Shown here piece by piece: positions 1 through 61,246 of a stretch of 61,246 nucleotides of DNA. The notes below the pieces were generated by a model, which did no database searches, was not told the origin of the DNA, and was given only the letters and a program-made list of their open reading frames with translations. Every line of letters starts with the position of its first letter. Position 1 is the first letter of the stretch. Made by a program: the position numbers and the translations under genes. This DNA is from Eubacteriales bacterium (GTDB lineage: Bacteria; Bacillota; Clostridia; Oscillospirales; CAG-272), in NCBI GenBank assembly GCA_045537015.1, contig JAZSOQ010000065.1, forward strand, positions 1-61,246, in the 5' to 3' direction.

Positions 1-449
1 TCTACGTTGAACGCGGCGCGGCGGACATCGGCGTTGCGGGAAAGGATATTCTTCTTGAATATTCTCCCGACGTTTACGAGCTTTTTGATCTTGAACTCGG
101 CAAATGCAGAATGGCTGTGGCGGCAAAATCGGATTTCATCGATGACAGATCGAAGACCCTTCGCGTGGCAACCAAATTTACGAACATTGCGGGGCAGTAT
201 TATGCATCGCTCGGCAGAAGAATAGACATCATCAAGCTCAACGGTTCGATCGAGCTTGCACCGCTTCTCGGACTTTCCGACGTTATCGTTGACATAGTCG
301 AAACGGGAAGCACCCTCAAGGCTAACGGCCTTGTAGAATACAACAAAATTTGCGACATCAGCGCACGGCTTATCGCCAACAAGGCGAGCATGAAATTCAA
401 GGGCGAGCAGATAATGCGCGTTTGCCGTGCATTTGAAAATAAGGAATAA
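1..449 (+). CDS. hisG: ATP phosphoribosyltransferase, short-form HisG (5' end outside window)
   Basis: The frame is open from nt 3 (YVERGAADIGVAGKDILLEY...DIVETGSTLKANGL...) to TAA 447-449. The protein ends about 25 aa after the catalytic core, so it has no regulatory domain. It is the first visible gene of the his operon. Confidence 0.85.
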   Translation, partial: YVERGAADIGVAGKDILLEYSPDVYELFDLELGKCRMAVAAKSDFIDDRSKTLRVATKFTNIAGQYYASLGRRIDIIKLNGSIELAPLLGLSDVIVDIVETGSTLKANGLVEYNKICDISARLIANKASMKFKGEQIMRVCRAFENKE

Positions 450-452
450 AAA

Positions 453-1733
453 ATGATCAGAACAGTATACAGAAAAGATATCAGCGACAGCGAGATATTT
501 GACAGAATAGGCGGTGCTCCCGACGTTTCCGCCACCGTCAGCGAGATCATCGCAGACGTCAAGGCGCGCGGCGACGTTGCGCTCCGTGAATATGCACTCA
601 AGTTTGACAGAGCTGAGCTCGATTCGCTTGAGGTGTCAAAAGAAGAAATAGATGCGGCGTGTGCCGAGATCGGTGAGGATTACATCGGTATGCTCGAGCG
701 CGCAGCGGCGAATATACGCGATTTTCACAGCCGTCAGGTGCGCCAGGGCTTCGTTTGCAACAGCCGAGCGGGCGTCTTTGCGGGTCAGAAGGTCATTCCG
801 CTTGAAAGAGTCGGGCTTTACGTTCCCGGCGGCACGGCGGCGTATCCTTCGTCCGTGCTTATGAACTGTATTCCCGCAAAGCTTGCGGGAGTTGACGAGA
901 TCATTATGGTTACTCCTCCGAGCGGAGGAAGCATTCCCGCGCAGATACTTGCCGCGGCTCGCGTTGCGGGCGTCGGTCGAATTTTCAAGTGCGGAGGTGC
1001 ACAGGCTGTTGCCGCGCTGACATACGGAACCGAAAGCATTCCCGCGGTTGACAAGATCGTCGGACCCGGTAATGCATACGTTGCCGAGGCGAAGCGACAG
1101 GTCAGCGGAAAAGTAGGTGTTGATATGATCGCGGGTCCGAGCGAGATCCTTGTTATCGCGGACGGAAATTCGAATCCCGTCTGGGTCGCCGCAGACCTGC
1201 TTTCTCAGGCAGAGCACGACAAGCGCGCTTCTGCGGTGCTCGTGACCGACAGCGCAGAACTTGCCGAAAAGGTAACGATTGAGATCGAAAAACAGCTTTT
1301 GAGCCTGCCAAGGCAGGAGATCGCGCGCGCTTCGGTCGAGGATCACGGGTTGATCATAATTGTTGACAGTATTGCGGAAGCAGTCGCAATGTCGAATCGC
1401 ATAGCTCCCGAACACCTCGAGCTTTGCGTTGACGATCCCTTCGGACTTCTTGACAAGGTCAGAAACGCCGGATCGGTGTTCCTTGGCAGAAACTGCCCTG
1501 AGGCGGTCGGCGACTATATGGCGGGTCCGAACCACACGCTTCCCACATCGGGAACCGCGCGTTTTTACAGCCCGCTTTCGGTCGATGATTTTGTTAAAAA
1601 GATGCAATTCACTTATTTCTCCGCCGAGGCGCTTGCAGATATAGCGGAGGACGTTGACAAATTTGCCCGCAGCGAGGGTTTTGACGCGCACGCAAGAAGC
1701 GTAATGCGCCGTATGGGGAGAGAATACGAATGA
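453..1733 (+). CDS. hisD: histidinol dehydrogenase
   Basis: 426 aa with HisD hallmarks (GPGNAYVAEAKR, QAEHD, APEHLEL, GDYxAGPNHTLPT). It follows hisG. Confidence 0.95.
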   Translation: MIRTVYRKDISDSEIFDRIGGAPDVSATVSEIIADVKARGDVALREYALKFDRAELDSLEVSKEEIDAACAEIGEDYIGMLERAAANIRDFHSRQVRQGFVCNSRAGVFAGQKVIPLERVGLYVPGGTAAYPSSVLMNCIPAKLAGVDEIIMVTPPSGGSIPAQILAAARVAGVGRIFKCGGAQAVAALTYGTESIPAVDKIVGPGNAYVAEAKRQVSGKVGVDMIAGPSEILVIADGNSNPVWVAADLLSQAEHDKRASAVLVTDSAELAEKVTIEIEKQLLSLPRQEIARASVEDHGLIIIVDSIAEAVAMSNRIAPEHLELCVDDPFGLLDKVRNAGSVFLGRNCPEAVGDYMAGPNHTLPTSGTARFYSPLSVDDFVKKMQFTYFSAEALADIAEDVDKFARSEGFDAHARSVMRRMGREYE

Positions 1734-2791
1734 GCCGTTTCCTTGCAAAAAAATACAGAACTCTTGATGCTTACGTCCCCGGCGAGCAGCCGAGGGATAA
1801 GAGGTATATCAAGCTCAATACCAATGAATTCCCTTATCCGCCCTCGCCCGATGTCATAGCGGCGGTTGACGCAAATGTTGTTTCCGATCTTCGCCTTTAT
1901 TCCGATCCGACGGCGAAGGTTCTTAAAGGATCGCTTGCTAAATACTACGGTGTAGATGCTGAAAACGTATTTGTTTCGAACGGCTCGGATGAGTCGCTGA
2001 ATTTTGCTTTTGCTTGCTTTTTTGAGGATGGCGTGGCTTTTGCCGATCTGACATACGGCTTTTATTCGGTATTTGCCGATCTTTACGGCATCGATGCGAA
2101 AATTATTCCGCTTGACTCGGATTTCTCGATAGTCCCCGAGGATTATATGGGACTTGACAGGGGTGCGGTCATTGCAAATCCCAACGCTCCCACGGGCAAG
2201 GCTCTTCCGCTTGCGGATATCGAGCGCATCGTCGCCTCGAATCCCGACCGCGTGATCGTTGTTGACGAGGCTTACGTTGATTTCGGCGGCGAGAGCGCAA
2301 TTCCGCTTACGAAGAAATTCGACAATCTGCTCGTGTGTATGACGTATTCCAAATCTCGCGGTATGGCAGGCGCAAGACTCGGATTTGCTATCGGAAACGC
2401 TGAGTTGATTTCCGATCTTGAGCTGATGAAGTATTCGACCAATCCCTACAACCTCGATTCGCTCGCCCTGCGTATGGGAGCGGCGGCGCTTACCGATTCC
2501 TCGAAGGCGTATTACGAGGAAAAGGTGGGCGAGGTCATCAAGGTGAGAGAAGATACTGCAGAGAAACTCAGATCGCTCGGAGCGGAAGTCCTTCCGAGCA
2601 AGGCGAATTTCCTTTTCGCAAAACTTCCGAATATTTCGGGTGGTGAGGCATACGGCAAGCTTCGCGAGCGCGGAATTCTCGTCCGCCATTTCTCAAAGGC
2701 GAGAATAAGCGATTATCTGCGAATCAGCATCGGCACCTCCGAGGATATGGCGGCGCTTGTCAATGCCGTAGCGGAGATTATTAAGGAGTAA
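1730..2791 (+). CDS. hisC: histidinol-phosphate aminotransferase
   Basis: 353 aa class-II aminotransferase (IKLNTNEFPYPPSP, YSKSRGMAGARLG with the PLP lysine). ATGA overlap with the hisD stop. Confidence 0.93.
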   Translation: MSRFLAKKYRTLDAYVPGEQPRDKRYIKLNTNEFPYPPSPDVIAAVDANVVSDLRLYSDPTAKVLKGSLAKYYGVDAENVFVSNGSDESLNFAFACFFEDGVAFADLTYGFYSVFADLYGIDAKIIPLDSDFSIVPEDYMGLDRGAVIANPNAPTGKALPLADIERIVASNPDRVIVVDEAYVDFGGESAIPLTKKFDNLLVCMTYSKSRGMAGARLGFAIGNAELISDLELMKYSTNPYNLDSLALRMGAAALTDSSKAYYEEKVGEVIKVREDTAEKLRSLGAEVLPSKANFLFAKLPNISGGEAYGKLRERGILVRHFSKARISDYLRISIGTSEDMAALVNAVAEIIKE

Positions 2792-2794
2792 AAT

Positions 2795-3382
2795 ATGAGA
2801 ACTTCAACAATAGAAAGAAATACTGCGGAAACCAAGATCAAGTTGACTCTTAATATAGATGGAAGCGGAAAAAGCAATATAAATACGGGCGTCGGCTTCT
2901 TTGACCACATGCTAACCCTCTTTGCACGCCACGGCGGATTTGACCTTGACGTGGTTTGCGACGGTGATATTGAGGTCGATGCGCACCACACGGTTGAGGA
3001 CGTCGGAATCTGTCTTGGCAAGGCTTTTGCCGAGGCTCTCGGCGACCGTCGAGGAATCTGCCGCTACGGCGACATCATTCTTCCGATGGACGAGGCGCTG
3101 ATGCTTTGCGCCGTTGATCTTTCGGGCAGAGCGTTCCTTGATTACCGCGTGCCAATAAAGCGCCCGCGAGTCGGTAATTTTGATACGGAGCTCGGCGAGG
3201 AATTTTTCGTGGCATTCGTCCGTGAATCGAATATCTGCCTGCACCTGCGTAAGCTTGCGGGCAAGAATGCGCACCACATCCTCGAAGCCGCTTTCAAGGC
3301 GAGTGCGAGAGCCATGCGTGCGGCTGCGGCAAAGGACAGCCGTTTCCCCGATGAGATACCCTCGAGCAAAGGAGTACTCTGA
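2795..3382 (+). CDS. hisB: imidazoleglycerol-phosphate dehydratase
   Basis: 195 aa with RNTAETKI, GFFDHML, DAHHTVEDVGI and HHILEAAFKA motifs. Confidence 0.95.
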   Translation: MRTSTIERNTAETKIKLTLNIDGSGKSNINTGVGFFDHMLTLFARHGGFDLDVVCDGDIEVDAHHTVEDVGICLGKAFAEALGDRRGICRYGDIILPMDEALMLCAVDLSGRAFLDYRVPIKRPRVGNFDTELGEEFFVAFVRESNICLHLRKLAGKNAHHILEAAFKASARAMRAAAAKDSRFPDEIPSSKGVL

Positions 3383-4023
3383 TGCTGTGCGTTGTTGATT
3401 ACGGAGTAGGAAATCTCTACTCGCTTTGCTCTTCGCTTAAAGCTGTCGGCGCGGAAGCAGTTGTCAGCGGCGATCCGAAAGTGATCGCAAATGCAGATAA
3501 AATCATTCTCCCCGGTGTCGGAGCATTCGGCGATGCAGCGGCAAAGCTGCGTGAAAACGGACTTGACAAGCTTATTATCGAGCGCGCGAATGCGGGCGTA
3601 CCGCTGATGGGAATCTGCCTCGGTATGCAGATGCTTTTTGACGAAAGCCACGAATTTGGGTGCCACAAAGGCCTCGGGCTCATCCCCGGTAAGGTCATTT
3701 CGATGGAAGGTGTTATCGCACCCGAGCTGAAAATTCCACAGATGGGATGGAATGCGCTTCATTTCCCGAACGCAGAGCTGAAAGCGTCGTCACCCGTATT
3801 CTGCGATATTCCCGAGGGCGAATTCGTTTATTTCGTTCATTCCTATTATGCTTCCGAGTGCGATGCCGACGTGGTCGCAGTCTGCGATTGCGGTGTGCCG
3901 ATAACGGCGGCGGTCGTTCGCGGCAACGTGATGGGATGTCAGTTCCACCCCGAGAAGAGCTCGAGTGCGGGACTGCAGATACTGAAAAACTTCTGTGAAG
4001 GCGATTTCGGAGGTGCGAGATGA
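3382..4023 (+). CDS. hisH: imidazole glycerol phosphate synthase, glutaminase subunit
   Basis: 213 aa class-I amidotransferase (DYGVGNL, GICLGMQ, QFHPEKS). TGATG overlap with hisB. Confidence 0.93.
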   Translation: MLCVVDYGVGNLYSLCSSLKAVGAEAVVSGDPKVIANADKIILPGVGAFGDAAAKLRENGLDKLIIERANAGVPLMGICLGMQMLFDESHEFGCHKGLGLIPGKVISMEGVIAPELKIPQMGWNALHFPNAELKASSPVFCDIPEGEFVYFVHSYYASECDADVVAVCDCGVPITAAVVRGNVMGCQFHPEKSSSAGLQILKNFCEGDFGGAR

Positions 4024-4748
4024 GAATAGTACCTGCAATAGATCTGATCGGCGGAAAGGCGGTCAGGCTTCTTCACGGCGATTATAACAAACTTACGGTC
4101 TATGATAACGACCCGCTCGCGGTAGCAAAGCGTTTTAAGACGGCGGGAGCGGAATGGCTCCACGCAGTTGACCTTGAAGGTGCGCGCGACGGAAATACGC
4201 CGAATATCGAAACTGTTTCCGCACTTGCGAAACAGAGCGGGCTCAAGGTCGAGATCGGCGGCGGAATCCGTTCGGTTGAAACTGCAAAGAAATATCTCGA
4301 CGCAGGAGTCGAGCGTGTAATCCTCGGCACGGCGGCTGTGACAGATCCCGAAATGCTCGAAGACTGCTTGCGCGAGTGCGAGGGCAGAGTGGTGGTCGGA
4401 GTCGATCTTCGCGGCGAGGCGGTCGCGATCAAGGGCTGGCTCGAGGAAGCCCCTATGAAGCGCGACGATTTCTTCAAATCAATGATAGAAAAGGGCGTGC
4501 GTGACTTCATCGTCACCGATATTTCGCGCGACGGCGCAATGAAGGGCACCAACGTGGCTCTCTACGAATACCTTTGCAAGACTTATGCGGGATGTAATAT
4601 CGTCGCATCGGGCGGTGTGTCCTCATACGCCGATATAGAGGCGCTTTCAAAGATCAATGGGCTTTGGGGCGCGATAGTCGGAAAAGCTTGCTACACGGGC
4701 GATATTGACGTCAAAAAGGCGATCGAAATGGCGGAGGCGGCAAAATGA
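4020..4748 (+). CDS. hisA: ProFAR isomerase
   Basis: 242 aa (IVPAIDLIGGKAVRL, VDLEGA, GGGIRS, TDISRDG). ATGA overlap with hisH. Confidence 0.93.
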   Translation: MRIVPAIDLIGGKAVRLLHGDYNKLTVYDNDPLAVAKRFKTAGAEWLHAVDLEGARDGNTPNIETVSALAKQSGLKVEIGGGIRSVETAKKYLDAGVERVILGTAAVTDPEMLEDCLRECEGRVVVGVDLRGEAVAIKGWLEEAPMKRDDFFKSMIEKGVRDFIVTDISRDGAMKGTNVALYEYLCKTYAGCNIVASGGVSSYADIEALSKINGLWGAIVGKACYTGDIDVKKAIEMAEAAK

Positions 4749-5512
4749 TTACAAAAAGAATAATCCCCTGCCTTGATGTGCGCGACGGGCGTGTTGTCAA
4801 GGGTGTGAACTTTGCCGACCTGCGCGACGTTTCCTCGCCCGAGGTGCTTGCCGAGTTTTACAGCGATTGCGGCGCCGACGAGCTTGTTTTTTATGATATT
4901 ACCGCATCTTCGGACGGACGGCAGCTCTTTACCGATGCCCTTCGCCGGGTGGCTTCAAAGGTCTTTATCCCGCTGACTGTCGGCGGTGGAATCCGCACAC
5001 TCGACGATTTCGACCGCGTTCTCAAATGCGGTGCGGATAAGGTCAGCGTCAATTCGGGCGCGATCAGCGATCCCGATCTCATTCCCCGCGCGGCTGAACG
5101 TTACGGAAGCCAATGTGTCGTTCTCAGTGCGGACATCAAGCGTGTGGACGGCAGATTTACACTTTTCAAGAACGGCGGACGCGTTGATACGGGTATTGAC
5201 GCTATCGAATGGATCGAGCGCGGTGTGCGTAACGGCGCGGGTGAGATCGTTGTCAATTCGATAGATACCGACGGCGTCGGCGGCGGATTCGATATTGAAA
5301 TGCTCCGTGCGGTCAGCGAGGTCGCGGACGTGCCGATCGTTGCTTCGGGCGGCGCGGGATGCATTGATGATTTTATAACTCTCTTTAACACGCTCCCCGG
5401 TGTAGATGCCGGACTTGCCGCGACAATTTTTCATTTCGGTAAGATAAAAATCCCCGATCTCAAGGCAAAGCTCTGCGAGGAGGGAATCTCTGTGAGGTAC
5501 ACAAATGTTTGA
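4745..5512 (+). CDS. hisF: imidazole glycerol phosphate synthase, cyclase subunit
   Basis: 255 aa ([34 protein letters not shown]). ATGA overlap with hisA. Confidence 0.95.
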
Positions 5513-6155
5513 TATTAAGAATCTGAAATACAATTCCGACGGGCTCATCCCCGCGATAATCACCGACGTGGCAGACGGCGCGGTGCTGATGCTCGGCTAT
5601 ATGAACGCCGAAAGTCTCGGGATCACTCTCGAGCAGAAGAAGGTCTGCTTTTTCAGCCGTTCAAGACAGAAGCTCTGGCTGAAGGGCGAAACATCGGGAA
5701 ATTTCCTGGGCGTTGTTTCGATCAAGACCGATTGTGATGCGGATACTCTCTTGATCTCTGCAAAACCTGAGGGCCCCACCTGCCACACGGGCGCGCGCTC
5801 CTGCTTTTTTGAGGACATTTACGAGGACGAAAATGCAGAGCAGGCATTCTGTCTTGACGATCTGATGAAGCTCATCGAGGGCAGAAAGACGAACCCGAAG
5901 GAGGGCTCTTACACCACCTATCTCTTTGAAAAGGGAATTGACAAGATACTCAAAAAGGTCGGCGAGGAATGCACTGAGGTCATCATCGCGGGCAAGGGCG
6001 GCGACAGAGCGGAAGCTATCTTTGAGATTGCCGATTTGACCTATCACGTTATGGTTATGATGACCGAAATGGGTATCTCTATCGACGAGGTCCGCGCCGA
6101 GCTTGCGAGCCGCCACGTGGTCGATAAGAAGATCAAGCAGGAGAAGATGAAGTAA
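5505..6155 (+). CDS. hisI: bifunctional phosphoribosyl-AMP cyclohydrolase / phosphoribosyl-ATP pyrophosphatase
   Basis: 216 aa. The N-terminal HisI part has [15 protein letters not shown] and CHTG; the C-terminal HisE part has YTTYLFEKG and EEC-E. 8-nt overlap with hisF. Confidence 0.93.
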
Positions 6156-6943
6156 TGGGGTATTTCAATTACCATACGCATACAACCTTCTGTGATGGTA
6201 AAAACACGCCCGAGGAGATCGTGCAGAAGGCGATCGAGCTTGGAATCGATACGCTTGGCTTTTCGGGTCACTCTCCTGCGGGCGGATGCGATCACTATGC
6301 ACTCAAAGACGTCGATGCGTATTACGATTGCGTCAGCCGACTGAAAGATAAATACTCCGACAAGATCAAGATCCTGCTTGGTATCGAGAGGGATATTTAT
6401 GCTTACGATGATGATCACGACTACGATTTCGTTATAGGCGCTTTCCACAATCTTCTCATAGACGGAAAATTTTTTCACACCGACCGCTCACCCGAGGTGC
6501 TGAAAGAGGGCATAGACGAGCTTTGCGGCGGCGACGGAGAGGCTTTTGCTATCCGCTATTATGATTTTGTCAAGGACGTTGCGCGAATTACGGGATGTGA
6601 CATTGTCGCCCATATCGATCTTGTCACAAAGTTCAACGGTGACTTCGAAAACAAATTTTTTGACGTGCATTCCGAGGCGTACCTTGCCGCGGCAAGAGAG
6701 GCAATCGAGGAAAATATGAAGTATTGTGATCTCTTTGAAATCAATTCCGGCGCGATCAGCCGCGGATGGAGAAAGACTCCGTATCCCGATTCCGCAATTC
6801 TCGATATTATCCACGATGCGGGCGGAAAGGTGACGTTTGGCGCGGATTCGCACGCTGCGGAAACCCTCCTTCTCGGATTCGATCAGGCAGAAGAACTTGC
6901 GAAGAAGCATGGCTTTGGAACTCTTACAAGACTGAAAATTTAA
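6155..6943 (+). CDS. hisJ: histidinol-phosphatase, PHP (HisJ/HisK) family
   Basis: 262 aa PHP fold (YHTHTTFCDG, GFSGHSP, AHIDL, GADSH). TAATG overlap with hisIE. It is the last gene of the his operon. Confidence 0.75.
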   Translation: MGYFNYHTHTTFCDGKNTPEEIVQKAIELGIDTLGFSGHSPAGGCDHYALKDVDAYYDCVSRLKDKYSDKIKILLGIERDIYAYDDDHDYDFVIGAFHNLLIDGKFFHTDRSPEVLKEGIDELCGGDGEAFAIRYYDFVKDVARITGCDIVAHIDLVTKFNGDFENKFFDVHSEAYLAAAREAIEENMKYCDLFEINSGAISRGWRKTPYPDSAILDIIHDAGGKVTFGADSHAAETLLLGFDQAEELAKKHGFGTLTRLKI

Positions 6944-6948
6944 TTACG

Positions 6949-6982
6949 AAAAGCCGAGGATGAAAAATTCTCGGCTTTTTTG
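6949..6982 (+). terminator. rho-independent terminator after the his operon
   Basis: AAGCCGAG (6951-6958) pairs with CTCGGCTT (6970-6977), followed by a T-run. Confidence 0.7.
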
Positions 6983-7043
6983 CGAAAACGCGGAACTTTT
7001 TGGAATTTCTACCGTCTATATAAGTGAAGAACCCGAAAGGAGA

Positions 7044-7496
7044 ATGAAAATGAAGAAAATATCTTTGATAATTGTGTTGGTTCTGTGCTTCTTTATGATT
7101 TCGTGCCAAGAAGAACCTCAGTGCGGCGGGACTCCGCCCGAGATCACTGTATCGGAAAGCGAAGAAACAACGGAAGCAGCGGAAACAACCGAGATAATGA
7201 CGAGCATCCTTGTCGATTGGATGGATTTTATCCGCGTGAACGGTGTTGTTTACGACGGAGGATGGGAGAACCGCGAAGTCGAAGAGTCCCGCATTGGAGA
7301 AAAGCTCGGCGAGATTCTTTATACCGTCAAGTCTTATTATGAAAGTGAGGAAGAGATGCTTCAAGCCGATAAACGAGATTTTACTGCTGCTTTCAGACCT
7401 ATAGGTTGCGAGATATTCGCGGTTAAGGACGATGAGAATTCGATTGCGGTTCTTGACGGAGAAAAATACTATCTTTACACTGTAAACGGCGATTAA
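7044..7496 (+). CDS. small acidic lipoprotein, unknown function
   Basis: AGGAG RBS before ATG 7044. The signal peptide plus lipobox reads MKMKKISLIIVLVLCFFMISC and is followed by an acidic S/E/T-rich linker. ORF-track start 6960 lies inside the terminator, so it is rejected. Confidence 0.7.
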   Translation: MKMKKISLIIVLVLCFFMISCQEEPQCGGTPPEITVSESEETTEAAETTEIMTSILVDWMDFIRVNGVVYDGGWENREVEESRIGEKLGEILYTVKSYYESEEEMLQADKRDFTAAFRPIGCEIFAVKDDENSIAVLDGEKYYLYTVNGD

Positions 7497-7552
7497 ATAT
7501 TCAATAAAATGTAAATTTGTATCAATTTGATGCGAAAATTATTAGATTTTTC

Positions 7553-7581
7553 TTGACTTTTGGACAATATAGAGGTATAAT
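7553..7581 (+). promoter_or_regulatory. sigma-A type promoter
   Basis: TTGACT (7553-7558), a 17-bp spacer, then TATAAT (7576-7581), about 70 nt upstream of ATG 7649. Confidence 0.6.
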
Positions 7582-7648
7582 ATATTGTAAGTTTCCTTTT
7601 GGGATTTACATCAAATTTGTATTCTACACCCAAGGAAGGTGATTTTTT

Positions 7649-8839
7649 ATGGAAAGACTTATCGGAACAGTTTCAAGAGGCGTTCGCGCACCCATTATCA
7701 AGGCAGGCGATGATATCGCTGCTATCGTTGCGGACAGCGTGCTTGCAGCCGCAAAGTCAGAAAATCTTGAGATTCGCGACCGCGACGTTATCGCGATGAC
7801 CGAATCAGTTGTTGCACGTGCACAGGGTAACCTCGCGCACATTGATCAGATCGCGGCGGATGTCCGCGCAAAGTTCCCCGGAGGAGAGGCAGCTATCGTT
7901 TTTCCGATCCTTTCGAGAAACCGTTTCTCTATCTGCCTTAAGGGCATTGCAAAGGGACTTAAGTCCATCATCCTTATGCTTTCTTACCCCGCAGACGAGG
8001 TCGGAAACCATCTCATCGACATTGATGTTTTTGATCAGTCCGGCGTTAATCCCGTGACCGATGTTCTCACGGAAGAGAAGTACCGTGAGCTTTTCGGCTA
8101 CCACAAGCATACCTTCACGGGTGTTGACTATATCGAATACTACCGCGAGCTCATCGAGTCCTGCGGATGCAAGTGCACCGTTATTCTCGCTAACGACGTA
8201 AGAACTATTCTTAACTATACAAAGCACGTTCTTTGCTGTGACATTCATACCCGTTTCCGTAACAAGAGACTTCTCAAGGCTGCGGGCGCAGAGACTGTTT
8301 ACGGCATGGACGATATTCTTTCCGCACCCGTTGACGGCAGCGGTTACAATGAAAACTACGGACTTCTCGGCTCCAATAAGTCCACGGAGGAAGTGGTCAA
8401 GCTCTTCCCCAGAGATTGCCAGCCCGTTGTTGACGCTGTCAGAGACAAGATCCTTGCAGCTACCGGCAAGTGCGTTGAAGTTATGGTTTACGGCGACGGC
8501 GCGTTCAAGGACCCCGTAGGAAAGATCTGGGAGCTTGCAGACCCCTGCGTATCTCCCGCATATACCGCAGGCCTCGAGGGTACTCCCAACGAGATCAAAC
8601 TCAAGTATCTTGCAGATAACGAATATGCAAACCTTTCGGGCGAGGAGCTCAAGGCTGCTATTTCGGAGAGAATCAAGGCGAAGGGCTCGAACCTTTACGG
8701 TCAGATGGAGTCCCAGGGAACCACTCCCAGAAGACTCACCGACCTTATCGGTACTCTCTGCGATCTCACCTCAGGCTCCGGCGATAAGGGTACTCCCATC
8801 GTTTGGATCCAGGGTTACTTCGATAACTATACCAACTAA
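7649..8839 (+). CDS. CofE-like (F420-0:gamma-glutamyl ligase family) protein
   Basis: 396 aa. The N-terminus (GVRAPIIKAGDDIAAIV...VIAMTESVVARAQGN) and the later GYNENYGLLGSN resemble the F420_ligase fold, but the protein is longer than canonical CofE (about 250 aa). Confidence 0.55.
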   Translation: MERLIGTVSRGVRAPIIKAGDDIAAIVADSVLAAAKSENLEIRDRDVIAMTESVVARAQGNLAHIDQIAADVRAKFPGGEAAIVFPILSRNRFSICLKGIAKGLKSIILMLSYPADEVGNHLIDIDVFDQSGVNPVTDVLTEEKYRELFGYHKHTFTGVDYIEYYRELIESCGCKCTVILANDVRTILNYTKHVLCCDIHTRFRNKRLLKAAGAETVYGMDDILSAPVDGSGYNENYGLLGSNKSTEEVVKLFPRDCQPVVDAVRDKILAATGKCVEVMVYGDGAFKDPVGKIWELADPCVSPAYTAGLEGTPNEIKLKYLADNEYANLSGEELKAAISERIKAKGSNLYGQMESQGTTPRRLTDLIGTLCDLTSGSGDKGTPIVWIQGYFDNYTN

Positions 8840-8854
8840 TTGAATATCAATTAA

Positions 8855-8893
8855 AACCTCGGGAAACGCCACGGCACTTCCCGAGGTTTTTTG
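8855..8893 (+). terminator. rho-independent terminator
   Basis: AACCTCGGGAA (8855-8865) pairs with TTCCCGAGGTT (8878-8888), followed by TTTTT. Confidence 0.75.
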
Positions 8894-9090
8894 TGCTTAT
8901 TTCACCCTCGGTGTCCGATGTTTTTTGGCTGCCGAGGGCTTCTTTATATCGTAAAATGTAAATAAATAACAATTATGATAATAAAAAGGAATAGTAACAC
9001 AAAATAGCAAATATTGTAGGGTCAAATAGCCTCTCGCGTAGCTTTTTGCGATAAAATTTTTGTGAATATTAAGAAATTTTCATAAAAGAC

Positions 9091-9119
9091 TTGATTTGAA
9101 TGCTTAAATGTTATATAAT
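9091..9119 (+). promoter_or_regulatory. dcw/mraZ promoter
   Basis: TTGATT (9091-9096), a 17-bp spacer, then TATAAT (9114-9119), in an AT-rich 440-bp intergenic region. Confidence 0.55.
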
Positions 9120-9283
9120 AATGGCACCTAAAAGTGGTTAACAATGGCTACAAATACCGAAAAATGTTTGGGAATCCCATTGTATTTCCCACACTTTTGG
9201 TCGGTGAAGAGACCGACGGACGCAAAAAAGGCTTCGGTGGAGCATAAAAACACCGCGGCGGCGCAAAATTTACGAGAGGAGAG

Positions 9284-9739
9284 ATGAAAATGGCAGGATT
9301 TGTCCCGATAATGGGCAGAGCTACCCATAATCTTGACAGTAAAAATCGAATTTTCATCCCCGCGAAGCATCGCGAGGCATTGGGAGCTAACTTCGTTATC
9401 TTCCCGAATATCAAGGATAGGCGCTCTCTCGTCATTTCCTCCGTCGAGTATCTTGAGGAGCTTATGAGAAAGATCAAAGAAAGCCCCAAGCTCACCGGTA
9501 AAGAAAAGGCTCAGATGATCAATTATCTAAACGGAAACGGCGATACTCTCACTCCCGACGCTCAGGGAAGAGTTGTAATCGGAGCTTCGCTCGTTGCGTT
9601 TGCCGGTCTTGGTGGCCCCACCGTTATCGATGGTTGCTTCGATCACGCCGAGATCTGGCCCGAGAGCGTATTCGTCGGAACAACGCCCGAGCAGGCAGAG
9701 TTCTTTGCACAGCGCTATGAAGAAGCTGATCTGATATGA
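9284..9739 (+). CDS. mraZ: transcriptional regulator MraZ
   Basis: Two SpoVT/AbrB-like halves (HNLDSKNRIFIPAKHRE; LTPDAQGRVVIGASL). It is the first gene of the dcw cluster. ATG 9290 fits the GGAG RBS better than ATG 9284. Confidence 0.88.
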   Translation: MKMAGFVPIMGRATHNLDSKNRIFIPAKHREALGANFVIFPNIKDRRSLVISSVEYLEELMRKIKESPKLTGKEKAQMINYLNGNGDTLTPDAQGRVVIGASLVAFAGLGGPTVIDGCFDHAEIWPESVFVGTTPEQAEFFAQRYEEADLI

Positions 9740-10722
9740 GCAACATGAAAGAAATTAATCGTTCGGGTTCCCCCGCGGGCGGAGAATTGCCGACGTTTTC
9801 GCACAAGCCCGTATTGCTCGATGAAGTCCTTGATGCTCTCTCCTTGCACGGGGACGGAATGTTCCTTGACGGAACTGTTGGCGGCGCGGGGCATTCGAGC
9901 GCCATTGCCTCAAAGCTCACTACGGGCAAGCTTATCGCACTTGACAGAGATGATACGGCGATTGCCGTAGCAAGCGAAAGGCTTTCTCGCTTTGGGGACC
10001 GCGCCGAGGTCGTCAAATCCAACTTTGCCGATATGGCGAAGGTTTGTGAAGATAAGGGAATCGAGGCTCTTGACGGAATACTCCTCGACCTTGGAGTTTC
10101 CTCGCATCAGCTCGATACTCCCGAGCGCGGTTTTTCCTATATGCACGATGCTCCTCTCGATATGAGAATGGATCGAACTGCACCGCTCGACGCCGCGTTT
10201 GTCGTCAATAATTATGAGAAGAGCGAACTTATCAGAATCATCCGCGATTACGGCGAAGAAAAATTCGCGGGTAAGATCGCAGAAAAGATCTGCAAAAGAA
10301 GGGAAGAGCGACCGATCGAAAGAACCGGCGAGCTTGTTGAGATAATCAAGAGCGCCTTCCCCGATGGCGGCAGATACCTCAAGCATCATCCCGCAATGAG
10401 AACCTTTCAGGCGATACGCATTGAGGTCAACGGCGAGCTTGAGATAATTGCAAAGACGGTGAGGGATGCCGTAAATCTTCTTGCACCCGGCGGAAGACTT
10501 GCGATCATCACCTTCCACTCGCTCGAGGACCGTGCGGTCAAGGAAGCCTTCGCACAGCTCGCACAAGGATGTACCTGCCCCCGCGATTTCCCCGTATGTG
10601 TTTGCGGAAATAAGCCAAAAATAAAGATAGTCAGCAAAAAACCGATAGTTTCCTCCCCCGAGGAGCTCAAGGAAAATCCCCGCGCGCACAGCGCAAAGCT
10701 CAGAGTAGCGGAAAAACTATAG
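9736..10722 (+). CDS. rsmH: 16S rRNA (cytosine1402-N4)-methyltransferase
   Basis: 328 aa (HKPVLLDEV, DGTVGGAGHS, LDLGVSSHQLD, FHSLEDR). ATGA overlap with mraZ. Confidence 0.95.
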   Translation: MSNMKEINRSGSPAGGELPTFSHKPVLLDEVLDALSLHGDGMFLDGTVGGAGHSSAIASKLTTGKLIALDRDDTAIAVASERLSRFGDRAEVVKSNFADMAKVCEDKGIEALDGILLDLGVSSHQLDTPERGFSYMHDAPLDMRMDRTAPLDAAFVVNNYEKSELIRIIRDYGEEKFAGKIAEKICKRREERPIERTGELVEIIKSAFPDGGRYLKHHPAMRTFQAIRIEVNGELEIIAKTVRDAVNLLAPGGRLAIITFHSLEDRAVKEAFAQLAQGCTCPRDFPVCVCGNKPKIKIVSKKPIVSSPEELKENPRAHSAKLRVAEKL

Positions 10723-10741
10723 AGCCAAGAAGGATCGAAAA

Positions 10742-11632
10742 ATGAAAAAGACTCACAGAAATTTCAGAGTTGATTACAGTTCCGCGATAAAGTCGATCGG
10801 AATCGGCGACGAAGAATTTGAATCGCTTAAGGATATACAGGCTGAACTCGAACGTCAGGTGGAGCGCGAAAGAAAGAGCGCTTCCGAATATCCCGAATCA
10901 TACCGACTTGCGGATATTATGACTTCGGTCGGCGGAAATAATTACAGAAGCGGAGACGCAGACGGCGTGCGCGTTATGACACACGAGGACTATATGCGTA
11001 TGATCGTTGCCGAGACAAGAATTCCCGAGTACGGCAAGAACCCGCGCAAGACTTATCACCTCAATCCGCGACCCGCAACCGTTTATAACGTGCGATCCTG
11101 CGGTGAGAGCTCGGGTTCTGTTCGCGAAAGCGTTATCGCAGCCGACGGCCACAGCGTCAGCCGCCTTGAAGGATCCGACACTACCATCTCGGGCAGCGTC
11201 ACAAGATTCTTTGACCAATGGTTCCCCCAGCACACCATCCTCAAGCCCGACAGAAAATATCGCAGACGTATGGCTTCCTCCGCGGCGGGTATTGCTTGGG
11301 TTATGATATTCGCTTTTGTTATAGCACTCCCGATCACTCTCGGCGTGCTCAAGAGCGAAGCGAGCTCGAACCTTGCCGAAAGACGCAGCGAGCTTGCAGC
11401 GCTTGAAAATATGGAAGCAAGACTTGAGGCTGAATATGAAAGCGGACTCGACCTGCGCGAGATCGAATCTATCGCGATCAACGATTACGGAATGGTAAAG
11501 CTGAATCAAAGCACTCTCCGTGTTCTCCGCCTCAATGATATCGACACGATCGAGAGCTTTTCCGAAAGTGAAGATGAATCTCTCGTTCCCGCGCTCCTCA
11601 GCGCGCTTGGAATTCGTGTAGGTAACGAATAA
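10742..11632 (+). CDS. FtsL-like cell division protein with a long N-terminal extension
   Basis: 296 aa. It has a single TM (AAGIAWVMIFAFVIALPITLGVL) followed by a coiled-coil/septum-formation-initiator-like segment (LAALENMEARLEAEYE...INDYGMVKL). It sits in the canonical ftsL slot between rsmH and the PBP. Confidence 0.6.
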   Translation: MKKTHRNFRVDYSSAIKSIGIGDEEFESLKDIQAELERQVERERKSASEYPESYRLADIMTSVGGNNYRSGDADGVRVMTHEDYMRMIVAETRIPEYGKNPRKTYHLNPRPATVYNVRSCGESSGSVRESVIAADGHSVSRLEGSDTTISGSVTRFFDQWFPQHTILKPDRKYRRRMASSAAGIAWVMIFAFVIALPITLGVLKSEASSNLAERRSELAALENMEARLEAEYESGLDLREIESIAINDYGMVKLNQSTLRVLRLNDIDTIESFSESEDESLVPALLSALGIRVGNE

Positions 11633-11688
11633 AAAAGAAAAACTCAGAATAAAATTTATACGACAAGGGAAGGCAGACTCGCTTTCCC

Positions 11689-14007
11689 TTGACTCAAACA
11701 TTTTTCGCAACAAACCGCAAAAGTAGGGATCAAACAGAGATGCAAAACGGAAAAATCGGCACAGGATTAACAATAAGAGCCTTCATCGGGCTTGCCGTAA
11801 TGGCAGTTGCCTTTCTGGCGTTGATAGTTCGAATTTTTTCGTTGCAAACTGTGGATTTTGATTACTACAAAAACAAGGTCATCGACCAGCTCACCACAGA
11901 ATCAACGATAATTTCCGAGCGCGGAAATATCTACGATTCAAACGGGATCCTGCTTGCCTCGAATAAAACGGCATACCGAATCTTCATCGCGCCCAAGACG
12001 ATCCACGACGAGATGAATGAGGCAAAGGATGAGGGCAACACCGAAAGGCTCGATCTTGACGTGAAGATCAGCCAGGGACTTTCCGAGCTTTTAGGCATCG
12101 ACTACGATACGATCTACGCTATGACGGGCAAGACCAAGAGCCTTGACGCCACCGTGCTTCGCGAGGCGACTCCCGCAGAGGCGGAAGCGGTCCTCGGACT
12201 TATCACAGAGCTTAAGGTTTCAAATTGCATCTACGTTGAGCCTATGAGCGTCAGAAACTACGCTTACGGCGATCTTGCCGCTCACGTACTCGGCTTCACG
12301 GGACGCGACGGTGACGGTCTTTACGGACTTGAATACTATTATAATAAAGAGCTTGCGGGAACTCCCGGTAAGATCATAACGGCGCGCGATGCTTACGGCA
12401 ATGAAATGCCCTATAAGTATCAAAGCGTTATCGACGCGGTTGACGGGTATAATCTGAATACCACGATAAACATAAAGATCCAAGAGATCCTCGAGGAACA
12501 GCTTGAAGCGACCTACAAAGAATCGGGCGCACAGGCGGGTGTCGCCGGTATGGTTATGAACGTCAAGACCGGCGCGGTATACGCCATGGCGACCTACCCC
12601 GATTTCGACTTGAACGACGCGTGGACACTCAGCTCCGAATACCTTGCACAGATGCAGGCAAGCGGACTTAGCGAAGGGGACGAGGGGTATTCCTCTCTTC
12701 GCGCATCGCTTCTCAATCAGATGTGGCAAAACAAGGCGCTGACTTTCACCTATATGCCCGGATCTACCTTCAAGATCATCACAACGGCTATGGCTCTTGA
12801 AACCGGCGCATCGAATCTCAATGAAACCTTTGTATGCCGCGGATCGCTTAATCTTTACGGAAGCGTTATCCATTGCCACAAGGTCACGGGACACGGCACA
12901 CTCACTTTTGCGGGCGGCCTTCAGCAATCCTGCAACCCCTGCATGATGACTCTCGCCGAACGCATCGGCAGACCAACATTTTATAATTACGTAAGAAATT
13001 TCGGATATCTTGAAAAAACAGGCATCGACCTCCCCGGCGAGGGCAGAAGCAGCTTTTGGGACGAAAACGCATTCGGCCCCGTTGACCTTGCGGTTGCCTC
13101 CTTCGGACAGAACTTCAAGATCAGTATGATACAGCATCTGACCGCGATCTCCGCGGTCGCAAACGGCGGGACTCTTGTAGAGCCTTATATGGTCGAGTCA
13201 ATGACCGACTCGGACGGAAACACGGTTTGGCAGCACGAGACCAAAGCGATCAGACAGGTCGTTTCCACCTCTGTTTGCAAAACAGTCGCCTCGATCCTTG
13301 AGGAAGGCGTTTCGGGCAACGGAGGCTCGAGAAACGCATACGTCGCAGGCTACAGAGTAGCGGCTAAAACGGGTACCTCCGAGAAGATCGGTGACGACGA
13401 GACACTCAGAATCGGCTCCTGCGCGGCTTTCGCGCCTGCGGAGAATCCCGAGATAGCGATCATCATCATTGTTGACGAACCTACTTGTACCAACGTTTTC
13501 GGCAGCTACGTTGCCGCGCCCTATGTTGCAAATTGCCTTGAGCAGATGCTTCCCGCACTTGGCGTCGAGGCGGTATATACATCAACCGAGGCAGCAAAGC
13601 TCGAGGTTGAGGTTGGCAACTATATGGGAATGATGTCCTTCACAGCCCGCGAGGCTATCCGCAAGAACGGGCTTGAGGTCGAGATCATAGGAAACGGCGA
13701 AAAGGTAACAGCTCAGGTACCCGCCGCAGGAAGCAAGCTTTCAAAGCAAAACGGAAAGATAGTTCTTTACGTTGGCGATGCCGCACCGAGTGCAGACATA
13801 AACGTTCCGGACGTTATCGGAATGAGCGCTTCGGTCGTCAATAAAGTCCTTATCAATGCGGGATTCAATATCAGCATCGAGGGAACAACAAACTATGAGG
13901 TCGGAAGCGGAGCTGTTGTAGTTTCGCAGTATCCCGAGGCGGGAACGCCCGCAACACGCGGCGACGTTATCACGGTAACCTTCCGCCACACCGATGTCAG
14001 TGACTAA
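11689..14007 (+). CDS. class B penicillin-binding protein (FtsI/SpoVD type) with two PASTA domains
   Basis: Contains STFK, SCN and KTG(T) motifs, an N-terminal TM and two C-terminal PASTA repeats. ORF-track start 11689 is TTG; ATG 11740 (MQNGKIGT...) is an equally plausible start. Confidence 0.9.
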   Translation: MTQTFFATNRKSRDQTEMQNGKIGTGLTIRAFIGLAVMAVAFLALIVRIFSLQTVDFDYYKNKVIDQLTTESTIISERGNIYDSNGILLASNKTAYRIFIAPKTIHDEMNEAKDEGNTERLDLDVKISQGLSELLGIDYDTIYAMTGKTKSLDATVLREATPAEAEAVLGLITELKVSNCIYVEPMSVRNYAYGDLAAHVLGFTGRDGDGLYGLEYYYNKELAGTPGKIITARDAYGNEMPYKYQSVIDAVDGYNLNTTINIKIQEILEEQLEATYKESGAQAGVAGMVMNVKTGAVYAMATYPDFDLNDAWTLSSEYLAQMQASGLSEGDEGYSSLRASLLNQMWQNKALTFTYMPGSTFKIITTAMALETGASNLNETFVCRGSLNLYGSVIHCHKVTGHGTLTFAGGLQQSCNPCMMTLAERIGRPTFYNYVRNFGYLEKTGIDLPGEGRSSFWDENAFGPVDLAVASFGQNFKISMIQHLTAISAVANGGTLVEPYMVESMTDSDGNTVWQHETKAIRQVVSTSVCKTVASILEEGVSGNGGSRNAYVAGYRVAAKTGTSEKIGDDETLRIGSCAAFAPAENPEIAIIIIVDEPTCTNVFGSYVAAPYVANCLEQMLPALGVEAVYTSTEAAKLEVEVGNYMGMMSFTAREAIRKNGLEVEIIGNGEKVTAQVPAAGSKLSKQNGKIVLYVGDAAPSADINVPDVIGMSASVVNKVLINAGFNISIEGTTNYEVGSGAVVVSQYPEAGTPATRGDVITVTFRHTDVSD

Positions 14008-14064
14008 AAATTAGGGACGCAGAAAATCCAAGGATGATCAAAGAATACTTCATCGGAGGATCTC

Positions 14065-15603
14065 ATGCTTCTTCAAGAACTATTGCGCTCCGCGGGGCTT
14101 TATTACAGAGCTTGCGGGGACGAAAACATCACAATCGATTCGATTTCTTCAGACTCGCGCTCGGCGGGGAAAAATTCTCTGTTCGTGTGCATTCGAGGCC
14201 GCATTCACGACGGTCATTCTCACGCAAAGGAAGCGGTTGCAAATGGTGCTATTGCAATACTTGCCGAGGATGAGCTACAAGACCTGCCGAGCCGAGTCAC
14301 CGTTATATATACACACGATACGCGAGGCGCTCTTGCGCGGATCTGGGACGCTTATTACGGGCATCCTACGCGCGATATGAAGCTGATCGCGGTTACGGGA
14401 ACGAACGGAAAAACAACGGTCAGCTTTATGCTTGACGCAATATTTTCCGCGTCGCTCTCAAAATGCGGTCTGATCGGCACCGTCTATTGCAGAACGCCGA
14501 AAAGACTGCTTGAGATCGAAAAAAGCGATATGACAACGCCCGAGCCCGAGGTGCTTTACCGAGTTCTTTCGGAAATGAAGCGGGACGGCGCGGAATACGT
14601 CTTTATCGAGGCAAGCTCACACGCACTTGCGATGGGAAGATTGGAACCGCTCAGTTTCCACTCGGCGATCTTCACCAATCTCACCCCCGAGCATCTTGAT
14701 TTTCATTCGGATCTCGAAAATTATTTCCTTGCAAAAGCCTCGCTTCTTGAAAAATGCGAGCGTGCATATATAAATCTTGACGATTCCTATGCCTCACGCT
14801 ATCGCGCGTACGCTCGCGCGATGGGATGCCGAGCTAAATTGCTGTTTTACTCGGGCGCAGGTAAGGGGGAGGCGGATTTCAGAGCCGACAAAACCAAGCT
14901 TTGCGGTGTGAACGGCATATCATACACCTATCACTCGAAAAATACCGTATGTGAGATACGCTCTCCGATCCCCGGCAGATTCACGGTTGACAACACCCTT
15001 GCCGCCGCTGCGGTTGCATTTGATCTCGGTGTCAGCGCGGGATGCGTTGCGGAGGCTATATCGGGTTTCGGTGGAGCACCCGGAAGACTCAAACGGGTCA
15101 AAGTAGCATCGGGCTACGCCGCATCGGTCTACGTGGATTACGCTCACACACCCGATGCGCTTGAAAACATACTGAACGCGGCAAAAAGCTTTTTGCCGAA
15201 ATCATCGAAACTTGTCCTCGTCTTTGGTTGCGGAGGCGACAGGGATAAAAGCAAACGCCCGATGATGGGCAAGATCGCAACCTCGATTGCCGACGTGACG
15301 ATAATAACGTCTGACAACAGCCGCAGCGAGCTCCCCGAGGACATCATTTCCGATATTCTTTCGGGAATTGATCCCGAAAGTGAGCACGCAGTTATCGTGT
15401 CGCGTGCCGATGCGATAAAATACGCCGTCAGAAGTGCGAAGGACGGCGACGTCATCTTCCTTTGCGGAAAAGGCCACGAAAAATATGAGATCGGCATCGG
15501 CGGCAGACGCGATTTTGACGAGTCGCTCATAGTCGAGCGCACGGTGCTCGAAGAGCTTGCGGGAAGAGAAGAAAACAAAGGAACCAACAGTCATGAAAGT
15601 TAG
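14065..15603 (+). CDS. murE: UDP-N-acetylmuramoyl-L-alanyl-D-glutamate--2,6-diaminopimelate ligase
   Basis: 512 aa Mur ligase (GTNGKTT, TTPE, DYAHTPDAL, TSDNSRSE). GGAGG RBS. Confidence 0.92.
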   Translation: MLLQELLRSAGLYYRACGDENITIDSISSDSRSAGKNSLFVCIRGRIHDGHSHAKEAVANGAIAILAEDELQDLPSRVTVIYTHDTRGALARIWDAYYGHPTRDMKLIAVTGTNGKTTVSFMLDAIFSASLSKCGLIGTVYCRTPKRLLEIEKSDMTTPEPEVLYRVLSEMKRDGAEYVFIEASSHALAMGRLEPLSFHSAIFTNLTPEHLDFHSDLENYFLAKASLLEKCERAYINLDDSYASRYRAYARAMGCRAKLLFYSGAGKGEADFRADKTKLCGVNGISYTYHSKNTVCEIRSPIPGRFTVDNTLAAAAVAFDLGVSAGCVAEAISGFGGAPGRLKRVKVASGYAASVYVDYAHTPDALENILNAAKSFLPKSSKLVLVFGCGGDRDKSKRPMMGKIATSIADVTIITSDNSRSELPEDIISDILSGIDPESEHAVIVSRADAIKYAVRSAKDGDVIFLCGKGHEKYEIGIGGRRDFDESLIVERTVLEELAGREENKGTNSHES

Positions 15604-16996
15604 ATTTGCTAATCATATACCAACAATAGCAGAACTTGCAAGCCTTTGCGGCGGCAATTTGATAGGCGATGGCTCGGCGAAGATCGGTTCGGTTTGCACC
15701 GATTCGAGAGAGGTCGAGGAAGGCTCGCTTTTCATCGCGATAGTCGGCGAGAGAGTTGACGGACACAATTTTCTCCCATCCGTGATAGCCGCAGGCGCGG
15801 GCTGTGCTCTTTGCTCAAGAATTCCCGAAGGCGCGAATATTCCGATAATTCTTGTTGAGGATACCGTAAAGGCGCTCGGCAGACTCGGATATGAGTATTC
15901 GAAGAACTGCAAGGCAAGACGTGTGGGTGTCACGGGAAGTGTTGGAAAGACCACAACGAAGGAATTCATCGCATCGGTCCTTGCAACCGCAGGAAAGGTC
16001 TGGAAGACCGAGGGCAACTTCAACAGCGTGATCGGACTTCCGATGTCGCTTCTGACTCTCCCCGAGGATGCGGATTTCGCCGTTCTTGAAATGGGAATGA
16101 CGGGCCCCGGTGAGATCAAGCTTCTTTCCGACATTGCCCGCCCCGAGATCGGTGTCATAACCACTATCGGCACAGCGCATATGGAGCTTCTGGGCTCGCG
16201 CGAGAATATCGCGGCGGCAAAGCTCGAGATCAAGAGCTCGCTTGCCGAAAACGGTCATTTGCTTCTTTGCGGAAACGAGCCCTTGCTTGCCGATGAAGGG
16301 AAGAGGGACAGCAGAGTAAGCTATTTCTCAACCGATGATAAGAATTCGGATTACTTCGCCTCAAAAATCACCTCCGATGAGGCGGGTATGACTTTCGATG
16401 CTTCCTGCGAGGGCGAGATGATATATGATCTTGAGATCCCCGCGATAGGAAAGCATAACGTCGCTGCCGCACTTGCGGGCGTTGCTGTCGGACGAATGGT
16501 GGGTATCGATCCCGAAAGGATCCGCCGCGGCCTTGCCGCATACAGACCCGTTGGACTCCGTCAGCAAATGACGGATATCAAAGGAATCAAGATCATTTCG
16601 GATTGCTACAACGCAAGCCCCGAATCGATGCGAGCTGCTGCGGCAGTGCTTACGACGGTTGCTTCGCACAGAAGCGGAAAAAAGGTCGCGCTTCTCGGAG
16701 ATATGCTTGAACTTGGCAAGAACTCCCCCGCGCTTCACTACGCGGTCGGCGAATGCTTTGCCGACGCGGGCGTCGATTTCCTTGTCAGCTTCGGCGAGAG
16801 AGCGGAAATGATCGCAAACGGCTTTGCGGATAATCGCGGAGAGGATAAGGTCCTTCGTTTCAGCGACAGAAGTGATGCCGCGGCTCCCGCAAAGGCACTC
16901 GCGCAGATCCTCTCGGAGGGCGACGTGCTGATCCTCAAGGCAAGCCGAATGATAGCGGCAGAACGTGTTGCCGACGAACTTAAAAAACTTCTTTGA
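15593..16996 (+). CDS. murF: UDP-N-acetylmuramoyl-tripeptide--D-alanyl-D-alanine ligase
   Basis: Mur ligase (GSVGKTTTKE, DCYNASPESM). Start ATG 15593 (MKVRFANH) overlaps the murE end by 11 nt. ORF-track start 15557 would overlap by 47 nt. Confidence 0.9.
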   Translation: MKVRFANHIPTIAELASLCGGNLIGDGSAKIGSVCTDSREVEEGSLFIAIVGERVDGHNFLPSVIAAGAGCALCSRIPEGANIPIILVEDTVKALGRLGYEYSKNCKARRVGVTGSVGKTTTKEFIASVLATAGKVWKTEGNFNSVIGLPMSLLTLPEDADFAVLEMGMTGPGEIKLLSDIARPEIGVITTIGTAHMELLGSRENIAAAKLEIKSSLAENGHLLLCGNEPLLADEGKRDSRVSYFSTDDKNSDYFASKITSDEAGMTFDASCEGEMIYDLEIPAIGKHNVAAALAGVAVGRMVGIDPERIRRGLAAYRPVGLRQQMTDIKGIKIISDCYNASPESMRAAAAVLTTVASHRSGKKVALLGDMLELGKNSPALHYAVGECFADAGVDFLVSFGERAEMIANGFADNRGEDKVLRFSDRSDAAAPAKALAQILSEGDVLILKASRMIAAERVADELKKLL

Positions 16997-17024
16997 TTTT
17001 TAATTATAGATAAGGATGATAGCC

Positions 17025-18020
17025 ATGAAGGAACGGATGCTGATTGAATTTTTTGCCATGACACTCGGAGTATTTTTTGTCACCTGGCTTATCCTTCGAA
17101 AACTTATCCCCGTGCTCAAAAGCCGCAAGATCGGGCAAAAGATCTATGAAATAGGTCCGCGTTGGCACAAGGGCAAGGAGGGAACGCCGATTATGGGCGG
17201 TCTCGGATTCATAATTGCGACCCTTATCGGAATTGCCGTAATCAGCGGAGTTTATCTCTATTTCGGAAGAGCAAAAGAGCTTCTTGGCGTTTGGCTGACA
17301 TTGGCTCTTGCACTCCTCAACGGTCTTATCGGATTCTTTGATGACTACACCAAGCTGATCAAAAAGCAGAATCAAGGCTTTCTCGCTTGGCAGAAGCTTC
17401 TACTTCAACTTTTGGTTGCCGCGGCTTACCTTTGGGCTATGAGTGCTTGCGGATTCATTGATACCGCGCTCGAGATCCCTTATTTCGATATCGAGCTCGA
17501 ACTTGGTATCTTCTACTACTTCTTCGCGATCCTCTTTATTGCCGGAATGGTCAACTCGGTCAATCTGACCGACGGTATCGACGGCCTTTGCTCGAGTGTT
17601 TCTGCAGTCGTCGGCGCGTTCTTTGCGGTTGTTGCATTCGTAATGCTCCGTCCCGAGCTTGCAATCTTCCCCGCAACCGTTATCGGCGGTACCGTTGGAT
17701 TCCTTATGTACAATTTCTACCCCGCAAAGATATTTATGGGTGACACCGGTTCGCTTTACCTCGGCGGTGCCGTTGTCGGAATGGCGTTCCTTATCGAAGA
17801 GCCCCTCATCATTATGATCGCGGGAATCATCTACCTCATTGAAGTAGCATCGGTCATTCTTCAGGTCGGCTACTTCAAGCTTACGCACGGAAAGCGAATC
17901 TTCAAGATGGCTCCGATCCATCATCATTTTGAAAAATGCGGATGGAGCGAGGTCAAGATCGTCGGTGTCTTTACTCTGATCACCGCGATTGCGTGTGTGC
18001 TCGCTTATCTGGGACTTTAA
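17025..18020 (+). CDS. mraY: phospho-N-acetylmuramoyl-pentapeptide transferase
   Basis: Polytopic protein with the MraY motifs GFFDDYTKL, NLTDGIDGL, MGDTGSL and APIHHHFE. ATG 17025 has the best RBS spacing. Confidence 0.94.
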   Translation: MKERMLIEFFAMTLGVFFVTWLILRKLIPVLKSRKIGQKIYEIGPRWHKGKEGTPIMGGLGFIIATLIGIAVISGVYLYFGRAKELLGVWLTLALALLNGLIGFFDDYTKLIKKQNQGFLAWQKLLLQLLVAAAYLWAMSACGFIDTALEIPYFDIELELGIFYYFFAILFIAGMVNSVNLTDGIDGLCSSVSAVVGAFFAVVAFVMLRPELAIFPATVIGGTVGFLMYNFYPAKIFMGDTGSLYLGGAVVGMAFLIEEPLIIMIAGIIYLIEVASVILQVGYFKLTHGKRIFKMAPIHHHFEKCGWSEVKIVGVFTLITAIACVLAYLGL

Positions 18021-18050
18021 TTCTACTCAAAAATTCGGGAGGCTGCCGTT

Positions 18051-19310
18051 ATGGCGTGGTTTGACAAAAGAAAACATTCGCCGTCGGTCAGCGGTGACGG
18101 CATAAAACGCCGCCGCGCGAAAAGATCCTCGTCCTTGCTCATCAGTCACAAAAAGGATAAGGGCCTGATCGAGGAAAACGAAGCCTCGCTTTTGATACTG
18201 CAAAGCAGACCCGATGCATTCTTCGCCGTGATCTATGCGCTCCTTCTCGCGCTTGGCGCAGTGCTTTCGTTCAGCGCAGGCTCGGCTTATGCCGAAGAAG
18301 CATACGGCTCGGGATTCTACTTTGTTATGAACCACGTAAAGCACCTGGTCAGCGGCTTGGTTGTTTCGGGATTCATCTACTTCTGCTCACAGCCGCGATT
18401 CATGAGGATCGTTTCGATCGCGTTTTACGGTGCATCGATCGTTCTTCTCGTAGCCGTACTCTTTGTCGGTGTTACGGGAGGCGGTGCACAAAGATGGCTC
18501 AACCTCGGCTTCTTCACCCTTCAGCCCTCCGAGCTTGCAAAAACGGGCATAATTCTTTTGATGGCGCTCTATCTGACAAGGCACGATAAGGCGGTCACTT
18601 CAAAGGGATTCAATAAATATTCCTTCGTCCACGGCTTTTTCGTTCCTTCGCTGATATTCATCCTTGTTTGCGTGCTTGTTCTGCTCGAGGACCACTTTTC
18701 GGGAACGATAATCATCGGAGCGATCGGATTCGGAATGCTTTTCCTTGGCGGAACCTATCTCGGTTGGTTTGTTTCGGTAATACCATTTGTCGGTATTATC
18801 GCGGCACTCATTCTCAGTACCGATTACGCAAGACAGAGAGTTGTTAGCTTCTTTGACAAGAGCTCGAACTCGCTGACAAACAACTGGCAGTCAACGCAAG
18901 GACTTTACGCGATCGGCTCGGGCGGGCTTTTCGGAGTCGGACTTGGTGAATCGAATCTGAAATACGGTTACGTTTCCCAGCCGCAGAACGACTTCGTCTT
19001 TACAATAATTTGCGAAGAACTCGGCTTTTTTGGAGCCACCGCAATACTTTTGCTTTTCTTCGCGCTGGTGGCAAGAGGCATCATCCTCGGCTCTCGCGCA
19101 CCCGATAAATTCACAGCTCTCGTGATCTACGGATTGACCTTCAAGCTTGCTATTCACGTTTTTCTCAACGTCGGAGTCGTAAGCGGAATGCTTCCGAACA
19201 CGGGAATCTCGCTTCCGTTCTTTTCAAGCGGAGGAAGCGCAACGATCTCGCAGATGATCGATATGGGAATCATCCTTGGACTTTCGAGATTCTGCACACA
19301 GAAAAAATAA
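18051..19310 (+). CDS. ftsW: FtsW/SpoVE (SEDS family) peptidoglycan polymerase
   Basis: 419 aa polytopic protein (LQPSELAK, QSTQGLYAIGSGGLFGVGLG, EELGF, PFFSSGGSA). It lies directly after mraY. Confidence 0.88.
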   Translation: MAWFDKRKHSPSVSGDGIKRRRAKRSSSLLISHKKDKGLIEENEASLLILQSRPDAFFAVIYALLLALGAVLSFSAGSAYAEEAYGSGFYFVMNHVKHLVSGLVVSGFIYFCSQPRFMRIVSIAFYGASIVLLVAVLFVGVTGGGAQRWLNLGFFTLQPSELAKTGIILLMALYLTRHDKAVTSKGFNKYSFVHGFFVPSLIFILVCVLVLLEDHFSGTIIIGAIGFGMLFLGGTYLGWFVSVIPFVGIIAALILSTDYARQRVVSFFDKSSNSLTNNWQSTQGLYAIGSGGLFGVGLGESNLKYGYVSQPQNDFVFTIICEELGFFGATAILLLFFALVARGIILGSRAPDKFTALVIYGLTFKLAIHVFLNVGVVSGMLPNTGISLPFFSSGGSATISQMIDMGIILGLSRFCTQKK

Positions 19311-19328
19311 ACCGAAAGGAGCCCTGAA

Positions 19329-20441
19329 ATGCGGGTTCTTGTGACAGGCGGCGGTACGGGCGGACATGTAAATCCCGCGCTTGCAATCGCCAATACAATC
19401 AAAAAGAATATTCCCGATGCCGAAATCGCATTCGTCGGCACTGTGCGAGGACTTGAAAATCAGCTCGTTCCGAAAGCGGGATATAAGCTTTACCACGTTG
19501 ACGTGCGCGGCATTCGCCGTTCGCTCTCCTTATATAATATACGTTCTCTTTGGCTCGCGGCGGTTTCGCCCGTGAAGGCAAAGAAGATCATCAAGGAATT
19601 CAAGCCCGACCTGGTTGTCGGAACCGGCGGATACGTAAGCTGGCCGATACTTGTTGCGGCTTCAAGAATGAAGATCCCGACAGCGGTTCACGAATCCAAT
19701 GCGGTTCCCGGACTTGCGGTTCGCAAGCTTGTTCCTTATGTTGACCGCATATTCACCAATTTTGCCGTCAGCGCTGAGATGCTCGGCAAGAGCGGCAAGG
19801 TGATGCAGGTCGGATGCCCTATGCTTGGGGAATTCGGCAACATCAGCCGCGAGGATGCAAGAAGGCAGCTCGGAATTCCGCTTGATTCGAAATATATCGT
19901 TTCCTTCGGCGGCAGCCTTGGTGCGGCGGCGATGAACGATATGGCACTCGAACTTATGCGAGATTACGTCAGCGCAAATAAAAATGTAAGATACACCCAC
20001 GCAACGGGCGGCGATCATTTTGAATCTGTCAATGAGCGCTTCCTCGGCGAGGGTCTTGATAAATACGAAAACATTGAGCTGTTGCAGTACATTTACGATA
20101 TGCCCCTTCGTATGGCGGCGGCAGACATAATAATCAGCCGTGCGGGAGCTATCACGATCTCGGAGCTTGCGCGTCAGGGAAAGGCGGCAATACTTATCCC
20201 TTCGCCCAACGTAACCGACGATCAGCAAACAAAGAACGCAAAGGCTCTTGCCGACATCGGCGGTGCTTGCATGATCCGCGAGCCCGAGCTTGTAAACGGC
20301 AAGATCTGCAAAGAGGTCGCTTCGCTTCTTGAAGACAGAGCTAAAAGAGAAGCAATGGAAAAGGCTATCGCGGGATTCGCTCCCCTCGATTCCAATAAAC
20401 TGATATTTGATGAGCTGATGAGGCTCGCGGAAAAGAAATAA
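19329..20441 (+). CDS. murG: undecaprenyldiphospho-muramoylpentapeptide beta-N-acetylglucosaminyltransferase
   Basis: 370 aa (GGGTGGHVNPALA, HESN, SRAGAITISEL). Confidence 0.94.
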   Translation: MRVLVTGGGTGGHVNPALAIANTIKKNIPDAEIAFVGTVRGLENQLVPKAGYKLYHVDVRGIRRSLSLYNIRSLWLAAVSPVKAKKIIKEFKPDLVVGTGGYVSWPILVAASRMKIPTAVHESNAVPGLAVRKLVPYVDRIFTNFAVSAEMLGKSGKVMQVGCPMLGEFGNISREDARRQLGIPLDSKYIVSFGGSLGAAAMNDMALELMRDYVSANKNVRYTHATGGDHFESVNERFLGEGLDKYENIELLQYIYDMPLRMAAADIIISRAGAITISELARQGKAAILIPSPNVTDDQQTKNAKALADIGGACMIREPELVNGKICKEVASLLEDRAKREAMEKAIAGFAPLDSNKLIFDELMRLAEKK

Positions 20442-20478
20442 TTTGTAAGTAAAAAAGAGAGAAGGTGGCCCGCTTGGG

Positions 20479-21474
20479 ATGAATCTCATAAAACAGAATA
20501 AACCCGCGGCAAGACCTTCGGATCCGCAGGCGAACAACCCGAACGTTTCGACCTATGTAAAGAAGGAAGAAAAGGTTTACGTTCGCAGATACGCAATGTC
20601 GGAAAGCAGACGCCGTCGCTGGCTTGAGAATTTCAAAAAAGAACAGGCAGACAACATAATGTTTCCTTCAATGAAGCCTCTCAAAGCCGAAGAAGCTACG
20701 CTTGACGACAAAAGGGAAAAGGCAAAGATCTTAATGATCTGCCTTGGGATTGCCTTGATTCTTCTTCTCATCTGGCCGATGGCAAGATTTGCGGCATCGC
20801 ATCTTGTTGTTGAGGACGTCAGAATTGAGGGAAGCGAGGCATATAGCGGGGAAGAGATACTGGGTACCGCCGAGATCGAAATCGGTGACAGCTTGCCGAT
20901 ATTCAAGGTCAAGGCGATGGAGAATGCTATCCGGGCGTCGCTTCCTTATCTGAAGAGTTGCAAGATTGCTTTTGAACTGCCCGGCACGGTGATAATTACG
21001 CTGTCAGACGAAGTCCCCGCGTTTTGTGCCGAAATATTTGGTGAGTACTATGCGGTAAGCGCGGATCTCCGTGTGCTTGAAAGAGCGGACACAAGCGGAA
21101 GATTTGCTGATCTGATAAATATTGAACTACCTCTTGTATCACGCGCAATCGTTGGAGAAACGATAGTTTTCGCCGACGGGGATAATGGCGATCATATCAC
21201 CGAATTTCTCACCCTGCTTTCCGAATCGGAGCTCAAGGGACGTATTGATAAGGTATATTTCGACCAAAAATTCGACATTGTCGCCTGTGTTGACTCGGAA
21301 TTCCGCGTTATGTTCGGCTCGCCTTCTGAGATGAAGCTGAAGCTGGCAACCGTCGCAAAGATGATCGGTGATAATTCCGAAAAATGCGAAACGGGCGGAA
21401 TTGTAGATGTCAGAGTGGTGGATATCGCAGGCATTGTCATAAATGCCGACATCGACCCCACAGCAAGGGAATGA
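20479..21474 (+). CDS. ftsQ: cell division protein FtsQ/DivIB
   Basis: 331 aa with a basic N-terminus, one TM, then a POTRA-like segment (VEDVRIEGSEAYSGEEIL). It sits just before ftsZ. Confidence 0.75.
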   Translation: MNLIKQNKPAARPSDPQANNPNVSTYVKKEEKVYVRRYAMSESRRRRWLENFKKEQADNIMFPSMKPLKAEEATLDDKREKAKILMICLGIALILLLIWPMARFAASHLVVEDVRIEGSEAYSGEEILGTAEIEIGDSLPIFKVKAMENAIRASLPYLKSCKIAFELPGTVIITLSDEVPAFCAEIFGEYYAVSADLRVLERADTSGRFADLINIELPLVSRAIVGETIVFADGDNGDHITEFLTLLSESELKGRIDKVYFDQKFDIVACVDSEFRVMFGSPSEMKLKLATVAKMIGDNSEKCETGGIVDVRVVDIAGIVINADIDPTARE

Positions 21475-21596
21475 TTTCCCGTATCGGCAGAAATTACAAA
21501 ACAGAATTTTCCTGAATCTACTTGAAATTTGGGAGAAAAAATTATATCATAATAATGTAAATAATAACTTTACCTATAAAATCGGAGGAATTGAAA

Positions 21597-22883
21597 ATGG
21601 CATACGATTACGAACACGAGAATTTTAACACGAACGACGATATCCTTGAAAGCGGCGTCAGCATCAAGGTCGTCGGCGTTGGCGGCGGCGGTAACAATGC
21701 GGTCAACAGAATGATCGACACAAATATCAGAGGCGTTGAGTTTATTGCGGTCAACACTGACCGTCAGGCTCTCCGCAATTCGGTATCTCCCACACTTATC
21801 CCCATCGGTGAGAAGATCACCAAGGGTCACGGCGCAGGCGCGAATCCCGAGATCGGTCAGCGCGCGGCAGAGGAGAATGCTGAGGAGATCCGCGCAGCTC
21901 TCGCAGGCGCAGATATGGTATTCATTGCAACAGGTATGGGTGGCGGAACAGGTACCGGCGCGGCTCCCGTTGTTGCAAGAATCGCACACGAAATGGATAT
22001 TCTCACGGTTGCGATCGTAACCAAGCCCTTCCTCTTTGAGGGACGCCGCCGTATGCTTCAGGCGGAAAAGGGTATCGAGGAGCTCCGCAACTACGTTGAC
22101 TCCCTCGTTATTATCCCCAACGAAAGACTCAAGCAGGTTTCCGAGACCCGTATCACCCTCAAGAATGCTTTCGAGATCGCAGACGACGTTCTCCGCCGCG
22201 GTGTTCAGAGCATTTCCGAGCTCATTAACGTTCCCGGATTCATCAACCTTGACTTTGCCGACGTTACAAGCGTAATGCGCGATGCAGGCTACGCTCATAT
22301 GGGTACAGGCTCTGCAACCGGTAAGGACAAGGCTGAGATCGCAGCAAAGGCAGCTATTTCCAGCCCGCTTCTCGAAACCTCCATCAAGGGTGCAACCGGT
22401 ATTCTTGTAAGCATTACCATGTCGCCCGACGTAGGACTCGAAGATGCAGACCTCGCATCCACTATGATCACCGCAGAGGCACATCCCGATGCGAACGTAA
22501 TCTGGGGAGCTGCATTCGATCCCGATCTTGAGGACGAGATGAAGATCACCATTATCGCAACCGGTTTCGAGAATCCCGGTCATGATGACCACAAGGCTCC
22601 CGCGCGTCCCGCACAGCCCGCACGTCCCGCTCCCGCGCAGAGACCCGCGCCTCAGCCCGCTCCCGCACCTCAGGCGGCACCCCAGCCCGCACCCGCTCCC
22701 GTTGCTCCCGTAGCTGAAGCTCCCGCACCCGCTCCTCAGCCTGCGCCCGCACCCCAGCCCGCTCCTCAGCCGGCTCACCCACAGAGACAGGCACAGCAGA
22801 ATCCCGGCGATAGCTTTGACGATATTATGTCCATTCTTCGTCAGCGCAAGCCGAGAAACGATTTTGGCAACGGCAGAAGATAA
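21597..22883 (+). CDS. ftsZ: cell division protein FtsZ
   Basis: Contains [13 protein letters not shown] and [11 protein letters not shown], followed by a long P/A/Q-rich linker and a C-terminal peptide (DDIMSILR). ATG 21597 lies 7 nt after GGAGGA. ORF-track start 21591 is TTG. Confidence 0.95.
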
Positions 22884-22901
22884 TCCCGCGGAGGCAATAA
22901 A

Positions 22902-23801
22902 ATGACACTTTCCGAATTCAGAGCTCTTCTTTCGAGCGATCAGATCATCGATATAATTCTTGACACAGATACCTATAATGAAATAGACGATCAGTATGCG
23001 CTTGCATACGCAATGCTCTCAAAAAAGAAGATCAATCTTCTTTCGGTAAATGCAGCTCCCTTCCACAACAGCCGCTCGTCAAGCGCTGAGGAGGGAATGG
23101 AGAAAAGTTACAATGAAATCTTTAATATCATGAAGCTCACAGATGCGGAGATGGCAGAGCAGGTGCCGGTATACCGCGGAAGCAGACGCTTTATGACTTC
23201 GAAGACCGATATTGTCGAGTCGGATGCTTGCGACAATATTATCAATACGGTAATGTCGCGCGAAACACCCGTCGTCATCGTGGCAATCGGTGCCATCACC
23301 AACGTAGCGTCAGCGTTGGCAAAGGAACCCGAGATTGCCAAGAGAAGCGCGGTCATCTGGCTCGGCGGACACGCCCTCGAGCGCCCCGACACCAAGGAAT
23401 TCAATTTGCGTCAGGATATTCCGGGTGCACAGGTACTCTTCGACTCGCGCATCCCCTTCCTTCAGATCCCGTGTGACGGAGTTTGTTCCTCCTTCATCAC
23501 CACCCCCGCTGAGCTTGATTATTACCTCAAGGGTAAGAATGAGCTTTGCAATTACCTTTGTTCGATCACAGGTGATTACATAAGCTGGGGTTACGGAAGA
23601 TCAAAGGTCGTATGGGATGTGACCGCTATCGGATGCATGACTCTTCCCTCGTCGATGGAGATCGTCGAGATCCCGCGTCCTTACGTAACGAGCGATTGCC
23701 GTTATGCATTCGACAGCGCGCGCCATCACTACCTCTATGTCAGAAAGATCCGCCGAGACCCCCTATATGCGGACCTATTCAAGACACTGAGCGAAAAGTA
23801 A
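22902..23801 (+). CDS. nucleoside hydrolase (IUNH family)
   Basis: 299 aa. The N-terminal Asp cluster ILDTDTYNEIDDQYALAY matches the DxDxxxDD calcium/ribose site. Confidence 0.75.
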   Translation: MTLSEFRALLSSDQIIDIILDTDTYNEIDDQYALAYAMLSKKKINLLSVNAAPFHNSRSSSAEEGMEKSYNEIFNIMKLTDAEMAEQVPVYRGSRRFMTSKTDIVESDACDNIINTVMSRETPVVIVAIGAITNVASALAKEPEIAKRSAVIWLGGHALERPDTKEFNLRQDIPGAQVLFDSRIPFLQIPCDGVCSSFITTPAELDYYLKGKNELCNYLCSITGDYISWGYGRSKVVWDVTAIGCMTLPSSMEIVEIPRPYVTSDCRYAFDSARHHYLYVRKIRRDPLYADLFKTLSEK

Positions 23802-23803
23802 TC

Positions 23804-23842
23804 AAAAAAACGGCACTTTTTCAAAAAAAGTGCCGTTTTTTT
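23804..23842 (+). terminator. rho-independent terminator
   Basis: CGGCAC (23811-23816) pairs with GTGCCG (23830-23835), followed by T7. Confidence 0.75.
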
Positions 23843-23843
23843 A

Positions 23844-23872
23844 TTGCAGAAAAGATGAAAAAATGGTATAAT
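23844..23872 (+). promoter_or_regulatory. extended -10 sigma-A promoter
   Basis: TTGCAG (23844-23849), a 17-bp spacer, then TGgTATAAT (TATAAT at 23867-23872). Confidence 0.55.
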
Positions 23873-23911
23873 ATATTTGATTAATCTTTTCCCGCAACGG
23901 AGGGCTTATTT

Positions 23912-26900
23912 ATGATAAAGAAGTTTAACGGCGGATGCCCGACAGTTTTACACGCATCGCCCGAGTTCGCTATAAAGGGAGAACCCTTCAGCGTTTCTGC
24001 CGCTTGCCGTGCCTACGGTGAAAATGCACCCGAAAGGCTCGTAATGCACATCGAGGGTGAAAAGGATTACTATCTGCTTCCTTCGGACAGATACGAACGC
24101 CTCGGAATTGCATATATGATCTACCGTGCCGATATTCCCGCATCTGCGATAAATGGTGACCGCCTTGTTTACCGCATTGATGCAGAGGGTGAGCACAACG
24201 CCAAGCTGCCCCCATATATTTGCAAGCTGCTCGAAAAGCAGGATATGCCACAGCTCTCTCCTATTACCATAACCGAGATCTTCGGCAGACCAAAGGGAAA
24301 GGAGTTCTGCACTTATGTTGAACTTTTCAATCCCACCGATAAGGACGTTGATCTTTATGATTATGACGTTTTGGTCTACTCACCCACAAAAGAACCTTTG
24401 GGTACGCCCAAGGGTAGAATCCCTCTTTCAAGAGAGGCGGGAGTCAATATTCTCGGTGCAGGCGAAACCGCAGCTTACTGGCCGATTACGCTCAGAAACT
24501 ATGCGCCCGAGATAAATTGTCTTACCAAAGAGGATTTTATCGCGCAGATCAATTCTGCTTATCTTTATACGAAAGAACCTATTGACGAGTCAAAGGTGAA
24601 CGTTATTCCCGTTGACCTTACCGAAATAGACCCCGAAAGCGGCGCGCGCAAGAATATTGATGGCATTTGCACCTTGCCGAGTGCCCACGACGCAACAACT
24701 CTGTTGGTCGTTCCGCGCGATGGTGATGCGGAAAGTGCCGTGTTCACTCTCCTTTACAGCAACTGCTATGCCGAATGGGATACGCCCGTGCTTCGTTCGT
24801 CTTATTGGAGCTTTGATCCTATGAATCCTCGCCGTGCGATCAATTTGACACACGCCGAGCTTTCGACGCCCGGTTACCCCGCATATATGCAGACGGGTAA
24901 ATATGATCTCACCGCGCCTCTGCCCACGATCCTGCCCATTTCTCCGATAAAGGAAGCATATCACGGCGATTACTGCGGTACTGTTGAGTTTGTTGTTCTT
25001 CCCGCTGACAACGATTGCGAGATCGGCAAAACGACCGTCACCGTAACTCTTCCAAGCGGCGAAAAGGCAGAATATGAAGCTCGAGAGGAACATGACGGCG
25101 TTTACCGCGCACGAATTCCCGAGGAAGTCTTCGAGGAATTCTTTGAGCTTGAATATATGATCAGCGCGTCCGATGGTGCAAGAAGCGTTTGCCTCGGCAA
25201 CGTGCTTCCCATCCGTGTCCCCGTGTATGACAACCGCGGTCCCCGAATCACCTCGATGGTACCCACCCGCGGATATGCCTATGACGGAACAAAGCCGATC
25301 GTTATCAAGGCTTCTTATACCGATGTTTCGGGTATCCGCATCAAGGATTGCTATCTGAAGCTTGACGGCAAGGATGTTACAAACGATGCAACTATAACTG
25401 CCACCTCTCTTGTTTACGAGCCTAAAAAGCCGCTTGAATTTGGCGATCACACTCTGACTATCCGTCTCAAGGACGGTCTTGGCAATCGCACGACAAGAAC
25501 GGTTGAGTTCAGTGTTTCGGATATGAGTGAGCTTTCCGCCTACTTCGGCGAGATCCACGCGCATACCGGTGAATCGGACGGAAACGGACTTTGCCGAGAC
25601 GCGATAGAATTTGCATATGACAATGGTGCCGATTTCTTTTCTGTTACCGAGCACTCGCATTATTTTACTCAGGATATATACGACGAGCAGAAGCGTATTG
25701 CAAAATCGCTCGACCGTCCCGGCAGATTTGCCGCGCTTTACGGTTGGGAGATGACCTGGAACAACACATGTGGTTATTGGGGACACATGAACGTTATCGG
25801 AAGCGAGAAGGTCGTTTCGGATATTCACGGTGTCGGTATGCCCGCGCTCTTCAAATGGCTTGAAAGTGAGCCGAATGCTGTCGGTATGTTCAATCATCCC
25901 GGTCAGGGGTGGGGTGATTTTGAAGATTACGGCTTCTGGACTCCCGAGGCTGACAGACAGATGGCTCTTGCCGAGATCAAGGGCAGGGGATATGACCAGC
26001 AATATGCACTCCTGCTTTCTCGAGGATGGCACGTTGCACCCTCCTTCAACGAGGATAACCACGCGCCCAACTGGACGGTAGGTTCGCCCTATATCACGGG
26101 AGTTCTCGCCCCTGCACTCACCCGCGAAAACGTGATGGAGGCATTCCGCGCCCGCCGTGTTTATTCTTGTGCAGACCCCACAATGAAGATCTTCTACAAG
26201 ATCAACGGCGAGTGGATGGGTTCAAGACTTAATGACCCCAGCGCACTCAATGTTTCCGTAAAGGTAACAACAGAGAATGAAAACGGTATCGGCCGCATCG
26301 AGATCATCGGCGAGGACAATATTCTCGTCGCGTACAAGGCTGTCGGCGCGCGTCAGAGCTACGAATGGAACGTAACTCTTCCCGTTGAGTTCGATTATTA
26401 CTATATCCGCATTCAGAACGGAGCGCAGTATTCGGTCACCGCGCCTATTTGGATCGAGAACAGACAGGAGCCGAAGGTCCTTTCTATGGTTCATTCCGCT
26501 TCTTATGATCCCCGCGAAAGCTCGGCTGTTACTCTCAAGGTTGAAAACCCGACCGAAAAGACTATGGATGAGGTCAGAGTCGACTTCTATCTGACCGGAA
26601 TTGAAGGATTTTCGCTCCGCGATGCCGTTCCTTATGCAAAGGTCTGCATTGGTAAGCTCAAGCCCGGCAGACACGTAAGTGTTACTCGCCAGCTTCCCGA
26701 ACTTTCGAAGAACCGCCGCGTAACCGCGATTATCTCCGCAGTTTCGGATAAGAAGGTTCGCAAGTCTACGGCATATATCCTGCTTTCGCCCATCAGCATC
26801 ACCGAGGTGCTTTGCGCTTCTGGCGCTATCGAGCGCGATGGCGAGACTATCGAAAATCCCTTCCCCTACGTTACCCTTTGCAACAATTCAGGCAACGATA

Positions 26901-27538
26901 TTACTCTCAAGGATTCGAAGCTTGCTCTTTGGACCACCACGGGTAAGCCTCCTAAGGAAGAAAACATCTGGATCGCGGACGGCGTGAAGCTTCCCGCAAG
27001 AGGTGCGGTCGTGATCTGGTATCGCAAGCCCGAAAATGAGGCTTTGGCTGTCGAAGACTTCAACCGCAGATTCGGTACATCCCTTATTGAGGGTGAAAGT
27101 ATCTTCATTTGCGACAAGCCGATCACCTCGAGATCGACTGCGGGCAGAAGACTCGATCTTATTGTCGGCGGCGAGGTCATTTCACGCGTTTCCTGGAATA
27201 TGGGTGAGCGTCACGGTCAGGATGCCGAGATCGGCGAGACGTATAAGTATCGCTTCGATTGCGATATGTCGCCGCTTGGAATATTCTGCGGCAAGGGCAA
27301 TCCCGCACCCGGAAGCGTGGATTATAAGCAGCTTGGTGCACGTCTGGTCGTCGAACCTACCTACAAGGAGACCAAAAGCGCAAAGAAGCAGTCGAAGAAG
27401 GATGCAAAGCGCGCAAAGCATAAGGCGCAGATCAAGTATACAAAGGCTGAAGCAGGCGCGATCGCTGCCGGAAGCGCAGCTCTTGCAGCATTTGCCGCAG
27501 CGGCTATCACCAAGGCATTGTCAAAGAAAAATAAATGA
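23912..27538 (+). CDS. large multidomain protein: lamin-tail (LTD) / Ig-like / PHP metallohydrolase / LTD, with a C-terminal hydrophobic anchor
   Basis: 1208 aa. LTD-like segments are ITEIFGRPKGKEFCTYVELFNPTDKDVDLYDY and ISITEVLCAS...YVTLCNNSGNDITL. The PHP/CehA-like core is YFGEIHAHTGESDGNG...FFSVTEHSH...FNHPG. The tail is Lys-rich plus AIAAGSAALAAFAAAAITKAL-SKKNK. No N-terminal signal peptide is visible. Confidence 0.6.
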   Translation: MIKKFNGGCPTVLHASPEFAIKGEPFSVSAACRAYGENAPERLVMHIEGEKDYYLLPSDRYERLGIAYMIYRADIPASAINGDRLVYRIDAEGEHNAKLPPYICKLLEKQDMPQLSPITITEIFGRPKGKEFCTYVELFNPTDKDVDLYDYDVLVYSPTKEPLGTPKGRIPLSREAGVNILGAGETAAYWPITLRNYAPEINCLTKEDFIAQINSAYLYTKEPIDESKVNVIPVDLTEIDPESGARKNIDGICTLPSAHDATTLLVVPRDGDAESAVFTLLYSNCYAEWDTPVLRSSYWSFDPMNPRRAINLTHAELSTPGYPAYMQTGKYDLTAPLPTILPISPIKEAYHGDYCGTVEFVVLPADNDCEIGKTTVTVTLPSGEKAEYEAREEHDGVYRARIPEEVFEEFFELEYMISASDGARSVCLGNVLPIRVPVYDNRGPRITSMVPTRGYAYDGTKPIVIKASYTDVSGIRIKDCYLKLDGKDVTNDATITATSLVYEPKKPLEFGDHTLTIRLKDGLGNRTTRTVEFSVSDMSELSAYFGEIHAHTGESDGNGLCRDAIEFAYDNGADFFSVTEHSHYFTQDIYDEQKRIAKSLDRPGRFAALYGWEMTWNNTCGYWGHMNVIGSEKVVSDIHGVGMPALFKWLESEPNAVGMFNHPGQGWGDFEDYGFWTPEADRQMALAEIKGRGYDQQYALLLSRGWHVAPSFNEDNHAPNWTVGSPYITGVLAPALTRENVMEAFRARRVYSCADPTMKIFYKINGEWMGSRLNDPSALNVSVKVTTENENGIGRIEIIGEDNILVAYKAVGARQSYEWNVTLPVEFDYYYIRIQNGAQYSVTAPIWIENRQEPKVLSMVHSASYDPRESSAVTLKVENPTEKTMDEVRVDFYLTGIEGFSLRDAVPYAKVCIGKLKPGRHVSVTRQLPELSKNRRVTAIISAVSDKKVRKSTAYILLSPISITEVLCASGAIERDGETIENPFPYVTLCNNSGNDITLKDSKLALWTTTGKPPKEENIWIADGVKLPARGAVVIWYRKPENEALAVEDFNRRFGTSLIEGESIFICDKPITSRSTAGRRLDLIVGGEVISRVSWNMGERHGQDAEIGETYKYRFDCDMSPLGIFCGKGNPAPGSVDYKQLGARLVVEPTYKETKSAKKQSKKDAKRAKHKAQIKYTKAEAGAIAAGSAALAAFAAAAITKALSKKNK

Positions 27539-28434
27539 TGAAATATCCTATAATTTTATCACCTATTGCCAAAACTCGCGTTTGGGGCGGAGAGCGACTC
27601 TCCGCTCTCGGCGCAGAGCCTCCAATCGGCGAGCATTGGGTGCTTTCCGTGCGCGAGGATGATAATAATAAGATCGTAAACGGCGAGTTTGCGGGGAAGA
27701 GCATAGATGATGTTCTGCAAGAGCATCCCGAATTCCTTGGTACCGATTGTGCGAAGGACAAGTTTCCGTTACTTATCAAATTCATTGATTCCAAAGAATC
27801 GCTTTCAATACAGGTGCATCCCGATGATATTTCCGCAGTTGAACTTGCAGAGGAATGCGGAAAGACCGAAATGTGGTACATCATCGACGCCGAGCCCGAA
27901 TCGTATATTTATTTCGGAATCAAAGACGATTACTCCGAGGATGAGGTGAAAGAGGCTATTCTTTCGGGAAAAGATCCTACTCCTTATCTAAACAAGGTAT
28001 CCGTTAAATCGGGGGATTGCTATTTTATCGCGGGCGGAACACCTCACGCCATCGGCGGTGGTAACTACATCTGCGAAATACAGCAAAATTGCGATACGAC
28101 CTACCGAATCTATGATTACGGCAGACCGCGTGAGCTCCACTTGAAACAAGCGGCGGTGTCGATCAAGAAAAATGCGATAGGATATACAAATAAGGGAAAT
28201 CTCCTTGCCAAGTGCGAGTATTTTACTTCCGAGCTTGTAACGGTAGACTGTGAAACGCTTATTGAGGCAATGCCCGAAAAGTTTATTTCTTTGACGATTG
28301 TAAAAGGCAACGGATGCATAATTGCAGGCGATGACGAATATACTGTCGGCGAAAGAGATTCCGTTTTTATCCCCGCGGGAGAAGAGAAGTATCTTCTTCG
28401 CGGAAACATAGAGTTTATCAAAACTACAATATAA
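27535..28434 (+). CDS. manA: mannose-6-phosphate isomerase, class I
   Basis: 299 aa cupin (RVWGGERL, QVHPDD, KTEMWYI, GTPHAIG). ATGA overlap with the upstream stop. Confidence 0.82.
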   Translation: MMKYPIILSPIAKTRVWGGERLSALGAEPPIGEHWVLSVREDDNNKIVNGEFAGKSIDDVLQEHPEFLGTDCAKDKFPLLIKFIDSKESLSIQVHPDDISAVELAEECGKTEMWYIIDAEPESYIYFGIKDDYSEDEVKEAILSGKDPTPYLNKVSVKSGDCYFIAGGTPHAIGGGNYICEIQQNCDTTYRIYDYGRPRELHLKQAAVSIKKNAIGYTNKGNLLAKCEYFTSELVTVDCETLIEAMPEKFISLTIVKGNGCIIAGDDEYTVGERDSVFIPAGEEKYLLRGNIEFIKTTI

Positions 28435-28435
28435 A

Positions 28436-28470
28436 ACAAAAAACCGATGCGTTTCCGCATCGGTTTTTTG
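28436..28470. terminator. bidirectional terminator shared by manA (+) and rplL (-)
   Basis: An 11-bp stem, AAACCGATGCG (28441-28451) with CGCATCGGTTT (28456-28466), has a UUUC loop and is flanked by an A-run and a T-run. Confidence 0.8.
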
Positions 28471-28514
28471 CACAGCAAGGATTTTCGGATGTGCAAATTT
28501 TATGTTGGATTAAA

Positions 28515-28898
28515 TTACTTAATCTCAACGGTAGCGCCAGCCTCGGTAAGAGCAGCCTTGATGGACTCAGCTTCTTCCTTAGCAACGCCTTCCTTAAGGG
28601 TCTTGGGAGCACCCTCAACGAGCTCCTTAGCTTCCTTAAGTCCGAGACCGGTGATCTCACGAACTGCCTTGATAACGCCAAGCTTGTTAGCGCCGAAGGA
28701 TGCGAGAACTACGTCGAACTCGGTCTTCTCTTCTGCAGCAGCGGGAGCAGCAGCGCCTGCGCCTGCAGCAGCACCTGCGGAAACGTTAGCAGCGGATACG
28801 CCGAACTCTTCCTCACATGCAGATACGAGCTCGGAGAGCTCAAGAACGGTAAGTGCCTTGATGGAATCAAGGATAGCGATAATCTTTTCGTTTGCCAT
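28515..28898 (-). CDS. rplL: 50S ribosomal protein L7/L12 (bL12)
   Basis: 127 aa (LSELV...EEFGVSA, Ala-rich hinge, [11 protein letters not shown]). Confidence 0.97.
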
Positions 28899-28942
28899 TT
28901 TTAATGACCTCCTGGAATATTTAATGTTATGCCGCGAGAGCT

Positions 28943-29473
28943 TTATGCTTCTGCGGGAGCTTCTGCAGCCTCAGCGGGCTGCTCGTCCTTCTTGGCAACC
29001 TGGTCAAGAACATAGACGAATTTGGTAAGGGGAGACTGGATGCAAGCGAGCAACTGTGCAATGAGAGTTTCCTTCGAAGGAATGGTAGCAAGTCTTTCAA
29101 CTGCTGCGGCGTCGATAACTTCGCCGTCACAGTAACCTGCAAGGAGAGTGAAGGACTCAATCTTGTCAGCATACTGCTTGAGGATCTTAGCGGGAGCTAC
29201 TGCATCTTCGGGGCTGACTGCGATAGCGGTCATACCGGAGAGATACTGCTTGATATCACCGTAGCCGCACTCTTCGCATGCTCTGCCGGTGAGGGTATTC
29301 TTAACTACCTGGTAGGAAACGCCTGCTTCGCGGAGTTCCTTACGGAGTTTGGTATCGTCCTCAACGGTGATTCCCTGGTAGTTAACAACTACACCGGAAA
29401 CCGAGTTGCGAATCTTCTCGGAAAGCTCGGAGACAACCTGCTGCTTCTGCTCAAGTATAGCTTTGCTGGGCAT
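28943..29473 (-). CDS. rplJ: 50S ribosomal protein L10 (uL10)
   Basis: 176 aa ([24 protein letters not shown]). It lies upstream of rplL. Confidence 0.95.
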
Positions 29474-29623
29474 GTGTTTAACCTCCTAATGGTTTGTGTT
29501 CGTAAAAAAATATCCTTCTCCCGAGAGCGAGGCGCACCGAAAGAAAGACACAAATAAAGTATTTGATTCTTCCTCGGCAGGGTGGCATTCGCTTTTACGG
29601 GAACCTGCTGTCTTTGGATAACG
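29474..29623 (-). promoter_or_regulatory. rplJ 5' leader (candidate L10-type autoregulatory leader)
   Basis: About 150 nt of untranslated RNA lie between a consensus promoter and the rplJ RBS. They contain GC-rich pairing segments and a U-run. Assignment to the L10 leader family rests on position only. Confidence 0.45.
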
Positions 29624-29629
29624 GCATAG

Positions 29630-29658
29630 ATTATACCACATCTCGATCAATTTGTCAA
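29630..29658 (-). promoter_or_regulatory. consensus sigma-A promoter for rplJL
   Basis: The minus strand reads TTGACA (29658-29653), a 17-bp spacer, then TATAAT (29635-29630). Confidence 0.7.
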
Positions 29659-29806
29659 TACCTTTTTGAAAAAAACTTTTGATTTTTGCAAAAATATTTG
29701 ATTTTTAATATTTTCTGTGCTTTTATGAGGTGATAATACTGCTTGTTTACATCAAGTTCATATTTGAGGTGTATAATAGAATAAATATACAGTTCGGAGT
29801 TTTACA

Positions 29807-30727
29807 ATGGCAAAAATTTCTTTTACTCGCGGCAAGGAAGCTGCGATTGAAAATATCAAGGGCTATCTCACGGTCAGCCTCGCGTTGGCACTCATTGCCG
29901 CTATCCTGAGGTCGCTTACGTATCTTTTCTCCTTCGATGCCGATATAGGGTATTTCAACGGCAGCTTCTTTTCAAAGATTGCTACCTATTTTATAATAGT
30001 GTCTTGCGCATTTGCTTTGACGGGATTCGTGTTTATCTCCAAAGAGGCTGCGCTCTCTCGCAAACTTACTAACGAAGGCAATTCGATCTATTTCGCTTCG
30101 GTCTTTGCCGGATTCATAATGATTGCCGATTTTGCTTTCAAGCTTTACTTGATGATAGGCGAGGATAAGTTCAGCTATTACAAGTTTATTTTCGCACGTG
30201 CATTCAAATCCGAAAATTCTTATATCATCAGAGCGACCGCGGTTATCGAAATTGCGGGAGTTCTTGCAAGCCTGCTTGCAGCGGTTTGCTTTTTCCTCCG
30301 CTCATCCAAGAGGTTCAATTCAAAACTTTGTGCTTGGCTCGGATTTTTCCCGATCATCAGAGCGCTTACCGGAGTTGCACAGATCTATTTCGAAATGGAA
30401 GTGCAGATGAACCATCCATCGAAGCTTATGCTCGAGTTTGCTTTGATTGCGGTGATGATCGCATTCCTTTATGAACTCAGATTCTTTGTTTCCGAGGATC
30501 ACGCGAGACCGAGACATTTCGTTGTGCTATCCTGTGTCGCGCTGATCATCTCAATTTCTGCCGGAATTTCCGAAATGATTGGATTTTTTGCAGGAAGACT
30601 TTCCAAAGGCGATTTCTGCATCGAGGCGTTCTTCTGCCTCGCTATGGGACTGTACGGCGCCGCAAGAACGATCTCTTACGTAAAGTCGCTTGAAGAAAAA
30701 GCCCCTGAACAGGCAGTCGAAGAATAA
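29807..30727 (+). CDS. polytopic membrane protein, unknown function
   Basis: 306 aa with about 8 hydrophobic helices and no recognisable catalytic motif. Confidence 0.6.
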   Translation: MAKISFTRGKEAAIENIKGYLTVSLALALIAAILRSLTYLFSFDADIGYFNGSFFSKIATYFIIVSCAFALTGFVFISKEAALSRKLTNEGNSIYFASVFAGFIMIADFAFKLYLMIGEDKFSYYKFIFARAFKSENSYIIRATAVIEIAGVLASLLAAVCFFLRSSKRFNSKLCAWLGFFPIIRALTGVAQIYFEMEVQMNHPSKLMLEFALIAVMIAFLYELRFFVSEDHARPRHFVVLSCVALIISISAGISEMIGFFAGRLSKGDFCIEAFFCLAMGLYGAARTISYVKSLEEKAPEQAVEE

Positions 30728-30787
30728 TTCCTTCCTTAATTATATATAAGACAAAATTCCGTATTCTCGGAGAAAAGAGAGGACAGC

Positions 30788-31363
30788 ATGTCGGTAGATT
30801 TTGCGGTTGAACGAATTATATGGCTTCATAAAAGAATAAAGGACGGATATTATCCGAATGCTATGCGTCTCTCGGAGCGTTTTGGGATCTCACACCGACA
30901 GGCACAGCGCGACTGCGACTATCTGCGCCGCAAGCTTGAGGCTCCGATAGCGTTTGACAGGTCGAAGCAGGGATATTATTATACCGAGAATTTTTCTCTG
31001 CCCGATTCCATCAGAGTTGAAGACCCGCGCGATATTTCGAATATCGTTGCTCTGGCGGATATGCTTGGCGACGATGGGGAATCCACTCAGATCGGTATTC
31101 CATATTCTGCGCTCTTGCAGATACCCGATAAGCTTGTTGCGCTTGAGCTTGCCCCATTTGTAACGCGCCGTGTCGGATCGAAGGGAAGATACATATGCGA
31201 GTTTCAGAACATTCGCCTTTTCTTCGGAGCGCTTGTTGCATCGGATGCTGATATACGTATTATAGAACCCGCTTGGCTTCGTGAGGATTTTTGCCGTTCG
31301 CTTGATAAATTGCGCCTGGCTAATACCTGCGAAGAAGATGAAAACGAAGCGGAAGAACAATAA
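30788..31363 (+). CDS. HTH transcriptional regulator (wHTH + WYL-regulator-like C-terminal domain)
   Basis: 191 aa. The N-terminal wHTH is PNAMRLSERFGISHRQAQRDCDYLR. The C-terminal ...GRYICEF...DIRIIEPAWLRE resembles the effector/dimerisation end of WYL-type regulators. The tail is acidic. Confidence 0.5.
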   Translation: MSVDFAVERIIWLHKRIKDGYYPNAMRLSERFGISHRQAQRDCDYLRRKLEAPIAFDRSKQGYYYTENFSLPDSIRVEDPRDISNIVALADMLGDDGESTQIGIPYSALLQIPDKLVALELAPFVTRRVGSKGRYICEFQNIRLFFGALVASDADIRIIEPAWLREDFCRSLDKLRLANTCEEDENEAEEQ

Positions 31364-31374
31364 TGTTGGTAAAT

Positions 31375-31410
31375 TTGTTCAAAATGCGGCATTTTCCGCA
31401 TTTTGAACAA
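31375..31410 (+). terminator. 15-bp perfect hairpin (terminator-like)
   Basis: TTGTTCAAAATGCGG (31375-31389) pairs with CCGCATTTTGAACAA (31396-31410). The U-tract is internal rather than trailing. Confidence 0.45.
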
Positions 31411-31549
31411 AAATAAATACCTGTATTTGGATTGATAAACATATAAAAACAGGCTAAAATCTTGCCTTTTGGGACACTTTTGAGGTCAATTTGTGAAATA
31501 TGCATAAAAATCGATGTTATTTATTAGCGATTTTCTACTATATGTAATA

Positions 31550-31578
31550 TTGCAAATGGACGAAAAATGTAGTATAAT
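31550..31578 (+). promoter_or_regulatory. sigma-A promoter of the S10 operon
   Basis: TTGCAA (31550-31555), a 17-bp spacer, then TATAAT (31573-31578). Confidence 0.55.
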
Positions 31579-31584
31579 ATTGGA

Positions 31585-31941
31585 GCTTGATGTGCGAAGA
31601 ATGCGTTGAAGCGAAAGGTTGCCGCAAGAACATGCGGGTAATTTTCGTGGAGAAGTCCGAATTTGATCGGGCGCGTGGGCTATGTCAGGTACCGGGCGGC
31701 CTCTGTTCAAAGGTTGCTTCGTGACGACGGCTTTGTAGCCGTACGATCCGGAATTCGCGTCGCGCCGTGCTTGCGTGACGGCGGCGAGTGGCGGGTTTCG
31801 GCTTTTGTATGGCTGCAAAACGAAACGCACGGAACGGTGCATAACAGAATCCGCTCCTAACTTTTCGAACGCGCTGCGCAAATGGCTACATTTTATTATA
31901 TTCGCACGCACGCGAGAGAAAAAACAAGGAGGAAAACACAA
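31585..31941 (+). promoter_or_regulatory. long GC-rich structured 5' leader of rpsJ (unclassified)
   Basis: About 357 nt without a credible ORF, much more GC-rich than the flanking AT-rich DNA. It holds several stable hairpins and mutually exclusive helices (see findings). Confidence 0.45.
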
Positions 31942-32253
31942 ATGGCAGTTAAGGAACAGCTCAGAGTCAAGCTGAAGAGCTACGATCACACACTCGTTGA
32001 CGCGGCAGCCGCAAAGATCGTCGAAGTTGCTAAGCGCAACGGCGCCGAGGTTTCGGGTCCCATTCCGCTTCCCACCGAGAAGGAGATCGTAACCATTCTC
32101 CGTGCAGTCCACAAGTACAAGGACAGCCGCGAGCAGTTTGAGCTTCGCAACCACAAGAGACTCATTGATATCAAGAAGCCTTCGAAGAAACTCACCGAAG
32201 AGCTTATGAACATTGAGCTCCCCGCAGGCGTTGACATTCAGGTAACCCTTTAA
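31942..32253 (+). CDS. rpsJ: 30S ribosomal protein S10 (uS10)
   Basis: [20 protein letters not shown]..., with an AAGGAGG RBS 10 nt upstream. ORF-track start 31882 is rejected. Confidence 0.96.
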
Positions 32254-32368
32254 GTCAACCCACAAACCCCATCACAACACGCTCAAGTGAGCGCTTGTTG
32301 GTCAAGTTGGCGTAATGCCGAAAGGTAAAATTCACAGCGTCAACCAATAACCTTCAGGAGGAAAGAAC

Positions 32369-32998
32369 ATGAAAAAGGGCATTATCGGTAAGAAGATCGG
32401 TATGACTCAGATTTTCGACGAAGTCGGAAACGTCATCCCGGTAACGATAATCCAGGCTGGTCCCTGCGTAGTATCGCAGAAGAAGACCACTGAACAGGAC
32501 GGCTACAATGCCGTACAGCTCGGCTTTGAGGATTGCAAAGACAAGCACGCAACCAAGGCTGAGATCGGACATTTCGCAAAGAACGGACTTACCACCAAGA
32601 GACATCTCAAGGAGTTCCGCCTTGAAGATTGCTCCGGCTACAACGTAGGTGATGTCGTATCGGTCGAAACCTTCGCCGTTGGCGAGAAGGTCGACGTAAC
32701 AGGTATGACCAAGGGCCGCGGTTACACCGGTGCTATCAAGAGATGGAACCTCCACAAGCTGAGAATGACACACGGCGTTGGCCCTGTGCATCGTCAGTCC
32801 GGTTCTATGGGTGTTATCGACCCCGCGAGAATTTTCAAGAACAAGAAGATGGCAGGTCAGTACGGTAATGAACAGGTTACCATTCTTAATCTTGCCGTTG
32901 CTAAGATCGATGCAGAGAACAACCTTATCGCAGTTCGCGGCGCTATTCCCGGCGCTAAGGGCGGTATCGTATTCATCCGCGATTCGATCAAGGCTTAA
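32369..32998 (+). CDS. rplC: 50S ribosomal protein L3 (uL3)
   Basis: 209 aa (KGIIGKKIGMTQIFDE, GKGYTG). Confidence 0.97.
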   Translation: MKKGIIGKKIGMTQIFDEVGNVIPVTIIQAGPCVVSQKKTTEQDGYNAVQLGFEDCKDKHATKAEIGHFAKNGLTTKRHLKEFRLEDCSGYNVGDVVSVETFAVGEKVDVTGMTKGRGYTGAIKRWNLHKLRMTHGVGPVHRQSGSMGVIDPARIFKNKKMAGQYGNEQVTILNLAVAKIDAENNLIAVRGAIPGAKGGIVFIRDSIKA

Positions 32999-33019
32999 GG
33001 AATGAAGGAGGATTTGACA

Positions 33020-33706
33020 ATGCCTAACATTAAAGTACTTGATATGACAGGCAAGGAAGTCGGCGAAATGAGCCTCTCTGAGAAGCTTTTCGGAGCTGAG
33101 GTAAACGCATCCGTCCTTCACGCCGCAGTCAGAGCATTCATGCTCAATCAGAGACAGGGTACTCAGTCCACCCTTACCCGTACCGAGGTAAGCGGCGGCG
33201 GTAAGAAGCCCTGGAGACAGAAGGGTACAGGCCGCGCACGTCAGGGTTCCACCCGTGCTCCTCAGTGGGTACACGGCGGTATCGCTCTCGGCCCCAAGCC
33301 CCGCACCTATCGCACCGAGCTCAACAAGAAGACCAAGAGAGTTGCTCTCTTCAGCGCACTCTCCGACAAGGCTGCTAACGGCAACCTCATCATTCTTGAC
33401 GAGTGCAAGCTCGAGTCCTACAAGACCTCCGAGATGGTAAAGATGTTTGCTGCTCTCGGTCTTCAGAAGGACGTAGAGAAGACCTACAAGGTCGGCGACG
33501 AGAAGAAGACTCGCACCGAGACCGTAGCATGCAAGACCCTGCTCGTTCTCCCCGAGGCTGACCGCGTAGTCGTTAAGAGCTGTGCCAACATTCCCACCGC
33601 AGCTACAACCCTTTACAGCACCATCAACGTTTATGAGATCCTCAATGCTGAGAAGCTCGTAATCACCAAGGCAGCTGTTGAGAAGCTCGAGGAGGTATAC
33701 GCATAA
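33020..33706 (+). CDS. rplD: 50S ribosomal protein L4 (uL4)
   Basis: Contains RTEVSGGGKKPWRQKGTGRARQGS. ATG 33020 follows a GAAGGAGG RBS. Confidence 0.96.
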   Translation: MPNIKVLDMTGKEVGEMSLSEKLFGAEVNASVLHAAVRAFMLNQRQGTQSTLTRTEVSGGGKKPWRQKGTGRARQGSTRAPQWVHGGIALGPKPRTYRTELNKKTKRVALFSALSDKAANGNLIILDECKLESYKTSEMVKMFAALGLQKDVEKTYKVGDEKKTRTETVACKTLLVLPEADRVVVKSCANIPTAATTLYSTINVYEILNAEKLVITKAAVEKLEEVYA

Positions 33707-34002
33707 TGAAGAAAATGGTACAGGACATCATCATCGCTCCCGTTATCACCGAGGCGAGCATGGATATGATGAATCAGAAAAAGTATGTATTCAAAGTTAT
33801 GACCAGCGCAACCAAGCCTGAGATTGCAAACGCAGTTGAGGTTATGTTCGGTGTAAAGGTTGCGTCTGTAAATACCATGATGATGAAGCGCAAGGAAAAG
33901 AGAGTTCGCTACAACTATGGCTACACCGCTGAGTGGAAGAAGGCCATCGTTACCCTTACTGAGGACTCCAAGACCATCGCCTTCTTCGACGGTATGAACT
34001 AA
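33706..34002 (+). CDS. rplW: 50S ribosomal protein L23 (uL23)
   Basis: 98 aa ([18 protein letters not shown]). TAATG overlap with rplD. Confidence 0.95.
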
Positions 34003-34019
34003 GTAGGAGGAAACGAATA

Positions 34020-34850
34020 ATGCCTACAATCAAATATAAGCCTACGACACCTGCCAGAAGACACATGTCTGTTGCTTCCTTCGAGGAGATCACCAAGTTT
34101 TCTCCCGAGAAGAGCCTGGTAGTTATCAAGAAGAAGCACGCAGGACGTAACTCCTACGGTAAGATCACCGTTCGTCACAGAGGCGGCGGAAACAAGGTTA
34201 AGTACCGTATCATCGACTTCCGTCGTAACGACACTGAGGCTGCAAAGGTTATCGGTATCGAGTACGACCCCAACCGTACCGCATACATCGCTCTCCTCGA
34301 GAACGAGTCCGGCAAGAAGAGCTACATCATCGCTCCCGTTGGACTTAAGGACGGCGACGTTGTTTACTCCGGCGCAGAGGCTGATATCAAGCCCGGTAAC
34401 ACCCTGCCCCTTGCAAACATCCCCACCGGTACTTTCATTCACAACATTGAGCTTCACCCCGGCAAGGGCGGTCAGCTTGTCCGTTCCGCTGGTTCCGCAG
34501 CTCAGCTCATCTCGAAAGAGAATGATCAGGCTCTCATCCGTCTTCCCTCCGGCGAAGTCAGAATCGTTGCTCTCAACTGCAAGGCTACAATCGGCCAGGT
34601 TGGTAACATCGAGCATGACACCGTTAAGGTCGGTAAGGCAGGTAAGACCCGCCACAAGGGTATCAGACCTACCGTTCGCGGTTCTGTAATGAACCCCTGC
34701 GATCACCCCCACGGTGGTGGTGAAGGTAGATCTCCCATCGGTCATCCCGGACCGCTTACTCCTTGGGGCAAGCCCGCTCTCGGTTATAAGACTCGTAACA
34801 AGAAGGCTCTTACCGAGAAGTTCATCGTAAAGCACAGAAACGCTAAATAA
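34020..34850 (+). CDS. rplB: 50S ribosomal protein L2 (uL2)
   Basis: 276 aa ([24 protein letters not shown]). Confidence 0.98.
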
Positions 34851-34864
34851 GGAGGGAATATAGA

Positions 34865-35146
34865 ATGAGCAGAAGTCTTAAGAAGGCGCCTTTTGTTGAA
34901 GAGAAACTCATCAGCAGAGTTCGCGCTATGAACGAAAAGAACGAGAAGAAAGTCATCAAGACCTGGTCCCGTGCATCTACAATATTCCCCGAATTCGTTG
35001 GCCACACCATCGCGGTTCACGACGGCAAGAAGCATGTTCCGGTATACATCATCGAGGACATGGTTGGACACAAGCTCGGTGAGTTTGCTCCCACCCGCCG
35101 CTTCCCCGGCCACGCTGGCACCAAGACATCCAACACCGGTAAATAA
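34865..35146 (+). CDS. rpsS: 30S ribosomal protein S19 (uS19)
   Basis: 93 aa ([22 protein letters not shown]). Confidence 0.97.
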
Positions 35147-35166
35147 TCGAGGAGGAAAGAAGAATA

Positions 35167-35520
35167 ATGGAAGCAAGAGCTTATCTTAAATATTTGAGAA
35201 TTTCTCCCCGTAAGGTAAAGATCGTTCTCGATCTCATCCGCGGTAAGGATGCCGACGTTGCTATGGCAATTCTCAAGAATACCCCTAAGGCTGCATCTCC
35301 CGAGCTCGTAAAGCTCCTCAAGAGTGCAATCGCAAATGCAGACCACAATTTCCAGATGGACACCCAGAACCTTTACGTTTCCGAGTGCTTCGTCTGCCCC
35401 GGTCCTACTCTCAAGAGATATATGCCCAGAGCTAAGGGTTCGGGCAACAGAATTCTCAAGAGAACATCTCATGTAACCCTCGCGGTTAAGGAAAGAGAAA
35501 CTAAGGAGGTCAATGCCTAA
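35167..35520 (+). CDS. rplV: 50S ribosomal protein L22 (uL22)
   Basis: 117 aa ([26 protein letters not shown]). Confidence 0.96.
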
Positions 35521-36380
35521 TGGGACAGAAAGTTAATCCTCACGGCCTTCGCGTTGGCGTCATCAAGGGCTGGGATTCCAGATGGTGCGTCAAGGACGAG
35601 GTTTTCGGAGATACACTTGTACAGGACTACAAGATCAGAAAGCTCCTCAAGGAAGAGCTTCAGAAGGCAGGCGTGCCTAAGATTGAGATCGAAAGAGATC
35701 AGTATAGAGTAAGAGTTTACATCCACTGCGCAAAGCCCGGTCAGGTTATCGGACGCAGCGGCGACAACATCGAGAAGATGAAGAAGGAAGTTGAAGCTAT
35801 CGTAGGCAAGGATGCCAACGGTAAGGTAATTCCCGTATCCATCAACGTTGTTGAGATTCGTAATCCCGAGCTCAACGCACAGCTCGTAGCAGAAAACATT
35901 GCAGCTCAGCTCGAAGGCCGTGTGGCTTTCCGCCGTGCAATGAAGATGGCTATCAGAAACACCATGCGCCTTGGCGCACGCGGAATCAAGATCACCTGCG
36001 GCGGTCGTCTCGGCGGGGCGGAAATCGCACGTTCCGAGCACTACCACGAGGGTACCATTCCGCTTCAGACCATCCGTGCAGACATCGACTACGGTTTCTG
36101 GGAGGCTAACACCACCTACGGTAAGATCGGTGTAAAGGTATGGATCTACAACGGCGAAGTCCTCAACGAGGGCGCAGCTCGCGAGAGAAGAAACGATCGC
36201 AGAAACGATCGTAGAGGCGATCGCAGAAACAACGGTGAGCGCCGCGACAACCGCGGTCCCCGCAACAATGACCGCCGTCAGGGTGGTAACAGACCTCAGG
36301 GCAATCGCCCCCAGGGTAACCGTCCCCAGGGCAACCGTCCCCAGGGCGCACGTCCCACTAAAGAAGGAGGCGCAAACTAA
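35520..36380 (+). CDS. rpsC: 30S ribosomal protein S3 (uS3) with a repetitive C-terminal extension
   Basis: [13 protein letters not shown] and [12 protein letters not shown] match the uS3 core. About 70 extra C-terminal residues are rich in R/N/D and carry GNRPQ repeats. Confidence 0.96.
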
Positions 36381-36796
36381 TGTTAATGCCTAAAAGAGTA
36401 AAGTTCCGTCGCGTACAGCGTGGTCGCCTTACAGGTAAGGCTTCCCGCGGTAACGAACTGGCGTACGGTGCATACGGTCTCGTAGCTCTTGAGCCTGCTT
36501 GGATCACCTCCAACCAGATCGAGGCTGCCCGTATCGCAATGACCCGTTACATCCGCCGTGGCGGTAACGTTTGGATCAAGATCTTCCCCGATAAGCCCAT
36601 CACCGAGAAGCCTGCTGAGACCCGAATGGGTTCCGGTAAGGGTTCGCCCGAGTACTGGGTAGCAGTCGTTAAGCCCGGACGCATCATGTTCGAGATGGAC
36701 GGCGTATCCGAGGAAGTTGCAAAGGAAGCTATGCGTCTTGCTTCGCACAAGCTCCCCATCAAGTGCAAGTTTGTTTCTAAGGAGGTAACAGAATGA
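36380..36796 (+). CDS. rplP: 50S ribosomal protein L16 (uL16)
   Basis: 138 aa ([24 protein letters not shown]). Confidence 0.97.
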
Positions 36797-36981
36797 AGAT
36801 CAGCGAGATCAGAGCAATGAGCATCGAAGAACTCAATGCTAAGCTCAAGGAACTGAAGGAAGAGCTGTTCAACCTCCGCTTCCAGCTTGCCATCAACCAG
36901 CTCGAGAACACCAACCGCATCAGCGAAGTCAAGCGCGACATCGCACGCGTTATGACTGTTCAGAACGAGAAGAACGCGTAA
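36793..36981 (+). CDS. rpmC: 50S ribosomal protein L29 (uL29)
   Basis: 62 aa ([14 protein letters not shown]). ATGA overlap with rplP. Confidence 0.95.
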
Positions 36982-36995
36982 GGAGGCAAAAGTAA

Positions 36996-37253
36996 ATGGA
37001 AGACAGAAACCTCAGAAAAGTTAGAGTCGGACTTGTTGTAAGCAACAAGATGGACAAGACCGTTACCGTTGCTATTGCGGACAACGTAAAGCATCCCATC
37101 TACGGTAAGATCGTTAAGCACACACTTAAGGTTCACGCTCATGACGAGAACAACGAGTGCGGCATCGGCGATAAGGTCAGCATTATGGAGACCCGTCCTC
37201 TTTCCAAGACAAAGAGATGGCGCGTTGTTACCATAATCGAAAAGGCTAAATAA
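36996..37253 (+). CDS. rpsQ: 30S ribosomal protein S17 (uS17)
   Basis: 85 aa ([34 protein letters not shown]). Confidence 0.96.
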
Positions 37254-37316
37254 TCTAGCGGCACAATTCATACAGTAAATACGTCAAAAATCGTATTGAA
37301 ACAGGAGGAATCTTAA

Positions 37317-37685
37317 GTGATACAGCAAGAATCAAGAATGAAGGTTGCCGACAATACCGGCGCCAAGGAGCTTCTCTGCATTCGCGTTCTTGGTGGCACC
37401 GGCCGCAGATATGCAAATATCGGCGATGTTGTTGTTGCTACTGTTAAGAAGGCAAGCCCCGGCGGAATCGTCAAGAAGGGCGACGTTGTAAAGGCAGTTA
37501 TCGTGCGCAGCACACACGGCACCAAGAGAGCAGACGGCTCATATATCAAGTTCGATGAGAACGCAGCGGTCATCATCAAGGAAGACCAGACCCCCCGTGG
37601 CACCCGTATCTTTGGCCCGGTGGCAAGAGAGCTCAGAGAAAAGCAGTACCTCAAGATACTGTCTCTCGCTCCCGAAGTACTTTAA
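37317..37685 (+). CDS. rplN: 50S ribosomal protein L14 (uL14)
   Basis: 122 aa ([17 protein letters not shown]). GTG start after a CAGGAGG RBS. Confidence 0.97.
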
Positions 37686-37703
37686 GGTAAGGAGATAAAA
37701 ACG

Positions 37704-38033
37704 ATGAATATCAAAACTGGCGATACTGTCGTACTTCTCACCGGTAAGGCAGCAGAAAAGAAAGATAAGAACGGCAAGGTCCTCACTCACGAGGTAATCG
37801 CTGTTTCTCCCAAGGAGGACAAGGTTATCGTTAAGGGTGTTAACACCGTTCACAAGCACGTAAAGGCTCGCCGCCAGGGCGAAACCAGCGCAATCGTTGA
37901 TACCGAGGGCGCTATCTACGCGTGCAAGGTAGCTCTTTATTGCCCCGCTTGCGATAAGGGCGTAAGAGTTAAGACCGTTCTTAAGGACGGCAAGAAGATC
38001 CGCACTTGTGCTAAGTGTGGCAAGGAACTGTAA
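37704..38033 (+). CDS. rplX: 50S ribosomal protein L24 (uL24) with a C-terminal CxxC...CxxC
   Basis: 109 aa with a KOW N-terminus (IKTGDTVVLLTGK). It sits in the conserved slot between rplN and rplE. Confidence 0.93.
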   Translation: MNIKTGDTVVLLTGKAAEKKDKNGKVLTHEVIAVSPKEDKVIVKGVNTVHKHVKARRQGETSAIVDTEGAIYACKVALYCPACDKGVRVKTVLKDGKKIRTCAKCGKEL

Positions 38034-38047
38034 GGAGGTAGGGAATT

Positions 38048-38590
38048 ATGGCAAGACTTAAGGAAACTTATAGAAATGAAGTAGCTCCCGCACTCATGCA
38101 GCAGTTCGGCTACAAGAGCACCATGCAGATCCCCCGCCTTGACAAGGTTGTCCTCAACGTAGGCTCCAGCGAGGCAAGAGATAACGCAAAGGTCATCGAG
38201 AACATCATCGGCGACCTCACCCTCATCACCGGTCAGAAGGCAGTTCCCACCAAGGCTCGCAAGTCCGTCGCAAACTTCAAGGTTCGTGAAGGCATGACCA
38301 TTGGTGCAAAGGTTACTCTCCGCGGCGAGAGAATGTACGAGTTCGTTGATAAGCTCTTCAACTTCGCACTCCCCCGCGTACGTGACTTCAAGGGTATCAA
38401 CCCCGATGCATTCGACGGCAGAGGAAACTATGCTCTCGGTCTTAAAGAGCAGCTTATCTTCCCCGAGATCGAGTACGACAAAATCGACAAGATCCGCGGT
38501 ATGGATATTTGCTTCGTAACCACCGCTAACACTGACGAAGAGGCTCGCGCACTGCTTGCAGCGCTCGGCGCTCCCTTCGCAAAGAACTAA
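38048..38590 (+). CDS. rplE: 50S ribosomal protein L5 (uL5)
   Basis: 180 aa ([24 protein letters not shown]). Confidence 0.97.
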
Positions 38591-38608
38591 TCAAGGAGGT
38601 AGGCAAAA

Positions 38609-38794
38609 ATGGCAAAGAAGGCAATGATTAACAAGCAGCAGGCTAAGCAGAAGTTCTCCACCCGTGAGTACAACCGTTGCAAGATCTGCGGCCGTCCCCA
38701 CGCTTACCTTCGTAAGTACGGCATCTGCCGTATCTGCTTCCGCGAGCTGGCTTACAAGGGCCAGATCCCGGGCGTAAGAAAGGCATCCTGGTAA
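38609..38794 (+). CDS. rpsN: 30S ribosomal protein S14 type Z (zinc form)
   Basis: 61 aa with [10 protein letters not shown]...CRICFRE. Confidence 0.95.
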
Positions 38795-38914
38795 GAAATT
38801 ACCAACCCCACATATCGGCAGGAAATTAAGCTACGGCCCGATTTAACCGCCGATACGCCGCCGTTTGCCAACGGCAGCAAGATAAATTAAACTTGCATAT
38901 GGAGGAAAATTAAA

Positions 38915-39313
38915 ATGCAAATGTCAGACGTTATCGCCGATATGCTCACACGAATCAGAAATGCTAACGATGCAAAGCATGCAACTGTGGACATTCCGGC
39001 ATCCAACATGAAGAAGGCAATCGCCGAAATCCTCGTAAATGAGGGCTATGTTTCCGCTTTCGAGACCATCGAAGACGGCAAGCAGGGTATCATCCGTGTC
39101 ACCCTTAAGTACACCGGCAAGAAGCAGAAGGTTCTCCGCGGTATCCGCAGAGTATCCAAGCCCGGTCTCCGTATCTACGCAGGCTGTGAAGAGATGCCCC
39201 GTGTAATGAACGGTCTCGGCATCGCTATCGTATCCACCTCGAAGGGCATCATGACCGACAAGCAGGCTCGCAAAGAGAAGGTTGGCGGCGAAGTGCTCGC
39301 TTTCGTATGGTAA
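38915..39313 (+). CDS. rpsH: 30S ribosomal protein S8 (uS8)
   Basis: 132 aa ([23 protein letters not shown]). Confidence 0.97.
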
Positions 39314-39329
39314 TTAAGGAGGTAGCAAG

Positions 39330-39896
39330 ATGTCTAGAATTGGTAGAAACCCCATCACCCTCCCCGCAGGCGTTGAAGTTAAGACTGAAGCAGGTCTTGT
39401 AACCGTTAAGGGTCCCCGCGGCACTCTCACCGAGAAGATCTCGGAGAGAATGACTGTTAAGGTTGAGGCAGGCGTTCTTACTGTTGAGCGTCCCACCGAT
39501 GAGAAGGCTGACAGAAGCCTCCACGGTCTCACCCGTACACTTATCAATAACATGGTTATCGGCGTAACCGAGGGTTACACTCGCGTACTTGAGATCCACG
39601 GTACCGGTTACAGAGCAACCATGCAGGGTAATAACCTTCTCCTTTACGTAGGTCACTCCCTCGTAAACGGAAAGCCCCAGGCAAAGTTCACAATCGCTCA
39701 GCCCGAAGGCATCACCTTCGAGGTTGCAGAGAAGGTCGTTCCGATCACAATTACCATCAAGGGTAACAGCAAGCAGGCAGTTGGCCAGATCGCAGCAGTT
39801 ATCCGCGGTAAGAGACCTCCCGAGCCTTACCACCAGAAGGGTATCCGTTACGCAGGCGAAAATGTCCGTCGTAAGGAAATGAAGAAGAAGAACTAA
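39330..39896 (+). CDS. rplF: 50S ribosomal protein L6 (uL6)
   Basis: 188 aa (MSRIGRNPITLPAGV, EPYHQKGIRY). Confidence 0.96.
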   Translation: MSRIGRNPITLPAGVEVKTEAGLVTVKGPRGTLTEKISERMTVKVEAGVLTVERPTDEKADRSLHGLTRTLINNMVIGVTEGYTRVLEIHGTGYRATMQGNNLLLYVGHSLVNGKPQAKFTIAQPEGITFEVAEKVVPITITIKGNSKQAVGQIAAVIRGKRPPEPYHQKGIRYAGENVRRKEMKKKN

Positions 39897-39915
39897 GAGA
39901 GAGGAGTAAAGAACA

Positions 39916-40272
39916 ATGGTATCTAAGAAGGATAAGAACGCAGCGCGTATCAAGAGACATACCAGAGTCAGAGCAAAGATCTCCGGCACCACCGAGCGTC
40001 CTCGTCTCGCTGTATATCGTTCCACTAACAATATCAGCGCGCAGATCATCGACGATGTCAAGGGCATCACTCTTGTAAGTGCTTCTTCCTACGAGAAGGA
40101 ATTTGAAGTTGGCGGCAACAAGGAAGCTGCCAAGAAGGTCGGCAAGCTCGTTGCCGAAAGAGCAATCGAAAAGGGTATCACCGAAGTCGTATTCGACCGC
40201 GGCGGCTATCTTTATCACGGACGTGTATCGGAACTGGCTGACGGCGCTCGCGAGGGCGGCCTGAAGTTCTGA
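39916..40272 (+). CDS. rplR: 50S ribosomal protein L18 (uL18)
   Basis: 118 aa ([31 protein letters not shown]). Confidence 0.96.
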
Positions 40273-40340
40273 GTCTTCGGACTGACTTCCGGTTTGTACA
40301 CTGTTCAACTAAAATTAATTGAACAATTCAGGAGATTAAA

Positions 40341-40859
40341 ATGGCATTCAGAAACAATAATTACGAGGAAAAGCAGTATATTGAGAACCTCGTAGCACTG
40401 AACCGTGTTTCCAAGACCGTTAAAGGTGGACGTATCGCTCGTTTCGCTGCTCTTATGGTAGTAGGCGACGGCCACGGCCACGTTGGCGTAGGTATCGGCA
40501 AGGCTGCCGAAGTTACCGAGGCCATCCGCAAAGGTGTTGAAGACGCAAAGAAAAATATGATCACCGTATCCATTAAGGGCACCACCATTCCTCACGAGGT
40601 TCTTGGTGTGTTCGGCGCAGGTAAGGTTCTTCTTAAGCCCGCTGCTCCCGGTACCGGTATCATCGCAGGCTCCAAGGTTCGTATGGTCCTTGAGGCTGCA
40701 GGCATTCACAATATTCGTGCAAAGTGCCTTCGTTCCAACAACCCCATCAACGTAGTTAAGGCAACCCTCGCAGGACTCTCTGAGCTCCGCACCGTTGAGG
40801 AAGTTGCTCGCACTCGTGATATCACCGCAGACGACGTTAAGGGAGGTACTCAGAAATGA
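40341..40859 (+). CDS. rpsE: 30S ribosomal protein S5 (uS5)
   Basis: 172 aa ([29 protein letters not shown]). Confidence 0.97.
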
Positions 40860-41032
40860 AGAAAGTAACTCTCGTAAAGTCCCTCATCTGCGCTAAGCCG
40901 AACCAGAAGCTCACCGCTGCTTCTCTCGGCCTCAAGAAAATCGGCGACTTCGTCCTTCATCAGGAAGGTCCCGTACTTGACGGTAAGGTAAGAGTTATCT
41001 CCCACCTCGTATCCGTTGAGGATGTAGAGTAA
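40856..41032 (+). CDS. rpmD: 50S ribosomal protein L30 (uL30)
   Basis: Not in the ORF track because it is under 60 aa. Hand translation gives 58 aa: [62 protein letters not shown] overlap with rpsE. Confidence 0.88.
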
Positions 41033-41046
41033 AGGAGGACGCAATA

Positions 41047-41490
41047 ATGAAGCTTAATGAACTCAGACCCGCAGAAGGTTCCGTTCAGGAAAGATTCCGC
41101 AAGGGTCGCGGACCCGGCTCCGGCAACGGCAAGACCGCAGGCAAGGGCCACAAGGGACAGAATGCTCGCTCCGGCGGTGGCGTACGCCCCGGATTTGAGG
41201 GCGGACAGTTCCCGATCTACAGACAGCTTCCTAAGAGAGGCTTCAACAACAAGAGATTCGCTACCGTTTATGTAACCGTTAACGTAAGCGACCTCAACCG
41301 CTTCGAGGATGGCGCTATCGTTGATATCCAGACTCTTCTTGACGCTCGCGTAATTCGCAAGACACAAGACGGTCTCAAGGTTCTCGGCAATGGCGAGATC
41401 ACCAAGAAGCTCACCGTTAAGGCTGCTAAGTTCTCTGCAGCAGCTAAGGAAAAGATCGAAGCAGCAGGCGGAAGTTGCGAGGAGGTATAA
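41047..41490 (+). CDS. rplO: 50S ribosomal protein L15 (uL15)
   Basis: 147 aa ([26 protein letters not shown]). Confidence 0.96.
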
Positions 41491-41492
41491 GG

Positions 41493-42830
41493 ATGTTTGC
41501 GACATTCAAAAATGCCTGGAAGGTAGCTGAGCTCCGCTCTAAACTCCTGTTTACTCTGCTGATCCTCATCGTTTACCGTCTCGGCGCGCAGATTCCCGTT
41601 CCTTTCATCGACCCCAATGCGTACTCGTACTTCACTACAAGCGCATCCGGCTCGATCTTCACCTACCTCAACCTGCTCTCGGGTGATGCATTCGCAAAGG
41701 CAACTCTCTTTGCACTTTCCGTATCTCCCTACATCACCTCCTCCATCGTTATCCAGCTTCTCACAGTTGCAATTCCCGCACTTGAGAGACTGTCGAAGAA
41801 CGGTGAAGAAGGCAGAGCAATTATCACCAAGATCACCCGCTACACCACAGTAGGCCTTTCAATTCTCACTGCTATCGGTTACCTCGCATATATGGAGGCA
41901 GCCGGAATGCTCCTCAGCGATATTACCTTCTTCGGTAAGGTTGTTATCGTAGCATGCTACTGCGCAGGTGCATCTATCATCATGTGGCTCGCTGAGAGAA
42001 TCAATGAGCACGGCATCGGCAACGGTGTTTCCATGATCCTCTTCGCGAACATCATCGCAAGCCTTCCCTCTATGCTCGGTCAGCTCTGGACCACCGTGTT
42101 CGCAGGCCCCGCAGCATTCGCAGGCTTCAGCCTTGGAGGCCTCTTCGTAGCTCTCTTTGCTATCGTATTCGTATTTGCAAGCATCGTATTCATCGTTTGG
42201 TTCACTGAGTCCGAGCGCAGAATTCCGATCCAGTATGCAAAGCGCGTTGTTGGCAGAAAGATGTACGGCGGTCAGTCCTCCAACCTTCCGATGAAGCTGA
42301 ACATGAACGGCGTTATGCCCGTTATCTTCGCAAGCTCCATCGTATCTCTCCCCGCAACCATTGCAGCGTTCTTCCCGAACAGCGGTTTTGCTAACTTTAT
42401 AAATGAGTTCTTCAATTATAATACTTGGCTCTACCTCATCATCAACCTGGCGTTGATCATCGTATTTGCGTACTTCTATGTACTCATTTCCTTCAACCCT
42501 GTTGAGGTTGCGAACAACATTCAGAAGAATGGCGGCTCCATCCCCGGCATCCGTTCGGGTAAGCCCACCATTATGTATATCAAGAAGATTCTTAACAGAG
42601 TTACTCTTATCGGTGCTATCTTCCTTTGCATCATCTCGGGTCTTCCCATGCTCATCAACATCGTGATCACTACTATCAATCCTCACAGCGTTGCGTTCTC
42701 CGCAATCGCTTTCGGCGGTAACTCGCTCCTCATCGTAGTAGGCGTTGCTCTTGAGACTGTACGTGACCTCGATGCACAGCTTGCGCTCCGCAACATGAGC
42801 GGCTCCAAGACAAAGGGTCTCTTCGGTTAA
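41493..42830 (+). CDS. secY: preprotein translocase subunit SecY
   Basis: Polytopic protein (LGAQIPVPF, LSVSPYITSSI, GIGNGVS). ATG 41493 lies after GGAGG and the rplO stop. Confidence 0.96.
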   Translation: MFATFKNAWKVAELRSKLLFTLLILIVYRLGAQIPVPFIDPNAYSYFTTSASGSIFTYLNLLSGDAFAKATLFALSVSPYITSSIVIQLLTVAIPALERLSKNGEEGRAIITKITRYTTVGLSILTAIGYLAYMEAAGMLLSDITFFGKVVIVACYCAGASIIMWLAERINEHGIGNGVSMILFANIIASLPSMLGQLWTTVFAGPAAFAGFSLGGLFVALFAIVFVFASIVFIVWFTESERRIPIQYAKRVVGRKMYGGQSSNLPMKLNMNGVMPVIFASSIVSLPATIAAFFPNSGFANFINEFFNYNTWLYLIINLALIIVFAYFYVLISFNPVEVANNIQKNGGSIPGIRSGKPTIMYIKKILNRVTLIGAIFLCIISGLPMLINIVITTINPHSVAFSAIAFGGNSLLIVVGVALETVRDLDAQLALRNMSGSKTKGLFG

Positions 42831-42861
42831 TACCGACCCGCGGATATTTCGGAGGAAATTA

Positions 42862-43503
42862 ATGAATCTTATCATTATGGGAGCCCCCGGTGCGGGAAAA
42901 GGCACTCAGGCCGAAATTATTGCCGCAAGAGAAAATATCCCCGCGATTTCGACGGGACAGATCCTTCGCGACGCTATGGCAGCGGGCACAGAGCTCGGCA
43001 AAACTGCCAAGGGTTACGTCGAGAACGGTGATCTTGTCCCCGATGAGATCGTAATCGGCATCGTCCGTGACTACCTTAAGTCCGACGCTTGCGCGAACGG
43101 ATTTATTCTTGACGGCTTCCCCCGTTCTATCGCTCAGGCTGAAGCGCTTGAGAAGATGGGTGTCGTTATCGACGCTGTCCTCTCGATCGACGTAAGCGAC
43201 GATAGAATCGTAGCCAGAATGTCGGGCAGACGCGTTTGCAAGTGCGGCGCATCCTACCACATCGACTACAAACCGTCCAAGGTTGAAGGCATCTGTGATA
43301 AGTGCTCCTCGGAGCTTTACATCAGAGCCGACGACAAGGCAGAAACAGTTATCACCAGACTTCATAACTACCACGCGCAGACCGAGCCCCTTCTTGCTTT
43401 CTATAACGAGAGAGGCAAGCTCATCCGCGTTGAGGGACAGGAAGAGGTTGAGGATACAACAAGGCTCGTGCGCGAAGCACTTGCCAAAGTTGGCGGCAGA
43501 TAA
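42862..43503 (+). CDS. adk: adenylate kinase (zinc-lid type)
   Basis: 213 aa (GAPGAGKGTQ). The lid carries CKCG...CDKC. Confidence 0.96.
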   Translation: MNLIIMGAPGAGKGTQAEIIAARENIPAISTGQILRDAMAAGTELGKTAKGYVENGDLVPDEIVIGIVRDYLKSDACANGFILDGFPRSIAQAEALEKMGVVIDAVLSIDVSDDRIVARMSGRRVCKCGASYHIDYKPSKVEGICDKCSSELYIRADDKAETVITRLHNYHAQTEPLLAFYNERGKLIRVEGQEEVEDTTRLVREALAKVGGR

Positions 43504-44258
43504 TGATACCGATCAAAAATCCCCAGCAAATAGCCGTTATGAGAGAAGCGGGAAGGATCGCTTACGAAGCGATGTATAAGGCGCGCGAGATCATCCGCGA
43601 GGGTGTGAGCACCTACGACATCGACAAGGTGATCCGGGCACACATTGAAAAATGCGGTGCACGCCCCGGCTTCCTCGGTTACGGCGGTTTCCCGGGAAGC
43701 GCTTGTATCAGCGTAAATGACGAAGTTATTCACGGTATTCCTTCAAAAAAGAGAATACTTTTCGAGGGTGACATCGTAAAGATAGATACAGGAGCATTCT
43801 ATAAGGGATTTAACTCTGATATGGCGAGAACCTTCGCCGTCGGAAGCGTCAGCGATGAAGCGGCGCATCTGATCGAGACCACCAAGAAGAGCTTCTTCTG
43901 CGGTCTTGAGCAGTGTCGCGAATCGAATCGCATCGGCGACATCGGTCACGCGATCCAGAGTTGTGTTGAAGCCGAGGGCTTCAGCGTTGTAAGAAGGTAC
44001 ATCGGCCACGGTGTCGGACGCGATCTGCACGAAGATCCCGAGGTTCCGAATTTTGGAACTGCAGGGCGCGGCGTTAAGCTTATGGTGGGTATGACCCTTG
44101 CCATCGAACCGATGGTAAACGTAGGCGGCTGCGAGGTTCGTCAGTTGTCCGACGGTTGGACCGTCAAAACCGCAGACGGTACACTCTCTGCACATTATGA
44201 GAACACCGTCGCGATCACTCCCGATGGACCCGTGATCCTCACGGCGCCGCTAGAGTGA
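43503..44258 (+). CDS. map: type I methionyl aminopeptidase
   Basis: 251 aa (GFLGYGGFP, DIVKIDTG, HGVG, LAIEPM). TAATG overlap with adk. Confidence 0.95.
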   Translation: MIPIKNPQQIAVMREAGRIAYEAMYKAREIIREGVSTYDIDKVIRAHIEKCGARPGFLGYGGFPGSACISVNDEVIHGIPSKKRILFEGDIVKIDTGAFYKGFNSDMARTFAVGSVSDEAAHLIETTKKSFFCGLEQCRESNRIGDIGHAIQSCVEAEGFSVVRRYIGHGVGRDLHEDPEVPNFGTAGRGVKLMVGMTLAIEPMVNVGGCEVRQLSDGWTVKTADGTLSAHYENTVAITPDGPVILTAPLE

Positions 44259-44289
44259 ACTCAACCGAATATGAATGGAGGGAAAAGTT

Positions 44290-44508
44290 ATGCCTAAGAA
44301 TGACGTAATCGAATTTGAAGGTACGGTCCTTGAGGCTCTGCCCAACACCGTCTTCAAAGTACAGCTTCCCAACGGCCACATCGTGACCGCGCATATTTCG
44401 GGTAAGCTGAGACAGAATTTTATCAGAATTCTGCCCGGTGACCACGTTACCGTTGAGGTTTCGGTTTACGACCTCAATAAGGGACGAATCACCTGGCGTA
44501 CGAAATAA
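44290..44508 (+). CDS. infA: translation initiation factor IF-1
   Basis: [26 protein letters not shown].... GGAGGG lies 7 nt upstream of ATG 44290. Confidence 0.95.
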
Positions 44509-44537
44509 GTACAATTTTCAGAAAGGTATGGTTAAAA

Positions 44538-44651
44538 ATGAAAGTTAAGCCATCCGTAAAGAAGATCTGCGAAAAGTGCAAGATCATCAAGAGACACGGC
44601 CGTGTAATGGTCATCTGCGAGAACCCCAAGCACAAGCAGCGCCAGGGTTGA
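44538..44651 (+). CDS. rpmJ: 50S ribosomal protein L36 (bL36, zinc form)
   Basis: Not in the ORF track. Hand translation gives 37 aa: [37 protein letters not shown]. Confidence 0.92.
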
Positions 44652-44684
44652 TAGCGAATTTAAGAGAAAGAAAGGATTAACAGA

Positions 44685-45059
44685 ATGGCTCGTATAGCTG
44701 GTGTTGATATTCCTAATTCCAAGCGTGTTGAGATTGCTCTTACCTACATTTACGGTATCGGCCGCAAGAGTGCAAATGACATCCTTGCAAAGACCGGCAT
44801 CAATCCCGACACCCGCGCTAAGGACCTCACTGAAGATGAGGTTGCTAAGCTCCGTGACGAAATCGAGAACAACTACGTTGTAGAAGGTGACCTTCGCCGT
44901 GACGTTGCTCTCAACATCAAGCGTCTTGTAGAAATTAACTGCTACCGCGGTATCCGTCACAGAAAGGGACTCCCTGTAAGAGGTCAGAGAACTAAGACCA
45001 ACGCAAGAACTCGTAAGGGTCCCGTTAAGACTATCGCAAACAAGAAGAAAGGTTCGTAA
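44685..45059 (+). CDS. rpsM: 30S ribosomal protein S13 (uS13)
   Basis: 124 aa ([25 protein letters not shown]). Confidence 0.97.
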
Positions 45060-45062
45060 GTT

Positions 45063-45458
45063 ATGGCTAAAGTTGCAAAGAAGGTTATCAAGAAGCGCCG
45101 CGATAAGAAGAATATTCCTAACGGCCAGGTACACATTCGTGCTACCTTCAATAACACCATCGTTACCGTAACCGATACCGAGGGTAATGCAATTTCTTGG
45201 GCTTCCGCCGGTGAACTCGGCTTCAAGGGCTCCAGAAAGTCCACCCCCTTCGCCGCTCAGTCCGCTTCCGAGACTGCTGCAAAGGCAGCAATGGAGCACG
45301 GTCTTAAGTCGGTTGAAGTATATGTCAGAGGCCCCGGATCCGGACGTGAGTCTGCAATCCGTGCACTCGAGACTGTCGGTCTTCAGATTACAATGATTAA
45401 AGACGTTACCCCTGTACCCCACAATGGATGCAGACCCCCCAAGCGCCGCCGCGTTTGA
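45063..45458 (+). CDS. rpsK: 30S ribosomal protein S11 (uS11)
   Basis: 131 aa ([27 protein letters not shown]). Confidence 0.97.
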
Positions 45459-45482
45459 TCAAAAAAAGGAGGAACTACAATT

Positions 45483-46139
45483 ATGGCAAGATATACAGGT
45501 CCTGTATGCAAGCTTTGCCGCAGAGAGGGCGTAAAGCTCTTCCTCAAGGGCGAGCGTTGCACTTCCGGCAAGTGCCCCTTTGACCGTATCGATCCCAATT
45601 CCCGTAACCGTAATGCAGGTCCCGCAGCTCCCGGTCAGCACGGCGCTGCTAAGAAGAAACTGCAGGAGTACGGAAGACAGCTCCGTGAGAAGGAGAAGGT
45701 AAGACGCGTATACGGCGTTCTCGAGCGTCAGTTCGTTAACTACTACGAGAAGGCAGACCGTATGCCCGGTATGACCGGTGAGAATCTTCTCATCCTTCTT
45801 GAGAGACGTCTTGATAACGCAGTATTCCGTATGGGCTTCGGTGAGTCCAGAACTCAGTCCCGTCAGCTCACACTTCACGACCACATCCGTGTAAATGGCA
45901 AGAAGGTCAACATTCCTTCCTACTCCATCAGAGTTGGTGACGTTATCTCTGTTGCAGAGAACGCACTCGAGAAGGATTCCATCAAGGCTCTCGTAGAGGC
46001 TATGGGCAGCAAGAACGCTCCCAAGTGGCTTGAGGTAGACGCTGCAAAGGCATCTGCAAAGGTCATCGCTCTTCCCACCAGAGAAGACGTCGGCTTCGAC
46101 TTCAACGAGCAGCTCATCGTCGAGCTCTATTCCAAGTAA
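45483..46139 (+). CDS. rpsD: 30S ribosomal protein S4 (uS4, Cys-containing N-terminus)
   Basis: 218 aa ([16 protein letters not shown]...CTSGKCP). Confidence 0.96.
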
Positions 46140-46261
46140 TACCGCACATTCTCCCACAGGCTGCACTCCGGCTTTGGGGGTGTGCGTAATACGTGGGAGC
46201 ATAAACTTATGCGCATAAACTATTATCGCAGACTAAAAATTATTGGAGGGTATAATCTGGA

Positions 46262-47239
46262 ATGATAGAGATTCAAAAGCCAAATATCGTAACGGTAGAT
46301 GAAAGCGAAGACGGCAGAAGCGGTAAATTTATCGTTGAGCCTCTTGAGCGCGGATACGGAACCACACTCGGAAACTCGCTTCGCAGAGTTCTTATGAGCT
46401 CACTTCCCGGTGTAGCCGTTACATCTATCAAGGTAGACGGTGCATTACACGAATTCACCTCGCTTCCCGGTGTGGCAGAGGATCTGACAGAGATCGTTCT
46501 GAATATCAAGGGCATTGTTGCAAAGCTCTATACTCAGGCACCCAAGACTGTCATCCTTGATGCGGTTGGCCCCGACAACGTAACCGCAGGACACATCAAG
46601 CAGGACTCCGATATCGTAATTCTCAACTCGGATCACCACCTCGCAACTCTTGCAGAGGGTGCACACCTTTATATTGAACTGACCTTTGAAAACGGCCGCG
46701 GTTATGTATCGCAGGACAAGAACAAGCTTCTGCATGCAGACAGCTTCGGTACTGCAGTAAGCGCACCTATCGGTCTGATCTACACAGACTCGATCTACAC
46801 ACCCGTTTACAACGTCAGCTACACTGTTGAGAACACTCGTGTCGGAAGTAATATGACCGATTATGATAAACTCACGCTCGAGGTTCTGACCAACGGAACC
46901 ATCACAGCAAAAGAAGCGATTTCGCTCGGTGCCAAGATTCTCAACGAGCATCTCAACTTGTTTGTGGATTTGTCGGATGAAGCAAAGAACGCGGAGATCA
47001 TGATTGAGAGACCCGAAAAGGAAAAAGAAAAGGTTCTTGAGATGACCATTGAGGAACTTGACCTGTCTGTACGTAGCTTCAACTGTTTGAAGCGCGCAGG
47101 CATTGACACGGTAGAAGATTTGGTCAGCCGCTCCGAGGACGAAATGATCAAGGTTCGTAACCTCGGTAAGAAATCGCTCGAAGAAGTCATCCTTAAGCTC
47201 GAAAGCCTCGGTCTTACACTTCGTAACGACGAGGAATAA
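46262..47239 (+). CDS. rpoA: DNA-directed RNA polymerase subunit alpha
   Basis: 325 aa ([22 protein letters not shown]-like; C-terminal domain [14 protein letters not shown]). Confidence 0.97.
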
Positions 47240-47290
47240 GAGCGGGACGATTTCATTCACAACACAGATTTATTAAGGAGGAGCATTAAG

Positions 47291-47710
47291 ATGCCCGGAA
47301 CCAGAAAACTCGGCAGACCTACCGCTCACAGAAAAGCTATGCTTCGCGGTCTTGTTACCTACCTGCTTCAGTACGGCAAGGTTGAGACCACTGTGACCCG
47401 TGCTAAGGAAGTCCGTGCACTTGCTGAGAAGATGATCACTCTCGGTAAGCAGAATACACTTGCAAGCCGTCGTGCCGCTTACTCTTTCATCACTTCTGAT
47501 GAGGTAGTTAAGAAGCTGTTCGACGAGATCGCACCTCGCTACGAGGATGTAAACGGCGGTTACACCTGCATTTACAAGCTCGGCCCCCGTCGTGGCGACG
47601 CAGCAGAGATGGCTCTCATCACTCTCGTAACCACCAAGGCTGAAGCAGAGGCAGCTGCAGCAGCTGAGGCAGCAAAGAAGTCTTCCAAGAAGGCTAAGGA
47701 CGCTGAGTAA
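47291..47710 (+). CDS. rplQ: 50S ribosomal protein L17 (bL17) with an A/E/K-rich tail
   Basis: 139 aa ([30 protein letters not shown]). Confidence 0.96.
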
Positions 47711-47728
47711 TTAATTTAATTACGAATC

Positions 47729-47761
47729 AAGCCTACCCGAAATTCGGGTAGGCTTTTTTTC
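47729..47761 (+). terminator. rho-independent terminator of the alpha operon
   Basis: GCCTACCCG (47731-47739) pairs with CGGGTAGGC (47745-47753), followed by T8. Confidence 0.85.
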
Positions 47762-47769
47762 GCGCGATA

Positions 47770-48924
47770 TTATCTATATTTTCCCCGCGAGATGTCGCGC
47801 ACGGCGTCAGCAAGAGCGAGCGCGTCATCTGCGGTGTTGAAAGGGGAGAAGGACGCGCGGACGCTGCCTCCGCGATCGCTTCCGAGAACGGTGTGCGCCA
47901 TGGGATTGCAATGAAATCCGCCGCGTACACAAATGTCACGCTCGGAAAGAAGATTTGCCACTCGGTCGGACGGGATGCCGTCGATATTAAATGAGAGGAC
48001 CGATCCTGCGTTGCGCGGCGCATAGACTGTTACACCTCTGATCTCGGATAGCAACCTCAAGGTCTTCTTGAATAGCTTTTCCTCGTGAGAGGCAATGCTT
48101 TGAAGTCCAATGTCCTGCAGAGCCTTAATTCCCGCCGCTAAGCCCACGATCGCGGGAGTCGAAAGTGTGCCTGCTTCAAGCCTTTCGGGGAATTCGCGGG
48201 GCATTTCGGGGTCGAGAGAGGCACTTCCCGAGCCACCGAATGTCAGCGGTCGAGCGGGGAAGCTACTTGATATTATCAAAGCCCCGCTTCCTTGCGGACC
48301 GAGAAGACCCTTGTGCCCCGGAAGTGCAAGCGCCGAGATGTCGGAGCGCTTCATATCAATGGGGAAATGTCCCGCTCCTTGCGCGCCGTCAACGATGAAG
48401 TGCAATCCCTCACGCCGACAAAGCTCGCCTATTTCGTCAATAGGCATTCTTGCCGAGCAGATATTCGGGCAGGCGGTCGAGATCACCGCAACCGTTTCGG
48501 GACGCACGAGTGAAGAGATCGAGCGGCATATCTTTTGCGCGTTGCGATTTGGATCGAGAACGTGGGAATCGAAGACCGAGTATGAGCATCCGCGCTCGCG
48601 GGCAAGGTATTCGAGCGGACGGCGGACGGAGTTGTGCTCCATATCAGAGCAGATGAAATGTGCGCCTTCGCGTGCGAGCGAGAGAATGGCAATATTGAGC
48701 GCGTGAGTAGCATTCTGGCAGAATATCACGTTTTCGGGCGACTCAGCCGAAAAGAAATTGCACAGACTTGCCCTGCAATCGTAGATCTTTTCTGCTGCGG
48801 CAAAGGCAAGTTTGTGCGATCCCCGCCCGGGATTGCCGCAGTATTCTCTCATGCAGCGCGACATCTCCTCGATAACCTCGGGCGGCTTTGGAAAGGATGT
48901 GGCGGCGTTGTCAAGATAAATCAT
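47770..48924 (-). CDS. class-V aminotransferase fold PLP enzyme (cysteine desulfurase / selenocysteine lyase-like)
   Basis: 384 aa (MIYLDNAATSFPKP, GHKGLLGPQGSGAL with the PLP lysine, NPMAH). Confidence 0.8.
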   Translation of the reverse strand: MIYLDNAATSFPKPPEVIEEMSRCMREYCGNPGRGSHKLAFAAAEKIYDCRASLCNFFSAESPENVIFCQNATHALNIAILSLAREGAHFICSDMEHNSVRRPLEYLARERGCSYSVFDSHVLDPNRNAQKICRSISSLVRPETVAVISTACPNICSARMPIDEIGELCRREGLHFIVDGAQGAGHFPIDMKRSDISALALPGHKGLLGPQGSGALIISSSFPARPLTFGGSGSASLDPEMPREFPERLEAGTLSTPAIVGLAAGIKALQDIGLQSIASHEEKLFKKTLRLLSEIRGVTVYAPRNAGSVLSFNIDGIPSDRVANLLSERDICVRGGFHCNPMAHTVLGSDRGGSVRASFSPFNTADDALALADAVRDISRGKYR

Positions 48925-48927
48925 TGC

Positions 48928-49146
48928 TTACTCCTTGATGATCTCGCGCTCGGCGACGGAGTTGTTTGAAAACGCCATCCGCACACTGAAAAGCTTGCTC
49001 TCATCAAAGGCAACTCCCCACGAGCATCCGCGCCTCGTCCTCGTCGAGTCTACCTTGACTACGTCCGCTGCAATTTGTTCGTTTTTTAGCACCCTCGCCG
49101 CTTTCTGCGCCAGTGTGAGTGTAGGAAAAACTGCAATATATCTCAT
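48928..49146 (-). CDS. DUF3343-like small protein (putative S/Se carrier)
   Basis: 72 aa from ATG 49146 (MRYIAVFPTLTLAQKAARVLKNEQIAADVVKVDSTRTRRGCSWGVAF...), with a GAGG RBS. The longer ORF-track start 49236 runs into the upstream terminator. Confidence 0.6.
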   Translation of the reverse strand: MRYIAVFPTLTLAQKAARVLKNEQIAADVVKVDSTRTRRGCSWGVAFDESKLFSVRMAFSNNSVAEREIIKE

Positions 49147-49224
49147 TTTACCTCGCCTCGTTTTTTCGTTTGAAGACTTTTGTCTTCTACTGTAAGTATA
49201 TGGCGAAGAATGTCGAAGTGATAC

Positions 49225-49263
49225 AAAAAACTCCAACAGACTCAGTGATCTGTTGGAGTTTTT
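49225..49263 (-). terminator. terminator after the P-type ATPase
   Basis: A 10-bp stem, CTCCAACAGA (49231-49240) with TCTGTTGGAG (49249-49258), is flanked by an A-run and a T-run. Confidence 0.8.
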
Positions 49264-49264
49264 G

Positions 49265-51166
49265 TTATTTCGTTTTAAGTATCCTTGAGCTGTTGATCAG
49301 CACGACGAACGCGCCGACGTTGTGGAATATCGCGCCGAAGAGGGCGGAGATCACGCCGAAGAGGGAAAGTCCGATCATCGTAAGGCTGATGAGAACAGAA
49401 AGGATGAGATTCTGATAAATGATCTTTCTCGTCTGCTTGGAGAGCTTGATGATGAAGGGAATGTTTTCGAGGTTGTTATTCATCAGGGCGATGTCCGACG
49501 ACTGGATCGCAAGGTCGGAGCCCATTGCACCCATCGAGATACCAACGTCTGCTTGACGTAGCGCCGGCGCGTCGTTGATACCGTCGCCGACTGCGAGAAC
49601 ACAGCTGCCCTCGCGCAGGGAATTGATCGCTTCCAGCTTATCCTGGGGAAGGAGCTGGTACTTGACGTCATCGGCGCCAACCTCGCTTGCGATCTTTCTT
49701 GCCGCGGCTTCACGGTCACCCGTGAGGATAACGGTGTTCTTGATTCCCATCTCCTTGAGAGTTGATATGCTCTCGGCGGCTTCTGCGCGCGCTGTGTCGT
49801 TGAAACCGAGGCAGCCGATAAGTACGCCGCCGCGTGAAACGAAGCTCACAGAGCCGAGAAGAGCCTCACCGAAGCCCTCGGGAATGGCAATGCCGAGTGA
49901 ATCGAACCAGTATTTATTGCCGAGAAGAAGCTCGCGACCTTCGGAGTCCTTGCCCTGCATACCCTTGCCGGGGATCTCCTTGACCTCATTGAGCACCTCG
50001 TATTCCTTGCCTTCAATAGCCTCGGTTACCGCACGTGAAACGGGGTGGTTGGAGCCGCAAGCAAGGGAAGCGGCGAGGGAGAGAAGGGTGTCTTCATCGT
50101 AACCCTCTGCGGGGAGAATATCGGTCAGCGAAAGTTCGCCGACGGTGAGTGTACCGGTCTTATCAAATACGACGGTTTCAACCTCTGTCATCTCCTCGAT
50201 GAATTTTGAGTTCTTGATAAGTATTCCTCGTTTTGTTGCGGTTGAGAGCGATGCGATCATCGGCGCAGAGCTGACGAGCATCTGACCGCAGGGGCAGGAA
50301 ACGACGAGTATCGCGATCGCCTTCGAAAGATCCGAGGTTATCAGCGCGACAGCCGCCGCAAGTGCGAGTACGAAGGGGATGTAATAGCGCATAAAGCGGT
50401 CGATAAGTCTTGATTCGGGAATCGAGATGTTTTCCGCTTCCTCGAGCATTGTGAGAATGTTTGAGAATGAAGTGTCAACGTAAGCCTTTTCGACCTTGAC
50501 GAGAATTCGTCCGTCGATGTTGACTGTGCCCGCGTAAACGCTGTCTCCGACCTTGATGTGCGCGGGAAGGGGTTCGCCGGTCAGCGATTTCTGGTCTACG
50601 TTCGTTTCACCCGAAATGACCTTTCCGTCGATCGGAATGCCGGAGCCGGGTCTTACGACGATTGTCTGACCGACTTCAAGAGAGGATGCCTCGACGGTTC
50701 TTTCAACGTCGCCGTCAAGAAGGACCGCGCTGTCCTGGCGCATTCTCTTGAGGCCGTCAATAGCCTCGCGTCCGCCCATAATGCTTCGCTCTTCAAGAAG
50801 ATGCGCGATGTTGAGTATCAGCGGAATGAGGACCGAAAGGATCAGGTCGCCCGAAAGGTAGCAAGCAAGGATCGCAATGGCAACGAGAATTTCCATTGCG
50901 TTTGTGAAGTTTCGCGAGAAGATGCCCTTGAGCGCCGCAACGAAGACGGGAATACCTTCAATAAGGAATCCGATGGTGTAGAGAAGCGCGGGAAGGGTGG
51001 TTTTATCCGGAAATACCCAGGAATAGATGATTCCCACGGCAATACAAACGAGTGCCGCTGCGGCGCTGACGAGATTTGCCGTCAGAGCGCGGCGATTTTT
51101 GTCATTAAGATTATCCTTGGCGAGGGCTTCAAGGCTGTTTTTCGCAATGTTATCTAAATTTTCCAT
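49265..51166 (-). CDS. P1B-type heavy-metal-translocating ATPase without an N-terminal metal-binding domain
   Basis: 633 aa with TGEP, SCPC in the transmembrane region, FDKTGTLT, SNHP, GDGINDAP and a C-terminal FHNVG...NSSRIL. Confidence 0.88.
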   Translation of the reverse strand: MENLDNIAKNSLEALAKDNLNDKNRRALTANLVSAAAALVCIAVGIIYSWVFPDKTTLPALLYTIGFLIEGIPVFVAALKGIFSRNFTNAMEILVAIAILACYLSGDLILSVLIPLILNIAHLLEERSIMGGREAIDGLKRMRQDSAVLLDGDVERTVEASSLEVGQTIVVRPGSGIPIDGKVISGETNVDQKSLTGEPLPAHIKVGDSVYAGTVNIDGRILVKVEKAYVDTSFSNILTMLEEAENISIPESRLIDRFMRYYIPFVLALAAAVALITSDLSKAIAILVVSCPCGQMLVSSAPMIASLSTATKRGILIKNSKFIEEMTEVETVVFDKTGTLTVGELSLTDILPAEGYDEDTLLSLAASLACGSNHPVSRAVTEAIEGKEYEVLNEVKEIPGKGMQGKDSEGRELLLGNKYWFDSLGIAIPEGFGEALLGSVSFVSRGGVLIGCLGFNDTARAEAAESISTLKEMGIKNTVILTGDREAAARKIASEVGADDVKYQLLPQDKLEAINSLREGSCVLAVGDGINDAPALRQADVGISMGAMGSDLAIQSSDIALMNNNLENIPFIIKLSKQTRKIIYQNLILSVLISLTMIGLSLFGVISALFGAIFHNVGAFVVLINSSRILKTK

Positions 51167-51179
51167 CGAAAAAACCTCC

Positions 51180-52121
51180 TTAATTATTAATGACTATCTT
51201 GGAATCCGAATCATCAACGATTTTGACTGTACCGATCTTGCGGATTATGTTGGTGATCGCGGTGTTATACAGTCGAACCCTTACAACCTCGGGGTTTGCG
51301 TTGTATTCCTCAAGCACGCCGTAAAATTCGTAAAGATCGGAATTAGCGGCGGCTGTGTAGTTCGAGTAGTTTGCACGAGCCTCGGCGATGAGGGAGTTTG
51401 CCTCCGCCTCTGCGCCGGGAATTCTCGTTTCGTAATACTGACGAGCCTGCTCGATTCGCGTGCTTGCCTGAATGTTGGTCGAATTTACGAGCTCGTAGAT
51501 GTCGCGGACCTCCTCGGGCATACCAACACGGGTCAGCTCAAGGTGGCTGAGCGAGACACCGATGCCGCTTTCATCGAGCTTCTTCTGCGACATCTCGCGG
51601 ACAGCCTTTGTGTATGCGTCCTTGCCCGTTGTAAGAATGTCGTCAACCGCGTAGTTTGCCGCTACGTTGATCATTGCATTGCTGACTGCGGCGTTGATGA
51701 TGTAGCCGGGATCCTTCACCGCAAGCGCAAACGCAACGGGATCGGTGATCGTGTATTTGATGGATGCAGAGAGAATGGCAATGTTGTTGTCACCCGTGAT
51801 AACATAGCCGTTTCTGTCATAAGTAGTCATTTCACCATCTGTGAAATGAGTGTTGACGGTCAGCTCATGCACGCTTCCCGTGGGGATGGTGATGACCTCG
51901 TCGATGATGTAGGGGAAGGCGAAAAGTACGCCCGCATCGTGGACCTGCTCCTCGCGAGTATCGCCCACTATCTTGCCGAATCGCAATATGATCGCCGATT
52001 CGCCGCTCTTGATGAATCTGATTCCCGAGCAGGCGATGATGATGACCACGGCGATGATTATCACGACAAAATAGCGCGACACCGTTCGCAGGATGTCTTC
52101 AAATAAAAGATTCTTTTTCAT
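51180..52121 (-). CDS. SPFH/band-7 domain protein (HflC-like)
   Basis: 313 aa with an N-terminal TM followed by FIKSGESAIILRFGKIVG.... ATGA overlap with the upstream gene. Confidence 0.75.
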   Translation of the reverse strand: MKKNLLFEDILRTVSRYFVVIIIAVVIIIACSGIRFIKSGESAIILRFGKIVGDTREEQVHDAGVLFAFPYIIDEVITIPTGSVHELTVNTHFTDGEMTTYDRNGYVITGDNNIAILSASIKYTITDPVAFALAVKDPGYIINAAVSNAMINVAANYAVDDILTTGKDAYTKAVREMSQKKLDESGIGVSLSHLELTRVGMPEEVRDIYELVNSTNIQASTRIEQARQYYETRIPGAEAEANSLIAEARANYSNYTAAANSDLYEFYGVLEEYNANPEVVRVRLYNTAITNIIRKIGTVKIVDDSDSKIVINN

Positions 52122-53212
52122 TGTGCGTTACCCTTTGCGGCTTCTTCGAGAAGCTTGCCGATGGCGTCAATAAGCGTCTGTCTGTCGGTTTCGTTCATCT
52201 GTGCGAGAATATCGGAAAGATTTTGGATTATGATTTCGTCATCCTCGGTTTCAAGCATATCCGAATAATCCCTGAGAGCGGTGAAGGGATAGTCATCGGT
52301 GCTGAAAATAGCAACTGTGCCAGAGTTTACGGATGCGGCAAGAGTATCAAGACTCTTGAGGAACATGAAGAGCTCGAGATTTGCTGCCTGAGCTTCTGCA
52401 TAGATCTGCGCGACTGCCTTTTCGGTATCTGCCTTGATCTGTGCGGCTTCGTTGGTGCCCTTGGCGATTATTTCCTCGGCTTTGACTTCAGCCTCGTTTG
52501 TAATGCGGCTTGCTTCCTTTTCGGCGTTTGCAAGGATGGTGTCAATGTCGGTCTGTCTGTCCTGGCGCATCTGATCGAATACGCTTTGGAGGTTAATATC
52601 GGGGAGGCTGAGGCGAAGGATGCTGACGTCGACGATCGAGATTCCATAGTTCTTTTCGCAGTTTTCCTTGACTTTTTCAAAGATCTTTTGCTGAATTTCT
52701 TCGGTCTTGATCTTTTCGGTGTCGAGGGATACGAGCTCGGTCAGCTCATAAGCGCCCATTGTACTCTGTGTCGCACTTCTGATCTGCTGATCGATGTAGA
52801 TCTCCGTGCTGCCGTAAGCGCCGACGCTGTTGTGGAAGAGAAGGGGATCTTCAACCTGCCAGATGACGTAAGAGGAGAGAATGATGTTTCTCTTATCCTT
52901 TGTTACCGTTTCCTGCGCGTTGGATTCGAGATACTGCATTCTGTTTTCATACTGAACAACGTTCTCGAAGGGCCAGGGCAGGCGGAAGTAAAGTCCCGAT
53001 TCTGTGATCTCCGCGCGGGGAGCACCAAAACGGAGAACAACTGCACAGTTACCCTCACGAACTTCAAATGTGAAGCCGAAGTAAGCTATTGCCGTGACGA
53101 GCAGGAGCGCGACGAATACCTTGAGAAAACGCATTCCAAAGCTCGATTTTTCGCGAGGCTCGTGCGAGATCGCCATTTTTTCGTTATTTTCTGTTACTTT
53201 ATTCTTTTTCAT
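52118..53212 (-). CDS. SPFH/band-7 domain protein (HflK/C-like) with a coiled-coil tail
   Basis: It has an N-terminal TM, then FEVREGNCAVVLRFGAPR...GLYFRLPWPFENV, then an A/E/K-rich helix. ATG 53212 (MKKNK) is preferred over the GTG at 53221. Confidence 0.78.
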   Translation of the reverse strand: MKKNKVTENNEKMAISHEPREKSSFGMRFLKVFVALLLVTAIAYFGFTFEVREGNCAVVLRFGAPRAEITESGLYFRLPWPFENVVQYENRMQYLESNAQETVTKDKRNIILSSYVIWQVEDPLLFHNSVGAYGSTEIYIDQQIRSATQSTMGAYELTELVSLDTEKIKTEEIQQKIFEKVKENCEKNYGISIVDVSILRLSLPDINLQSVFDQMRQDRQTDIDTILANAEKEASRITNEAEVKAEEIIAKGTNEAAQIKADTEKAVAQIYAEAQAANLELFMFLKSLDTLAASVNSGTVAIFSTDDYPFTALRDYSDMLETEDDEIIIQNLSDILAQMNETDRQTLIDAIGKLLEEAAKGNAQ

Positions 53213-53227
53213 ATTGATCACCCGAAA

Positions 53228-55009
53228 TTAGTTTTTGATAGAGCCGTACCAGACGATGCGAGATTCATCGATGTCCGAGCTGACTATGATGAGATTGGCA
53301 TTGCCGTATGCATTCTTAACGGCATTGAGGTATTTATAATATCTGTAAGCGTCCGAATAAGAGGAGTCAGCGGCGACGCTTGCCATAAACTCGGAAACCT
53401 CTGCTTGAGCCGCGGCTATCTTGTTGAGTCTTTCTGCGGTTGCCACGGATACCGTTTGGCTGTAATTGGTTTCAGCTTCAAGCACGCGAACTGCGGCAAA
53501 AGCCTCGGCATACATAATTCGTGTCTGTGCTTCGATCTCTGCGCTTACAAGCCTCTGATAAATATCGGCAATGCCGAGAGGGGGATGAATGCTTTCAAGG
53601 ACTACGCTGACGATCTCGAGTCCCGTGTTGCGTTCCTTGATCTTTTCCTTCAGATCGACCATAAATGCCGATGCGAATTCGTCGCGGTCGGTTGAAAGAA
53701 GTGTGTTGAGGTCGGTGGTTATCGTCTTGTCCGCGACAAGCTCATAAGCGCTTGCCTCGAGCACCGACTCGGGGCGCGCGCAGTTGACAAGATAGTCGTT
53801 AAGGTTGCCGATCTTGTATTCGATGCAAAGGTTGATCGAAACAAGCTCTTCACCTCCGCCAAGCAGAAGCTCGTATTCCTCGCTTCCGTGCGTCTGTGTC
53901 CAAACGTTGTCGCCCGAAGTGTCGGAGCGGTAGCCTATCGTAATGGTCGATACAGAATCGGTGTTGTATATAACTGTCTTGCCGAATGGCCAGGGGAGAG
54001 TCAGATGCAGACCCGGCTCGAGCGGTTCGCTTTGAAGCTTTCCGAAGTTATAAAGCGCGCCTTGCTGTCCCGCGCCGATCTCAACAAATCCCGTCGAGAT
54101 CCAGAAAATAAGAAATGCGGCGACAAGAGAGGGGATGATGAGCTTGCCCATAAGCTTGACGCTCCAAAGGCCGCGCATCGTGATTCCCGTGTTTTCCTCG
54201 AGGTAGGAAAGGATGCCCATATCCTTTCCGCTTCCGCCCGAGAAGGGAGCGGGAATGCGGATGTCGGGCACACTTGCGAGCTCGTGGCGAATTCCTCTTG
54301 CCAGGTATGAAAGCAGAGTGAAGAGCGATGACCAGTAGAATATGATCGCAATCGCAATGACCACGTACTTCTGAAGCTCATAAAAGCCGAGGAGCTTGAT
54401 GAACATCGCGGGAATTATAAGTATCAGCGCAAGCCTTGCAAGAGCCAAGATCGAGCGCACGTTGCTTCCGAGAGCGGAGGCGTATTCACCCGCATCCTCG
54501 TTGTGAAGCATCCATTTGTCAAGGACTATGAAGACAAGGAAGAGCGCGATCAGAAGAACGGCGTAGGCGTAATTGACCGTGTAAAGCGAGGTCGCAGCCT
54601 TGAGCGAAATGGCAAAGAAATACTGAATCGCGACGAATGCCGCTGCGGCGAGTATGACTGAGAGATAGCGGATAACCTTTTCTCCGTCGATCTTGTCGCA
54701 TAGCTTGCAGAAGAAATTCTTGATCGCCTTGCCGATAGCTCGAAGAACCTTTTTGAATTCCTTTTCCTCGGGTGCCGGTTCTGAGTTCTCTGCAAGAACT
54801 TCTTCTTTCTTTTCCTTCTTTTTTGTCGGTATCTTCAAGATGAAAAGTGAGAAGTTGACCGCCGAGGGGAGAAGGAGAGTCAGTCCGAGAAGATAGATGG
54901 GTAGGTATTTTGTCAGCTTGTATAAATAAATCATTCCGATGCCGCAAGCTATCGCAACGATCAGCGATATCAGCGGCGGGAGAAGCTTTCGAAATTTGTT
55001 ATTTTTCAT
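53228..55009 (-). CDS. polytopic membrane protein fused to an SPFH/band-7 domain
   Basis: 593 aa with about 7 predicted TM helices in the first 305 aa, followed by GAGQQGALYNFGKLQ...GLHLTLPWPFGK (SPFH). Confidence 0.72.
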   Translation of the reverse strand: MKNNKFRKLLPPLISLIVAIACGIGMIYLYKLTKYLPIYLLGLTLLLPSAVNFSLFILKIPTKKKEKKEEVLAENSEPAPEEKEFKKVLRAIGKAIKNFFCKLCDKIDGEKVIRYLSVILAAAAFVAIQYFFAISLKAATSLYTVNYAYAVLLIALFLVFIVLDKWMLHNEDAGEYASALGSNVRSILALARLALILIIPAMFIKLLGFYELQKYVVIAIAIIFYWSSLFTLLSYLARGIRHELASVPDIRIPAPFSGGSGKDMGILSYLEENTGITMRGLWSVKLMGKLIIPSLVAAFLIFWISTGFVEIGAGQQGALYNFGKLQSEPLEPGLHLTLPWPFGKTVIYNTDSVSTITIGYRSDTSGDNVWTQTHGSEEYELLLGGGEELVSINLCIEYKIGNLNDYLVNCARPESVLEASAYELVADKTITTDLNTLLSTDRDEFASAFMVDLKEKIKERNTGLEIVSVVLESIHPPLGIADIYQRLVSAEIEAQTRIMYAEAFAAVRVLEAETNYSQTVSVATAERLNKIAAAQAEVSEFMASVAADSSYSDAYRYYKYLNAVKNAYGNANLIIVSSDIDESRIVWYGSIKN

Positions 55010-56027
55010 TGGTGCCTCCGGGGTAATTGAAGACCTTACTCAGATCTCTGAAATTGAATGCGTTGTCATTTGTGGATATTGCGTCAAACTCTGCTTCGCT
55101 TCCTTCGTAAAGGAGAAGTGTGAGCGACATACAATCGGTGAAGTGAGAGGTTTTAATCGCTGTCAGCGTTTTGGGAATGTAAATTATTCTCATACTCTGG
55201 CAGTATTCAAAGGTGTTTGAGCCGAGCTGAGTCATACTCTTTCCGAGATCTACAGATTTTAATTCATAGCAGTTAAGGAAGGCCTGGCTTCCGATATATC
55301 TTGCCGTGTCGGGAAGATTCAGCGAGCGAAGCTTTTCGCATCCCGAAAACGCCTGATCTCCGATATATACGAGCGAAAGTCCGAGGTCGATATCCACAAG
55401 ATTCATACAGAAGGAAAGTGCCATATCCGAAATGCTGAGCAGTTCCTTGTTTGCCGTGATCGTGTAGACAGTTTCGACTCCCGCAAATGCTCCACCGAGG
55501 TGACGGACCTTGTCGGGCAGAACGGGAGTGCGCGAACTTCCGTTATAGGCTATAAGAACTCCGCCGCCGACGGTCACAAACTCATCTGTCTGCGCGGCGA
55601 GCCACGGGGTGTTCTCAAACGCAAACGGAGCGATGCGCCATACGCTATCGGCTACTTCGACCGAGGTGAGCGCGGTACAATCGGAAAAGGCGTATATTCC
55701 GATCGATTCAATTCCGTTTGGTATGCTGACAGAAGTTATCGACGTGTTTTTGAAGAATGCACCTTCGCCGATGGCGGTGACCTTTCTGCCCGCAAGCTCG
55801 GCGGGTATCTTTACGTCGCCCGTGACGTCGGCTTCGTTGATAACAACACTTCCGTCGTCCAGAACGGTAAATGAGTATCCGCTCTCAAATCCCATTTCGT
55901 CGGTGGGAGTGCGGAGAGTAAAATCAAAGGCTTCGGGCGTAAAAGCGGTTTCTGTTTCCTTGCAGGAGAAAAGCAAGGGGAGAATCATAACGAGGATAAG
56001 AATGTATGCGGTCGTTTTAATCTTCAT
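54999..56027 (-). CDS. BspA-type leucine-rich-repeat lipoprotein
   Basis: 342 aa. The lipobox is MKIKTTAYILILVMILPLLFSC. It carries repeated ...IGxxAFxxCxxLxSVxIP... units. Confidence 0.75.
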   Translation of the reverse strand: MKIKTTAYILILVMILPLLFSCKETETAFTPEAFDFTLRTPTDEMGFESGYSFTVLDDGSVVINEADVTGDVKIPAELAGRKVTAIGEGAFFKNTSITSVSIPNGIESIGIYAFSDCTALTSVEVADSVWRIAPFAFENTPWLAAQTDEFVTVGGGVLIAYNGSSRTPVLPDKVRHLGGAFAGVETVYTITANKELLSISDMALSFCMNLVDIDLGLSLVYIGDQAFSGCEKLRSLNLPDTARYIGSQAFLNCYELKSVDLGKSMTQLGSNTFEYCQSMRIIYIPKTLTAIKTSHFTDCMSLTLLLYEGSEAEFDAISTNDNAFNFRDLSKVFNYPGGTNEK

Positions 56028-56959
56028 TATTCTGCCTCCTTGATCTGTCCGCTCAGCGATTCGTTGCCCTCACCGATCGAAACGCTTGCTTTGTCGGCAA
56101 ATACAACCTCGGTGAGTTGGTCGCATGCGTGGAATGCATAGTCGCCTATGGCTTTACAGCCTTTTCCGATCTCCACGCTGTAAAGCGCACGGCAGTTTCT
56201 GAAGGCCTCCTCGTTTATTGCCGTCACATTATCACCTGTCTTGACGGATGTCAGCGAAACGCAATCGAGGAAACAATATTCGGGGATCTCGGCGGAGCAG
56301 AGCATTTCAACAACCGCAAGACCGTCACAACCCCAGAAAGCCGATTCGCCGACCGAAGTCACGGCATTTGGAATTCTGATGCGAGAGAGGGCTGTGCATC
56401 CGCGGAAGGCTTCGGCTCCGATAGAGGTGAGCGATTCGGGTATTGCAAGCGAGGAGAGCGAGGAACAGCCCGCAAAAGCCTGAGATTCGATAGCGGTGAG
56501 CTGATCAGTGCCGTCGATGCGGGCAAGATTTGCGCAATTCTCAAAAGCATTTTCGGGGATGATGCTTACCGATCCCGAAAGGTTGATTCCCGTGAGAGCG
56601 ATGCTGCCTGAGCAGAATCCTTTTCCGAGCTTGATATTGCCCTTTGGAAGCTCAAGGTAGAGCAGAATGTCATTGTCTGCCAACGCGTTCTCTCCGATCT
56701 CGACAACGGTCATACCGTTGATCTTTTCGGGTATTATCAGATGCTTTGGCATACCGTCGATACCCGTGATCCTGACGGTTGAGTTCTCGTATTGATCGTA
56801 TATGTAAATATCAAACGTCAAGCCTTCCGCAACAATGGCATATTCTGTTTCCGAAAAGCTGTTGCACGAGGCTAAAATGAAGGTCAGAATGATCGGCGCA
56901 AGGCAGGCAAGCGCCAAGCAAAATAGCTTTTTTGATTTCATTTTTGTGTCCTTTCGCAA
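56027..56959 (-). CDS. BspA-type leucine-rich-repeat lipoprotein (paralog of the downstream gene)
   Basis: The signal/lipobox is MKSKKLFCLALACLAPIILTFILASC, and it carries the same LRR unit. The ORF-track start is TTG 56959; ATG 56941 is more likely. Confidence 0.75.
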   Translation of the reverse strand: MRKDTKMKSKKLFCLALACLAPIILTFILASCNSFSETEYAIVAEGLTFDIYIYDQYENSTVRITGIDGMPKHLIIPEKINGMTVVEIGENALADNDILLYLELPKGNIKLGKGFCSGSIALTGINLSGSVSIIPENAFENCANLARIDGTDQLTAIESQAFAGCSSLSSLAIPESLTSIGAEAFRGCTALSRIRIPNAVTSVGESAFWGCDGLAVVEMLCSAEIPEYCFLDCVSLTSVKTGDNVTAINEEAFRNCRALYSVEIGKGCKAIGDYAFHACDQLTEVVFADKASVSIGEGNESLSGQIKEAE

Positions 56960-56982
56960 AGGAATATATAATTATTCAATTT

Positions 56983-57011
56983 ATAATATCATATTTAGAG
57001 CAAAAAGTCAA
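56983..57011 (-). promoter_or_regulatory. sigma-A promoter of the LRR-SPFH-ATPase operon
   Basis: The minus strand reads TTGACT (57011-57006), a 17-bp spacer, then TATTAT (56988-56983). Confidence 0.55.
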
Positions 57012-57020
57012 GAAAAAACA

Positions 57021-57060
57021 GATAAAAAATAACTCCCGCTCGAAAAAAACGGGAGTTATT
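57021..57060 (-). terminator. rho-independent terminator
   Basis: A 10-bp stem, ATAACTCCCG (57029-57038) with CGGGAGTTAT (57050-57059), is followed by a T-run on the minus strand. Confidence 0.8.
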
Positions 57061-57065
57061 GGGGC

Positions 57066-57971
57066 TCAGATGTCTATATGTTCAAGCTGATCTTCGGTGT
57101 CGATCTTCGGTCGGAATGCCTTGCGCTTGAGAGGATCGTAAAGGAACTTGCGGCATTTGTGAGTTGCGCTGACAACGCCGAATCTGTCGCAAACCATCTT
57201 GGTGCGGTCGCTTTTGAGTGCCGTTGCGTGCTCGCAGCACTCGCAGCATTCGGCACACTCGTCTTCGTTGCAAGAGTGCGCGATCCTGTCGATACTGTCA
57301 CGCTTTTCAACCGATGCGGCAAGGGCGGCGCGGCGCTTGCGTTCAAGATCTTCTTTAAGGATCTCCTCTGCGCTCTTCTGCGGGATGAAGGAGAGAAAAT
57401 ATACGATGATGAACAGCGCAAGAACCGAAAGTGCAAGAATTTCAACTCCCGAATCGAGTATCGCGTAAGGGATAAATCCAAGAGATCTAAGGTAGGGAAA
57501 AGCGTCTCCTACAGAAATTACGTGCATATCAAGGCGGAAAAATTCGTTTGAATGAATATAGTCACCAAACGCCCACGCGCTGTATGTAATGAATGCGCTG
57601 ATGAAAAACGCAATGGTTGAGGCAACTGTGTTGACAATAGCTCCGCGTCTTTTAAGAATACCTGCGCCGCATATAAGACCGATGAAATTCAGACAGATGA
57701 TTCCAAAAGAGATTGCCGCAAGAGTGCCGATGCCGGGATAGGTGCGAAGGCAAGGGATCACCGTGGACACGAGCCCTCCCGTGTCACCGCAAACAACTAC
57801 CGCAAGAGCAACGTAAATCGGCACGATAATGAAAAATGCAATCAGTCTTCGAGCGGAATTTGCACGCCGCAAGCAGACAAAAGTTGCTATTGCCGCGAGT
57901 GCGGGAAAGAAAATGGCGAAAACGAGCGTCCATATCGGATAGCTCATCAATGAAGCTAAACTGAAACTCAT
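57066..57971 (-). CDS. membrane protein with a Cys-rich C-terminal domain
   Basis: 301 aa with about 6 TM helices, then CNEDECAECCECCEH...C...HKC...FLYDPLKR. Confidence 0.6.
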   Translation of the reverse strand: MSFSLASLMSYPIWTLVFAIFFPALAAIATFVCLRRANSARRLIAFFIIVPIYVALAVVVCGDTGGLVSTVIPCLRTYPGIGTLAAISFGIICLNFIGLICGAGILKRRGAIVNTVASTIAFFISAFITYSAWAFGDYIHSNEFFRLDMHVISVGDAFPYLRSLGFIPYAILDSGVEILALSVLALFIIVYFLSFIPQKSAEEILKEDLERKRRAALAASVEKRDSIDRIAHSCNEDECAECCECCEHATALKSDRTKMVCDRFGVVSATHKCRKFLYDPLKRKAFRPKIDTEDQLEHIDI

Positions 57972-58015
57972 AATATATCTCCGTGGCGTTTTTTGTCGTT
58001 ATTATACTTATTATA

Positions 58016-59110
58016 TCAAATCTTGCGCTTTCTGTCAAGAAGTTTGATCAAAGCGAGCGCAAAAATAATATTCACCGCCACGGTGAAGGTCTGCGGATAA
58101 GAAATAACGGATGAGAAGGCGTCTTCGGCGACGTTGATTTTTTCTGTGAACGACGGAATTAAGTATGTAATAATTGCTGTAACAGAGGAGCAAATAATTG
58201 TGCAAAAGACTTTGGATCTGATATACGGAACAAGCAAAAGCGCCTCGGCATCGGTGCGCGTGAGCGAATAGATCTGTAAAAATACCGAAAGTCCCGACCA
58301 TCCGCACGCCGCGGCGGCAAGGATGAGGGCGAGCCGAGGCTCATTGATCGACGTGCAAGCCGCGCAACCCGAGGTAAGCTCGAAAAACGAAAACAACAAC
58401 GCCCGCAGAGGAGAACTTGCTCCCGCTCCGAATAGTGACGATATACAACCGACAATGCAGGTGAAAAAGGTCACAAAAGCGCACACGGAGATCACGGAAG
58501 CCGCGGCGGAAACTACCGATGAGGAAAACAGAGATAGTGTGTTTTCGTTGTTCAAAGTGGCTTCGGATGATTTAATATTATCAGATTGCCTGCCTTTGCG
58601 GCGGAAAAGTATTCCGTAAAGCAATCCGGAAAAAAGTACGGTGCAGTAAAGCAGTATCCCGATGTCCTTGTTTCCGAACATCCCTCCTCCGACGGCAAAA
58701 ATCACAAACGGCGCTGACGGGAAGTTGCAAAACGAAAGCAGATGCTCGCAATCCTTCTTGCTTATATCCCCGCGCGAGTAAAGCGATGTCGCCGCTTTTG
58801 CTCCAACGGGAAAGCCGCAGACGATCCCGAGCAAAAGTGCCGAGGCACATTCTCCCGAAACTCCGAAAAGTGCCTCCATCGGTCGCCTCATAAGGCGCGA
58901 TATGGGTTCACAAGCCCCGGAGCGAACGAGCAGCTCGGAGATTACCATAAAAGGGAAGAGCGAGGGAACGAGCGTATCAAAGCAGATCCTCATCCCGCGC
59001 CTCATCTGTTCGCTTGCGATCTCCGAGTCGAGAAAAAGCAGAATGAACAGAAAAATGCACAGGACAGAAATTGCTGTCCCGCTTCCCGAATGTTTGCGTA
59101 CCGATAACAT
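58016..59110 (-). CDS. ylbJ: sporulation integral membrane protein YlbJ (nucleoside-recognition/Gate domain)
   Basis: ICFDTLVPSLFPFMVISELL and GFPVGAK match the family. ATG 59110 (MLSVRK) is preferred, because ORF-track start 59233 would overlap the divergent yqfC. Confidence 0.7.
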   Translation of the reverse strand: MLSVRKHSGSGTAISVLCIFLFILLFLDSEIASEQMRRGMRICFDTLVPSLFPFMVISELLVRSGACEPISRLMRRPMEALFGVSGECASALLLGIVCGFPVGAKAATSLYSRGDISKKDCEHLLSFCNFPSAPFVIFAVGGGMFGNKDIGILLYCTVLFSGLLYGILFRRKGRQSDNIKSSEATLNNENTLSLFSSSVVSAAASVISVCAFVTFFTCIVGCISSLFGAGASSPLRALLFSFFELTSGCAACTSINEPRLALILAAAACGWSGLSVFLQIYSLTRTDAEALLLVPYIRSKVFCTIICSSVTAIITYLIPSFTEKINVAEDAFSSVISYPQTFTVAVNIIFALALIKLLDRKRKI

Positions 59111-59175
59111 GTAATCGACCACCCCTTGCCCGCATATTATTTTATAAAAAAGTGTATTCAAATGAATCGGAGGAA

Positions 59176-59505
59176 ATGATGAAGAAAAGAAAAATACGCA
59201 ACGAAAGGCCGACTCTGCCCGAGCTTTTGTCAAAGCTTGCGGATATCCCCGCGGATCTTACCTCGGGAATGAGCCTTGAGATGCGCGGCAGAAACGAATT
59301 GCTTCTTTGCGGCTGCCGCGAGATACTTTGCTACTGTCCCGAAAGGATCTCGCTTCAGCAAAGCGGATATTGTGTTTTGATCGAGGGCAGAAGGCTTGCG
59401 ATGTCGTCATATTCCGACGGCAGGATAAGCATTCGCGGCGAGATCGATCGGATAGATTATTGCGGAGGTGAGAAAAATGAAAAAGAAAAACAGAGGCACG
59501 GCTGA
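59176..59505 (+). CDS. yqfC: sporulation protein YqfC
   Basis: MMKKRK...GMSLEMRGRNELLLCGCREILCY...ISIRGEIDRIDY. A GGAGG RBS precedes it. The start is ATG 59176 or ATG 59179. Confidence 0.75.
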   Translation: MMKKRKIRNERPTLPELLSKLADIPADLTSGMSLEMRGRNELLLCGCREILCYCPERISLQQSGYCVLIEGRRLAMSSYSDGRISIRGEIDRIDYCGGEKNEKEKQRHG

Positions 59506-60688
59506 TAGCTTCCTTTTCGGCAAAGCAAGGCTGGAATGCGCCGAGGAGAATCTTATCCCCATGCTCAACGTTTTGCTTTCGATGGGAGAGAGCTATTCGA
59601 ATATCGTGTCTGCGGAAGGCGTTGCTTCGGTTGACATAGCATATATTTCCGCACGACGCGCAGTAGCTCTTTGCCGTGCTTCGGGAATCGAAGCAAAAGC
59701 CGTTCTGCTTTCGGGACTGCCTTATTATTTGGGGCGCCTGCTGTTACGTCCGGGAATGATAGTGGGTATGGCTGTTGGATTGCTGATACTCGGCCTCGGC
59801 AACAGCGTTCTTTGGGACGTCAGAGTTGCAGCGAATGAGGCTATTGAAACGGCAGAAGTAAAAGCTCTCCTTGCCGAATACGGAGTCAAACCCGGCGCGT
59901 GGATGTCGCATCTTGACGTCGGTGATATTCAAACGAGAATAGAACACGATTCGGAGGAGATCGCGTGGATGTCGATAAACGTGATCGGCACGGTCGCTTA
60001 TGTCGAGGTGATTCCGGAAGTAAATGAGCCTCCCGAAGAGGGCGGTGAAGGTGACGGAGCAAATCTCGTTGCCGAACGCGACGGGGTGATCGTTGGGTAT
60101 GAACTGATCGCGGGTGAGCCGACGGTGGAGATCGGACGGACGGTCAGAAAAGGCGAGCTGATCGCAAGCGGACTTTACGACAGCGAACGATTCGGATTTC
60201 GCGCGACACACGCCAAAGGCAGCGTTTTTGCACGGACCGAGTATCTGTTTGAGGCGGAAATTCCTTATGATTACACGGTCAGGGAGGCTCAAAGCAGTGA
60301 AATCAGCGAAATTTCTATAATTTTTTTCTCTTTTAGACAAAAATTTTTCAAAAAGGGTGGATTTTCGGGTACTAAATATGATAAAATATACTCGGATATT
60401 TATATATACTCTTCGGGGGACGCAACGATACCCATTGGGCTCGCGGTTACGAGAGTTCCGATATTTGCGGAAAGGGATGCAAAGCGCACGCCTGCTGAGG
60501 CGGTGGATATAGCGTATTTTGAGATCAACCGCAAAATTCTCGCCTCGATTCCCGAGGCTGAGATACTTTCAAAATCATTCAGCGGCGGCGAGAATTCCGA
60601 CGGCACGGCTTACAGGCTTGAATGCCGCGTCGAGTGCATCGACGACATTGCCGAGACGGTCCCCTTTTACATCAACAGATCCGAGTGA
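59468..60688 (+). CDS. yqfD: sporulation protein YqfD
   Basis: 406 aa with a central TM and the expected family layout. It lies directly after yqfC and before phoH, as in Bacillus and Clostridium. Confidence 0.72.
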   Translation: MRKMKKKNRGTADSFLFGKARLECAEENLIPMLNVLLSMGESYSNIVSAEGVASVDIAYISARRAVALCRASGIEAKAVLLSGLPYYLGRLLLRPGMIVGMAVGLLILGLGNSVLWDVRVAANEAIETAEVKALLAEYGVKPGAWMSHLDVGDIQTRIEHDSEEIAWMSINVIGTVAYVEVIPEVNEPPEEGGEGDGANLVAERDGVIVGYELIAGEPTVEIGRTVRKGELIASGLYDSERFGFRATHAKGSVFARTEYLFEAEIPYDYTVREAQSSEISEISIIFFSFRQKFFKKGGFSGTKYDKIYSDIYIYSSGDATIPIGLAVTRVPIFAERDAKRTPAEAVDIAYFEINRKILASIPEAEILSKSFSGGENSDGTAYRLECRVECIDDIAETVPFYINRSE

Positions 60689-60698
60689 GGAGAACAAT

Positions 60699-61246
60699 AT
60701 GGAACAAAAAATAGTTAAAATAGGCTCTGCTGAGCTTGCCGCAAAGCTTTACGGCGCTTTTGATGCCAATATGAAGCTTGTCGAGGCTGCTTTTGCCGTG
60801 ACGGTCCATACGCGCCCCGATATTTCGGGTGCAGGTGAGGTCTTTACCGTCAGCGGTAGCACAACGGAAGGCGTTGACGCCGCCGCACGCGCTATCGAAA
60901 CTCTGGCGCGAATGGGCGAGAGAAGCGAGACCCTCGCCGAACAGACGGTGCTCTACGTCATCAACATGGTACGCGACGGCAGAGAGGGCGAGCTTGAGGC
61001 ATTTGACGAAAACTGCATCTGCGTGACGGCAAAGGGCAAACCGATCAAGCCGAAGACCGTGGGTCAGCAGAAATATATCGAGTCGATCCGCAACAACACG
61101 ATCGTCCTCGGCACGGGCCCTGCGGGTACGGGTAAGACTTTTTTGGCTGTCGCTATGGCGGTCAAGGCTCTGAGGGAAAAAAGAGTTTCGAGAATTATCC
61201 TGACTCGCCCCGCAATCGAGGCGGGAGAAAAGCTCGGATTTCTTCC
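60699..61246 (+). CDS. phoH: PhoH-family ATPase (3' end outside window)
   Basis: Hand translation is open from ATG 60699 to the window edge: ...GQQKYIESIRNNTIVLGTGPAGTGKTFLAVAMAV...LTRPAIEAGEKLGFL (Walker A plus the PhoH signature). Confidence 0.88.
   Translation, partial: MEQKIVKIGSAELAAKLYGAFDANMKLVEAAFAVTVHTRPDISGAGEVFTVSGSTTEGVDAAARAIETLARMGERSETLAEQTVLYVINMVRDGREGELEAFDENCICVTAKGKPIKPKTVGQQKYIESIRNNTIVLGTGPAGTGKTFLAVAMAVKALREKRVSRIILTRPAIEAGEKLGFL

Follow-up and report, generated by a model that had tools for sequence, protein, structure and literature searches.

Three HflK/HflC-type SPFH proteins and a dedicated P1B-type ATPase form the conserved core of an operon in uncultured Clostridia

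The operon described here has a universal core of four co-translated proteins, three SPFH paralogues and a dedicated P1B-type ATPase, which together make up a self-contained membrane module. The co-occurrence of the SPFH trio and the ATPase is reciprocal and exclusive, and no prior description of an operon combining the two was found in the literature. As the most likely reading, though with some reserve, we take the module for an HflK/C-type extracytoplasmic assembly that serves a dedicated metal pump as scaffold or regulator, in analogy to the PacL–CtpC effluxosomes.

The window analysed, a stretch of 61,246 nt of contig JAZSOQ010000065.1, carries six open reading frames at positions 49265-56941, all on the minus strand and in the order g1 to g6. 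A preliminary description of this DNA had placed one promoter and one terminator around these six same-strand genes, and both elements were confirmed. The promoter (56983-57011, minus strand) consists of TTGACT, a 17-nt spacer and a TG-extended -10 element, TATTAT. It is near-consensus (10/12) and one of three sites tied for the best score in the region, where promoter-like matches overall are near chance (9 found vs. 6.2 ± 2.8 expected). It is the only one of the three with TG before the -10 element, and it sits in the intergenic gap past the upstream gene's own terminator (57060-57028). The element is kept in relatives: TTGACA-17-(TG)TAnnAT lies directly 5′ of the first module gene at 60 of 82 loci, with the TG at 49 of them. 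At the other end, directly 3′ of the g6 stop codon, an intrinsic, bidirectional terminator (49226-49263, minus strand) with a 15-bp stem, an 8-nt loop and a T-run is the strongest terminator-like site, the candidates inside the operon being weak, with stems of 5-6 bp.

Direct reading of the sequence bore out exactly each gene junction claimed before. The g1/g2 junction is TAATG, g2 and g3 overlap by 11 nt with GGAGG preceding the g3 ATG, a 15-nt gap leads from g3 to the ATG of g4 at 53212, g4 and g5 share ATGA, and g5 is joined to g6 by TAA, GGAGGTTTTTTCG and ATG (13 nt). This tight or overlapping spacing is conserved, with median gaps of -8, 15, -1 and 12 nt across species and with overlaps at 35 of 50 loci for the g2-to-g3 junction and at 50 of 82 for the g4-to-g5 junction. 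Neither an NfeD nor an FtsH domain turned up in Pfam and NCBIfam searches of the operon, in line with the earlier claim, or of its flanks, and there is no ftsH within the 61-kb window. We found no metalloregulator, metallochaperone or known riboswitch linked to the module, and a consensus promoter of the housekeeping type speaks against a classic detoxification system induced by metal. PADLOC, which covers known anti-phage defence systems, gave zero matches for all six proteins.

The genes g3, g4, g5 and g6 occur in the same order, on the same strand and adjacent to one another at each locus of adequate length in the 80 species-representative genomes. This order is invariant though protein identity drops to 38-60% (38% for g3 and 59% for g6), and the genes up- and downstream of the module are unrelated except among close relatives. 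The link between SPFH genes and ATPase, for which the preliminary description had proposed a synteny check in related genomes, held decisively. It also holds when the search is reversed: metagenome contigs with the CPCGQM coding pattern yielded 13 in-family ATPases, and SPFH genes were adjacent in all 11 cases with enough flanking sequence. Two further look-ups that started from the ATPase agree, with SPFH genes beside it. All carriers are uncultured metagenome-assembled genomes, in which mis-assembly is possible at any single locus but implausible across more than 90 independent contigs. In one clade, a divergent ZIP permease gene lies beside the module.

The proposal of a six-gene module stood for the four-gene g3-g6 core, but not for the two genes at its 5′ end, which a large clade lacks, with unrelated housekeeping genes ahead of g3 instead. 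Both g1 (56027-56941, minus strand; Pfam LRR_5, 7e-45) and g2 (54999-56027, minus strand; 342 aa; LRR_5, 2.5e-41) encode BspA-type lipoproteins with LRR_5 repeats and a signal peptide with a lipobox cysteine (LASC and LFSC, respectively). The most likely start of g1 is ATG 56941 rather than TTG 56959, giving a protein of 304 aa. The two share about 26% identity, and the lipobox is kept in nearly all of some 95 g1/g2 homologues. The pair is present at 45 of the 75 tips of the ATPase tree, a distribution that needs three Fitch changes (gains or losses); g1 is confined to LRR-positive clades, and in the relative L206 g1 and g2 are fused in-frame into one protein. The LRR pair is thus a stably inherited, clade-specific accessory, co-inherited with the core but outside it, and not an obligate adaptor.

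Pfam Band_7 (PF01145) matches place g3, g4 and g5 in the SPFH / Band 7 superfamily, confirming the three paralogs recognized earlier. The product of g4 (52118-53212, minus strand; Band_7 2.3e-26) is HflC-like, with a single N-terminal TM helix and 364 aa from ATG 53212, which is most likely the start rather than GTG 53221. It passes the curated hflC model TIGR01932 (136.1 bits vs. a cutoff of 134.4), and its best PDB match is HflC (3.7e-21), aligned from the TM helix through the C-terminus. The 313-residue product of g5 (51180-52121, minus strand; Band_7 1.4e-21), also with a single N-terminal TM helix, is HflK-like; its best PDB match is HflK (2e-20), aligned from the TM helix to near the C-terminus, and it scores 137.3 bits against the hflK model TIGR01933, below the cutoff of 159.4. 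The mutual identity of the three proteins is only about 21%, yet each is conserved across species, so that by sequence they are three distinct, anciently diverged HflK/HflC-type paralogues. Hydropathy, AF2 helices and positive-inside K/R counts (4, 14 and 4 for the loops predicted to be inside, 0 and 0 for those outside) predict that all three SPFH domains lie outside. The HflK/HflC-type layout of an N-in TM anchor, an extracytoplasmic SPFH domain, a long coiled-coil helix and a C-terminal cap segment is likewise predicted. The preliminary suggestion that the lipoproteins could face the SPFH domains fits this topology, which puts both lipoproteins and all three SPFH domains on the outer face. 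In E. coli HflK, the residues that contact FtsH are R141, E142 and R185 (PMC13220708). Their counterparts are H/E/N in g5 and S/D/E in g3, a difference that is no more than suggestive, as the periplasmic domains of FtsH diverge too.

The third paralogue, g3 (53228-55009, minus strand; Band_7 1.3e-11), combines an HflK-like SPFH part with an extra 6-TM bundle at the N-terminus, carries a conserved motif on the cytoplasmic side, YLEENTGITMRGLWS, and is anchored by a seventh TM helix; hydropathy and AF2 support the seven TM helices counted previously. The AF2 model comprises the SPFH domain and a 73-residue helix (478-550). In Foldseek its best match is HflK (7vhq_E, E 1.9e-12, TMt 0.71), and it also matches the stomatin, prohibitin and erlin folds; in sequence it matches HflK at 8e-11 and scores 77.4 bits against TIGR01933 (cutoff 159.4). 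For the N-terminal domain, Pfam offers no family and no fold match reaches significance; the nearest folds, below that level, are 6-TM zinc transporters of the cation diffusion facilitator (CDF) family (E 0.2, TM 0.37-0.45), and no conserved CDF-type Asp/His metal site is found in the g3 helices. Just 69 representatives of this domain were found among 1.84 billion proteins, the full-length ones being 550-640 aa long, and it is restricted to fusion with this SPFH architecture.

The last gene, g6 (49265-51166, minus strand), encodes an 8-TM P1B-type ATPase with E1-E2_ATPase and HAD domains and without an N-terminal metal-binding domain. It scores above the cutoffs of both TIGR01512 and TIGR01525 (520 bits for the latter), and its best PDB match is ZntA (4umv, 5e-82), with an alignment that spans MA to M6. 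The features of a P1B-type ATPase, namely the catalytic motifs DKTGT, TGE, GDGxNDxP and SxHP (the last in the N-domain), CPx in TM4 and eight TM helices, are all present, the helix count being backed by hydropathy. Over 75 homologues, DKTGT, TGE, SxHP, GDGINDA, SCPCGQML (TM4) and HNxGAF (TM6) are invariant, and from these intact motifs the pump is predicted to be catalytically competent. The P1B-2 (ZntA/CadA) pattern does not fit g6: of the ZntA metal ligands, K693 in TM5 aligns to Ser and D714 in TM6 to Asn, and the CPCx6P proline lies two residues away from its usual place (CPCGQMLVSSAP). The P1B-6/CtpC-like signature is N-x18-H-N-x-(S/T) between TM5 and TM6, and canonical P1B-6 proteins have SCA in TM4 (PMC13460109). 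Judged against this quoted signature, g6 is not P1B-6/CtpC-like either, with H-N followed by x-Gly, no Asn 19 residues upstream and CPC in TM4. It fits none of the quoted P1B-1, -2, -4 and -6 signatures and by its motifs is a private, unclassified P1B subgroup (SCPCGQM / HNxGAF, no metal-binding domain). Its substrate is most likely a soft or borderline divalent/monovalent transition metal, exported via the Cys-Pro-Cys / His-Asn site.

The hallmark assembly of the HflK/HflC subfamily is a 24-mer (12+12), in cage or nautilus form. The comparison with E. coli HflK/HflC-FtsH (PDB 7VHP, 7WI3, 9CZ2, 9PAW) shows that g4 and g5 resemble an adjacent HflC-like/HflK-like pair with a single N-terminal TM helix, an extracytoplasmic SPFH domain and a long coiled-coil helix, and HflK is the best fold match of the SPFH half of g3. 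On the other hand, the module has three paralogues instead of two, in the order K'-C-K, one of them with a novel 6-TM extension; its hosts are Clostridia, its genetically linked client is a P1B ATPase, and the FtsH-contact residues are not conserved. P1B pumps that depend on a scaffold are known from PacL1/CtpC (PMC9374683, PMC13460109). In the M. tuberculosis effluxosomes, PacL1-3 with CtpC, CtpG and CtpV, the P1B ATPase is likewise encoded directly downstream of its dedicated membrane scaffold gene(s) in one operon, and the scaffold, which has flotillin-like Glu/Ala-rich helices, is required for stability and clustering of the pump, while the mycobacterial flotillin is dispensable for PacL/CtpC foci (PMC9374683, PMC13043812, PMC13460109). 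Like g6, CtpC has an H-N motif in TM6 alongside CPC. However, PacL proteins are small DUF1490 proteins whose cytoplasmic scaffold region binds the N-terminal metal-binding domain of the pump, whereas our module has outward-facing true SPFH proteins and a pump devoid of that domain; with no DUF1490 or DUF6110 in any operon protein, it is not a PacL-Ctp effluxosome.

Operons of SPFH proteins with NfeD (QmcA-YbbJ, PDB 8Z5G; PH1511-PH1510; FloA/FloT with NfeD) also co-transcribe SPFH genes with a dedicated membrane partner, and the known ones form a domed oligomer. Here, in contrast, three SPFH subunits are encoded with an enzyme, namely an ion pump; the absence of an NfeD match in the six proteins and their neighbours excludes membership of this group. 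ZntA/CadA and other P1B ATPases share with g6 the 8-TM layout, CPC in TM4 and the full set of P-type catalytic motifs, but g6 differs from ZntA/CadA in lacking an HMA domain and in having HNxGAF in TM6. The PaFlo5-PaFlo6-PaFlo7 operon of P. aeruginosa (PMC13086221) has three SPFH genes as well, but no linked ATPase. Eukaryotic stomatin-channel/transporter complexes (e.g. stomatin-AQP1, PDB 9ZD2) are SPFH assemblies that bind transport proteins; unlike the module, they contain homo-oligomeric stomatin and are not operon-encoded.

How could such an assembly act on the pump? We propose that g3, g4 and g5, each inserted N-in/C-out, come together at the outer surface of the cytoplasmic membrane and would enclose a patch of it within a hetero-oligomeric ring or dome of the HflK/C kind. 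The TM bundle of g3 and its conserved cytoplasmic motif may act as an adaptor that physically tethers the pump inside or at this patch, and the assembly would in turn stabilise, cluster or gate the pump, as PacL does for CtpC/CtpG and HflK/C for FtsH. In the source lineage, the LRR lipoprotein pair would join on this outer side, serving as accessory binding partners. A counterpoint to this scaffold reading is that the predicted SPFH bulk lies outside, whereas the pump has almost no extracytoplasmic mass. With so little of a P1B ATPase accessible on the SPFH side, any contact would need to run via TM helices or the cytoplasmic loops of g3.

To our knowledge, FtsH is the only established client of HflK/C, and FtsH-dependent control of P-type ATPases, e.g. 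MgtA, is established. The trio might therefore be a canonical HflK/C that modulates an FtsH encoded elsewhere, the ATPase being either a favoured substrate of FtsH or a membrane-stress gene under shared regulation, so that the module would control proteolytic pump turnover rather than act as a direct scaffold. We consider this unlikely, although g4 passes the curated HflC model and both g5 and g3 match HflK best: no ftsH is present in the operon, its flanks or the window, and from a generic FtsH modulator one would not expect so strict and reciprocal a link to a single private ATPase subgroup. The altered FtsH-contact residues in g5 and g3 point the same way, weakly, given the divergence of the FtsH periplasmic domains. 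The opposite placement of the SPFH bulk and the ATPase bulk across the membrane would also be consistent with mere co-expression, in which a shared need for pump and SPFH proteins, for instance during envelope or metal stress, keeps them in one operon without a physical complex. That seems improbable to us, since order, strand and overlapping stop/start codons survive deep divergence and many genomic relocations, and the partners are private to each other, a pattern typical of obligate subunits and not of loose co-regulation.

A division of labour as in KdpFABC, with the ATPase energising transport through, or a conformational change of, the 6-TM bundle of g3, and with a substrate that may not be a classic P1B metal, appears highly improbable. 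The conserved bundle is exclusive to the module, its best fold matches are the CDF zinc transporters (E 0.2), and the ZIP permease gene adjoins the module in one clade; those fold matches are, however, below significance, the g3 helices are devoid of a conserved CDF-type Asp/His site, and the ATPase, with an invariant CPC/HN site of its own within the membrane, looks like a complete transporter.

Clostridia normally have a single membrane and hence no periplasm. Could the SPFH dome provide a substitute? As a speculative extension of the scaffold reading, to which we give little weight, the dome would be a closed, protein-walled extracytoplasmic chamber, a “pseudo-periplasm”, over the pump, in which exported metal is confined and, where the LRR pair is present, handed to it, the 6-TM part of g3 being the pump-docking subunit. 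If true, the dome would be the first SPFH cage with a transporter inside instead of a protease, and metal trafficking would be compartmentalised in a novel manner.

What bacterial SPFH cages enclose besides FtsH is a long-standing question, and the client lists of flotillin and HflK/C are mostly indirect. The module ties an HflK/C-type assembly one to one, by genetic hard-wiring, to just one defined client, a P1B pump, and supplies a candidate adaptor in the 6-TM extension as well as optional lipoprotein partners in some clades. The idea of an SPFH cage as a dedicated scaffold thereby becomes directly testable, and the recent concept of a scaffold-dependent metal-efflux platform would be extended from mycobacterial PacL to genuine SPFH proteins in abundant, uncultured gut and rumen Clostridia.

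The six same-strand genes proposed as one operon were confirmed as minus-strand reading frames at 49265-56959, and the Pfam and NCBIfam models bore out the domain calls: LRR_5 in the lipoproteins g1 and g2, Band_7 in the SPFH proteins g3, g4 and g5, and E1-E2_ATPase together with HAD in the P-type ATPase g6. Translation of g1 probably starts at ATG 56941. Read directly from the sequence, all junctions match the preliminary description: TAATG between g1 and g2, an 11-nt overlap with GGAGG 5′ of it between g2 and g3, a 15-nt gap between g3 and the probable g4 start at ATG 53212, ATGA between g4 and g5, and TAA-GGAGGTTTTTTCG-ATG between g5 and g6. The predicted promoter, TTGACT-17-TG-TATTAT at 57011-56983, is present 3′ of the upstream gene's own terminator, as is the terminator with a 15-bp stem (49226-49263) 3′ of the ATPase stop codon. 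Promoter-like matches across the region occur at about the frequency expected by chance (9 seen vs. 6.2 expected), and the top score of this promoter is shared with two other sites; it is the sole one with a TG before the −10 box, it is located in an intergenic gap, and it has been kept in evolution.

Conservation of the six-gene order had been named as the key test of the proposal, and it holds for the core g3-g4-g5-g6, while g1 and g2 are missing from a large clade. The synteny analysis set out from g3, as the most distinctive of the proteins, whose homologues were sought among 5.8 billion proteins; every named one belongs to an uncultured member of the Clostridia/Eubacteriales from gut or rumen. 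In gene tables of relatives at 46-54% identity, the order LRR_5, TM-Band_7, Band_7, Band_7, ATPase recurs amid three genomic surroundings that are unrelated to one another. Among 185,579 species-representative genomes, 80 loci were found; when these were compared with the six window proteins by tblastn, the order and strand of g3-g4-g5-g6 proved unchanged in every sufficiently long one, with unrelated flanking genes on both sides except in close relatives. Identity drops to 38% in g3 but no lower than 59% in the ATPase g6, the best-conserved member, and all carriers of the module are MAGs. Junction tightness is kept across species (median gaps of −8, 15, −1 and 12 nt for g2/g3, g3/g4, g4/g5 and g5/g6, respectively), and a TTGACA-17-(TG)TAnnAT promoter of the consensus housekeeping type stands immediately 5′ of the first module gene in 60 of 82 loci. 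For the reverse test, the private TM4 motif CPCGQM of the ATPase was back-translated and scanned through metagenome contigs, which matched 13 in-family ATPases; SPFH genes adjoin in all 11 with enough flank, and two ATPase-first look-ups give the same linkage. The ATPase homologue search yielded in-family proteins only (at least 66% identity), and the gene-context comparison covers this family alone. Forward synteny, the reverse test, junction tightness and the shared promoter together indicate, at the level of sequence, that the SPFH trio and this ATPase share one transcription unit and that each is the exclusive partner of the other.

In the clade that lacks the LRR pair, housekeeping genes stand 5′ of g3. 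We considered a substitute partner in these loci, and the upstream reading frames of about 300 aa proved to be unrelated housekeeping genes (pfkB-like, nucleotidyltransferase, AraC, Lgt, SerRS). The pair is present at 45 of 75 tips of the ATPase tree, a distribution for which three changes suffice; we conclude that it is inherited stably as an accessory and is not obligatory for the module. In loci that have it, nearly all g1 and g2 homologues carry a lipobox, and g2 mostly overlaps g3. In one locus (L206:2038-3972) the two are replaced by one LRR_5 lipoprotein of 644 aa, in which a g1-like N-terminal half and a g2-like C-terminal half are fused in-frame, with a single signal peptide and a Gly/Ser linker at the place of the g2 signal peptide. 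This fusion is evidence that g1 and g2 work together on the outer face.

The curated HflC model of NCBIfam is passed by g4, and HflK is the best match of g5 and g3. The alignments of g4 to E. coli HflC (4e-21) and of g5 to HflK (2e-20) extend from the TM helix to near the C-terminus, while in g3 the C-terminal half aligns to HflK (8e-11). The mutual identity of the three proteins is only about 21% and each is well conserved between species; they are distinct subunits of ancient divergence. Positive-inside counts and homology predict that their SPFH domains lie outside the cell, like those of HflK/C. In locus L206 the g4 orthologue (L206:5789-7039, 416 aa) ends in a collagen-like Gly-X-Y tail with a weak Pfam Collagen match, which suggests a lineage-specific decoration atop the SPFH assembly.

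The AF2 model of g3 (pLDDT 69) shows a helix of 73 residues C-terminal to the SPFH domain, and its best Foldseek match is HflK (E 1.9e-12, TMt 0.71). The first 300 residues (window 54110-55009, minus strand) are predicted to fold into six TM helices, a disordered loop rich in Lys, an amphipathic helix and the nearly invariant cytoplasmic motif YLEENTGITMRGLWS; the seventh helix, an anchor, follows. This N-domain is without a Pfam match up to E = 10 and has no significant Foldseek match in the PDB. Its best, non-significant matches all belong to the cation-diffusion-facilitator zinc transporters (ZnT7, ZnT3, SLC30A10 and YiiP; E 0.2-6, TM 0.35-0.45), a fold assignment that we rejected as helical-bundle noise below significance; the likeness is probably generic, though curious beside a metal pump. 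Among 1.84 billion representative proteins the N-domain has only 69 relatives, and because the full-length ones measure 550-640 aa, it occurs only in this fusion.

The ATPase scores 520 bits against the heavy-metal P1B model and has eight TM helices, with DKTGT, TGE, SxHP and GDGINDA invariant. It is without an HMA domain, in whose place stands a conserved N-terminal peptide, MEN..SLEAL..DNL. The nearest solved relative is ZntA, whose ligands K693 and D714 are replaced by Ser and Asn in the alignment; TM4 reads SCPCGQMLVSSAP and TM6 HNxGAF. The H-N pair is reminiscent of P1B-6/CtpC-like pumps, but the signature quoted for these (PMC13460109) is not matched by g6, and on its sequence we treat the protein as belonging to an unclassified P1B subgroup. 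In one clade a divergent gene for a ZIP-family permease (PF02535) lies directly upstream of the module (L031:6016-6795, L205:872-1633 and L206:1057-1818, all on the minus strand, and also in L035, L037, L038, L039, L047 and L056), a faint hint at a divalent metal for the pump.

Downstream of the conserved −10 box, at window 56941-56982 and the matching positions of about 60 loci, lie 20-25 nt of nearly pure A/T, frequently with TATA-like units and in several loci with inverted repeats such as CTATAT-TAG-ATATAG or GTATA...TATAC; in many loci a GC-rich hairpin (CCTTTGCGAAAGG in the window) then abuts the Shine-Dalgarno sequence. These elements may constitute an operator or leader element. No consistent palindrome or motif could be defined in the A/T stretch, nor could it be matched to the Fur/Zur/PerR, CopY, ArsR or NikR consensus sequences. 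A known RNA regulator in the leader was ruled out, as no Rfam family was found in the window's operon region or in eight relatives with long 5′ UTRs. The flanking genes of the loci include no conserved metalloregulator and no metallochaperone linked to the module. Because the promoter is of the consensus housekeeping type, detoxification is no more plausible than a constitutive role, which might be related to metallation.

Two neighbours were considered as module parts and rejected. A 301-aa multi-TM protein with a Cys-rich C-terminal tail (CNEDECAECCECCEH...C..F....HKCRKF; window 57066-57971, minus strand) has no Pfam or NCBIfam match; it occurs in only 12 loci, has its own terminator, and precedes g1 in close relatives and, at 27% identity, in L070. 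Downstream, the genes of a DUF3343/Se-S-carrier-like protein and a cysteine desulfurase (47770-49146, minus strand) lie past the module terminator and are linked to it in close relatives only; this context, with the sporulation genes ylbJ, yabP and yqfD upstream (58016-60688), is common only to L001, L005-L016 and L026, and in L001 an APH gene separates the ATPase from the carrier and desulfurase. Elsewhere in the window, an Rfam L10_leader match just over threshold (29498-29635, minus strand; 45.1 vs. 44 bits) lies in a region of mostly plus-strand genes, an S10-Clostridia leader is found at 31598-31682 (plus strand), and a 1208-aa reading frame between ftsZ and the ribosomal-protein region (23912-27538, plus strand) has only weak Lamin-tail-domain and DUF3604 matches.

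Could the pump be the substrate of a canonical, FtsH-modulating HflK/C complex? At the positions of the FtsH-contacting HflK residues R141, E142 and R185 (PMC13220708), g5 has H/E/N and g3 has S/D/E, which is weak evidence against this. Co-expression without any complex is argued against by the strict reciprocal linkage of the SPFH genes and the ATPase, which does not resemble loose co-regulation. A further alternative is a Kdp-like division of labour with the g3 TM bundle, and a defence system was dismissed for want of a PADLOC match. The best-supported reading is an SPFH assembly with a dedicated pump and a g3 tether, its physical association, stoichiometry, metal and any FtsH involvement being what we infer. 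The three subunits would form an HflK/C-type hetero-oligomer on the outer face that organises, stabilises or gates the dedicated metal pump; as hardly any of the pump is exposed on that face, its likely tether would be the additional membrane and cytoplasmic parts of g3.

Functionally, the nearest known counterpart is the PacL-Ctp effluxosome of M. tuberculosis, in which operon-encoded flotillin-like scaffolds are needed for the stability and clustering of a P1B pump; there the scaffold lies in the cytoplasm and binds to the pump at its metal-binding domain, and the true flotillin is dispensable (PMC9374683, PMC13043812, PMC13460109). Full-text searches for operons of SPFH or HflK/C proteins with P-type ATPases found no prior description, and public annotations call the module proteins "hypothetical", "SPFH domain-containing", "protease modulator HflK" or "cation-translocating P-type ATPase". 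The arrangement is not categorically new, because P. aeruginosa PaFlo5-7 (PMC13086221) provides a precedent for three SPFH genes per operon and eukaryotic SPFH-transporter complexes exist, e.g. PDB 9ZD2. Its interest stems from the defined, genetically hard-wired SPFH client that the module provides.
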